Below are positions 1 to 64,000 of a DNA stretch of 64,000 bases, one piece after another. Within the stretch, counting starts at the first letter, position 1. Each line of letters starts with the position of its first letter. The notes under the pieces are model-generated. The model saw only the letters and a program-made list of their open reading frames with translations, was not told where the DNA came from and did no database searches. The stretch spans positions 10,478,001 through 10,542,000 of the forward strand of contig NC_135261.1 of the NCBI RefSeq assembly GCF_964204865.1. Direction: 5' to 3'. The position numbers were made by a program, and so were the translations under genes. The DNA is from Styela clava (lineage: Eukaryota).

Positions 1-36
1 CTAGTTGGCCGATATATCGATATTGGTCGAGCTCTA
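1..36. mobile_element. Terminus of a non-autonomous hAT-like element in a PHB1 intron
   Basis: GTTGGCCGATATATC...GTCGAGCTCTA matches the right end of the TSD-flanked element at 48369-49367. Confidence 0.6.
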
Positions 37-233
37 CTGATGACCGACTCAAATGAAAAGAATCTAGATAATTGGCTGCCAGTCGAAGTGATCCTGTGTA
101 CTGCCCGCTCTGCACTAAGTGATTGTAATGTAAGCTATTCATACTGCCGAGCTATGTGATTCGACAATCATCAATGCATATAACGGGTTTGCACTAACAG
201 AAGTAGCTAGTGCAAATAAAATAATGAACATAC

Positions 234-2011
234 CAATTGCTTTGGCGATAAGTTGAGCAGCTTTGGCATCTCCTTCTGCCGTTGTAACAGCAGCCATTTT
301 CTGTTGCTCAGCCTAAATACAGAAAAACATAAAAATATCTAAAATACCCGAAAAGAGACAAAGCGCTAATCTACCAAATATAATTCAAACCTTTTCCACA
401 ACAAATCTAGCTCGTTCTGCTTCTTGCTGGGCGACTTGTTTTGCTTCGACAGCGTGTGTAAATTCTCTTCCGAAGGTTAAATGTGTCAGTGATACATCAT
501 CAAGAATCATACCGAATGCATCAGCCCTCTCAGCGAGATCTTCACTGACCTGATAATTTATGTGTAGTTAGTTATTACTATAATAGAAGCAAACATAACT
601 ATACCACCGCAAAACAAGCTACAGGATATAATATCTTTTAAGTGGATGAACTTTACTTGTTAATATCTGTAACTTGAATTGAATTTTTTGGCTTATTTAA
701 AACTATCATTTAATAAAAGCGTTTACAAAGGCCATATGCATTGGTATTTGAATCAGTTCACTTTCCTTTTTCAAACTATTTCATTATAAACATTTTCAAT
801 AGAGTATTATTTGCATAGTCAAAGTTAACAATGAGAGGCATATACAGTCCTACAATGTAAAAATATCAGTTCCAAATTTAAAAAGACTGTGTAGTGGTAT
901 AATTTTAACAATCACAAAGTAACATGGCGATTTATACGACGATTTGGAAGTCAATGGCTGAAAGTACAAATATATTATTAGACCAAACCAGGGTAACTGA
1001 ACTTCCTACTCTTCAAAGGCGACTATAGAAAATTGCAAATGGTAATCAAATACACCATACCTGTCGTGAAACGATTTCTCTCTGCGTAATAAGCTCGCTG
1101 GCATCAAATCTAGCAACTACTGCCTTTAAAACTTCATTTGTGATTGAAGGTAAAATTCTTTCGTCATAATCTTCACCGACGGTTGTGAATATATTCGGCA
1201 ACATTGATGGCTTTGGACGAAATAAAATACGCAATGTGATATTGACATTTTGTAAATCTGAAAAATAAATGAAAATGATAAAAGTATTGATTATAATTAT
1301 TATCTGGTAAATTTGATCTAGAACAGAACATGGATGCTATATAAAAGAACCTGGAAATGAGAATTGTCATGTTGTAGAATGCATAAGATTTGCAGACCCA
1401 GATTTTGATGATGTAATCTAACCAAATTATGAAATGAAAGATTTTTGATTGAAATTCAAGTTTCTCTCAGTCAAAGATAAAATGAATTAATTTTATATGA
1501 TACCTTTTGAACCTGTCACCACCGGTATATTTCTTGGTCTGGCTTTTATATCAAAAATAATAGGTTTTTGAATGACTGGAATAAGAAAGTGTGTTCCCTC
1601 TCCTGTCACAGTCTCTTTCACACCCGAAAATCTATCAAATATAACTGCTCTGCATCCAGCATCAACTGAAAATATAGATGAATTCACATATGTTATTAAA
1701 TTATAGAAAAAACAGGATACAGGGATATGACAAGAGAAATTTCCTGTTCCAGTAGTCTAACTAGTCAGCTTTTTTCATCATGACTCAAAAGTCTAATTCA
1801 GTTTTACAACTGTGAGATAAAAACTTTCAATCAACGTTTCAAAAATTCTTCATAATGTACCAGTACCTTTTCACGCTGTCATACAGATACAGTCATAGGC
1901 CTGCATGTAACAATCAACATACCCACCATTATAAAGAGCCGAGTTCACAACGCTTCCAGCTACAGCGAGACCAACACCAAATTTCGCAAGCCTTGAAAAC
2001 AAAACCTCCAT
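234..2011 (-). CDS. PHB1: Prohibitin 1, 5' portion; 3' exon(s) lie beyond the left edge
   Basis: Exons 2011-1927, 1665-1504, 1257-1061, 549-391, 312-234, all GT-AG and in frame. Peptides [69 protein letters not shown] and [26 protein letters not shown] are classic PHB1 (SPFH domain plus coiled coil). Confidence 0.97.
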
Positions 2012-2559
2012 CTTCTAAATGTCTAGTCGAGTCAGAAATCAGCAATAACTTGAAAAAGTTGAGGTATTCGACAATGCGATTGCACCAGATCACGTGTGAA
2101 TCGCATTGGTGCAGATCGGAAAAATTGCGGTGGTTGCAGAGTCATACATGAGCTTCAAATCCGGTTTCTATCTCAATGTTTTTTTATTTCTTCCGTGTGC
2201 CATTTTTTATGTAAATAATTGAATAGAAATTTGTTTTTGGCATATTATATCACCAGTAATTAATAAATTCACGCGCCCTACATGTTGTTCTACTCAAGCC
2301 ACCTGAATATTTTGAACGAATTCAATTTGTTCCTTGTATGCGCCCGTCGGGCGAATGTTTCAAGGGTATCAACGTCATTCAGCTATTCCTACGCACAACT
2401 GTTATTCTTTTATTAGTGTTTTAGCTAAACTCAATAATGATATGACATTCCTAGGTTTAAGCAGTGCCTTAAAAACAATATGGTATTTTACATTTACGAT
2501 GACGTTTACAACAAAAACAATAACGTATATTCTCGAAAAAAATAAAAATGACACAATTA

Positions 2560-2922
2560 AATACAAGAGAGTGTTGCTCAAATATATGGAAATAAAAAGG
2601 CTAAAACAACAAAGTGCGGGTGTGCAATCTGTCACAGTATACTAGCGCTACGAGGTGCGCAATTTTTAATTGTGGTGACGTCATAGCACACAAAAACAAA
2701 TCTCATAGAGCTCACAGAATTTTTTGAATTTAATAAAAGTAATTACCTTCTAGTGCAAACTACAGTCTTTAGGTGCTGAAAATTTGTAAGCAATTAGTTC
2801 AGTAAGTAACAAGAAAAGCGATTTTTTCATAACAATAAAAATCCTAACAAGGAAATCAACAAGAGCAACCACAACAACATAATTAATAACAAAACGATTC
2901 ATATGTACACTTCGCGTCCAAA
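2560..2922. mobile_element. Diverged DINE-1/Helentron-like interspersed element
   Basis: Starts ACAAGAGAGTGTTGCTCAAATATATGGA, has AAAAGCGATTTTT and a (CAA)n tract, ends CGCGTCCAA; same layout as the 10818-11196 copy. Confidence 0.5.
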
Positions 2923-5096
2923 AATCAAGTTGGCGAAAAAAAAACTTTTCGAACTACAATGAACAGCAGAGTGCGTATGAAACCTGGTAAATCAATCATG
3001 CTGATCGGAATAACTTGACTCTAGTTTCGAAAATAAAATGAAAACGCCAATGAATATGAATGAATGAATATATTGCCTCAGCTTTTGTGGTTGCGATTGG
3101 GGATACAAGTTTCGAATATCTTATTTTCGAATCGAATCAGAATGTTCCGATTCGAATATTTAATATACCATCAGTTTACCGTTAACTCTCTTTAAATTTA
3201 GAATAGCTACAGTATTAATTCTGCTTGAATAATATTATTGAACTAGAAATTGAATAATGTTAGTAGAAAAAAATTTAATGAATGAATGAAATATATATAT
3301 TAGGGCTGGAAAAATTTGTTTTCGTTACATAGAGCTTACTTAGTTACATACTTAGTTACATATTTGTTTTTATTACATAAACTTTTGTATGCAAAATATT
3401 CCGGACGTATAGTGTTCGTTTTCTTCTAAATTTAACCTTCAAAAATCATCTGAATAAGAAACGCTAGTGTTCCGATACCGTTTGCGCCATGATTTCGAAA
3501 GGAGTAATGATTACGAAGAGCACATCACATTGTATAACTTGTAAAATTTCATAGCATTTTAAGTAGTCAAACAAAATTGGGCTAAACTATTGCTTTAGTT
3601 TAGACCCATATCAAATATAACAACCCAAGGATTGTTACGAATCGGGAAGATCTGTAACCAGCACACGGAAAATAAACGAAAATACGCCTTTAATCGATCT
3701 TGTGACAACGTCGCTGCGTTATGCAATCGCCTCGTGTTGTCTGAATCGATAGATATTCTTTTTAATAGAATCAAGTCGTCTTCCCTGAAATTGCTTCGAT
3801 TCGTGTTGATTCGAATCGCTTCGGAATCTCTCTAAATGCTCGCTCAATAATGTACTCTTTCATTAATTTTTTCATATCGTTCGACGTTTTCGAAATGCCG
3901 AAAAATGCTTAACAATTAGTGTTAGCATCATTCGCGCCTTTTATGGTTGTTCGATTTCCTCTGCTGCCTTACATGGTTTCGCTTGGTTCTTCGTCATATT
4001 TATATATTATGCTATATATATTCATCATTGTTCGGGTACTTTCCAATTTTACATATTACAATTTTACATATTGCTTATTTCAAAATTTTCGTAAATAGCT
4101 GCTTCATTCAAATTCATATACTGTATATGTATGTTGTATTTAATTGACAAGAAATGTTTTGACTCATAAAGGCATTAATAATTTGATACATGCTTGGCTT
4201 TGTAATGCAATAAAAAATAACTAAACTGCAAAACCGAAACACTTGTCACATCACTTATTGTTGATCTAATTGTCTCAATATAAACAGATGAATCAGTATT
4301 ATATTGAAACTCATTGACATAATTTTTTCAGTTTGCATCAAATGCTGGTGCTGGTTATGCACTATCCATAACGTGCGGTTAGAGACAGATTTGATTGCAG
4401 GACGAAATTACTGGAATAATGGTTATGAGGTAGTAGAAATTATTCTGTCAGGCATATCTCAAAGTGTTTATAGGTTGTGATAGTATATCTTAATGCGATA
4501 ATGTACAACCACTATATACAAATCTTTTGGTGAATGGATAGTTTATAGCATGCTTTTAAAGTATAACAGTGTAGGCTATTTTACATGTGCAATATGGACA
4601 TTAGGCGTAATAGCCCACGCATAAAAATATATATGGTCTTTTCAAAAAAATTGTGACGAGGTTCAGTCAGTACCTGAAAAAAAAAAACGTACTAGGTATT
4701 ATGATATATTATTTAATTCACTTTCCAATTTCCAGAGCTTAATTTTCTAGAATTTAGGGTTTTTGTGCAAGTCGACGTCAAATGACTATTATTATTCGAT
4801 TATCATAGACTTCGGTGAGCTTATTGTGTTTGAATGATAATAATCGAAAATAATTTTATTCTACCACAGGGTGGGATTGATGCTGATTTAAATATATATG
4901 CATCATTTAGCGCAGGACTAGATCAAAGTTTTATATAAAAAAAAGTTTAAATTAGAGCATTTATTTAATATAAAGAAAATTCTGTTTGCTCCCTTCCGTT
5001 TATCATTCCGATTTTTGAGGCCATATTTATTTCGAAATGTTAAGTTCGGTGCAAATTATATTGAATTGCATTTGTATGCTTCCTTTTTAGGGGATA

Positions 5097-6987
5097 ATGG
5101 AAAATAACTATTATGACTACAACGGGTTCGGAAGTGACCACAAACACGACTTTGACTATGCAGACATTACTACAAGTATGGGAATGATCTTTACAATATT
5201 AATATATGTAACGTCATAATACGTGACAGAGATAAATTGTTGACTGCAGTTTCAAATAAATAAAATTAGAGATTTGTATCTTTATGGTATCATAAAAAAT
5301 GTGTCTGAAAAATATTGCAAGACAATATGCTTCTTCCTCTACTTCTTTTGTAAAATTGAATTTGAACTTAAAAAAGTTAAATTATTACGACTACTTTGCA
5401 CTTTAAAAACAACCATTCAAAAATAAAATTTTTTGAAGACCTATTTAATTACTATTGTAGTATAAATACCTCGTAAATTCAGAACAGCGTCTTACTCGTT
5501 CTTAGTTCACATCAAAAATTAGCATGCAGGAGATGTGGTGGCTGGGCGATTCTCATTTCGAGAAGTATTGACCATACCAAAATATAAAAGCATTATTTTA
5601 TACTGACTTTACCAAAAGACTAGGGTTTCTGACGTTTAAATTCATTAAGTCTCCTGATTGATTATCTCTGCCAAGTTAACAAACCTTTGTTCAACCAAAT
5701 CTTGAAAATTTGAACCTCTGTTGCCTGGACGAGAGGACCAGGTAGACAATAATCGATTTTAAGCCCACTTGTTCATTTCATTCCTGATATATTACGACTG
5801 ATTTAACTAATTCAGGCTATATTTCAAAATAGTTCCAATCCTATGAAGTGCTAATACTGGTTTATGTATAATTGACTATTTTCTCTGTAGCCCCATCATA
5901 TTTTGAAGAGGATACTACATCGCATGATGCTGTAACATATGTACCGAAATTTACAAGTAACAGGTTTTTGGATGTTGGCGAATTCAATATCAAAAGTGGA
6001 TCGAACTACGGAGAACAAATGGGAAATACTTCTGGTAATGACATTAACTACGTTAGTAATATAACGTCATCTGCTCCGCATGCAGTATTTTCTCATGAAC
6101 TACACCTTCAGTGGGTTTTGAGTGAAATTTTTTCATATACATTGCTGTTTCTTAACTGCTACGTGGTGTTTTGTTTTATTGTCTACCATATACGCAAGCG
6201 TGGTACGGCGACCCGGAATTCCTATTTCTTTTCAAAAAAGAGTGGTGCCCTATATTCCATGGCTTTGAACACATTAACTATTTTATCTGCAGTTATTACG
6301 GCAGTCCGTGTACTGCTTAACCTGGACACAATATGGGGCCGGAGCTCCGAAATGGCATGTTTGCATTTGAAAAAACCAAAGATATTTGTGGGATTTTTAG
6401 TTTACTTAACTGTGTATATGAGTTTCTGGGTGCGACAAAGGATATTTTACAGCAGCCCCCAGCTGAATCATTTGAGCAACAAAGCGACTCGTTTTTTAAG
6501 CAAGTGGATACTGTTAGTGTTGGTTTTGGGTTATCTTGCAAACTTGGTTTACTTTATGGTGGAAGGGGATTCACATTACAAACCTCTGCCTCCAAATGGT
6601 TGTTCTGTGTCTTCTGATGCTATACCTTGGTACCTTTTGGCTGCTAATACAGTTATCATGCAATTTACGTTGCTTGCACTTCTAACATATCCGATGTTAA
6701 AGCGGAATAAGGCCAGACAAGGTGGCGAACCTAATAATAGGTTGATAAGACTAGTAAGGAAAGTATTAATGGCTGCCATTTTTGCTGTTGTCTGCTGTAT
6801 ATCATCTCTTTTTATTATATTGTTTATATCTACACCGATAGACGAAAAGTCACTTTTCATTGTAGATGTGAATTTAACTATTTTAGTTTTTACAGTTGTT
6901 ATTATGTTCTCAGATTGGCGCGTTAGACTTTTTCCGTTTCGTAAAAAATTTCGCGGAAAGTCTAACAAGAAATCTGGCATCAATTGA
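5097..6987 (+). CDS. Orphan seven-transmembrane (GPCR-like) receptor, about 391 aa
   Basis: Exon 5097-5175 (MENNYYDYNGFGSDHKHDFDYADITT, donor A/GTATGG) joins in phase 1 to TTCTCTGTAG/5891-6987. Seven hydrophobic segments, N-glycosylation sequons in the N-terminus, Cys before TM3 and in ECL2, basic C-tail. The ORF-track start at 5872 is a TTG inside the intron. Confidence 0.85.
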
Positions 6988-7023
6988 TACCATAAATACC
7001 GCCACAAAGCGTTTGGTTTACTT

Positions 7024-7690
7024 ATTATTGGACACGTAGTGGACATAACGATCGTTTTAAAATTTTGTTGTTATTGGACACGTTTAGTGGCCATAACGAT
7101 CGTTTCAATATTATGTTGTTGTTGTTGTTCTTGTTCTTTGACACGTTTTTAAAAAATCGCTTTTCTCTTCGAATACTGGACCAATTGCTTTGAAATTTTC
7201 AGTGGTTAAAGATTAATTTCTTCGCTAGAAGGCTATTACTTTTATTTATTTCAAAATTTTGCGTGAATTCTATGAAATTTGATATTTCGTCTAAAATTTT
7301 GCTGTATTATTTTTTATCCATGGGAACACGGATTTTAGTCAGTGTCATGACTGGCTGTACGTTTTGATTCTGCAAAATTCTTGCTACTGGAAATTCAGAA
7401 CTTTTTTGAGGGTACCGGTAGCGTCAAAGGTACCGGTAAAGACTGATTCGCTCTGGTCTAACGTGTCCATATATTTGTGCGTAGCTCTCTTGTTATTATT
7501 GTTATTATTTGTCTCCATCAACACGTTTTGAAGAAATCGCTTTTCTCTTCGAACACTGGACCAATTGCTCTAAAATTTTCAGTGGTTGAAAAATATTCTC
7601 CAGAAGGCTATTACTTTTTTTTTCGCTATGACGTCATCAAAATTATGTGACTCTACGTGTTCATATATTTGAGCATAGCTCTCTTGTTTT
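7024..7690. mobile_element. DINE-1/Helentron-like non-autonomous element, one full copy plus a tandem partial copy
   Basis: Subterminal inverted repeat TGGACACGTT (~7076) / AACGTGTCCA (~7460), internal (GTT)n, terminus GTAGCTCTCTTGTT. The core AATCGCTTTTCTCTTCGAA..GGACCAATTGC is repeated at ~7155 and ~7535 and inverted at ~11085-11120. Confidence 0.65.
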
Positions 7691-8543
7691 CCTTCGGCTT
7701 CAAATTTTATTAACTGAAGTTTTTAATGAAATATTTTAAACTGCTGCATGAAATTACTTATCCTTTTTTTCTTTAATAAACTCAAAATTTTAATGAAATT
7801 TGTCTATACTTAGAAATTTACCCCTCAGCATGAGATTCACATGTCACAAACGCATTGGTAGTCTTACCGTCGATCGAAACCTCACAGGGACTATCAATAG
7901 GGTTATCAAATTTTTATATTATCATCGAGAGTTTATGCGCTGTCTGTCTAAATATCGGTTTCAGTTCGAAAATTGGAAAGGAATTTACGTTAACGTTGTG
8001 CACCCTTTTGGATACGGGGCTTACACGCAAGAATTTGTAGCAGTTATCCGCTAACAAACAAAACCACGCATCCACCTTCAGTAAATAGGCTATCGATACG
8101 CTACACAGCAACAACAGTATCGAGACAATGCTAATGGGTAACGTTCGTGTATTATGCTGACTGGCTGAACGCCAAAGCGGAACATTTGGCTGACCGGTCG
8201 GGACGCCGGGACAAGACGTTGAAAATGGGACTGTCCCGCCTAAAACGGAACGCATGGTAGGCCTAATTTTTTCTAATGTTTTTCGTTCATTTCAGGTAAC
8301 TGATAAAATTACAGTCAATATAATATTTTCATTTGCCAGCACATAATATGATTGATATCTGTGGTGCAAAGCGTCAACATACTTTGTCTAGAAATACCAT
8401 TCGATGTTGCCTCCTTTCAAGTAACTAATTTCCCAGTATTTTTTAGTCTGATTTTCTTTGATGAACGTTAGCCTATTTATCCTCTTCTTAGTTCTAAGCT
8501 GAATATGTTAGACCAAGCAGTGGGAAATTTCATTCAATTAGAG

Positions 8544-8747
8544 CAGGAGTCGGCAAACTTATGTCGCTCGCGAGCCAAAATTAAAGGTTGCAAGTCATTG
8601 GCGGGCCGCACATATTTTTAGAAAGGTAAAAACCGAAAGGATGGCCGATGAATCAAATTTTTCCACGCATATCAGAAGATATTTTCTGCGCCATTAAACC
8701 ATTTGCACTCAACGTCAACTTTTCGCCGCATAGTTTGCCGACCCCTG
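8544..8747. mobile_element. hAT (Buster/Charlie-type) MITE
   Basis: TIR CAGGAGTCGGCAAACT / AGTTTGCCGACCCCTG; 8 bp TSD AATTAGAG / AACTAGAG with central TA. Confidence 0.85.
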
Positions 8748-9465
8748 AACTAGAGTAACAAAATTCTGTTCTGAATTCCAAAATTCTGACTTTGAATCCG
8801 TGGAGTAGAGATATCCGACACATGAAATTCGAAACTGAAGGTGTCAACAAAAATTGCTTGAGTTTTACAACGCGGAACTTCGAATATTGTTGACCAAAAT
8901 TACCAAATGACTTGTCGCTAGTATATTGTAAAAAATAATATTACACAGCAAATATAACTCCCCCGAGTAGCGTTAACTTTTTGCATTAGAAAAGAACATA
9001 CAAATAAATTTAAAATGGCATATATATATTTAAAGGAACTTTCAAAGAAACTTGGTCAAACGAATATATTTTATATCGAATAAAACATTTCACAGTTACA
9101 CAGTGATTTCAGGTAGACAGAGTGAGTATATGCATTCCATCGTAATAACTGTCTTACCAAATGAACATTCATAACCTCAATATTCGCCTTAGTAATGCTC
9201 TAACATTGCTGGGTTGGCGCGTTGTATCAGTGCCCAAACATAATATTACCAATTAGAGGCTGAAATGTTAAGCTTTAAAGACTGAAAATGGCCGAGTTTG
9301 TATTTCCAACATTTTAGTATAGACGTTCTTTTTTTTCAATTTTTTTTATAGTCATAATACCCAGGGCAGGGCAACTCAAGTCTACTTTCTCAGCTATGAG
9401 TGGAAAAAAAGGTTTTTGGGTTGGCATCTGCCTTTTATGTCAGGTAAATAAATAAGATATGCTTC

Positions 9466-9729
9466 TACCGTTTTCCCAAAAAATAAGACCTAGCCTGGAT
9501 TTTAAAAATGATTTTAATAAAAGCCCTCGCATAAAATAGGACCTAGTCGTTTTTTTTAAATAAGAAATTGTTATTTATAAGTAAATGGATATCGGTTTCA
9601 TATTTTGTATATTTGAAAATCTCGTAATTTTTAACATTGTAATTTTGTTTTGAATAAATGAAAATTAAAGACATAGCCCAAAATAAGCCCTTGTGTTATT
9701 TTTCGAATGGAAATTGGGAAAACGCGGTA
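9466..9729. mobile_element. Tc1/mariner (pogo/Tigger-like) MITE
   Basis: Ends TACCGTTTTCCC / GGGAAAACGCGGTA with TA flanks and internal repeated AAAATAAG(A/C)CC motifs. Confidence 0.65.
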
Positions 9730-10129
9730 GAGCTAGGTACTAAATCGTCAATTTTGACATACTATAAAAAAGGGAAGAATAACCTAAAGGAAAAAAAACT
9801 GAGCTTCTATATCGCGTTGACTCGGAAATGAATTGAAATAATAATAATAAATGTATGTAATAAATATATATGTATATTGAGAAAATGAAGTGGTATAATT
9901 TATACCAATCTATATCAATGCTGGACAAATTCTCCATATGTCATTTGTCAAGTTACGATTGCCTCTCCATTCAATATTGACGTTCAATACCATTGCGTGA
10001 TTGTGTTAGTACGAACTTGTCTTACTTGTATTTAAATGTGATAACGATTGCAACATTTCAGCAATTAGTGTTAATCACTGATGTGTATCGATAATGCAAT
10101 CGCAATATCACGATAATGCAACGTAACAG

Positions 10130-13100
10130 TTAATCCTCGTCCTCACTTAATGAAAGACCTAGCTTTTTACACAAAACTCTTACAGTACACAAATATAAAA
10201 ACACAATAAAAAATACGACAGGAATCGCAGCTGCAAAAAGTACTATCCCCAAAAACATGGATACTGCTACAAAAAATGGTTGATTCGGACATATTAAATC
10301 CCGTTCAGGAACACTTAAAAACTGTTTTCCAACGACAGCACTGTGCCTGTTGAACGGCGTCGTACAAAAAGATCCTGTTGTGGCGACGTCGCTCGCGTAT
10401 GCCCCGTCGTGTGTTAAATAGTTTTTAAGTATTGCGTCATCAGCAATATTCCTCGGAAGGTCATACAGATTTGCGTCTAACGTGAGGTTACGTACGTTTA
10501 TAAACCACACAAGAGGTAAAATAAGACAATCACAATTTATAGGATTTCCAAATAGCCACATCGCTTCTAAATTCGGGGCATAGAGTGGATCGACATGAAC
10601 AGTATCACTCGTGACAGACGATGTAAAACTGACTGACAGTGGTGAAATTGAGGGTGTTCCAAATTCCAAAGTCTTCAGAGCACATCCGTACAAGAATAGA
10701 AATCGTAACTTTGTCAAATTGACAAAAATATCCTTTGGTAATGTTCTGAGAAACGGGTTTCTGCAATAAAAATATTAATAGAAGCATGAATAAAATTATG
10801 GACTATGATTTTGAAAATAACAAGAAAGCAACGCTCAAATATATGGACACGTTAACCAGAGCGAAGCAATTCTTACCTTTGACGCCACCGGTACCCTCAA
10901 AAAAATTTCCGAGTTTCGCATAGCAAAAATTTACAGAATCCAACCGGACAGCCAGTGTTCCCATGGATAAAATAATACAGCGAAATTTTGGACGAAATAT
11001 CAGATTTCATATGGAATTTAGAAATGAATAAAAGTAATAGCCTTCTGGAAAAAAAATCAATCTTTAACCACTGAAAATTTCAAAGCAATTGGTCTAGTAT
11101 TCGAAGAGAAAAGCGATTTTTTAATGAAGACCATGACGAATAACAAGAACAAAACGTAATATTGAAACGATCGTTTTGTCCACTGACGTGTCCAATGAAT
11201 AAACATTACTAATAACAAGGTTTAACTTACCTATTGAGAAATAGATATTCCAAATTGTCAGCACCAGCAAACGTATCAGAATTGAGGAAATGAATCGCAT
11301 TATTCGATAAATCCAGAACTTCCAATACAGACATCGTCTGAAAAGCGTTTGGAACAATTTCTCGAAGTCCGTTTCGACTGAAATTTAACATTTCAATATT
11401 TGGTAGATTATGTAGTTTTTGGGCATCTGTGATGGTGAGGTTTAAAATACGATTCTCTCCCAGTTCTAGAAGTGTTAGAGTAGCTGGAATTCCTCCGGGT
11501 AACACGGTAAGCTTGTTTCCAGTCAGCCTGAATGAAAGGAAATGTATTAATAAACAGTTTAATTGTTATTATCGCCATCTTTATTTAATGTGTCTGAGTT
11601 TTTGTAACTTTACTGGTGAAAAGATAGTTAATTAGATAAACTTCTTTATATCGTAAGATTGGAAATATTAAAGAGAAAAAGTGACAAAAAAACGTACACG
11701 CTGTGATTCGTGAAGAATTATTAGGAAAAAAGTGACAGTTAGTAATGCAAAACAATAGTGACACTAGATTAAATTACAGTCACTTCAAAGAAATCTGTAT
11801 AAGCTAATTGTAATTAGTATAATATATATGTACCGGTATATGAGATCTGATCAGTTTAAAGTTAACGTGTTTGATGCAAAGCAATTTCATTATGACAAAA
11901 TTTGTATATGCATTTTCTGCACTTTATTATTAATTTTGAAAACTTAATTTTAAAGAAATAATTTGATGTGAGAATATTAACTAAACAATGTGTCACGCCG
12001 GTACAAATATTTGAACTCCCAGTGGTTCTAATAAACAAAACCGAATCGCGAATCGAATTCATATCATTATAAAATTAAATATAAAAGTTGAAATGACAAG
12101 AACAAAATATTAAATTCGATTTCGAGAAATATGACTAACATCAAATCCTAAATTTGAAAGAATAGTTTGGCAAGCTCTACCGTAAGTCATCAATCACAGC
12201 GGAGCAAAAATTTTATGTATTAGAGTGTGTATTAAAAGAAATGAAAGAAACCTTTTAACGAAACGCTACGCTTTACGAAGAATCATTTATTTACAAACCC
12301 AGTGGGAATTGGAATTTAAGTACTGAAACAGCATGCTTGTTTATACCAAGCTTTGTCTTCGAGTACAAAGACCGGAATGAAACACTTCTTTTTTCATAAT
12401 AAAACGGAAATATGGCTGTTTCCTTTGGCTTTGAATTCCATGTAGTTATTATTAAAAAAGTGAATAATTGGCGTTGGTTGTTTTATATCTATATATACAA
12501 CATATACCGCATTTCAAGAATATCCCTGAATATTCCTGATTAACGTTATATTACATCGAAATATGACAATTTGTAACCTTAAATGCGCAAACACGCGGTA
12601 AAATAATTATTAGTGTTTACCATTTCTTTCCTGGTTAAATATCAGTAAAACGTTGCCCAACGTACATCCCTGACGTCTTATGTTGTGCACTCTTTCAGAA
12701 AAACATTTTATTCACGCAATGTCAAGTTCACCAAAAATCGATACATGTCCTTTTAATGCGGAAAATTGAAATTATGACCGGAAAATATTGCCAGATAATA
12801 CCAGTTTAAGATATTTGCTTGCATCATATTAAACTTTTAGTTGTGAAACTGAAGGCTTCACTATAATCCTACTACACAATTCAGTATTATGTTTGTGATT
12901 AAAATATAACTTGCAAGCATAGCTGGCAATTTGTTCTGTGTTAACGGGCGGGCGACGGTACAATGCACACAACACCAACTTTTAAATGCTGCAAAATGGC
13001 ATTGATTTTTTTCTTGTGGAAAACTTTATCGATTTGATCTGAAATTCAATTATTGACGTTCCGATTGGCCTCATTTGGCGTTTAATAGAAAAGTTGGGTG

Positions 13101-16100
13101 ACACCGTCTAGTGGTTGATGCGTTGCAAGTTATAGTTGCCTTGAATTCAAGCTACAATAATTTCGGTAACAATCACTTCATATTTCATTCAAGTCCGGAA
13201 CAAAATTTGTAATAAATATAAAATAATTCATCTGTTTGAGACAGTTTTACGATACACGCACACGCTAGTTCATTTCAATCAAAAATAAAATATAAAGAGA
13301 AAGGCGATGATTTCATAACAATTACAAGAAGAAAATAATGACTAACAACAGTAACAGCAACAACAAAACGATTAATATGTACATCTCGTATCCAATAAGT
13401 ATTAAATATGCAGTTGAAATTATACCTTAACATGAGAACAAAGTTTACAACATTTTTCTATCGATTTAAATAATCAACGTCAAAAAATTGCAATCAAAAT
13501 ACAAAAGCTTGCTTACCGAAGCGTCTTCAACCCTGATGATCGTCCGAACAAGCTGGATGGAAGAGATTCTATGTAATTGAATCTTAAATCCAGATAATTG
13601 AGATATCTCATATATTTGAAAGTTCGTGGTTCAGTTGTTTGAATGCTGTTATGAGACAGATCGAGAGATTCGAGAAACCTAAAATTAGAAGTATAGTAAC
13701 ATTTAAACATAGCTATTTTGACAACAAACATAACGTCTGAAGTGCAGAGTTTTGTGGAGTTTATATAAATAGCAATTGGAACGATATATGCTTTCTTGTT
13801 ATACATTTTTAATCAAGTTTTAATGTTAATCTTGTCCTGAATATGTTTATCCAACGTGACACTTTTAATAATAAAAAAATATGACAACTAGATCTTATTC
13901 ATTCCATTTACCAATCAATCGAATAAAATGTATTATTCAAAAAAGTGTTTTGGTTGAACTCAGTAATGTGGCATGTTATGTTGCTTTGTAAGGGAGTGAC
14001 GGACGGGTTACATCGGTATTTTATCATGTGGTTTTTGTTATTCGCTGGGAGCGGTTGATTTCGTTTCAAATAGGCCTATGTCGTTACTGTACATTTACCA
14101 TGAATAGAACAACGCAAATTTAATTGGTGACTCTTGGCAATAATATATATAGTATTTCAAGCATAACCCGAAAGCAAAAACATAGAAATAGGCTTTTAAA
14201 TTTATCAAATATTCTACGTAAACATTGTGCGCCTAAATGTGTTGCGCCCGAAGTAGGCTCAGTCCGGGGAGAAAAATGGAGCGATGGAAAGGCATGAAAA
14301 CCCTAGTCGCCAGTCAAAGCAACTTGCAAACAACTTATAACGTGATGTTAATTTGTTACGAGTTTCGCCTTCCATTTCAATTCTATCAAAACGAAAAACA
14401 GTCAAATAGAGCAACGTACATCGACTATAACTATTTTCGAACAAAATCATATCGAAAGACCTAATCTTATAGAAATATATCACAGTTGAAATTGTAGATT
14501 ATTGTAATATTTAATTAATATTCATGACAATTATAATCAATTTAATTGAAATAAGACCCCTATTCTTTTATTCACACATGGTCTGTTTTCTTTAATTTTG
14601 CTTAATCCTATGTTAGATTGTGGTAAGTAAAAATTCGGATATGTGCAACAGCAGAACATACCTGACCCCATTGAAAGCATATTCTTCGATATTTGGTCCG
14701 ATTTCGTTCCTTCCCAAATTCAAGTCGGTCAAATTATCCAGCTTGGTAGAATATTCATTCATTTGTTGAAAACATTGTGGTATCATATATATATGGTTGT
14801 CTGTTTGCAGAAAAACTTCTTATTCGCAACAGGGTTGTAAACTCAATAATGATATTACAATCAGTTTCATCAAAATGCAGGGGTTAAAGTTGTTTTGTCT
14901 AGACTCTAAAGCAGAGGTGGGAAAGGTGTTTGGACCAAGGGTCATAAATTTTGCCTACTCAGACTAGCGGGCCATGTAAGTGTGACCTACAAAGTTACAT
15001 TTTATGAACAATTTTTAGCTCAACATCCAAATTCGGTTTTGGTTTGGTTGTGGCACCACCAGCCGAGCCAAATCGAACTATCCAACGAGCCGGATTTGGC
15101 CCACGGGCCGTAGTTTGCCCGTGTCTGCTCTAGAGTTTAGTAGACATTCGCGCTCTTGCGAAAAGAAAACTATCTCGAGGTAAAGTAAAGGTAAGGGAGA
15201 TCCGGTCTCAGTAAACCTACTGCCTCACCAAGGGGCATACTTGGAACTTGTTTTCAACAAGTACGTTAGTGTTTGTACTGTGTGATAATATCCTACCGGC
15301 ATTTTAAAATCTGAACGGCATCAGCTATAATTTGACGAAATGCCTAGGCAGGCGTTTGTGTGTGCCAGGCCGAGTATCATATAATTATAAAGGGCTGTAA
15401 CTTTCGGCTAGAGATAAAAATAAACTAACGAATATACTATTTATAATGTATACGTCATCATTATGAGTCAGTTATTTTCGAAGAACGGATGGGTTACATG
15501 TTAAATGAGTAATAGGCCTACTGTTAATTAGTTAGGTTGATTCAACTTTTGAGTTCGCAGTAGATATTCCAAATAAATTTCAGGGTGATTTTGGGTATAT
15601 GTAAGGGAAATAATTAAAAACTAATCACTATCAGCCTGGTTTACTTCGCCGTGACCAACCAAGTTCTAGATCCCCGCCCGGTTACTAAATAACAAACAGA
15701 AACAGGCCAAAATGATAATATTTGTAATATTAGAGCATCAAACGGTACTGTTAACCTCTTCACTAGCCTCGGCTTACTTATTATACTGACTCTCTGCACT
15801 GTTTATTCGATCAAATAAGGTAGGAATGAATGACTGAATTTTACCAACGCGATGCTGATATTACTTTATGAAAAATGATATCTGGAATGATTGCGGAAAT
15901 TATTGATTTTTAATTTGAGATGTAGGAAACTACGTACTCCATACCTGAAAAATCAACGTATTGCACAGGAGAGTAGTCAATTCCACTGCTGTTAAATATT
16001 CCTTGGTGTACAAAATCCAAGTAGTTCGAGTTAAATAAAACTCTTTGTAAGAGGGGAAGATTAGAAAAAGCTTTATCCGGTAAAAAAGTTAAGTCGTTCC

Positions 16101-16365
16101 ATCCAAAATCCAGTACAGTAGTTCGAGCTGCTTGCTGGTAAGAAATAAGGTTCGGTAAACGTACCATCCCAGTTGCTTTACAGTCAATTTCACTTCCAAA
16201 ATATATATTACAAGTACAGACTTCGTAACAAGAATATCCACATGAAGATCCCGCGCTGAGTAGAAATGTGGTTGTCAGTAGAACAACATCGATGAAAACC
16301 GGTATTTTCCAGCTGATGATACATTTGCTTTTTTGGCAAAATTTAATCGATGAACACTTCATCAT
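10130..16365 (-). CDS. Single-pass leucine-rich-repeat membrane protein (LRRNT-LRRs-LRRCT-TM-short tail), about 549 aa
   Basis: Exons 16365-15945, 14800-14662, 13678-13517, 11527-11231, 10760-10130 splice GT-AG into one 1650 nt frame. Signal-like hydrophobic stretch, CxxxCxC...IDC cap, LxxLxLxxNxI repeats, GNPINCDC...C...C LRRCT, TM FFVAVSMFLGIVLFAAAIPVVFFIVFLYL and a tail of about 19 aa. Confidence 0.88.
10818..11196. mobile_element. DINE-1/Helentron-like element in the last intron of the LRR gene, inverted relative to the 7071-7493 copy
   Basis: Reverse complement is collinear with 7071-7493 over ~380 bp (AACAAG..AAATATATGGACACGTT ... ACGTGTCCAAT). Confidence 0.7.
14912..15127. mobile_element. 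hAT (Buster/Charlie-type) MITE
   Basis: Ends CAGAGGTGGGAAA / TTTGCCCGTGTCTG, internal GGGCC/GGCCC motifs, 8 bp TSD CTCTAAAG / CTCTAGAG. Confidence 0.75.
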
Positions 16366-19300
16366 AGTTTTATATTAAATGCTACAAAAATAAAATGAAG
16401 GCGATATTGCGTGAGTCTCTATTTAAAGAGAATAAAAATCCATGTAAAGACAATGCTAATGTTGATATAATATGCGACGCAAAGCAATTTAATAATTTAT
16501 AAGTCATGAACCAGTGTTCCGCAATGGACCTATCGTAGATTGTAGATAACCGTTTACATATCGGATAAGAGATACTGGATATACACTATATTTTAGCTTA
16601 TATATCATCAGTGGATACTGATTCACAGCCGAATAAGTATTGGAATTACCCGCACGTACCAAATTGAATTAAAAACTCGTTTCGATGGCCGGACATCATT
16701 CAAAATTAGCACTTCTCCGCGGGCCGCACAATTTTTCATGAGGGCCGCATTTGGCCCGCTGGCCACAGGTTGCACGCCCCTGGGTTTAGCAAACAATACT
16801 CTTAGAATGAGACTACCTTATTCTGTTCTTATCAACCAACACGCATCTGAGTTCACCAGACGTGTTTATGCTCGACGACGTGTCTAATTTACTACTGATA
16901 CTTCAATGTGTGGGACAGAGACAGAGGTATTTTGGGCGCCTTGAGTCCTCCTATCTTTCTCATCTTTATGTCTCTTCTATACTGACAGACTTCATCAAGC
17001 TTCACTAATTATAAAATCAATGCGACACAGAAAAGAAAGGTCGTGCGTTAGTGCACATTTGTAGCAATGTAATAAATTGATTATCGAATTACGCTGTAGG
17101 TCAACCATTAGTTTCAGGAATTAATGAGAGTTTATGGATTCCAAATAAACCATTTGCTCATAAAAATATCAATTTTTTTCGGCAGCTGTAACGAGAATAA
17201 TTGTAATAGCAGAGATAACTTCAACTGATTTCGGCCAGCGGTGGACGTACATTTTTACTTGTAAAATTAAGCTACACGTCTCTAAAAAGCGAAACGTGTG
17301 ATGATAGAAGAGATGCAAGCGAACACTGACTGACTCGTTCAGATGTCTATATAGTTTTTTTTTTACGAGAGATATGAGAGATTGACATTGTTTGTCACAA
17401 CATTTGTACTCCAATCAACTTCCTGATTCAAACAACTACCCGGAATACTGTGCTAAATGGCTTTATGCAAACGCCATAAAAAGCAATATATAACCTCACC
17501 AGATTGAAAAATCTGATATGAACTGATCAGCGTGTTTCATCATTAGTTTATCATCTTCCACCACATAGACTGTGAACACTGAGGCATAATTTGGGATATT
17601 ATCGTTTTGAAAATCAGTAGGACAGCGGCTATCTTTAAAACTAACAATATTTTCAAGAACGAGTTGCTTTGGTGAGGTTTCAAGCGTTAATGACGTGGTG
17701 GCACAAAAAACGTGGAGAATCATGGAAGAAAATATAAACAAAAACATGGCCTAAATGCAAATATTTTTATTCGCAGAGTGTTTATTCATAGTTATTCAAA
17801 TCTAGCTTTGATAAGATAACCAAGTATTATTTGCAACAAATGATAAAGGCAATATCTACAATAACGATCAACATTCAAGAGTTTTTGCTTACTTTTACGT
17901 CATGAAGTAACTATGACTATATTCCGTATCTCAGTCACAACATAAATATCCAAACACTTCTTATGAAAAGTGAATACAACATATATTTTGCTCCAATTCT
18001 CAAAGTACATTTTTTAGCTGCTTTGTGACAAATTTTAGCATTTTATCCTATAGCAGTGATATATCTAATGACGCGTTTGAACGCCTGTCCACAAGCGCTG
18101 AATATTAACAAAACAATACCTTCAAAAATTAGAAACCGTTCTTTATTCAAAATAACTGAGCATGAAACATTCAGTAGAACGACGCATTTACCAAACGTCG
18201 CTTAACTTTCCCTCATCAGTTATGAATACAAACGCTATATCCGCTCCCGCAATTTGTTCAATGTTCATATACATTTAGCTCCATCAAACTTATTGATTTT
18301 TTGCATAATTTAGGTAAACGGGCTCCAGGGAACTAGGATAATTTCACGGATAATTCGGACAATAAATCAGATTATATTTAACCATGTATACCCCATAGAT
18401 AAATAACTTTATTTGAAAAACTTTACATATAAACCATGCTTGATTTACTGGTACTAAAACGAAAATCAGTTTTGCGATTATAACATGGATTGAATAAGGT
18501 AATCGAGCGGAAAAAGATCTTGATAAGTACCTTTAACAAAACCCAGCCTGTCTATTCAATACTGAACTTGATGTTTTAATACACGCTTATGAACATATAT
18601 TTCATCCAATCCATATTCATTTCAATTCGATAATACGATTTATAATCATAATAGCGATTTCCATGTATTGCATGATTTATTTTATACATATAACTTTTAT
18701 ATGAATACAAATCATTCGTAAATATTACTCTTCAAACTGCATTCTCTAACGCATTAATTGTACTAAATCTAAAGCGTTCGGTTTTTACGTACTGAACAGC
18801 AGAATGTCTGTATATATTTTACCTTTTTATGCATCATAATACGATATTTTAACAAAAAGCGACAATCCGCTGAACGCGAATAGCATTGCACAAAGAAAGC
18901 ATTAACGTCACAATGATTCATGTTAAAAATTAGCACCGAGCTGAACTTAGCAACCTGAAATAACTGAATGAATTGGAATCAGTTATACTGCTAGTAATAG
19001 AAACTGCAAACACTATGAACAAAGATTTTTTTTCTTAATCGTTTTAGTTACCGTTTAGCCCCCACTACAATAGATTTACTCGATTTTTCACAACTTTCCT
19101 CTCTGCTAATTACAATGTAAAATTAGAACATGGCGCCATTTTAATTGAAAGCAACGTTTACTTATTTTCAAATTCTATAATGACTTCATCCCTTAACTTA
19201 TACTCCGTGTTCAAAGGAAACTTTAATACTACAACACTGAATATATACCACGCTTCAGAATTATTACACTCGCAAGGGTTTCCTCGACATTTGGCTTCTT

Positions 19301-20226
19301 ACAATTATTTCCATTTCGTTGTCGGAATCAGGATATTGACAACCGGGTACTTTTACCGAATCCCGGACATCGTATTTTCAATAACTACCATATGTGATAC
19401 GACAAGCTTTATAAAGAAATCTTCGTAGAATAAGACGAAATGTGTATTCCATTCCATCCGATCGATATCAGCGAATAGGAAATATAACTTCAGTCTTAAT
19501 AAGATTGATTCGACCGGATGCACTTTTTAAATCCAAAATCGATAGATCGGTATACAACGGTCACGACAAATTAGTAAAATTGCTCCAGAGACGTACTACT
19601 TCTGACAAAGAAAATGATTTCAATATGGCGGTGACTGTAATCAACAATGCGTTGTAGGTCTACCATTGATTTGGAGTCAAAAAATTGAATTCCGATGGGA
19701 ATAAAAATTTGCTACGAAAAAATATTCGGTCGGAATATTTATTTTAAAGCTACATTTAAGAACTCATTGGTGTCAGATAAGGTGTTGGTTGTACTTTTGG
19801 TCCAAGAGCAATTAGTCCAGGAAAGAATTTTTTGAAGAAGGTCTCGCATATAAAAAGGGCCCTGGATTAGAATATTGTGTAATAATACAACATAAATTTG
19901 ATAAAATAAGGGCTGGGTTCCAGCTTGCACCCTCTTCCACATAAAATGTTATACAGCTATGAAATAAAAGTGAAATCGCGCACACATGTCGCTTACAAAG
20001 TTTTAAAATAAAAATCATATATTCTGTTTGACAATAAGGCCACTTGATTGGCGTTCACCATTGATGTAAGGAGCTGCTACCCTAATCGTTACAAGTGGGT
20101 GAATGACGACTTTATCTTTACAATATAGGATATCGTTCTATCTGAAACGGGATTGGGATCAGTTTGGGATTGATTTTGAAATAAGCAAATGAAGTTTTTT
20201 TATGACATCATAGATATTACATGTTT

Positions 20227-20461
20227 GGTACTTCCGTAGTATGTGCAACAAGATGGCGGACACCGGAACGTAGTATGTTATCAGGTTAGGGTTAGGCCAT
20301 AATTTCAGGTACAAATACTACGGGAGTCACTTGGCTAGTCCCCGAACTCGCAATAAAACTAAAATGAGGCAAATTGAAATAAAATTATGGCCTAACCCTA
20401 ACCTTGTACACATACTATGTTCAGGTGTCCGCCATCTTGTTGCACATACTACGGGAGCGCC
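20227..20461. mobile_element. Foldback MITE with ~75 bp inverted arms containing TTAGGG-type repeats
   Basis: CCGTAGTATGTGCAACAAGATGGCGGACACC..AGGTTAGGGTTAGGCCATAATTT is mirrored by AAATTATGGCCTAACCCTAACCT..GGTGTCCGCCATCTTGTTGCACATACTACGG. A related partial copy lies at ~57157-57352. Confidence 0.85.
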
Positions 20462-23400
20462 TCGTATTTAACCTGAATTATCCCACTATGAAATAGACGA
20501 TAACTCTTAATCGTAAATTTCAAATTAACGGGTAATAATTATAAGCGTTATTGGACTCGGGCATTGCAATATCTCGAAATCTTGATGTTAATAAAGTACG
20601 ATAAAAATATTAGAACAGTGAATGATATATTTATGACAAATTATTTCCGCACTAAATATCATTCTTAAGGCCAGAACCATATGTCAATTTTCTTTTATAA
20701 AAGGTTTTCTGTGGTACACGGTTGTCTAAACTAGTGGCATGGTATAGTATTGCAGCAAATGCACCTTTACGGATGTTATCTATAGTGACACGGAATAAAA
20801 TATAGATGAGATTGACTGTAGATTATGTGGCGAATGCAAATAACAGCGGGTCGCATAAATTTTGTAAGATAATCTGCAAGCCCTTGGTGTCTTTGAATAA
20901 AAAATGAGAGGCTTTTATTCCTAGGGCACTCTGTAATTGCTAGGATTAAAATTTTGAATGTCAATAAAAAGGATTTCAAAAATGTCCCAAAAAAATAAAA
21001 ATTGGAGATATTGCTGTAATGAAGCCCATAATGATGTTTTACTTAAAACGGTGGGTAACGGGATTCCGCATATTTTTCCTCTTCAACTAAATTCCCTCAA
21101 AATCTGATGTTCTCAGCTTTTAAGGCAACTGTATCCAAGAACTAAACTTCACCATGCAAAACAACAAATACCGTAACTCCTGATTGCAACTTGCGCAATG
21201 GCACAGAGCAAGAAAAGGTAAAATAGTATCGAGTAACCCAAACTGATATATGGTTCTTAAGATTAACTCTCATTCGAATAGATCAGAGGCTAGCCTTTGA
21301 ATTGTTTGCTGTATTATACGAACGATGCATAGAACAACTACAATGGTATTTTCAACATTATTTCGAGCCGCGTTTTTCAGATTTGATATCTTTTTGAATA
21401 CTTCACCGTAACCATACACGACAGACGACACATCTTTTTTTCATTGCTATTAATGCTCAACATGACAACAACCAACAAACAGATTGAAGGAGCTTTGCTA
21501 ACGTTAAACAATTAAATTCTACGAATTAGTCAGTTTAAACCATTTAGAATTGACACCACAAAAGCTGATCCACGCGTTAGTAGATCTAAACTGGTAACTA
21601 AAATAAGATTTCACATCGCCTGAAATGAAAAATCGATGTTTCATCCCATGCGCTGCAACTATTTGTTGTATATTCCGGGCTTCGCCATTCCACATGCCCG
21701 CGCTGCACCACAATCGGGTAATGGAGTGCTTCGCCTACCGCATGATGTAAAATATACATAACATTCCTTTCATTTACGCGACCATATTCATTAATATTTT
21801 AAAAAGAAACACATGCTAATTGTGATATTTTGAAGCAAACGAAATCGGATAATCAGTAGCCCGTGCTAGCCCAGTCATAATATCCTGAATTACCCATCTG
21901 TGCTGTAGAAATAATGCTAAAAAGGATCGTCAGCACTTAAAATTCACCATCCCCACTTTACCGACGATGAATATTCTGAGATGTTTTTAAAAAGCTACCT
22001 GTCAAGCTTAGCGAAAGATTTTTGTAATTCAGAGAGCAGCGATTGCCAAAATGGTTGCTTCTTCGCTTAGTTTTAAATATAAATTATTAAATATTGGTAC
22101 ACGCTACATCCCGATCGCAAGTTACTCTAATTAACTGAACGCTACAGTATTGCATTCTCAATCTATTCGAATCGTTGTTATTTTTGAGTGGGTGAACGCG
22201 ATATTCGATATACCTCGACACAACTCTACATTGTTGACTGTTCTTGAGTAAAATATTGCTTGGCTGAAAATGTAATTGCACTACACGTTTGCATCGATAT
22301 TGCTAACCCTAACCTCATATCAAATTATTATTGCCGCGTCGACCTTCAGAAAGTTTAGGTGGCACGAGTTGGTCATTAGCACATTCTACGGTAGCTACGA
22401 TAGATTTTATGACGTAATTGACGACAGACTTTGTATTCAAAACTGACAGGTGACAATATAACAAAGCATGTTCGCGACATACTTTAGTTAGCTTGCGATC
22501 ACATACCCTCGGAAAGGTTATTGTAGATAACCATATTTTGAAGGCACAACTGTATATAGTTATCTACCTGCACTGCACGGTTTATATCAGATTGTATGCG
22601 CAAGTCGCATGAACTATAATTCGACCTTGACAATAATATACAAACTGAGTTATTCACTGAACATTAGGCCATGTCTAGATAAGCGTGATTTTTCATAAAC
22701 TAAAATATATTCAGATATATTTGAGCAATAACTATTTTGGGCGTCGATACGAAAGAAGCTGTTTTTCAGTAATGCCGTTTGTAAGTACTTTGGTACAAAC
22801 AGTAGCACATACCCAATTGGGGCATATAGCAAACGCAGACTCGCGTATTTGACAGGCCCTTCCCCTTTGCAATTCACATTAATTGATACTTTGAACTTTG
22901 CGAGTAATTGTTTAATGAAGTTATAAAATACTTGGATTTGTTCTTTTACAGCATTGAAATGTATACGACATTATTTTTTAACCACTCATCACATTATCTT
23001 ATTCTATCATTATCTTACAAATTGCAATATGTCGTTAGACTGAGAAATTTTCAGTAGATTTGAAGTGAAGTAACGCATTCAAGCAGCTAATGATATAAAA
23101 TTCAGATATCCCATAAAACTATTTTTAAAGTAGATCCGAAATTGTTATCTGCAGATTCATTATATGCATCTTTCATTAACTAATTTTTTTGGATTTGGGT
23201 CGGCTATCTAAATAATTTGTGCTGCTCTCCAGACTTCGGCAAAATTAAACCATCCGCACGAAAAATTTACGAGTTATCATGAATTCTCCAAAATTTGAAT
23301 GCATATACATACAATTTAATGAATACCAATGACGTGCCTCGTAACTGCTGTAGTTATTTCTCATAAGCGGTTCTCAAAGGTGGCACCCACTAGTGCGCCG

Positions 23401-24713
23401 CGGCGATTTCCTAAGTGCGCCCGAAAATTAACAGAATTGCGTCAAACATAACTAATATATGATTGATAATTTTACAGATTCTTTAAGCCCATATGTTCTC
23501 AAACTTCAAAAGGCATAATAGAGCACACATTACCGATCACAAAATTGAGTTTCAATTGTAATGGTGACAATTTTATTTTATTTTTGTTGAGTATAAATTC
23601 GAATCACAAGTTTGGAAAACCAGAAACAATGCTTGAAAGTCGTCTTTAAGTCTGGCAAGACGTCTGAGCAATCTGAATTTACATAAAATTTGTGAGTGAC
23701 TTGAAATTCGACAAATTAAAATTGCATAACTATGGTAGAATTAAAAGTTGAGTATGTTTCAAAAAAGCAAATGTATAAAATTCCAGGTCACTTGAAAATA
23801 TAAACGAACGGAAAACCATAGTTTTATAATTCGGCGGTGTGGCTTATTAAATTGTTGCCAACTTGGATTATTTTAATCTAGATTTAGATTATTTTCGTAT
23901 GATTTAGATGTAAGAAATACTCATTTAGATGTTAGATTATTTTCTGGATTATTTCAGCATTCATTTAGATATATTTAGATTATTTTGACAAATGTTATTT
24001 TGCATTGTTCTTTAGTGACAAAGAAGTGAAGTGCATTTCACTAGTACCTAACAGTACATTTAAAGAGAAAAGATTTTTGGATTTAATACAGGAAAGACTT
24101 TCAATCAAGGTTAATCTGTTAATAGTGTTCAAAACAATGAGAGAGGTTAGCCAAAATATTGTCAGGTATTGAATACTCTGAAAGTGGCGTGAACTGAATG
24201 CTGTTGTTATGCGAAAATCTGAAATCAGGAAATACTGTTGTTCACTAATTTTACCCCTATAAGTAGGGATGGACAATATAGAATAATTTACTATTCCAGT
24301 TATCTAGAATCTGAGATCAAATCCAGAATCTGAGAATACCGAATCCTATTCTATTTTTATTGTAATTCAAATTTGGAAATTCTCCCACCATATTGATGGA
24401 TTATAATTAAAAAAAAAAATTGGGATTTATTTGTTACCAAACAGTCTGAACAGTGGAATATAAGAAATTTAACGAATGCCTCTTGCCTTGAATTGTTCAA
24501 AATTTATTTGATCTCTAAATACTGTGTTGAAACAAATCGCGTATTATACACTTTTTAGTACTAAAATCTAAGTTTTCAGTTATTATCGCTATATAATAAT
24601 GTTGCTTAAATGGCCGAATAGAAGAACTGCCTCCCCCTCCACGTGTGACAACTTCTTTAAATTTATCGTCGACCAAACGTGTGTTGAGCTTGGACCATAG
24701 GAATGGATTTATT

Positions 24714-27700
24714 CAGTGGCGGCGCGTGGTCATTTTGACAACCGGGGCAAGCTACAGCGGGACCAAGTCACCCCCATCTACGGGGACAGGATGAGCGCTG
24801 TAAGTTCTCCCATCATTTTATGGGTATAAAAACCATTCCATCGGTAACAACCAATCGGCAAAAGCGACAATTTTTAACGATAAGAAAGTGTTTCTAAAAC
24901 CGGTCCAAGTCAAGGGATTAATAAATATAGACATAGTTCATTTTGAAACCTCTTTCAAAAGGAAAGGCAATATTTACCCAGATAAATACAATGACATATT
25001 AACAGAAACTTCGGGAAAGCAGACAAAACCTAAAATAAGGTTTAAAACGTTACTATGAAGAAAGGAAAGGTAATGCAAAGATAAGGACATGCGTCGCTCA
25101 CTCATAGATATATATGCTGCTAGACTTCTACTGCTTGAACATATATGCAACACGCCGCGGTTTCTTGGAAGCAAAATGCTCAATAACGCGCTCATTAAAG
25201 TCATGCATCTCAGAAATAACGTCTCTGTGAATGGATAAACAGCCAAGGAATTTAATCTATCTTGCTTCATTGTGTTTCTGAGATACGTTTTAATACGCTT
25301 CAGCGTGCTGAATGTTCGCTCTGCGTCGGCGGAAGAAATAGGCGTCGTCAAAATGATGTCCAGAAATTTTGCAGACGCCGCAAAGGTAGTTACTAGAGTG
25401 TTATCTATGAGGAACCCATAGAGCGCGCAAGTTGATGTGATGTTCAAAAAAGTTTGATTGGTGTATATACATCGCAATTCATTTTCCAATTTACCCACGT
25501 TTATCATGGGGTAAAATTTGGAGACAGTAGCCAACAAATGGATGGGAAATTGACGTGCAAATTTTGAAAAAATTTTGGGGTTCATCAAAGAGAACGCGGC
25601 AAGGTGTTCAGTGCGCAGGCGATCGCCTATTTGATTCACCAGAATGTCACAGCATTCCTTTGCAAACAAAATCAAACGCTGCGTTGTTTGCCCGCGGCGT
25701 AAAGAAGCACTCCATGTGTCGTCGTATTTTATTGTTTCCCGGATACGAGATACAGCATTGCAGAAGTCTGAAATACACGACTGCACAGACGCTCCTTCCA
25801 TTAGCCTTGACTGCAATGCGCCGTATAATACATCCACGTGATAGAATATTGTGGAGAAAAAATGAAAACTCACCATCTTCTAGCAGACGCTTTAGACCTG
25901 CCGCCTCCCTCACAGAGCGTTCGTCCCAAACCGGAGAGCTCTGAATGCCATTGAAACACTCAATGAGCTCAGACCTAATTTCGGACACGCCCTGCACCAC
26001 GCGTGATTGGAAGTTCCAACGTGTTGGTGCACAAGCTGGGAGACGGCGGCTACATATCTGGCGAAGGAGGTCAGAGCGCTTCGGCGAAACGGAAAAAATT
26101 GAAGAAAACCCCGAAACATTTGCAAAAAATATACGGACGAGAGGGGTATCAAGACACATATTTTTAATAACGAGGTTAAATTGGTGTGCATAACAATGTA
26201 AAAAATGCGCATGAAGAAAATCTTCTTTTATATAAACTTGAACACCATGTTTCGACCCACTCATGACTGCCGCGCCGTCATAAGTTTGAGCTATCAATTT
26301 TGACTTCGCGTTGTAAGGCTGTAACACTTCTTTCAGTACAGCCGATATCCCGCAAGCCGTGCGATCAACGATTGGTACAAAGCTGTGAAATCTCTCGGTA
26401 GGTTTACCATCTTTCACAAACCGAAAAATCACAGCCAGTTGGGAAACGCACGTGATGTCAGTTGTCTCGTCAGACTGAATCGAAAGGAACTGGCAATTCT
26501 CAATTTCCAGAGCCAAATGTTGTAAATAAATTTTATACATTGAGTCGAGCAAATCATTTTGGATATCCTTAGATGTCCCTTTCGAAACAGTTGCGGCATC
26601 AAGATGATCTCTCAATACTGTATCTAGGGATGCGGTGTATTCCACCATATCCAAAAATACCCCTCTATTAGAAGAGCCAGCCCATTCATCGTACCCACGG
26701 AGGGACAGCTCGTGACAACCAATGAACTTCAAAACATCTATCAATCGACCGAGAACATGGCGGTTTTTCTCGACGTTTTGGTTGTGCCGACGAATAGAAA
26801 CCAACTGTGCTGCAATATTAACATTTCCGAATGTTCGGTATTTTACTGCATTGTCTAGATGCTCCATAGAAGATTGATGATCCCTGGCACGCTCGGAAAG
26901 ATGTTTAAGATCTCTAAAACCAAATTTACACCAACGTGAGTCACGGGCGGTAGCAAAAAGTAGGCAATAAAAACAAAAAAGTGCATTTTTGTCCTCGCTG
27001 TAACACAACCATTCGTGTTTTTTATACCAAGTTTCTGCGCAGAATGTACGCCGACGCTTTCCTCCGTCATGAGATTGTTCCAGTGAACAATTTTTTGGTT
27101 GATAAGGCCCAAGACGTTGTACCTCTAATTTTTGTTCCAGCGGCAGCTGCGAAAACGGAGTGCGAAGTAGTGCATAAACCTCATTCATTATGAGGTCTAA
27201 GGCTAAGAAATGCGAAGCCGGAAAAAAGTGAGGAGCTCAAAAGGAATGTGGAAAATCGAAAGCAAATGGACTAAAGGTCTCTAACTGATTCAAATAGCGG
27301 AACAAGCGACAAAAACGAAGGCGAGGAAACTATCAACTCTTCAAGCAACCAACGAACGAGAAGGAATGCGTGAATATGTCAACACGTTGTTGTAAGAAAC
27401 GTCGGCATTGTGTCGTCATAATTTCGGGGCTAGCCCCGATGATTTAGTAAAAGAAACAGAAAACAAACGAGACAAACGCGGCGAGTGGAAGATAAAAGAG
27501 AGAATACGATATACAATGAGCAACCGGGGCAAAATCGGCGTCGCCCCGTCGACGTTCGGCAAAGGCTTTGCGAGCGAAAAATGAACCATGTCGGGAGAAT
27601 ATGGCTAGTGTAGACAGTCTGTGCAACCGATATTGAGGTATTTTTCGAATATTTTTTATTATACCGAAAAAACAACCGGGGCATTGCCCCGGTTGGCCCT

Positions 27701-27718
27701 ATTGACGCGCCGCCACTG
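24714..27718 (-). mobile_element. Full-length hAT DNA transposon (Tip100/ZMYM1-like transposase), 3005 bp
   Basis: Perfect 14 bp TIR CAGTGGCGGCGCGT, perfect 8 bp TSD GATTTATT (24706-24713 and 27719-27726), and subterminal ACCGGGGC repeats at both ends. Confidence 0.97.
25127..27188 (-). pseudogene. hAT transposase with two frameshifts (TTF-type zinc finger, DUF4371-like region, hAT C-terminal dimerisation domain)
   Basis: WLCYSEDKNALFCFYC, SIQSDETTD, QTYDGAAVMSG, HCYAHQFNL, PTRW, PISSADAERTFSTLKRIKTYLRNTMKQDRLNSLA. The frame breaks near 25855-25865 and near 25238; restoring one base at the latter gives LSIHRDVISEMHDFNERVIEHFASKKPRRVAYMFKQ-stop. Confidence 0.92.
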
Positions 27719-28412
27719 GATTTATTGCATTTTTGTTTTACGATATAATTTTGTATTTCCGGAAACGGTGTGTCCTAAAAAATAGAAATTCTTCTAAACT
27801 GATCGCAAATGATGTTTCAACATCTGACGTCTAGTACACATCATTTGCCGGGAGAACTCGGAAGGCCGCGAAATACCATTTAATTTGAAAAAATGAATAT
27901 CATTATAATTGTTTAATTGCGTACAATATTTCATGCACGACGAAATAAAACTTCTGAGTTCTGAGTTCTGAGTTTCAAGTATTCAATGTTTTATTTAGCC
28001 TACTTACAGAATCTTCAATAAATATTGTTTCTTTGCGTTATTCAATATTAGTGTGTTTGATATTCGGAGATTGCAAAAAGAAAAAATTGTATCCATAAAT
28101 ATTGTGTAATTTTTCACTGACGTTCAAGCCTCCATTTACCGACAGCGGCAATAAGTTGGCGATAATTTAATTGAAAAATACATACACACAGGTCAGAAGG
28201 GAACAAGCTTTCAATTCTTCTCATGATAAATACTTCAGTTACACTACTTATGTTCCAACAGTATGTATTGATATAAGTAATTATTATTTTTTATTGTACA
28301 ATTTTTTTTTTAATGAAAATGTAACTTTCGTATATTTGGATTATTTTTTAGTTTATATTAGATTATTTCAGATGTTTTTTGTTGAGATTCTAGATTTTTT
28401 TATCGCTGAACA

Positions 28413-28760
28413 GTTGGCAACTCTGGCGCATCGTGCTAGGCGTTAGGAATACGCACGCCATCGCATCTCTGATTACCCTTTGTGGTATCGCAGGTTCGAA
28501 TCCCATGCGGGGATGATCATGTGCGAGAGGGTTGCTGGACTCCTCGCCGCCGTAGAGTGGTTCACGTAACCGCTGGTCGGTCACGGCTTCCTCCACCATC
28601 AAGTCCATGCTTCCGAAAACAAATAACTGGCTAATTAATCCCATACCCGATCTGGACTGGTAACCGGGCGAGAGGTCACGAGAGGTCGTGGTTCGCCATA
28701 TGATTGAGCCATCGTATCGGCTTTCCTCTCCCTCGGGATAAATATGTAAATCCCATCCTA
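28413..28760 (+). mobile_element. tRNA-derived SINE, near full length
   Basis: A-box-like TGGCGCATCGTG, B-box GGTTCGAATCCC (~28492), body shared with other copies in the window, tail GGGATAAATATGTAAATCCCATCCTA. Confidence 0.85.
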
Positions 28761-28891
28761 AATTCAATATGTATCAGAAAAAAATGCTGATATCTCTTTT
28801 TACTAATCCGTGAAGTTCTGGTACATACAAGAGAACATAACATTAATGGTTACGACTCACAAATTAAAAAGTTTAGGAAAAGTCTATTGTA

Positions 28892-29530
28892 TATTCAATT
28901 CAATTCGTTTATTACTCCAGACTAAAAAACGGTCCATATAAAAATAACACAAACAAGTAAACATAAGCAAAAATAACACAATAAATACATAAAATACCTG
29001 ATACGACAATCAGATTCACAGTAGATCTCAAAAAAGAGTTAATACAGTAATCTAAGAGGCCAAAAGAGAAGTATAGAATCCACGATAGCTTGTCACAAAC
29101 AGTATCTGGGAATCAAATAATGATTGTAATAGGATGTTATTGGAGTTCCTGCATCTCGTCATGAACAACCACAGATTTTTTCTATGGAGTGCTTCGAAAG
29201 AGGGAATGTTCCCAGATACCATTTTGTGACGGACACTCTCAGATCTAGAAACATAGTGAATTACGCGAGAAGCAACATTATAAGAAGTTTTAACTTTTTT
29301 ATAATTATAATTATTGAAAAACAACCAGAACTGGCAGTTATAAATACTACAACAATACGTTCTAAATAAAAGATTTTTCACAGTATTGGAACAGTTGACA
29401 ATTTTTGTCAAAATAGTATGGGCTATAAAATAAATTGATTTATACTGACGTTTCAAGCCAAGGTCATCTCTAAGATCATTGGATGGGAAAACACCAAGAT
29501 ATTCATTTGAAATATTTAATTGCTTGTAGA
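28892..29530 (-). mobile_element. 5'-truncated LINE (non-LTR retrotransposon) 3' end
   Basis: ORF 29052-29582 has YLGV..DLRDD..KRQ..IY and KNLLFRTYCCSIYNCQFW, typical of the region after the RT core. It is followed by a T-rich 3' UTR and an AATAAACGAATTGAATTGAA tail. Clade (L2/CR1/RTE-X-like) not resolved. Confidence 0.8.
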
Positions 29531-29979
29531 ACAGTTGAGTGGTGGTACCGTAAATATATACTATTACGGTGGTACCGTACAAAAGTAATTCGCGAGAGCC
29601 AGTATTTATTTGAGTGTTGGTGCGGTTTACCGGTTTGTGAAAATTAAATCATTGCCTCTCCCACTGGGCGTAAGCACTGATAACATTTAGTTGGCTTCAC
29701 TAAACTGATTTTCTTAAGTCCTAGTTAACCATGTGAAATATATGTGGGCGTTTGGCAGATTTGTTGGAGAAAAATGCTTTTACGGAGAACGTGTAGAAGT
29801 TATACGGTGGATGTTCATTGGGTGTAGCAAACCGGTTATTTTCGTACCCGGTACGATAAATGCCTTCTAACGTCGTCGCCTCAGGGAAATTTCGTGGCCG
29901 ATTCGATTTAAACGTGTCGTTGATTGTAGACGTGGATTCCTTCGACGTTACGGTAGAACATGAACTGAATTTGCTTCCA

Positions 29980-30050
29980 CTTCGGAAATATATTATTGTC
30001 CGCAGGTAGGAAGCTTCGGAAATATATTATTGTCCGCAGGTAGGAAGCTT
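29980..30050 (+). repeat. Perfect 34 bp tandem duplication containing a splice-site-like CAG/GTAGGA
   Basis: CTTCGGAAATATATTATTGTCCGCAGGTAGGAAG at 29980 and 30014. Confidence 0.95.
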
Positions 30051-30633
30051 GCCAACATTACTTTGATTGTTTGCTGAACAGTGCATACATACAGACATAC
30101 CCAGTGTGATTTTATTGAGGCATCGATCAGCTGGTATAGCTTAGTTTAATGCTATAAATAGTTTGATGCTATGATTTAATAACCAAGTGATGTAATGCTA
30201 GTCGGTTTGTGATTAGTCTGTTAGTCTATACTGGCCTGCTATACCAGTATATGTATATTCTATGATTGGAACATCAGCTTCCCAGGATATTCTCAACTTC
30301 TCGATTTTAGAAATAGTATGAATATTTATGCTAAATTTGAATATTTTTTGAATACGGTGACTGCACAAAAAATTAATTAATGTTTTCCTCAACTTTCTTG
30401 CATCGCAATATTTTAATTTTTCCCTTTTACTGTCACAGTGTTAGGCATAGAATTTATAATAAATTCATTAAAATCTGTTTTGCTGAATAATTGAAGCTCG
30501 CATACCGCAAAATGGAGTTATTTGGGGAATTAGTTGATAAAAGATTTCTTATGTATTATTGTGTCATAACTTAAAATTGTATTATTTCATCAGCTCTCTT
30601 CATTGTATAATTAAATCTGTAAATTTTCAATAA

Positions 30634-31593
<960 letters not shown>

Positions 31594-32663
31594 GATCAGA
31601 ATGCAGTACTATTTCATTCCAATGTGCCTTTATGCATAAATATAATTTAGTCTATTAGTCTTAGATATTAGAAGTAGATCGTTGTTTAAGTTTTGCAATT
31701 TTCTATACTAATAAATTCTAATTATGCTTGCATTATAAAACTGTCATCTACTGGTGTTATAACAACCGTTAGTTATATTTATTCAATCATGTTATGTGGT
31801 GCCATCATTGAAGCTGTATATTTATTTGTTAACTTATTATTATTGTCACTGAAGACCTTTTAATAAATAGTTGCTAAATTGTTTGTTTTCTATTACCTAC
31901 TATTGATGTTTTTTTCAGAATGATTTGTAAATTGTTAAGGCTGTGACATGGTCATACATTGAAAACCTACTTGAATTTGTCAAGGCAGTTATATTCGGAT
32001 CTGCTGATGTCAATTTTAGCAATCTCAGTGGTTCTCGAACTCATTTCCATCAATTATTTTTTGCGCCATGTTTAAAAATAATAAAGCCATGAAAGCAAGA
32101 AAATAAATGCATTTTGCCAAAGAATTAAACAAATCTAAGTCCAGGCTTTGTAATTTGATATAATCACAGCGAAGGTGCTTGCCTTTGAACACCAGAGAAT
32201 CTTATCGTACCCCCCCTCCTGAGAAACTCTGAGCTGGTTATTTATGCAATTCATATTCGGTATGAATATGAATCCACACACATAATGCTTATCTTATTTG
32301 ATATCGTCAATGCAAAACACAATATACGGTAATTGAACGTCTGCTTAGTGTAAGGCAGTACCATTATTTTAGTGGTAATATTACTGTTATACAGATCCAT
32401 TTGATAATCTTAAAATATATGTAAGTATTGTATCAATAAGTTTTTCCATAAGTGATTTCAGTGGGAGTAGTATATTCTTTGGTAGTTGCCAAATTGCAAT
32501 TTTTTTCTTCGCAAGTTCAAAGTTGCTGAAATCGTACTAGAATTGTTAGTTTTAGCTTCTGATATACACAATACTGCAATCAATACACATAATTTGTATC
32601 ATGTTTGTCTTAGGTTATGACCAAATAGCTTTATTTCCTAGTTATACAATATCTAATAAAATA

Positions 32664-33710
32664 ATGGCTGATCCACCAATAAAACCTTGGGAGATAAACC
32701 GGACTCAAAGTGCTGGTAATATTGGACCATTGCATTCTATCTCAAATCCACCTGTTGTAGATGCTTCATTGACAGCAACTGATCAGGCGAGAAAAAGGTC
32801 GCCGCCTCCTGTTCCCAATAGACCATCCCAGCGTACTATGACTCCAATGGGTTATCAGCCTTCATATGGAGGATATGGTTCCTATGGCTATGGTACTGGA
32901 TATGGAGGGATGTATGGTGGTGGAATGGGGAGCGGAATGTATGGGGGTTATGGTGGTGGGGGTATGTACGGTTCCTACAATAGATCATATGGTGCACCGG
33001 GAGGATTTGCTAGACAAGCAGAAGAAAGCACTAGAAATGCATTTCAATCTGTTGAAAGTATTGTGAGAGCATTCACATCCGTTTCTGCTATGTTAGAATC
33101 TACACTCGGGGCTGTTTACAGCTCATTCCGAGCTGTGCTTGATGTAGCAGATCAATTTTCGAGGGTGAGGGCAACATTTGCTGATATTCTTTCTTCTATC
33201 GCAGTCTTCCGTTTGATACGATTTTTATATCGCCGAGCTTTGGCATTTCTAAACTTGGGAGGATCATGTGAAGAGGCATGGGATACGGTCAAAACAGACT
33301 CTGATGTTATACCACAGAAGAAGAAATCAAGATCGTGGCCCATACTTCTTTTCATGTCTGTTGTTATAGGAGGCCCTTACTTGATTTGGAAATTATTGAG
33401 TGGAACAGGCAATGTACAAAAGCCTCAGACACCATGGGCAAGCGGATTATCAGATCATGTTGTTGCTAGAGTAGAATATGATTTTGAAGCTGATAATGAT
33501 GATGAACTAACTGTGAAAGTTGGCGACCTGTTAAACCTTGCACCAAAAGACCAACAACCACATATACAGAATTGGCTTATGGCATCTTTAGATGGTACAA
33601 ATGTAGGGATGGTTCCTGCAACTTATGTTAAGGTATTAGGCCGTCGAAAGGGAAGACAACCAGAATCAGCTGAGAATGGCCAACCTGAAGCTTCGGCACC
33701 ACCTACATGA
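32664..33710 (+). CDS. PEX13: Peroxisomal membrane protein PEX13, intronless CDS, about 348 aa
   Basis: N-terminal PPIKPWE, Pro-rich then YG-rich region, AEESTRNAFQSVESIV..FTSVSAMLEST, SWPILLF..GGPYLIWKLL, C-terminal SH3 (ARVEYDF..G.VPATYVKVLG). Start put at MADPPIKPWE rather than the upstream in-frame ATG at 32601. Confidence 0.96.
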   Translation: MADPPIKPWEINRTQSAGNIGPLHSISNPPVVDASLTATDQARKRSPPPVPNRPSQRTMTPMGYQPSYGGYGSYGYGTGYGGMYGGGMGSGMYGGYGGGGMYGSYNRSYGAPGGFARQAEESTRNAFQSVESIVRAFTSVSAMLESTLGAVYSSFRAVLDVADQFSRVRATFADILSSIAVFRLIRFLYRRALAFLNLGGSCEEAWDTVKTDSDVIPQKKKSRSWPILLFMSVVIGGPYLIWKLLSGTGNVQKPQTPWASGLSDHVVARVEYDFEADNDDELTVKVGDLLNLAPKDQQPHIQNWLMASLDGTNVGMVPATYVKVLGRRKGRQPESAENGQPEASAPPT

Positions 33711-33804
33711 CAAACTACTCGTAAACTCTCAATCTTTGTAATATGCAAATCACCCGTTTCAATAAAAATGCAATTTAAAGTAAATTTTTTTTCATTGTAT
33801 AATT

Positions 33805-36800
33805 TCATGTTAAAGTGTCTTCATTACGAAGATATTCTCCAATATCCGCTTGATGAAAAGCAATGATTGACATAGGATCCGCATGCCTGCATTCGGCTGT
33901 CGATTTTGCTGCTACACCAAATCCCTATAAAAGAAAGGCGATTACATGAAAAATCTTTAAACAATTAGTTCATGAGATATCCCAACAAAAATTGTCAATT
34001 TAGATGTTTTTTGAATAGCCTGCAATATAAAATACATAATGGATACAAATTCAGGAAAGCAAGAGACAAGTCTTTTTATTACACGTTATACCTTTACTAC
34101 TTACCAAAGGTATATCATTCATTGAATATAACACTATGCCTTGATATTTAGGAGTTCCTTCAGTAATTCTTCCTAATCCTGATTTTAATATGTGATTTCC
34201 ATATAAAAATGATTGTTCTGCACCTGGTTTCACCCAAACTTTGAACTGAAAAAGTAATTGACATTATTTGATATTCTCAAACAATGATGGTTATTATTGC
34301 ATTTGCACTTGTGTCAATTCTAATTATGCGGCATGTATGTATTGGTGTATGGACTATTAATCAACTACAATATTATTTTACATTTCTTTTTATGTTCAAC
34401 TTCAATTATTTTGCAATGTATGACTGTTGTGTAAATATTCTTCAAATAATAAGAACAGGCTTCATTATTCACAATACAGATGAAGTAATAAGCATTGTAG
34501 GAAATCAAGAGATGTATTGTGGCGTGGGTACTACACTCCTTGGAACAATGGGCCACAAAAATGTCAGGGCAATTGAGCTGAATCTAAATTCACACAATGG
34601 GAACAGAGTATCACAAGTGTTATGGATGTTTCTCCGGCCCTTGACCCCAGAAAAATTCTATATAACTTAGTAATTATCGCAAAATTTTGGATGCTTATTT
34701 TGTGAGTGTTTTGGAGAGTTGACACTTAGAAACTGATTTACATGATCAAACCCATTATTTTTATTAAAATATACAACCGCTTGCTCGGTTTAGCCTAGTC
34801 AATTGCAGCTTTTCCTGGACTAATTTTTGATTATTGCACAATCAAATCAAAAATTCCAATTGATACGTCATTGATGACTTTTGCTCCATGATACCTGCTT
34901 TTATCTCATAATCTTACCTTTGCATAAGGCGCTAAATAATCAAGTGCAGTGACATGGAGCCTAAATTTCTTTGTTTTTGTAAATTTTCCAAAGCACACGC
35001 CAAAGCTGATTAAATTTTCTCTGCAAACGTTAGTCGCTCTTTTCATAATTTCTTCAGATACATAATATACTCGATCTCTGTGAAGTCTGAAGCAGTATAC
35101 TCCATCTGGACGATCAATCAATAATTTGATGTTCTCCCCAATACTGAAACAATTAAAAATTTAAATGTCACATTTTTCGGAAGAATTGGGGTCTAACGAT
35201 GTATTTGTCATAAGGGCTTGAATGTCGCCAAAAGAAAATGTGATGTAAAAAATAAAAATAGCCTAAATTTTTTTAAAAGTCTGTCTCCCACAGAACGCTA
35301 TACCCTATTTGGCATGAGATAAACCTGCTTAGTTGAAAAATTTTGTTCAACTAAACGCATCTGTCAAGAACTTCATTTCACCCCAAACAGACAATTTTTT
35401 TTTTAAACAAACACACACATTACTTTTTTGTTTGGCGTTATTTTGAAGAGTTTCGGCATTTACTTAGCTAGACCCTAGAATTGGAATTGAGATCTTCAAT
35501 AGCCAGCTAAAATGCAATGTCTTTTATTGAGTGAAAATTCGAGCCACTCTCTGATTATGTCTTTGCTTGAAAGTATATTTAGAAGGTTACGAGTCGCAAA
35601 TGCCATTGCATCGGTCGTCAAAATTATCTCATCAGAGTCATTACCCGCAAGTTATTTGGAAAGTGGTATTCAAGTTTTATGTGAAATTATTTAAAAAAAA
35701 TTGTAGTAGAAGCAGTAGAAATAAAGTATCATAAAAGTTTCAGAGCAATAAAATTCTGTTGGCCATGATAAAAAAGAATGCAAACATGTAAGATGTCACA
35801 GTTATCATGATAGCTTAAGTAAATGTATAATGGTATTTAAGAGAGTTACAGCAAGAACTGAGAGTACCGGTGTTTGCCATTCTTTCTTCTGTATTCATAT
35901 AACTTTTGGAATAAGGTTGATATTGTTGCTTTGAGTAAACTTGCATAAAATGGGCTTCAAACATACAGGGTGACCCTACCAACACCTCGCCCCCACCCAG
36001 AAAAAAAAACAGAACCCGTATATTTTCTTTTTCGAACTTTTTTTCATTGTTTACGCTTGAAGTTCTGTTTGTGCATGTATTGTACCTAACAGAATGACAT
36101 ATCGCAATGACTGAGTAAGAAAAAATCATGTTGCTCTTTTGAAAAACGGTAACCCTGAAATTACGGGCCCAGTGAATTAAACGCTGTGACTGCTTATAGT
36201 GCCAAACAAAATTGTGACGAGAAAAAAACATCCAAACTTTTATTTTTTCTAGTAGAAATATGTCTCACAGGGAACACTATATCCTTTTTGCCATAGGAAA
36301 TACCTGCTTAGTTGAAATTGGGTAGGTTTGATTTTAACTAAATGCGTCTATGGCGAAAATTTCATTCTGCGCCTGACAGACTTTTATTTAATTATTAATA
36401 AAAAAACATAAAAATTTAGGATAGAATAATTTTTACATATTTATCCCATGGGAGAGGAATAAGACAGCTTAGCCATATGGCAAACCACGGCCTCTTGTCC
36501 GGTTACCATTCCATGTCGGGTATGGGATTAGTTAGTTATTTGTTTTCGGAAGCATGTACTTGATGGTGGAGGAAGCCGTGAACCACGCTACGGAGGCGAG
36601 AAGTCCAGCAATCCTCTCGCACATAACTATCCCTGCATGGGATTCGAACCCACGCAGAGTTATCCAGTAATCAGAGGTGCGGTGGCGAGGATATTAGGAT
36701 AGGATTTACATATTTATCCCGGAGGGAAGGAAAGCCAATATTAAAGCTTTTAAATCATATGGCGAACCACGGCCTCTCGTCTGGTTACCAGTCCAGGTCG

Positions 36801-37332
36801 GGTATGGGATTAGTTAGCCAGCTATTTGTTTTCGGAAGCATGGACTGGATGGTGGAGGATTGCCACCGCATCTCCGATTACCTCGCGTGGGTTCGCAGGC
36901 TTCCTCCACCATCAAGTCCATGCTTCCGAAAACAAATAACTGGCTAGCTAACTAATCGCATACCCGACCTGGACTGGTAACCGGACGAGAGGCCGTGGAG
37001 AGAGCGTATTCCTAACGCTTAGCAAGATGAGCCACACCACCCAATCGTCAAAATCGACTGTTCTACTGACTCAATACAGTAGTAATATAGGCCTACCACA
37101 GAAACAGAAAAATATTTCATGTTCCCGTTTTATTGTTTTAGTGAACTACCGGTACCGGTACCGGTATAGCCTAGTCTAATAGTCCACTCATGCTACACAA
37201 AACCTTCCGACCCTAACAATTCAGCAATACCAAGAATTAGAACATCATATATATAAATATCTTTATATGTACTTACTATTTTGCAAGTTTTTCAAACAAC
37301 GTTTTTGTCTCATCTTCTGTTAAAGGACGCAT
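33805..37332 (-). CDS. NIP7: 60S ribosome subunit biogenesis protein NIP7, 180 aa
   Basis: Exons 37332-37277, 35143-34918, 34245-34105, 33924-33805 total 543 nt. [49 protein letters not shown]...[16 protein letters not shown]. Confidence 0.97.
36417..36692 (-). mobile_element. tRNA-derived SINE copy in NIP7 intron 1
   Basis: Reverse complement of the 28413-28760 family, including GGGATTCGAACC (B-box on minus) and the TTTACATATTTATCCC tail. Confidence 0.85.
36696..37040 (-). mobile_element. Rearranged SINE copy with an internal inverted duplication
   Basis: Tail at 36696-36720 and head at ~37003-37040 are on minus, but 36861-36998 is SINE sequence in plus orientation. Confidence 0.8.
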
Positions 37333-37715
37333 AGTCAGTTTATTATTTGTCAGAGACGTTGAAACCGGGGCAAGACGTGAAGCTGTGCACGAAAATCAGA
37401 AAATATCACTGCCGCTACTCGCGAAACGTGTTTGTAGTAAATAGCTGGCTTCATTAGAATCTACTAAAATACTAAATCACGTATCACGTGGTCCGCTTTT
37501 TATAATATTTTGGTAAAGAGCTGATTTATGCGGGTTGCTTTTTTGCTTATTGTCGGGATGCCTTCGGTCCGTAATTTATTATCCCAGACGGTCAGCTAAA
37601 GTTTTTGTCTTGAAACGAAATCGGCTGTTTGTCTGCTTGTGGAGAATTATTTTCTGGAGCCATATATAATTGTTCAATTTGGTTTAGTTCAGTTTAATGA
37701 GAAATAATTTTGAAT
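37333..37715. promoter_or_regulatory. Bidirectional promoter NIP7 / EXOC1
   Basis: Only 383 bp between divergent ATGs; locally CpG-rich; E-box ATCACGTG at 37483 and CTCGCGAAA near 37418. Confidence 0.75.
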
Positions 37716-40700
37716 ATGACGGCGATAAAACACGCCTTGCAAAGGGATTTATTCACCCCAAATGATGAAAGATTGTTGGGCGTTGTTCACGTTGCTAAAA
37801 CGGGAAAGAAAAAGAAGTCATCTTTTTTATGTGCTTCAGGTTAGTAATCTATGCTATATGTATAAGGTATAGTATCCAAATGATATAAGGTGTTTTCGTG
37901 AAAGTTTTTTGTGTGTTTAGATCCTGAATACCACTTTTTGCTATAGAGTTTTGTCCTTTTGTCATTTTATTTACAAATACTGAAATTGCTAAATTACTGA
38001 AATTATGAATACCCGCTGCACTCTAATTCACAAGGCAAGCCTCTCCTTTTATGGTCACAAGTTTATTTTGATTCTTAAAAGTCTGAAAAAGCTAACGAAG
38101 ACTAGTTTTCCAGCTTTTTGATTGTACATTTTAGTTAAACCACTGGCACGGCCGCAAGGAATACACTCACCACCGGTACCTCTGATTACTCTGCATGGAT
38201 TCGCAGGCTCAAATCCCATGCGGGGATAGTTATGTGCGAGAGGATTGCTGGACTCCTCGCCACCGTACGGTGGTTCATGTAACCCCTGGTCGGTTACGGC
38301 TGCCTCCACCATCAAGTCCATGCTTCCGAAAACAAATAACCAACTATTCCCATGCCTGACATGAAATGGCAACCAGACGAGAGGCCGTGGTTCGCCATAT
38401 GGTTAAGCCTTCTTATCGCCTTTCCTCCCCTGGGATAAATATGTAAATCCCATCCTATTTTTCTATCAATCCAACTGAAGTTAATCATGCAATATTGAGC
38501 AATGTAATCATTGTAAACAGAGTATTGCTGATACGAACTAGTCAAAAAACATTACAGCATTAATTGAGAGTGAAACAAACATGACAAGTTTGATCGGGCT
38601 TCAAGCTTGGGGACCATTGTGATATTACATGTATATAATTTACGTAAAAAGTTAATATAAGTCAAGCTAATGTTTTTTACTTCCATGCATTCTTTAGCTA
38701 ATATTCAGAGTGGAATAATGACAGAATGGGTTGTCAAGGACACACTTGACAATGCCACGACAGTCAAACTGCAGGTTCAGAGGTTGGAATACTGTGTTGC
38801 ACAATCATAATATGTACTAATTGAGTATGATTCCTTTCACTATTCAAGACCATGTGTCTGAACCTTTCGATTAGTAATTTGATTTGTCAGTTGGTTCATC
38901 GTGCTTGAATCATGATTGCCATGCCACTGCTCATCACTCAGAGCCTTCATGGGGATAATTATGCAAGAGCAGATTTCTGACTGGTCTGTTGTTACTTTCT
39001 CCGCCATCCAAAAATAATTCCAGGTAGAGTAGGATTGGCCATATTGCTCATTGTTCTGTAAGAAACGATTGCTTACAAGTTATGCATGTGCCTTTAGAAG
39101 CAGTATATATAAAATTCTTATGGCCTGACGGTGTGGCACTTCATGCTGAGCCGAGGCATTGAGAAAACGCTTGCTACTGCACATCCGATTACCCTGCTTG
39201 GATTCGCAGTTTCGAATTCCGTGTGGGATTATCATGTGCGACGGGATTGTGGACTCTGCGCCACCTGGTTCACAGCTTCCTCGACCATGCATATAACTGT
39301 CCAACTAATCCCACACTCGAGGCCCTGATTCGGCATAGGATTAAGCTGTCCTATTGGCTTTCTCCTCCCCCAGGATAAATATGTAAATCTTATATATTGC
39401 TTGTAAATGAGGATCAAATAAATGAACCCTCTATGAGAGGTGATTGAAGAAATAACTAATTTTATTACATTTTACAATATTCAGGAAAATTTTAGTATTT
39501 CAGAATACTTGATTGCCAGAATTGTACTCAGATATGGGATTTCTAATAATTGTGTGTCCTGTTTCCACAAATTATTTATCAGTTTGAAATGTAATGTGTG
39601 ACGCCCAACCTCTGATACTGCTTATTCCCTATGCTAAATGTGATTCTAATCGTTATATGTTTTTGTGGCTTTCAACACTATTAATGCTTAAAACAAATTG
39701 TTCATATACTTAGTATTGTCTGCACACAGATTCATGTCCTAACACTGGCTGCTGTACGGTGATTGTTTTTTAGTAAGTAGAGATGTTTACTTTCTGATTG
39801 TGCCTACAGATAGTTGTTATTATAAGTTTAATTTGTAAAAGTTGGCGACATTGGACGATAAATATTTCTTTGTTAAGCATTATTCGAACACTGCCCCATT
39901 GTGACAGACAGGAATAACGAGTGTGTCGCAATTTATAGTATGATGTGGTGATTATTTGTACACGGCCCGCACGCTTCTGGGGATATGTATATTTGGCCCA
40001 CTAGTACATCAAGTTTACCTACCACTGGTCTAACTTCTTCAGGCTAATTGAAATGTAACCTGAACCTAAAAGCGGAATGACCAAACCAAATGAACTATGA
40101 TTTTCTGTGATATTCAGCATAACATGACTCTTTTACCGAAAATTGTTAGGAACCACCGGTCCATCACTACCAAATGCCTTCAAGTGTTGATATTTTAATA
40201 CCTGTATAATTTCAATAAAGAATAATTAAAAGCATGATTACACAACACACTTGCACGAATTTGAAACGAAATGTAAAAGGAAAAATAAATAATTGATAAA
40301 AAGATAGGGGCAAGACTTAAAATTGACTTACGGTAGGCAAGTATGTATAAAATGGTCACACAAATTCAGGGAAACTTCTGTTGACTCAATAAAAAATTGA
40401 CATAGCATAGTAAAATTTTGTAAAAGCTAAAATGAACGCTCTTAGATCTACTGTACAACAGAATTTATGATTGTGTATAAAACAGGTTGATACTAATCAT
40501 AACCCATCGTGTGCTTTAAAGTAAATCCTTGCCAGTTGCAGATAACTTCATTGTATAAGACTAAGAGGTTCGCTGGATTGCCTGGCATTGAAACATGGCA
40601 ATTTCCTCACTCTTCATGCTTGTTACTCATCTTCAGTACATTGTCGTTTTGATGGAAGGCCTATAGATAATAATATAATACTTTATGGATGAGATAGCAT

Positions 40701-43700
40701 ACCATTCTGAATAATCTCTTAGTGATGTAGACTGAATAATACCAGACTAGCAATGCTGGGTATGTTATGCAGGATGTCTCACATCTACGACCTATGGTAA
40801 TCAATACTATGTGTGAACTCATCTTTTTGTGCACATAAGCAACCTGAGTCTAGCAAAACATTTGATATATCCATCCATACCTACTCTATGCATTGATTTT
40901 AATAGGTTTGATAATTTCATGTCAAAGTTTTCAAGGCAGGCAGATACGAAATAATCTCTGACACACTCAAATATTATTATCCAAGTACATTGCGGTGCAT
41001 AATTCGGGGGAACAAATTTCAACGATAGTTCAACCAGAGGCTTCAAAAGAAATTGAACAATCATGCACTGGTTGTAACAAACTTATAAAAAAAAAGAATA
41101 TGTACCTTCTTCAATTTTAACTATATGGGCATCATGTGGAGGATAAATCTGTGTCTGACTTCTTTTTTTATAATCCATGTTATTGAATTTCTTTCTTATC
41201 GCCCGATGTAGTGTAGGGGAGTATCTTAATCCATTTTGACAAAGAACCGGGTACTCAGAGCATAGGTTAGTAACTGTACACTTTACTTCGTATTGGTCAG
41301 GATTTCGTCCGAGAACATTTTTGAGAATAGTTGAAATATCTCTCACTAATTCTTGGAATGCTTTTCTGTTCGTATTATTTAAGATGTCATATCCCTTTGA
41401 CATATATTCCCGTAGCGATACGTTTAAAGGAAAAGGCCAAGTTATACCATTAGGGTAAGGCAAAGGAGATGCATTTTTAGAAGCAAGATAGCTTTTCTTC
41501 TGGTTTTGGAAGGTCATTGTACTAGAGGTTTCAGGACCATCCGATACCTCATCATCAGGATTGGAATTATCATGCAGGTCAATGGGACTTTGTGATGTCA
41601 CATGGAGAGAATTCCAGTCTTTTAAAGCTGAGTAAAGCATTGTCCAACCATCCTCTCCTTCACTGCGAAGGCCTGGGTATTCAACACATAACATGGCTGC
41701 TGTATATCGTAAATCACCTTCTGATATATTTGGTCCAAGACTGTTTTTCAAAGTGTTATGAACTTCAGCCACAAGGCTGTTAAACACAGAATCATTTCGC
41801 TTAATACTGTTAATGCCCACTAAAGACTCTTTGAGAATTTGGCTTAGTGGGAAAGGTGATGTTATATTTCCAGGATAGGGAATGAAAAATGTATTAGGAC
41901 TTTTAGGGGACTTAGGTACGATCTTATTATGTATTGGTGAGGAAGGCCCAAATATAGATGAATTCGAGGATTCGGCTTCATCATCGGAAGATATTGGAAC
42001 AAGACCCTCGGGGGTTTGTGCATTTTTACGAAAGTAATTTGAAAACATATTCGGAGATGAAACTGAAGTAACTTTCTTAATGATGCACGGATCTCTTTCT
42101 TCTTGTATATTTTCATTAAGAATAGTCTTCGTTGTTCTTGCTTCCTACAAAAAAAAAATTTATTTTTTTGAGTGAGTGTATTGTCACCTTTCATGATGCA
42201 TATCTATATTGAAAAATATCATAATATAAAATTTATTTATGTTTCACAGCAGAATTCAATTTCCTCAATAAACTAAAATTGTTAAATCCAAGTAGAACAA
42301 GAAGATTAAGATAAATAAGCATTCTAGAAGCCCTGATGCCATACCTGTAATTTAGGAGGACTTCTCTTGAATGCTTTAAAAAATAACCACAATTCTTTTC
42401 TGATTCCAAAGCGAAATCCTCTGAATTCCTCATTCACATCTTCTCTAGTTAGTTGATCGATGTCATCCATTTGGAATTCAGCATCTTAGAAAAAAAGGTA
42501 GTTTGAAGTAGGAACTTAGGGAAATACCGTATTTTCAGGCTTATTGGGTGAAAATTACGGTAATTTTAGTATGACAAAAAATCAATATTTTGATATTGAA
42601 AGTACCTGTATATCATTATTGCGTTTATAAAAAACTTTTTCTGTTTTATAATATCAATCCAACCACCAAAGTAGGTAGCACATAATAACCATCATTTGGA
42701 AAATGTGAACCTACCTTCTATTGCCTTCACAATATCAGAGGTAAATTGTGTTGATGCTTTAGCTATCATCTCTGACAGGTTTGCAGACATTTTAACGAGT
42801 TTTGATTAAGAGTTTGAAAGCTGTTAAAGTAAAAGCGTTGTGTCATTTGATGAAATTGTTGATTTAAAAAAATGTTATCATTGTTAATTTTCAAAATACT
42901 CAATTTAACCCCAACTGTATTTAATGACATAGACTACTCAAAATATGGTCATGGGCTTTTAATATCCACATGTTTTTTAATAGAACTAGTAAGCTCTTAA
43001 ATATCTTCCCAAAAACCATCCTAACCTGACAAGCTGAGCAGTAACAAGTGAATAATGAGATTTTCATATTTATTCCTGTGAGAGGAAAGTTGATTAATCA
43101 TAGGCGGATATTATGAACCGGCCTTTCGCCCGATTACGAGTTCCATTTGGGGTATGGACTCTTTCAGTCCCATACCAATCAGCCGATGCTGCATGACACA
43201 TACATATATCAGTAACTTCCTAAGTTGTTAGCAAAGACAGAAATTCGGTCTTTTAGAAGTGCTTCAACGTACTTATCAGTATATTTGACAACCATCGCAC
43301 CACTGGTACCCTTAATACTCCACCGTAGTCATTTATTCGACAGTTAGGACGCAATATTCCGCTTCCATTTAGTAAACACAACCCCCATATACTGTTAAAG
43401 CATAGGACGTCTGTGTTTACAACGGGGTCGAACTAATTAATCACGTGCTTGTTCCGCCCGAAGTGCTTCTGTTTCACGACGCTCCGCTAACGCGATATTT
43501 CGCAGAATTACGCTACAAATTGCAACTTGCTTGTTTTTTTATATTGCAATATTCAAATGCAATTTTACAACCTAGTTTTGATTAAACTACAGTACCGGTT
43601 AGTATATTACGTTCTAAGCTGAGAGATATGTTGAAAATGACCCCCGATTGGATGAAATATTTCATACAATGGCGACTAAATAGTTTAAAACTATGTGCTT

Positions 43701-46700
43701 GATTGTCACTGCTAGGCATTGGCTTTCACAGCATGATATACTGAGGTGACAAATTATGCTATTCTTTTAATTAAAATGGGTAAAGATCAAACGAAATACG
43801 GCGCCTTTTCCCGCGATTAGCAGGCAATCAAGGCTCGCAGTTTATCTGCCGAACAGCATTGTGGGAACCTTTTTTCTCTCTGTCTAGCGTGCGTCGCGCT
43901 AGCGCTATCGCCATTTTCAGCGTGTATTTTTGTGTGGCTTAGTTGCGCGCGCGTTTGTGATTGTGATTTTGTAGTTTTACTTTTGTCAGTGTCATTTTGT
44001 TCATGTCTTGAATTTATTGTATATTAAGGTCGATTTATTTAGCGATATGACTGACGGTGTTGATATAGATCTTTATGCAGACGTTGACCACGAATTTGCT
44101 CAGGACGACGGACTGTATACCCAGGGCAACGTGGATTTGTATGATGATATGTTGCAACCGTCGAGCAGAGCGACCATCCATTCTAACGGCATGCACAGCG
44201 TTCAACATGGAAGCGATAAGACCCAGGGGGATATGAAGTTTAATTACCAGGGCAAAAAGGTGTCCATTTATGTTGGAAATTTAACTTGGTGGACTACTGA
44301 CAAAGATCTGCAAGATGAAATCAGTGCTTTGGGTGTCAATGATTTAATTGAAATAAAATTTCATGAAAACAGGGCAAATGGCCAGTCAAAGGGTTTTGCA
44401 ATTGTGCATCTTGCTTCTGAGTCTTCATCTAGAATAGTTATGGATAAGTTGCCAGGGAAAGAGTTACATGGCCAAACTCCTGTTGTTACACCATGTAATC
44501 GCCAAAGTTTAAATCAATTTGAACAACAGTCCAAAGCACAATCTGGAAATAGTGGTGGTCCGCCACCACAAAAGCCGGCATCACCACCGCCACTCCAACT
44601 GCCACCAAGGCCTTCTCTTTCTGTGAGCTCTTTCAATGTTGTTCATCAAGCACCACCAGCTCTGGCTGTTGCAAGTTTAGGACCTCCTGCCTCAACAGCA
44701 CCGACATCAGCTCTTTTTATGCCTCCGCGCAATCGTCTGGTCCTTCCATTCCCTCCTCCAGCAGCTGCAGGTAACAGACCACCTGCTATTTTTATTCCAC
44801 CAACTAGCGTAGCCATTGCTCCACCTTCTTCGATTCCCCCTCCTGGAATGACACTGCCACCTACTCTAATGCCACCCAGAGTGGCACTGCCACCAGGTAT
44901 GCCAGGACCGCCGCCTCCAGGCTTACCGACACTTATTCGTGGCCCTGGTGGTATCCTAATTGATCCAAGAATTCCACCTCCACGACCAATGATGCCACCA
45001 ATATCTCCAAATCAGCCACCACCTGCCGTAAGGCCACCACATATTGGTGCACCCCCATTAGGGCCTCCCCCAGGGTTCCCACCCCCACCGGTACAAATTA
45101 ACCCCTTGATTCCACCTCCTGCTGCAGAATTGCCACCAGCTCAAGAGACATACAGACAGGAGCGCTCACAATCGCCGCCATTATCAGATACTGAAGTGGA
45201 AGAAATAATGAATAGGAATAGAGCAGTTTCAAGTAGCGCAATTTCACGAGCTGTTTCCGATGCAAGCGCTGGTGATTATGGAAGTGCAATTGAAACTTTA
45301 GTCACTGCCATATCTTTGATAAAACAATCTAAAGTTGCTACAGATGAAAGAGCGAAAGTATTGATTGGATCATTACAAGATTGCCTACATGGCGTGGAAG
45401 AGAAATCATTTGGATCTGGATCGATAAGAAAAAGAGATCGATCGAGGGATAGAGATCGAGAAGAAAGACCAAGACATCGGGAGTCGAAGTCGAGGAGACG
45501 AGACAGAGACAGAGATCGTGACAGAGACAGATCCCGAAGCAGAGAGAGATATGACGATCGAGAATACAGAGAAAGAAGTCGAGAACGAGACAGCGGAGGG
45601 TATTCATCATCACGTCACTCGGATCGTCACCGACGTTGAAATGAATTACATTACAAAAACTGGATGCTTTATTGCATTGTACAGAAAACAATAGTTGTTG
45701 CTTTTAGCACCAAATCTGAAATGGTCGGTTTCGAGAATGTAAAGTGGATGCTGATGAACTATGTCTACAAGTCATTGATACAATTCCACATTTTTCAATG
45801 ATTAATTGTGTATAAATTGATACTTCATTACTGTTGGAATGTATCTTAATAAAATTCAAAATGGTTTTATGATTGGTTTCTATTTATCCTATTATACAAT
45901 TGCAAGGGGGTTATTCATTTTACTGTCTCATTTTATCTAGCATATTTTCATGTCATTATGTCGGTACGTCTTTGAAATAGGGTCTTTCTCAGTGCGATAT
46001 GTCAACAGTTGTGGGTTATTAGAAGGGTTAGTTTAAGTTGGGGCTAATCATGAAATGTGTATATAAGGATTCAGAGTCTTATCAATTTTAATAGTATATA
46101 TAATTTCGGGAATTCATCATGCAATGGTTAAAAGTGAAAGTGCTTTGTTCAAAAATGGTGTAAAATTGTCGATTATGTCATTTATTTATTTTCGCATGGC
46201 ATATATGTGGCGTGATTCCATGATGGTATCAATCATTGAAGAATGCTGCCAAAAATTGTAACACTGTGGATTTTTAAGGTTGGTAATTTTTTATGCAATC
46301 ATTTAAGTGCAACTTTTGCCTCTGTTTTTATTTATGCAATATTTTTGTGTCTATTCTGTACTGTTCTGGGTATGTCATTTTCGGCCAGTGTCCACTCTTT
46401 GACACTTGGCTCGAAATGTGGAACCCAAATATATTTTTTTCCTTTCTGAATAATTGCCATTATCGGAATTTTTAATAATTTAATATGATGTGGTGCAAAA
46501 TTTCTCAACCTTTTTTTTTTCAATTTCCGAACGCTGCTTGACCTCTTCTTCATACAGTTAACAGGATAATACAGTTTGAATGAATTGAAATGTTTTAAAG
46601 GTGTCAATGATGCACATTTTTTTAGTGGGAAAATTCTTGCACAATAATCAATATTAGGAATTCTGATGATGTCATTTATTGGTTAAATTACCGTTTTAAG

Positions 46701-49700
46701 ATACTATACTTTATAAATAACATTTCTAAAGTCATTTCCAAAATCCTCAACACCATTATTTGGGTTGGTGGTCAAGGAAGACTTTCAAAAGTGTAATGGT
46801 GCTTGTATCATTTACTCCTGAAATCGACCCTCAATTACTTTTGAATATTGTAAAATAGCAGCTGTAATTTCAAAATTCAAATTAGTTCACTTTATTTCGT
46901 TCAGGTAGGCTAATTCATTGGTCGAGAAGGTGATGGTGTAGTGATGAGTGTAAATAGAAAAATTGTATTTTTTCTTTGTATGAATTATTTATATCTTCAA
47001 AATATCTGATTACCAGTAAGAGAACTTGTCTATTATTTATGAATGTTGGCAGATTAATTGGCTGCCTTTTCTTTAATAATAATTTCATTTTCAGAATTCT
47101 CTTTTCAAATGCGGTTTTCTGTATTTGTATAGGCAAGAGTATAGTAGTGCTCTTATGGTAGTAACGTTCATTTAGATCATGTATTTTTGATTCACCACTA
47201 AAAAGGATTTTGTTTGGTGCTAGCTTACTTATTTTTGTGCACCATGAGTTGCGTCCTTGGTTTTGAGACACTGTTGACCCTGTTGACCTAGATTTAAACC
47301 CCAGATCTATAGACATCACATACTGGGTATATATATGGTTTGTGGCAATTTTGATTGCTCACATTTGAGACGTCGTTTCATGAACTAATAATACTCAAAT
47401 CTGGTGATACTGAATTCCTAACATATATCATATTTTCCTGCTAATAAGCTGATTTTTTGGACCCAATTTTTTTGTCTGATTTTCTTGGATTGACTTGTTG
47501 CACTGATGGCCTTGACTGTTTTTTTTCTCTCGAACCGGCTTATTATAAACTTCGGGCCAGAAAATACTGGAAACTCACAAACAGTGGATAAAAGTACCAG
47601 TGAGGCGGTAACACATTTATAAGCCTCTGCTTATTGGGTGGTAATACTAATATGTTATAAATTGGCTTCAGCACATACGCCGTGTCATCTTATTTGCTGG
47701 AAAATATGTATTTGTATGTCTAGTTGCGAGTTATTATTGCAGAGTGGCTGACGGGATAGGTTTTATACTTTTAATTTCCATCACATTTATATCACTGCCA
47801 GCATGAAACTTCTTTTAGAAAGTAGGCCTATTTAACAATTTGTAGGCACTTTTTTTTGTATGGTAATTATTCAGAGTAGAAGCTTGATCATGATATTTTC
47901 CATATTTTACTCGGATGAAATCTTGAGAATTATAGATTTTTTGCAGTCAAAATCAAAGTATTTCGGTCTTTGGTTTTGTGTGTCTATTAGTGTGAATCGT
48001 TAATTCATTTTTTGAAAATGATTTCCAATGTTAGCCCAAGACAAAAATTTAATCCAAACGAAATTCAATCGAAATTAGGAGTCTTTTAAATTTTATTATT
48101 TACGTAATGTGATATATACTTGTTTCCGGGTGGGTTTTTCGGACACCATTTTATGTCAGCAAATATTCGTGCAGTTCGTATCAAAATTCTGAAGCAGATA
48201 TATTGCAATATAGCACTAACATATAATACAGTTTTCACTAGTTTCTATGTATCTGTAAAATAGGAATTGTTCCAGCAAATTAACTTTCATGCATGTGCTC
48301 TATTCCATCTAAAAGTGGCCATAGTTCCAGCTGATTTATGATTTTATGTTATTATTGTTAATTAATATTATAGCTCGACCGATATCGAATTTTGAAGCCG
48401 ATATCGCCAACTGGTGGCTGATAACCGATATCACAATGCCGATATTATTAAAAATCATATTTTGAGCCACGCTCTTATGATGCACCTTGTGAGTTTGTAG
48501 TTTCATTTTGATATTTGTTATCATGGCAGTAACACTTTTATTTAACTAACTTTAGTTAATGCTCGAACAAATGTTTTTTCTGTAACTTTTCTTGCTACTT
48601 CAATATCAGACTAGCTATTTCCAGGAAAATGAATTGTTAATCAGACGTTTTTACATATAACTATGGATATATGTCAAGGGTGATAAAAAATTATAGCGTG
48701 ATATATTTTAAAGTGAATCGTGATAATGATCTTTCGATATTGTGATAGCCTATGTGCAGTTACATGTGAAATTTTTAATAACTTTGTTTCCAGAGACTCT
48801 CAATACCTTATTTAGTCAATAATAATGGATGAAGTTTTTATTTTGTAATTTTCAGCAAAATGATAAACAACCATCAATATAGACAAAACTGTTACCCCAG
48901 AAATTCAAAATTGATTTGGGGAGGTCACAAATTCGGAACTGACATTATTGCTTTGAGCTACCTGTACCATGTTTCCATGATCACTAACTCACCAGCTTCC
49001 AATCGATTCTATTTATAGAACCACCGTTTAATACTGTTACTAAATTTCCCTTTTTCTCATTGTGTACTCTCTCAAATATGTCACTTTATAAAAGTCATTG
49101 TTACTCCAGATAATAACTTTTCAGTTATGACCATGCATGAAATGGCTAATCATAAGACACTGGGAATTAGGAGAGACACCTTTATAACGCAAAATGAGAG
49201 CGAGAGAAATATTGGCAAACCAGTTACGCAGGGCCGTTGCAGCACGCAGCCCGGCGCTTGCCGAGCATGGCCGATATATATCGGCGGTTTACGTCCGATA
49301 TGATATATCGGCAAACACGCAATATTGGCCCGATATATCGGTTGGCCGATATATCAGTCGAGCTCTAATTAATATATTTTTATTAAACCAACTTGGTAAT
49401 ATATTGTCTACCTGTAGATATTGCTTTCATTCTTTCTCTTCCTGAGAACTTTGAAGTTGAAATTTTCAGAATTAAATTTTTAGTCCAGTTCACCCGTAGT
49501 GAGCGTGTTATAGCCAGGACTGGGAGCTAGGTTCCAGCTCCATCGTGACTCTACCTTCGCAACTTATTGCTTCAGCTTCGTAGTCATAATGAGTTTTTTG
49601 GTATAACGATGGTATGCGACATTATCGCAGTTGCGCAGAATCGGAACTCAAAACTATTATGATACAAGGGTTTTGAATTTTAAAATTAAATCCTGAATAC

Positions 49701-52700
49701 ACAAATTTACTATTTCAAATTAATATTAGAAATTAAAATTAAACAAAAAATGATAAGCTGAAAAAGTTAAATTGCATTATTTGTGTCAAGTAATAAAAAA
49801 TTCATGCATAGGAAAAAATAGATTGTTAATTATCTGGAGCCACTAAAATTTTTGGTAGCTGAAGCTCTATCCAGTATAGTAAGCTTGTCTCCACCCCTCA
49901 ATATAATGTTACAACTCCAGCTTCCAGCCCTGGTTATAACGAAGGATTTGGATGTACCGGTACATGGGACCATAAAGGGAATTCCAGTAAAACAACTTCG
50001 ATACAAATAGCTTAACCATTTTACTACTGAAAATTTTCAGTAAAATGACTAGATAATATAATTTTTTGCATGAGCTGTTTTGTAATATTGGTACATCATT
50101 GTTAATATTAGTAATTGCAGCTTTTTTGGCATAAAAATTATAGTAGATGCTAATGCGGTGGTTCTCAACCTTAACAGTATTGCCCTATTCATGTCAAAAC
50201 TGTATCCATGTCATCATTGTTAATATTAGTAATTGCAGCTTTTTTGGCATAAAAATTATAGTAGATGCTAATGCGGTGGTTCTCAACCTTAACAGTATTG
50301 CCCTATTCATGTGTCGTTAACTAAATATATTCATGTCCATTGAGCTGACATACCTATAAAAAAGTATGTGTCATCATTTTGATGCAAAAGACTTCGGAAA
50401 CATTAAATTTGTGTAACATTGTCAAGACATTTAATGAAATTTAGAAATGCATCTCTTATTAATTCCTATAAGATCCTGTTTATCCTCTTATTTCATGTTT
50501 CTATGTTCCATCACTTCCTCATATCAAAGATTCTGAAAGGTTGAGAACCATTTGGCTGATACATGTGAATATATGTACCGGTATAAAAATATAAAGTAAT
50601 AATACATTGACTAATATCTGTGGATAATAGATTGAGATGTTCTATATACGGTAGTTTTATTGTTTTGAAAGGCTCATTTTTCTTGGCTTTGTTTCATATA
50701 ATGTTCTCCCCGAAATTTAGTTTTTAAAAGGATATCATCATTTGAAAGCAAATATACAAATTTATCTGTTTTATATACATTAGTTACAGTTACTCAGTCA
50801 GAATTCCTTTATAAAATAGTTATCTTGGAGAGCTGAACTGATAATTTCAATTAGTAATTTTTTTTCCCTTTTGGATCGGAAATTTCTTGTTCAAGCTGAA
50901 TAAATCTTACTTACTTCTTGCTTGCGTGGCATAATTGCTGGAATACTTTATTTCGTACCTGTACTGTTGTTGTGTGAGATTGTTTCACTTTTTATATTGT
51001 CTTTAACCCTTTGTTCTGCTTCCCACCAATATATAGATAACTTAAAACGATTGGGCAGATGTTAAATATAAATGTGGTCTTTAAGTTCTGAATTTTACTG
51101 TTTAGCTATTGTATTTTACCAGAGTTGTTTTGCATATTAGTATCTTTTCACCAACTATGGCTTGGGTTACAAGGATACTTATTAAATAAAGAATTACCCA
51201 CTTATTACAATTTTATGATTTTTTTGTTGCCGATTTTTTGGTGACATCTAGGCAAAAAAAGGATAGAGTGCATAATTAGTGTGTGCTCTTTTCTTTACAA
51301 TACTGTTTTGAAGTGCTTTTCAGAAAGTGGTTGTGCGTCCTTCTTCTCTGTGTGTTTATTTTATGTAATTTTTAAACTAAGTTGACTAAATTGAGTTTAA
51401 ATTGAACCACTGTGCCCCCATTTTGTACTTTTATATTTTACTTTATAATTATGTGCCTACAGAATTTATTTACTTATATAGCAGAGCTGTCTGCAAACAG
51501 CATCACAAGCCAGTCAATACAAGTTAGTTTAAACTTATTTGAGCAGCAAATTGTTTCTGTGGCCTGGTGTAGCCAAACTTATTGATGGTATGAAAAATGA
51601 GTGTGTGATAAATAGAAGAGAGATTGTTTTGTGGTATATCTGTAACTTTGTATGAATGGATGCATTTGGAGTTGTGTCATATTTGATCTGTAACTTTTAA
51701 ATTATACAATATATAGCACTCAAATTTTAAAATTATGTCTTCCCACCTTTTTCAGTAACGACAGAGCACCCTGTTGAGGTCTACATTACCAAAATCAAGA
51801 AACAGGACAAGGGAGACTTGTATAAGAGACAGAAAAAATGGCACCTAAGAGAACTGAAAATGGTCGATGGCAAGGATTCAAAAAAGGTAGGTGACATTAT
51901 TTTAAATATTCCTGCTTAGTGCGGACTGCGGAGATGTACAAAGAAATTTGAAAAGTATATATTATTGATCACAAAATAGACCTATGAGTTGTTGTTGTTA
52001 ATGATCAGAAAAATTGCTAGAAGGCTATTACGTATAATTCTTTTCAAGTTACCACATATCCCCACATGAAAGCTGACCTCGCATATAACACAACCACGAA
52101 AACGGCCTTAAAACAACGAATTTATAAAAATTCGCATATAAGCCGACCCTACGAATCGTAACACGCCGGACGCCAGTGGCTAAATCAACATCTCTTTCTT
52201 TTCTCTGTCTTTTCTTTTGAAGATACCATTGGTGGCAACTTCACACCATCTGCAGTGCAATTGAGCACTACTGTAAAATGTTTTTTTTAAGCCCTGTTGA
52301 TAAAGACTATTTTTCACCTTCTGGGTTTAATGTTTTATTGCTTAGCTTCCCAAAACACATTAGGGTTTCGTCTATATTGCCTATTCTATTGAAAGGGAAA
52401 TTATCATTCTTTCGTTTATTTATCACGTAATGTTGAAAGTTCATCACCTTTTCCTGAAATTCTGATGGCAGCTCTTAGTTTTTGGTTTTAGTGAAATCCC
52501 ATTTCTCCTCAAAAACTTTGTACACCAACCCTTGGAAGCAGTGAAGGTTGAGGTGTCTTGGTATTTTCCAGATTTGGCCATCTGCAATGTTTGCAACTGC
52601 ACTGCACTTTCCCATTTCATGGGAAACTTCATCATTGGACGCTTTGTGAGGGGTTGTCAAGAGTTTAAACATTCTGTATTGCTTGCTCTCTACGTTCTTT

Positions 52701-55700
52701 TTAGTGCAGTTTGGTCCTTGAAATTACAGATTTAAATGGTTACAAAAATGTCTGACAAGTAAACCAGTCTTATGATAAATCCCTCGTCCTCCATTTTGAA
52801 AATCTTGATCCTTCATCGATAAAAACCCAAGTAGTTCATCTCTCAATTGAAGAAGATGTTTTGTTGTATTCCCCCTGGGTAGCTAGTGCACCTCTTGTGT
52901 GATAGAGAAGACAAGTGTGATCAGAGCCGAGATCTTCACAGATCAGCCAAAACAAGCGACTGGAGCTGACGTTTTGACGAAATTTATTATTTTTGTAATT
53001 TGGTTCAAGCATGATAACAACTTCGGTGGGAGTACCTTAGCGCTAAGGGAGAATCTGTGTATTGTGTAACAGTGTACACAGGTGAAGTTTGGTTACACAG
53101 CTTTCACATGGGCTTAAAATCCAGACTTCCGACCAAGCATAGTCGGAGCCCCATCTGTCGTGCACCCGATTAAGTTTTCCCCAATCCAGTTCATTCAGCT
53201 TAAAGAAATTTTCTAAAACTCTGGAAGATAATATTATTTTCGCAGCGGTTATAGGATAGTAAAACGCCAGCACTTTGAAACGATGTCATTTCACGCATAT
53301 ATCATTTCCCTGTGAATAACGAGGTCAATGTTGTATTCATAATGTTTTCGTTTTGTATGAAACAATGCAAACTATGCATCAAGCTGGGAGTTACGATCAC
53401 GTAACAAGTTTGTTTTTACGCCTCACAATCTCGCTGTTGAAAGCAAAAGAGAAAATATAGCAAGAACAACGAAAAATTTCCCTTTATAATTCGCATCCGT
53501 TTTTGTGCACATCATTTGCTGGGAAACACTTACAAACATGGAAAGAAAACAACCTCGAACTGAGTTTGACGCCGATGAAGCATTGCTGCGTATTTTGGAA
53601 GAGTCTGATATAGATGACGAGAATTTTGATAAAAGCGATAGTTCAATGTCTGAAGTAGAGCAAGATTCAGGTATGGAAGTTTTCTGTATTCAAAAATTTT
53701 GATGCTTGATAAAAATCTTAAATGTCATTTTCAAATTTAGAGTCTGAGGAAGATTTCTCATTGGCCGATGTTCCTTCGACGTCAACGAGCGTGCCGCAGT
53801 GTAAGCGGTCAAGGCGACGTCAAAGACCTGAGTTGCAGTTGGCTGACGTCTCTTCACCCGGCGAGTCTATGCCAACACCTTTAGCAAACCAGAGATCTCG
53901 TCAACGGGCGAGAACGCCTTTGCAGTCAGAATACGAGTGACAAAAAGTTCCGCCAAAAAGAACTATACGCCAGTTCGGTGGTGCGCCTGTTGTCAGCATC
54001 GGAATATGTCGGCCACTCCATCTCCGCTAGATTGTTTTATTCAATTTTTTACGGTTCAAGTCATCAATTTTATAGTGGAGATGACAAACCTGAATGCCCA
54101 AAAAAAGCTTCAAGGTATGAGAAAATATATATAAAAGTATAGGCCTATATTTGTTTATAATTTATTTCAACTTCATGTTCAACATAAAAGACGATAACGT
54201 AGTTGATAAAAGCAAAATAAATAGAATTGATTACAGCATTGTTTCCAATTCTAATCTTTATGTTTTCTTTTTCAGTCACCATCGCTCACCGTGCCACTCG
54301 CCAACTTCCTCCAATGAAGTTTGAGCCAGCGACCTTCGAAGAGAAGAAGACATTTTTTGGCCTTACGAAACTGCCAGTTATTGCCATGTATTGGCAAAGG
54401 AAACACTGGATATTCGAAGTCCCGTCATTCAGCAAGATCATGCCGAGGGATCGATATCATGATCTACTGAAATTCCTACATTTCTGCAATGAAGATTATG
54501 CTCCGTCACGAGACAACCCGGCAAGAGATAAACTCTACAAAATAAGACCTCTCTTGAACTTACTCGAAACGAGGATGCTTACAGGACGTATTGGATTCTG
54601 CCAATTTATTCGTTCCAAAAGGACTCGTTTTGGAATGAAAGTGTGGGTATTGGCGGAATCCAAAACAGGGTATATTTCTTGTAGACAGTTGTATACGGGT
54701 AAAAGCGCTGGAGCGGCGCCGGAGGCGGGCCAAGCTACTCGAGTGGTGAACGATCTGATAACATCTTCATTATATCTAGTTTAGTTGTGCGTAGGAATAC
54801 AAGTTTGGAATTGTCTGGAAGATGACGTGTTGCTCGTTCACGAGAGTATTCTCTATCTCTTTTATCTAACGTGTGCTTACCACAGTGTGGAGAGTAAGAA
54901 AACTTTTTCTCAAAATTTTTTGAAAATTCTCTCTTACAACAGGCATACGGAATCGAGATTATAGCGACGCGTATCGCGCGAGGGAACAGGCATACGGAAT
55001 CGAAATTATAGCGACGCGTATCGAGGGTTGGCGAAAAGCCGCGAAAACTAGCCTTCCATTGGTTCATAGGAAAATTTGTGGCACTTTTGGTTAACTATTT
55101 ATTACATATTATAAAAGGGGTATAAAAAGTCCCTTAGGACCAGCGAAAAAAAAGTTGAGCAAAATTTTGTCTTCAAGAGTATGGGAGTTATAAAATACAG
55201 CTTTAGCTTTGACTCCCCGCCCTCACTTATATTTCGGTACCGATACTCATCCTTCTTGTTTTTTATATATTTGAATATTGCTGTATTATTATTGATTATA
55301 TCAATATTTTTAGTAAATATTAAAATGGTATTCATTATATTCGACAAACTTTGTGTATGCTTCTTCCGTAACATTAAATTATTTCACAGGATTCCACAGA
55401 TTTCGATCTTCTCTTCGACAAGAATTTCAAATGGTTTGCAAGCAGTGTGAGCGAGAAACACACTTTTCTATCATGCTTGTGGAAGGTTTGTTGATATTTA
55501 TTCCAATTATTAATGATGTATTTGTCACCTGTTGTGCTCTAGAAACGCTTTAGACAAGAAATGCGCTAATGTGCCACTATCCTTCTTCGAACCAAAATAA
55601 TAACTTACTTCCGAAATGTTGGAAATTATGGAAGTTTTTGTGAATTTGCTTCATTCATAACAGAAGTTTTTTTCACACATTTTTAACCATATATATATAT

Positions 55701-58700
55701 ATATTTATGGCAAGTTTCAATTTAGCACTCACGAATTTAAAGTATATACTCCTTGATCATAATGTAGTATTCAGGATATTTTTTCTGTTTGTAATTGTTT
55801 TACATTTACCTTTATTTCTAGCTATGTCGGCGCTACCTTCCAAGACTGAATAAACCAACATTCAAGAATGTGCCAGAATCTTTGATGGAAGGTAGTGTTT
55901 ATTTTATCAATCAATAAAAAATTATCTTGCTGATTTTATCATTTGGTTGACAAGAATGGGGAATGTCCAAAACAGACCGAATATCAGAATTATTTTTTAA
56001 TTGGTCATATTCCTTATCATTAATTTCTGATGTTAGGAAAACGGTAACCATGAATTTTTTTTATGTGAAAATTTGTCACCAGATCTATTTTGATGTTCAA
56101 TTGCTAGATATTTTCTTATTTATATTTGGATCTGACACCATAATAATAGGAAATGACTCGAAACAAAATTTATCTGAACTATACTGCACAACTCTAATAC
56201 AATTTTTTGCTTTTACGATTCGATTTTGGACATTATTAACAATAGACAATTAACAATATATCCGATATTCCATTTTCTACTATATTTCAGAATATTTTTG
56301 GAAGACTATCTTATTTTGTTTCTGAATTTTTTTTTTTATGTGTGTTTTAGTGTCTGTCTCAGGCAGTGAATCCCAGCGTACTTCCGGAAGTGGTCCTGGA
56401 ACAGATGGGTTTCCCACAGAAGAAAATTATCAGGTAGATAGCAGATACAGTAAAAATACAACAATTCGAATCCAACAGAGTAATACTTTGGAAGCGCTTT
56501 GGAATCTTTAAATACATTTTTCATTTGTAGTTTCAACACTAAATAATTTTTTTTTTATATATTTTAGGTGCTAACCTCGAAGGAAGAAACTGACTTGGAA
56601 CGCATGCTATCTGAATGTGAAAATGCGATTAGTGATGCTGAAGCTTTTGCATCAAATATGTCAAAAGATTTATCTGTGCTCGATGGTGAAAATATCAGTT
56701 CTATAATGGGATCAGAAGCTCAGGTAACAACAACAGACATACAAAACAAACCTCAATCAATTAACAACTAGATTCTGCATTAGGATTCCATGCACAAAGC
56801 TCATATTTCTTACACTACAGTATTTGAATATCGTTTTCCAAAAAATTTAATTTAATTTTAACCATAATGAAAAATACATAAAAATCTGCTCAGCGAACAT
56901 GATTTAGAGCATTGTGTTTTGAATTGAAGGTCCTTTCTCTTTGTCTACTTTCTACTTCAACTTCGTATGTGGGCATTGTCACAGGGATACTCGAACATAA
57001 CATAATTGTGAGCTTTCGTCAAATCATAGTGAATACTATTATTTTATCTTGATGTGTCTGAAGAAGTTAAATATGATCTTAATGAAAGCTCACATATACA
57101 CATGCTATTTCGTGGAAAAAGATTAGGTTAAAACAGAAAACTGCTAATTCATCTTTGGTGCTCCAGAAGTGTGTGTTCCAATATGGAGGTAACTAATTTT
57201 GTTCGCCTACTTTACATCAAAAGGAACCGAAGAAGCCTATGGGCAAGGGATATATTCACTTGGCTAACACAGACAGTCCCCGAACTCGTAATAGAACATA
57301 AAATGAGGAAAATCTGAACAAAAACATGTCCTAACTCTAACCTGGTACATACGGTAGTACCTCATCTTTTAGTAAATAATTTCATTCTCTATAGATGAAT
57401 ATCTGTTTTTACTTGTTATTTTAGTATGCAGAATTGAATTTTAATTTTTGATTTTTGCAAATTTTAGTTTTGTTTTAAAATTTGTGAGAAATAATATACT
57501 TCACAAATAAATGCTTTTAAAACATTATTTTTGAGGTTACTCTAGTTTTGAGTTGAATACATTAACCTAAAAGTATATAAACTCTATATTTCAACTAAAT
57601 TTTTTTTCTTAATTTCACTATTTTTTTGGTTCCCGCAGGTCAATCAATTGATGTCTCTCCTTGATAATGCCTTGGATGAAGTCACTGCAGTTGAGACAAG
57701 ACTAGATGGATACAATGACATGGTCCAGAGTATTTCAGGCCAGATGGGCCAAATGAAAAATCAGGAATCTTTTATCCAAATTACGAATAAGAATCATACA
57801 ATGCTCTTACAAGAATTGGATAAACTAGTAGTAAGTTAATTAATCTCACTAATTAGTTAAAAAGAATTTTTTATTAGCTCTTATTGAAAATAAACCTTTA
57901 CTTTGCAGCTTCAACTTGATCTGTCCAAAGGCCACATTAAAGCATTGAACGAGGGTGATTTGAGAGTTGACAGCGGTATTGAGGCTTGTAGTAGTGCAGC
58001 AGAGGCTCTACAGCACGCTATGCAAGTGGAACTACATCCAGGTCAGTAGCTATACATATGTGTGTAGTATCTGATAGTTATTATTTCAAAACTGGATTGA
58101 AAAGAATGAAATAATTCAAATTTCATTGGAACAATTTTCTGCTTTTGTTTCGATTTTAGTTGGTCTATATAGCACCCCTTGTACGGTAGTATATTTATAT
58201 CAGAGTGCAGCAGGACGTTTGGCATCTTTTTCCTTGCCAATTTTTGCATTTTACGATTTATAAATACGGCGCCATCAAGATGAAAGAATTGATTCTTAGT
58301 TTACCCTAAAATATAGCGAAAACCATGCTAAATTTGTTGTATATATAATTTGATAGTCTTGATTTCACTGCCAAGTGGCTTAATTTAACAAGTTTCAGAT
58401 TTTTTTTCATCTTTTCAAAATTTTTTTTGTATATTGCAGGAGTGTACCAACTTGTTGCAGTCAGAGAACAGCAAAAAATGTTTGAGGATTTGAGACAGAA
58501 ATTTGCCAAGCGTCTCTACCATTTTCTTTATGATGTTTTCATGAAACAGGTTTGCTGATTTTCTACTTGATGTTAAACTGTGTATTCTCTAAATTTTTCA
58601 TGCTTTCATCATGTCAAAAATATACATTAGAATTTTTGTCAATATTTGAATATTCAAGTAAATGTTTTTCTTGTGAAATTTTGAATTTGAATCAATAGAA

Positions 58701-61700
58701 TCATGATATATGCCAACTTTTATAATATGAAATATTCGAATTTCAAAATTTGTAGCACTAGCACCTTAATTATAAGTTGCTGCTTTTATAAACCAGGGCT
58801 GGGTCGTCGGAGCCATGGAGCCAAGCTTACTATAACAGATGGAGCTGGAGCCGCAGTCATCAGAAATTTTAGTGGCTTCGACTCCTAACCATCTCTTTTA
58901 TTTCATATTTATAATTTTCTGATACCTGTTACGAATGATAATCTATTCTTTTCAGCTCATAATTCATTTTATAAATTTTAGTTCCTAATATTAATTCAAA
59001 AGTTATTTTATAGTTCAAAACTCGTAGAAAATTAATCATAACACCTATTTTTGCTGCAGAAAGTAAATTTTACAAGTAATGTAGTAATGTCATTGCCTGA
59101 ATATTTTTCAACTCGTGTACATTATATACCGGTATTAGTTTTGACCAAATTTTTCTTCTTACATCTAAGTTATGTGGTTCATCATTTAATTGTTTTCATC
59201 TTTAATTTTGTTTAATAAATGTTCAAATATTGTATTATTCCAATCATTTTTACCATATTATATGAGAAACTTTTTATTTTGCAGGGGAATGAGCAAGCTG
59301 CAGGTGGACTAGCGAGACAAGCAAATAATTTGAAACTTCCAAAACATTTTCCATATCATCGAGATTTACTACCATATAAACAACTTGTTCTATGGCTGAA
59401 AGTTGCAGACAAAACCAAGTATCAGCAATTATGTGGGGTATGTCACAAGAATTTACAGAAACTTTTCAAATACAAATAGTCTCCTTTCCTAAAATTTCCT
59501 GCGACCCCTTATTCCGAGTGGCGCGTTTCTTATCATGTCTTACAATAAAAGTCAGCATTGTTATGCTAGCGCGCGGCTTTTCTGATCCCATGTATTTTTT
59601 CAAAATTATGATAGTTGTCGGAACTCGAAATTAAAAAATTTTAGAAAATGTTTTGTTATATAAATATTATATTGTTTTCAGATTTATACCCAGAGTCTAT
59701 GTAAGCTGTATTCTCGGGAAATTACTGAATTTATGACAAATGCTAAACAGAGATTCATTGAAAAAGGTATTTATTATTCAAAATGTTAAATTATTTGTAT
59801 TTTATTTGTAGGTACACTGTTTAATGATAGTAGTATATCATTAAATTAAAAAATCCTGTCTATATTTAGTACTTTACATAGTAGTCTCTCACTTCTTCAA
59901 TCTTTAATAATTGATTTAATTATTAAAGAGTGTCATGGTCATAGTCATTGAAATAAAATTGAAAATGTTGTTCAATTCTGGTTTTATTTATGCAGAATCT
60001 GTCTGTTTCGGCATTGCCTACCCAACTTATTATAAGATGTGTTACCTCCGTTGAGTCTAATATTTTAAATAATCGGCCCTCACGCAAGTTGCTGAACCTT
60101 AAATAATCTGGTAATTCAAAAATAGAGTATCTCCTTACATAACAGTGGATAATTGTACGAGGCCTCGTTCGGAGCAGAAGAAATATAAAAAAAATCCCAA
60201 AATAAGGTTATACATCAAGGGTTGAATTGCCTGCCTTACACAACCCTCAAGAAGTTGCTGCTCATACAGAGCCTAGTTTAAATTCATCCTGTATTTTTTA
60301 TTTCTTTATTAATCATCGAATTTGTACAGCTACTATTTCCCCACAAATGGGAGCAGCGGCCTTCAAGGCTGCAAGTTCATCAACAATGAGCTTGAACACT
60401 CAGGCTTCGAAAGAAAGAAAAGGCAGCAAAGCGTTTGGCGGATTAAGCAAAAGTATATTTAATGAATGAATGTAGTTGTTCACTAACATGGTAGCTTCCT
60501 AATTATCACATCACTTACTCTCTCGTATTGGATGCGCTGCTTTGGTGTAATCATATTATCATTATGACTCATACTTTTTGCTGTAATTTTGTAGCATCTT
60601 ATCTTCAGTAGTTTGTATTTTACCTTTCTAGTTAGGACATTTTTCTCCAGCACTGGCTGTAGGTGTGTGCGTAGAAGTTTGACATGTTATATTGGTGCAG
60701 ATACGGACAAAATTCCCACTGTTGTATTGGTGTGGGGAATGCATACATCATTTTGCGACTTGATTTGTTTGTTGTTGCAGTACTCAGATGAAGCGACCAC
60801 TTTTTTTCGGTGTTTCTAATTGTTCAACTTAAATGCAGCAAAATTTTTAATTGACTGCAAGTGGTACAATGTCGTGCAGCATCACTGATGTATATTTTTT
60901 CAGACATCTGTTTTCCCAGCACTTTTTCTAGACTTTTTTTTTCAATATCTGAAACTTTAAACATCTTTTCATATGTATTTATTATCAATCTCTTTGTTTT
61001 CACTCTTTCATACCATGCATCCTGCTCCTTCACCATGTACGCTTGTTCCTATGTTTCACCTGCTCGCACGGGGTGCACATTCTGCTTTGATAGCATTAGA
61101 TATAGATTGTCTGATGATCAATTTATTAAGCAACATTCTTATGTTCATTCCCGACTTCCAACATTCTGTGAATTATGTGTCTTTTCTCATTCTTCGAATC
61201 CCACAGCGAAATGTTTCCTATCTCACACAGGCAACACAAACTGTTCTACTATAATAATTTCTTACTTAACATTTTCTGCTCATCCATAGCTTTGTATCAG
61301 TAAAATGCGTGTGAAACGCCATATAAAAAAAGACTTCAAAATTCAAATATTTTTTTTGTCTATGAGGAGTTACCCTTCTTTTCTTTCGATCAGCAATTCA
61401 ATTCTATACCAAGTGTTTATTTGGCGAAGTTCGACTCCTCTCTCTTATTTTAGTTGCTTGTGTTTCTCTAACTCATGATATCTGTTGTCGTATTTCATCC
61501 TCTATTGTTGTTCAAATATTTGACAGTATAGTGTTGCATGAATAGTGTTTGGTTGTCATTGGTGTTGTACTGTAGAGTATATTTTGTGCCTATTACATGA
61601 CTTAAAACGGTGGCTCACAAACTAAAAATCATAGCTGGTTAAGAAATTTAAAAAGGAGATTTCATAATAATTTGAAGAATTAGGTGGCCATTAATTAATG

Positions 61701-63887
61701 TTTATAATGTACAAAATATAATGATTTCATATACAAAATTATTGAGCAAATGTTTAATCTTATTCATCTATACATGAAGACTTTTATACGTATTAAAGTC
61801 TGGGATGTACCACATAATCTAAGGGTGGCTATAGAGATCGATTCTATTTATTAAAGCTTTTTTATGCTTTATATTGTCGTCCTTATCAACTACGAGCAAT
61901 TTTATATTGCCGTCATCAAAAGTGTTCTGGTAAGGGAAAATGTTTTGCGCTTACAATCACAAGTCAGGGCGTTTAGTCGTTTTTATGCGCTCTGTAACTG
62001 TTACTAGTCATTGTACAGATGTGAACAACACGAAAAAAAATTGACAATGACTGATATACAAGCAATTTTTAATTTGAGTATCTGACAGGTTTTTAATTTG
62101 CATTAAGCTTCTGTCAATCTGTAGATCTTTTCGTTATAAGGGAACACTGTCATAATTGCTACGGAATTTTAATCTTTATTGTATTTCAGAGCTGAGCAGC
62201 AGCATTAAGAATTTGTCTGGATCTTCACAAAGTTTAAGCAAACAACACAAGAAATTACTAGGAGGTTCTACCCAGAGTTTGAATGTTAAATGTGAGTTCA
62301 TGGTAACTTGTTCATCCACATATTGAGCGTGGAAAAGCATTACTGTGCTTTTCAAATTGGGAACACTTGTGATGGGGAACATTGTTTTTTAGCGATGGGG
62401 AAAAAGTTGAAAAAATTAGGCAGCAGCAAAAAACATGGTGGATTAGCAGTGAGCCGTGAATCACTTGCAGCTTCTGATTTTGAATTGTCGGACAGAGAAA
62501 AATTCAGTTCTGTGAGTATTTTATTTTAGTGGTTACAGAATTTTTTGCATCACTATTTAATTATATTTGTGCTGTCATTTTTTGCATTTTCAGACGTTCC
62601 GCGAAGTGTTGAATGAGTTGGAACCGACTTGCCAGGATGAAGAAGATTTCTTGACAAGATTTTTTCATCTTAATATTGAGACTGCTGATACATTAATGCC
62701 TGTAAGTATTTATTCAAATCATACTTTTGCCATTCAGTTATTCTAGCCATCTACATTGTTTAAGACTAATGTCACACATATAGTATATGTGGATTTAATG
62801 TGGATTGTAGCTGCCTAAAATAACTGACTATATATTTTTAAGGCTATTTGTAAATGCTTCTAAAATCAAAAATTAACTACATTGAATATGAACAATTTGG
62901 AATGTATTCTAATATCTGATTCACCAAAAATATCCCATGAACTTAAACTATCAGCATTTCTTTTCCATGTTTGCCATTTTAGTAAAATATGAATTACCTC
63001 AAATCTCACAGAAAAATTTGTCGCTTCTTCTAAAATTTACCAATTTCAATTTTTTTCGAGCATGCAATTTCATATCAAAGCTCACTTTTCTTTCAGGGTG
63101 GATCTGATGATGAAGAGGATGATACTGAACAAGGTGCTGCGAGAAGAAAACAATATCAGGAGTAAGTATAATACTAGAAATTGCTGCCTATTACAAACTT
63201 CATGATTCAAACTCTATTACCTGTTTTGTAAAGGATTTGCTGATGGAAAATACTCGTAACAGATATTTAGAGTATATGAAACTAAAGTAAATTTGTAAAA
63301 TTTGGCATAAGTTATGAATTTCATCAGTTTCGAGTTAGAAAGACTATCAACCTATCCTCTCTAGCAAAAATGAAGATGATTGTTCTTTGAGATTTGAGAG
63401 TCTTGCAGACTAACACAAATGTATTTCTGCAATGTTCCACGTTGTTCTTAATAAAGTGCTCACCGTTTCATTTTTCGTCGTTGAATAACAAATTCACCAA
63501 TGTGATAACCATTATTTATGTGCACATGCCATCGCTTTTTTGTCAAGTCAGATTATGATTTTGGGTTTTGATGTTGCCTAGTCATTTTTTTGAACACATA
63601 TTTTGTTTCAACCAAATTATGTATAACTTAGATTTAATAATTTGATGTTTTCGTTTCAGAACTTCGTTAATGTAAGTTTTCTCATGTATGCATGTTTATG
63701 CCAGGGCCGATCACACTAAAACCAAGCTGACTGCTTATTTTTAACAATAATGATTTTTATTAACATTAAATGATGTGCAACCTGTTTCTGGATGATTAAT
63801 AATTCCTGTTGCCAGAAATTGGAACTTTATAATTATTGAAAAAACTAATATTCATTTTTCTAGGGTGCAGGTTGTGAAAGACATCAG
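37716..63887 (+). CDS. EXOC1: Exocyst complex component 1 (Sec3), 5' portion; continues past the right edge
   Basis: Exons 37716-37839, 51756-51886, 55390-55485, 55822-55891, 56351-56433, 56568-56723, 57639-57830, 57909-58041, 58440-58549, 59285-59437, 59682-59766, (60330-60452), 62190-62291, 62393-62511, 62594-62701, 63097-63161, (63660-63671), 63864-63887, all GT-AG and phase-consistent. Peptides [70 protein letters not shown]. Confidence 0.96.
38144..38457 (+). mobile_element. tRNA-derived SINE copy in EXOC1 intron 1
   Basis: Collinear with 28413-28760, same tail. Confidence 0.85.
39128..39392 (+). mobile_element. Diverged, internally deleted SINE copy
   Basis: GTTTCGAATTCC B-box remnant, TCATGTGCGA, tail GGATAAATATGTAAATC. 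Confidence 0.7.
41083..42790 (-). CDS. Uncharacterised nested gene, about 425 aa: SAM-like N-terminus plus two copies of a ~65 aa module
   Basis: Exons 42790-42715, 42484-42345, 42144-41083 join GT-AG into an uninterrupted 1278 nt frame, extending the 321 aa ORF upstream. An acceptor at 42821 suggests a further 5' UTR exon or a trans-splice site. Confidence 0.8.
43300..44046. promoter_or_regulatory. Internal CpG-rich, probably bidirectional promoter for the nested gene pair
   Basis: CpG-dense patches at ~43420-43520 and ~43800-43960 between divergent ATGs (42790 minus, 44047 plus); E-box ATCACGTG at 43440, YY1-like CGCCATTTT at ~43909. Confidence 0.6.
44047..45639 (+). CDS. CPSF6: Cleavage and polyadenylation specificity factor 6 (CFIm68; CPSF6/7 family), intronless, 530 aa, nested in EXOC1 intron 1
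   Basis: [41 protein letters not shown], Pro-rich region, [52 protein letters not shown] tail; AATAAA at 45848. Confidence 0.97.
   Translation: MTDGVDIDLYADVDHEFAQDDGLYTQGNVDLYDDMLQPSSRATIHSNGMHSVQHGSDKTQGDMKFNYQGKKVSIYVGNLTWWTTDKDLQDEISALGVNDLIEIKFHENRANGQSKGFAIVHLASESSSRIVMDKLPGKELHGQTPVVTPCNRQSLNQFEQQSKAQSGNSGGPPPQKPASPPPLQLPPRPSLSVSSFNVVHQAPPALAVASLGPPASTAPTSALFMPPRNRLVLPFPPPAAAGNRPPAIFIPPTSVAIAPPSSIPPPGMTLPPTLMPPRVALPPGMPGPPPPGLPTLIRGPGGILIDPRIPPPRPMMPPISPNQPPPAVRPPHIGAPPLGPPPGFPPPPVQINPLIPPPAAELPPAQETYRQERSQSPPLSDTEVEEIMNRNRAVSSSAISRAVSDASAGDYGSAIETLVTAISLIKQSKVATDERAKVLIGSLQDCLHGVEEKSFGSGSIRKRDRSRDRDREERPRHRESKSRRRDRDRDRDRDRSRSRERYDDREYRERSRERDSGGYSSSRHSDRHRR
48369..49367. mobile_element. 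Non-autonomous hAT element, about 1 kb
   Basis: TIR TATAGCTCGACCGATAT / ATATCAGTCGAGCTCTA, perfect 8 bp TSD ATTAATAT, arrays of CCGATAT/ATATCGG subterminal repeats at both ends. Confidence 0.85.
49515..49932. mobile_element. hAT MITE
   Basis: Ends CAGGACTGGGAG / CTTCCAGCCCTG, internal GGAGC(T/C) repeats, TSD GTTATAGC / GTTATAAC. A related end lies at ~58794. Confidence 0.7.
50094..50312 (+). repeat. Tandem duplication of ~100 bp (period 118)
   Basis: CATCATTGTTAATATTAGTAATTGCAGC...GCCCTATTCATGT at 50094 and 50212, differing only in one T-run. Confidence 0.92.
52048..52640 (-). mobile_element. pogo/Tigger-like transposon remnant
   Basis: [19 protein letters not shown] (CENP-B-type HTH) and [19 protein letters not shown] (DDE_1 start) on minus; terminal CGCATATAAGCCGACCC-type repeats near 52080-52150. 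Confidence 0.75.
52790..53240 (-). mobile_element. Buster-type hAT transposase fragment (ZBED5/FAM200-like), degraded
   Basis: Broken minus-strand reading [55 protein letters not shown]. Confidence 0.7.
53538..54780 (+). pseudogene. piggyBac (PGBD4-like) transposase pseudogene with two apparent spliceosomal introns
   Basis: Acidic N-terminus, [81 protein letters not shown]. Premature TGA at 53938, a frameshift and internal deletions. Candidate right end ...TTTTGG/TTAA near 55091 after a 47 bp-period direct repeat (54938, 54985). Confidence 0.85.
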
Positions 63888-64000
63888 GTATGATTAATTG
63901 TAGTATTCATGGTTATTTTCTCACTGGATTTTCATTTGTAAATGGTGTTAGTAACTGTGCTGTTATGTCACAATAGAATATATATAAATGCTCACTGTGT

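What the first reader, a model, noticed from the sequence alone, without database searches (positions are those of the whole stretch)
37840..51755. Divergent gene pair nested in EXOC1 intron 1, including a same-strand intronless CPSF6
Seen: EXOC1 exon 1 (ends 37839) and exon 2 (starts 51756) splice in frame ([14 protein letters not shown]) across 13.9 kb that contains a complete CPSF6 on the same strand and an antisense gene, with a CpG-rich region between them. Established: nested genes are more often antisense, and CPSF6/CFIm68 controls poly(A) site choice. Inference: every EXOC1 transcript must read through the CPSF6 promoter and poly(A) site, so CFIm level could set intronic termination of its own host gene, coupling the two. 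With NIP7 this makes four genes on two back-to-back bidirectional promoters within 7 kb.
Basis: partly seen in the sequence, partly recalled or inferred. Interest (0 to 1): 0.75.

Follow-up and report, generated by a model that had tools for sequence, protein, structure and literature searches.

The report
CPSF6 gene nested in EXOC1 intron
In this sea squirt genome the only gene for the polyadenylation factor CPSF6 lies, without introns and with its own two-way promoter, inside the first intron of the exocyst gene EXOC1; the layout is real but of a known kind, and the proposed regulatory link between the two genes remains untested.

Summary
EXOC1 exon 1 (ATG 37716, ends 37839) and exon 2 (starts 51756) have canonical GT/AG sites and join in frame. 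They align side by side to a single-exon paralogue of the same genome. Exon 1 is unique in the genome.

The 13,916-base intron holds the genome's only CPSF6 gene (530 aa, intronless, + strand). It also holds a five-exon antisense gene, Styela clava LOC120329417.

RNA-like contigs from three studies show the two nested genes with separate 5' ends about 240 bases apart, in a CpG-rich gap. No splice from upstream and no spliced leader was seen. CPSF6 therefore has its own bidirectional promoter.

The predicted poly(A) signal exists (AATAAA at 45848). CPSF6 contigs run through it in 3 of 3 RNA-like runs, for at least 1 kb.

The 37839>51756 junction could not be checked. The CFIm–EXOC1 coupling is untested.

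The closest known case is mouse H13/Mcts2. This scan has noted other same-strand nested intronless genes elsewhere in this genome, but not this pair.

Verdict: a new member of a known kind, of moderate to low interest.

The parts
37277..37332 (-). NIP7 exon 1 coding part ([19 protein letters not shown]), head-to-head with EXOC1
   Evidence: Read. Downstream NIP7 exons carry Pfam pre-PUA_NIP7 (34909-35121, E 9.5e-18) and UPF0113 PUA (34054-34233, E 4.1e-10).
37000..37750 (.). CpG-rich NIP7/EXOC1 divergent promoter region; the two ATGs are 384 bases apart
   Evidence: CpG o/e 1.2-1.4. No RNA was laid here.
37716..37839 (+). EXOC1 exon 1, coding part (41 codons plus 1 base), GT donor at 37840
   Evidence: In one search, 27 of 27 short database proteins matched at 64-80% identity; none was fetched.
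37840..51755 (+). EXOC1 intron 1, 13,916 bases, host of the nested pair
   Evidence: CpG o/e is mostly 0.3-0.8 outside the nested promoter.
38100..39395 (.). SINE-like repeat copies, inverted relative to copies in NIP7 intron 1 (36420-37000)
   Evidence: for example arms 36459-36586 and 38289-38416, 128 nt, 87% complementary.
40537..43690 (-). Antisense nested gene (Styela clava LOC120329417, 427 aa). Exons: 43690-43273 (5' UTR), 42820-42715, 42484-42344, 42143-41106, and 40660 to at most 40537. The CDS runs from 42790 to the stop at 40623.
   Evidence: Joints with CT..AC ends in RNA-like contigs. The loose end was located at 40630-40659. P0001 is 98% identical and matches the exon model. No Pfam domain. 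15 relatives at E<=1e-3, P0001 itself included.
43691..43926 (.). Gap between the two nested 5' ends: core of a bidirectional, CpG-rich promoter
   Evidence: Zero depth in the 43700-43899 bin in 3 of 3 RNA-like runs, while the DNA-like run covers it. CpG o/e 1.2-1.4.
43927..46899 (+). CPSF6 transcribed region as seen in contigs. It is unspliced and continues beyond the stretch that was laid.
   Evidence: X6 contig 43927-46899 plus 632 further letters; X5 44003-46899 plus 1,501 further letters; X1 44003-46487, then 46512-46899 plus 1,130 further letters.
44047..45639 (+). CPSF6 (CFIm68) ORF, 530 aa, intronless, the only copy in the genome
   Evidence: Pfam RRM_1 and RSLD_CPSF6. One match among 10 scored candidates in the 377-Mb genome. 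675 homologues, including named tunicate CPSF6 proteins.
45848..45853 (+). AATAAA, candidate proximal poly(A) signal of CPSF6, read through by contigs
   Evidence: 2 TGTA in the 100 bases upstream (intron background 0.65 per 100), and no further AATAAA or ATTAAA on the + strand until 48447; contigs pass it in 3 of 3 RNA-like runs.
48367..49369 (.). Dispersed repeat with terminal inverted repeats (MITE-like) in the intron
   Evidence: Inverted arms 48367-48385 and 49351-49369. At least 40 copies across the genome at 71-93% identity.
50094..50312 (.). Two identical 101-base direct repeat copies, 118 bases apart start to start
   Evidence: family D1.
51756..51886 (+). EXOC1 exon 2 (Sec3 PH domain, first part)
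55390..55494 (+). EXOC1 exon 3 region (Sec3 PH domain, second part)
   Evidence: profile positions 52-86. Exact exon bounds were not determined.

Best explanation
This is a genuine host/nested gene arrangement in a sea squirt (Styela clava by the name on P0001). EXOC1 starts at a CpG-rich promoter shared head-to-head with NIP7. Its first intron (13.9 kb, the largest in the window) contains a second, self-contained divergent gene pair. One member is the genome's single, intronless CPSF6 on the host's strand. The other is a five-exon lineage-restricted gene (LOC120329417) on the other strand. Both are driven from a roughly 240-base CpG-rich bidirectional promoter. CPSF6 is made as its own unspliced mRNA from that promoter. 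It is not cut out of the EXOC1 pre-mRNA. Its transcripts extend well past the first AATAAA, either as a long 3' UTR or through leaky termination. EXOC1 expression needs polymerase from the upstream promoter to cross the nested promoter and the CPSF6 3'-end signals, after which the whole 13.9 kb is spliced out. Shown: gene identities, exon structure of the nested genes, separate 5' ends, single-copy status. Inferred: that exon 1 is spliced to exon 2 in vivo; that CPSF6 became intronless by retroposition or cDNA-mediated intron loss; and that any cross-talk is generic transcriptional interference rather than a CFIm-specific loop.
For: Exon 1 and exon 2 have canonical in-frame splice sites. Exons 1 and 2 align to adjacent segments (10-52 and 56-97) of a single-exon Sec3-PH paralogue. 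Exon 2 and exon 3 carry the Sec3-PIP2_bind profile from position 11 on, so the start of the domain must be encoded upstream. Exon 1 is unique in the genome. CPSF6 has RRM plus RSLD domains, a single genomic match and named tunicate orthologues. RNA-like contigs from 3 studies cover CPSF6 without any joint. They start at 43927 (X6) or 44003 (X1, X5), and no loose end is reported at either 5' end (the X1 and X5 records end exactly at 44003). The antisense gene shows three CT..AC joints (seen in 1, 2 and 2 of the 3 RNA-like runs) and a 5' exon reaching 43690. Three intron or intergenic bins have zero depth in all 3 RNA-like runs but are covered in the DNA-like run, which has depth in 30 of 30 bins. 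There is a CpG o/e peak of 1.1-1.4 at 43000-44250. P0001, named Styela clava LOC120329417, reproduces the exon model.
Against: No RNA with the 37839>51756 junction was seen; the one read-laying run could not span it. Contigs cannot give strand, true ends or levels, so the coverage from 45870 to at least 46899 could partly come from another overlapping transcript. The DNA-like run may be the sample the assembly came from, and it tests only 6 of the 13.9 kb for misassembly. No related genome could be examined, so the age and origin of the nesting are unknown. No poly(A) tract or target-site duplication marks CPSF6 as a retrocopy (reading).
Confidence: 0.8

Rival explanations
1. The level of CFIm (CPSF6 protein) decides whether EXOC1 polymerases terminate at the nested CPSF6 poly(A) site, so CPSF6 dosage sets EXOC1 output.
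For: The geometry permits it: same strand, and an AATAAA at 45848 with 2 TGTA in the 100 bases upstream against an intron background of 0.65 per 100. That CFIm binds UGUA and shifts poly(A) site choice is established knowledge (recalled, not from a call).
Against: The site is passed by CPSF6's own contigs in 3 of 3 RNA-like runs, so it looks weak or optional. No contig joins EXOC1 exon 1 to the CPSF6 region; the only loose end in an RNA-like run lies at 41105. Two TGTA motifs are a trivial enrichment. In H13/Mcts2 the host terminates upstream of the nested promoter and does not need the poly(A) signal (PMC13309782 abstract). Nothing was perturbed here.
Confidence: 0.06
2. Generic transcriptional interference of the H13/Mcts2 type. 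Firing of the nested bidirectional promoter blocks or terminates a share of EXOC1 polymerases inside intron 1, whatever protein the nested gene encodes.
For: The same ingredients are present as in the mouse case: an intronless nested gene, sense-sense orientation, and an active CpG-island-like promoter inside a host intron (PMC13309782 abstract and passages). Five + strand AATAAA lie upstream of the nested promoter, at 39417, 40214, 40284, 40388 and 42267.
Against: No truncated host transcript was seen. EXOC1 and CPSF6 are both expected to be broadly needed housekeeping genes (an inference), so strong interference would be costly.
Confidence: 0.2
3. Operon-like expression. CPSF6 is made from the EXOC1 pre-mRNA and released by spliced-leader trans-splicing, as earlier agents proposed for other same-strand nested intronless genes of this genome.
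For: A plausible acceptor (ttttacttttgtcag) ends at 43989, just upstream of the ATG. Tunicate operons are rich in single-exon genes (PMC2760879, section 10). Scan notes s1-817497 and s1-812122 describe such cases (unchecked).
Against: The X6 contig runs unbroken across that acceptor from 43927. No leader-like loose end appears at any CPSF6 5' end. The intron upstream has zero depth. There is a CpG-rich divergent promoter with a partner gene. CPSF6 lies 6.2 kb after exon 1, far above the under-100-base spacing used to define Ciona operons.
Confidence: 0.04
4. Artefact. The nesting results from a misassembly, or from assigning the wrong first exon to EXOC1.
For: The junction was not seen in RNA. 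Only 6 kb of the intron was checked against a DNA-like run, which may not be independent.
Against: Exon 1 is the only sequence in 377 Mb that encodes the missing N-terminal part. It is colinear with exon 2 on a paralogue. It sits at a CpG-rich promoter. DNA-like contigs tile 40900-46899. The published description of this species says its genes tend to have one large intron (PMC7540406, passage).
Confidence: 0.05

Closest known systems
Mouse H13/Mcts2 host/nested pair (PMC13309782; abstract and passages read)
   Same: An intronless gene with its own CpG-island promoter sits inside an intron of a multi-exon host in sense-sense orientation. The host must transcribe through it.
   Different: Mcts2 is a retrocopy whose parent, Mcts1, still exists, and it is imprinted. 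Here CPSF6 is the only copy, is paired with a divergent partner gene, and no truncated host isoform has been shown. Imprinting is not at issue.
Mammalian host/nested gene pairs in general (PMC11694760; abstract and section 5 read)
   Same: The nested genes lie wholly within one intron, which is the first and the largest, as is the rule in that catalogue.
   Different: The taxon is different (a tunicate). Two nested genes form their own bidirectional unit. The nested gene is an essential single-copy RNA-processing factor rather than a young duplicate.
Ciona operons resolved by spliced-leader trans-splicing (PMC2760879; abstract and section 10 read)
   Same: Same-strand neighbours in a tunicate, one of them a single-exon gene.
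   Different: The spacing is kilobases, not under 100 bases. CPSF6 has its own 5' end and promoter and no leader was seen. The gene is nested, not abutted.
Other same-strand nested intronless genes noted by this scan in the same genome (s1-817497 ADAT2 in GLO1, s1-812122 IBA57 in CDC123, s1-822906 ERCC1 in PCNP)
   Same: A sole-copy, intronless gene on the host's strand inside a host intron, in the same genome.
   Different: Those were read as promoter-sharing or leader-dependent. This one has a separate CpG-rich bidirectional promoter. Those notes were not checked here.

Membership tests
Host/nested gene pair (nested gene wholly inside a host intron) | Host exons lie on both sides of the nested gene and belong to one transcript | tested here: met
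   Exons 1 and 2 have canonical in-frame sites, are colinear on a paralogue, and exon 1 is unique. The RNA junction itself was not seen.
Host/nested gene pair (nested gene wholly inside a host intron) | The nested gene is a separate transcription unit | tested here: met
   Contig 5' ends at 43927 and 44003, no upstream joint or loose end, and zero depth upstream in 3 of 3 RNA-like runs.
Host/nested gene pair (nested gene wholly inside a host intron) | The host is transcribed across the nested gene | not tested
Contigs carry no strand information.
CPSF6/CFIm68 | N-terminal RRM, proline-rich middle and C-terminal RS-like domain | tested here: met
   Pfam RRM_1 (E 5.8e-9) and RSLD_CPSF6 (E 5.4e-36). 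The proline-rich middle is visible in the ORF. Named CPSF6 homologues.
EXOC1/Sec3 | N-terminal PIP2-binding PH domain followed by the Sec3 coiled coil | tested here: met
   Sec3-PIP2_bind in exons 2 and 3. Sec3_CC in exons at 57648-57839 (E 4.2e-8) and 57903-58049 (E 7.8e-4). The rest of the gene lies beyond the window.
Ciona-type operon | Same-strand genes less than 100 bases apart | tested here: not met
   It is 6.2 kb from the exon 1 donor to the CPSF6 ATG and 6.1 kb from the CPSF6 stop to exon 2. The definition is from PMC2760879, section 10.
Ciona-type operon | Downstream gene's mRNA begins with the spliced leader at an acceptor | tested here: inconclusive
   No loose end at the CPSF6 5' ends, and the X6 contig crosses the candidate acceptor. 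Contigs can miss a 16-base leader or a minor form.
Retrogene | Intronless copy with an intron-bearing parent elsewhere | tested here: not met
   Only one CPSF6 match in the genome. Replacement of the parent, or intron loss in place, remains possible.
Retrogene | Poly(A) remnant and target-site duplications | tested here: not met
   None is visible by reading. An old insertion would have lost them.
H13/Mcts2-type interference | Host transcripts polyadenylated in the intron upstream of the active nested promoter | not tested
Candidate AATAAA sites are listed.

The most novel reading that the evidence does not exclude
The sole CFIm68 gene of this animal sits in the path of EXOC1 transcription and has leaky 3'-end signals of its own. 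CFIm abundance would then tune how many polymerases, from either promoter, terminate in the intron or run on to EXOC1 exon 2. That would be a feedback sensor of 3'-end-processing capacity built into a host gene. A variant of this reading has read-through from the CPSF6 promoter contributing to transcription of the EXOC1 body.
Probability: 0.06. Interest if true: 0.6.

Novelty: new member of a known kind. Interest (0 to 1): 0.3.

Why it matters
The locus is a clean natural case of an essential single-copy gene for an RNA 3'-end factor lying in sense orientation inside another essential gene's first intron, with RNA evidence that it runs from its own bidirectional promoter. Ascidian embryos are open to knock-down and reporter work. 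The locus could therefore serve to test, outside mammals and without imprinting, whether sense-sense nested transcription costs the host anything. As it stands it adds one more documented nested pair to a genome and a literature that already hold many. It answers no open question.

Tried and rejected
**Exon 1 on its own.** It gave nothing in PDB, in Pfam at E<=10 or in the ESM Atlas named clusters. Exon 2 gave nothing in PDB.

**Search for a short expressed fragment spanning the junction.** I used the last homologous-protein search on exon 1 for this. It returned 27 unnamed 44-72-aa proteins at 64-80% identity, none identical to the window. Such hits may derive from human or other vertebrate DNA in public samples and carry no reference name. 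I therefore did not fetch or use them, and the junction stayed unchecked.

**Synteny in other tunicates.** This could not be tested.

**Identity of the antisense gene.**
- Pfam found nothing for exon 4 or for the whole P0001.
- The Atlas feature hits (SAM, DUF4769; score 0.92) are leads only, and the structure hits all have TM below 0.25.
- HMMER against 1.84 billion representatives found 15 proteins at E<=1e-3 including P0001 itself; the best relative, P0149, scored 8e-32.
- Of the 8 relatives I scanned out of those 15, 7 had no Pfam family. One (P0150) had a sub-threshold FLYWCH match.
- I did not fold the protein.

**End of the X5 contig.** I first thought its end near 48,400 was a de Bruijn break at the dispersed repeat that starts at 48367. 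The other copies are only 71-93% identical, so that explanation is uncertain and I leave the true 3' end open.

**Literature.**
- (CPSF6 + EXOC1): 3 papers, none about gene arrangement by title.
- (CPSF6/intronless/ascidian): 76 papers, 10 listed, none relevant by title.
- (ascidian/nested/intron/operon/intronless): 49 papers, 12 listed, none on ascidian nested genes.
- These three searches are my only basis for saying the pair is not in print.

**Supplements.** Supplementary tables are closed. Table S11 and Figure S2 of PMC7540406 (intron-less genes) and the operon lists of PMC2760879 may bear on how common such genes are. I could not see them.

**Joined models.** The joined EXOC1 and antisense spliced models were not built. 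Exons were searched one by one, and the database protein P0001 stood in for the whole antisense protein.

Full report
**What is in the sequence**

The window is G000:C16:10478001-10542000 of a 377-Mb assembly. EXOC1 exon 1 begins with the ATG at 37716 and ends at 37839, before a GT donor. After a polypyrimidine tract and the AG at 51754-51755, exon 2 starts at 51756. The split codon g|ta keeps the frame...[14 protein letters not shown]. The intron is 13,916 bases.

Exon 2 matches Pfam Sec3-PIP2_bind positions 17-53 of 87 (E 9.9e-9). Later exons in the window match Sec3_CC.

A profile scan of the whole genome finds three places. Two are exon 2 (profile 11-59) and exon 3 (window 55390-55494, profile 52-86). 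The third is a single-exon 205-aa ORF 2.4 Mb away on the same contig (L002 7535-8152). By its Sec3-type PH domain and its length it resembles amisyn/STXBP6; that name is recalled and was not tested.

That paralogue gives an internal ruler. Exon 1 residues 4-39 align to its residues 10-52 (E 7e-8). Exon 2 residues 1-42 align to its residues 56-97 (E 5e-7). The two exons therefore encode adjacent parts of one domain although they lie 13.9 kb apart.

The exon 1 peptide has no other match in the genome except a weak one (E 0.7) to that paralogue. There is therefore no alternative first exon nearer to exon 2. Exon 1 alone gave nothing in PDB, Pfam or the Atlas.

**The nested genes**

The ORF 44047-45639 (+) encodes 530 aa with RRM_1 and RSLD_CPSF6. 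It is the only CPSF6-like match in the genome, one match among 10 scored candidates. It has 675 homologues at E<=1e-10, including proteins named CPSF6 from Clavelina, Ciona and Phallusia.

On the other strand lies a five-exon gene. Its largest exon finds one protein, P0001, at 98% identity. P0001 is named "uncharacterized protein LOC120329417, Styela clava" and has 427 aa. Its sequence reproduces my exon joins, including the C-terminal ...KIEEG|[11 protein letters not shown]. That name is my only evidence for the species.

This gene has no Pfam domain. It has a handful of relatives: 15 at E<=1e-3 including itself, the best at 8e-32. The Atlas gave only leads to SAM/DUF4769 proteins.

NIP7 is confirmed on the minus strand. 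Exon 1 was read, and the pre-PUA_NIP7 and UPF0113 exons were found. Its ATG lies 384 bases from the EXOC1 ATG.

**RNA evidence**

The look-up of sequencing runs gave nine contig sets of 53-79 million letters, guessed to be RNA, and four of 333-739 million letters, which are genome-sized. I laid X1, X5 and X6 (three studies) and X10 on 40900-46899.

X10 has depth in 30 of 30 bins. X1, X5 and X6 have zero depth in 42500-42699, 42900-43099 and 43700-43899. They also carry joints with CT..AC ends at 42143>42344 (1 of 3 runs), 42484>42715 (2 of 3) and 42820>43273 (2 of 3). They therefore behave as transcriptomes and X10 as DNA. This remains an inference from the pattern, because the record does not state the library type.

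- **Antisense gene.** Its 5' exon reaches 43690 (X6). An X1 loose end at 41105 maps to 40630-40659, which defines a last intron at 40661-41105.
- **CPSF6.** It is covered without any joint from 43927 (X6) or 44003 (X1, X5). Those contig ends carry no extra letters, so neither an upstream exon nor a spliced leader was seen.
- **Distance between the 5' ends.** The two 5' ends are 236 bases apart.

CpG observed/expected is 1.1-1.4 over 43000-44250 and 1.2-1.4 over 37000-37750. It is 0.3-0.8 in most of the rest of the intron.

**The 3' end**

AATAAA at 45848 has 2 TGTA in the preceding 100 bases (intron mean 0.65 per 100) and a G+T-rich downstream stretch. Even so, contigs pass it in 3 of 3 RNA-like runs:
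- X1 runs to 46487. After a polymorphic T-run it continues in a second contig, which has 1,130 letters beyond 46899.
- X5 has 1,501 further letters beyond 46899.
- X6 has 632 further letters beyond 46899.

On the + strand there is no AATAAA or ATTAAA between 45848 and 48447. A dispersed inverted-repeat element with at least 40 copies begins at 48367.

I read this as a long or alternative CPSF6 3' UTR. Contigs cannot show strand, ends or levels, and I could not see where the unlaid letters lie. The upstream part of the intron has no such coverage, which argues against retained EXOC1 intron as the source.

**How it most likely works**

EXOC1 and CPSF6 are separate transcription units. EXOC1 polymerases start at the NIP7/EXOC1 promoter, cross the antisense gene, the nested promoter and CPSF6, and the whole 13.9 kb is removed by splicing. 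CPSF6 and LOC120329417 fire divergently from their own promoter.

CPSF6's lack of introns may reflect retroposition next to an existing CpG promoter, followed by loss of the parent copy. That retrocopies can recruit bidirectional CpG promoters is recalled knowledge, not a result of any call. Alternatively the introns were lost in place. No poly(A) remnant, target-site duplication or parent copy is present, so this stays open.

**The proposed coupling**

Nothing here tests it. Three points count against its specifics:
- The candidate site is leaky even for CPSF6's own RNA.
- No contig joins exon 1 to the CPSF6 region.
- In the one dissected sense-sense case, mouse H13/Mcts2, host termination is driven by the act of nested transcription and persists when the intronic poly(A) signal is deleted (PMC13309782; abstract and passages).

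That catalogue also reports a preference for the first and largest intron, as seen here (PMC11694760, section 5).

**Relation to tunicate operons**

Ciona operons were defined as same-strand genes less than 100 bases apart and are rich in single-exon genes (PMC2760879, section 10). This locus fails the spacing criterion and shows an independent promoter.

Earlier notes of this scan list other same-strand nested intronless genes in this genome: ADAT2 in GLO1, IBA57 in CDC123, and ERCC1 in PCNP. They were read there as promoter-sharing or leader-dependent. I did not check them. They suggest the layout is common in this genome.

The species' genome paper says its genes tend to have one large intron. 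It also says it has fewer intron-less genes than the species it was compared with (PMC7540406, passage; its supplements were not seen).

**Novelty**

Three literature searches found no report of this pair. It is a new member of a known kind. The nesting is well supported and the nested promoter is shown. The host junction, the synteny in other tunicates and any regulatory link are left open.

Noticed in passing
window 30640-31593 and 32601-33710 (+): Two more conserved genes appear as single uninterrupted ORFs about 1 kb apart. One is a GDP-fucose-synthase-like epimerase (Pfam Epimerase, E 4.3e-50). The other is PEX13 (Peroxin-13_N plus SH3). Whether they are sole copies, or nested or operonic, was not checked.
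   Followed up: partly
L002 7535-8152 (-) = G000:C16:12947535-12948152: A single-exon 205-aa ORF carries a full Sec3-type PH domain (profile positions 1-87, E 3.1e-14) and a helical tail. It resembles amisyn/STXBP6; that name is recalled and was not tested. I used it as a ruler for EXOC1 exons 1 and 2.
   Followed up: partly
window 54227-54784 (+): A piggyBac-type transposase fragment (Pfam DDE_Tnp_1_7, E 1.2e-20) lies in EXOC1 intron 2.
   Followed up: no
window 24974-27188 (-): Two overlapping long ORFs (513 and 300 aa) look like a frameshifted transposase-derived gene by eye. They were not scanned against Pfam.
   Followed up: no
window 36420-37000 versus 38100-38465 and 39130-39395: SINE-like repeat copies flank the NIP7/EXOC1 promoter in inverted orientation, for example 128-nt arms 87% complementary.
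   Followed up: no
window 42791-42838, 43954 and 43994: There are length polymorphisms between runs around the nested promoter. The DNA-like run X10 skips 46 bases at 42791-42838. The X6 CPSF6 contig lacks 13 bases at 43954 and 1 base at 43994. P0001 also lacks three residues (TPE) that are present in the window's exon 4.
   Followed up: no
window 45848-48447 (+): This is a 2.6-kb AT-rich stretch with no AATAAA or ATTAAA on the sense strand. By a rough composition estimate of my own, not a shuffle test, a few would be expected. The depletion fits selection on a long 3' UTR but is not significant on its own.
   Followed up: partly
window 5872-6987 (+), 10130-10717 (-), 15910-16365 (-): These are long ORFs with a seven-helix-receptor look and a leucine-rich-repeat look. 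None was tested.
   Followed up: no
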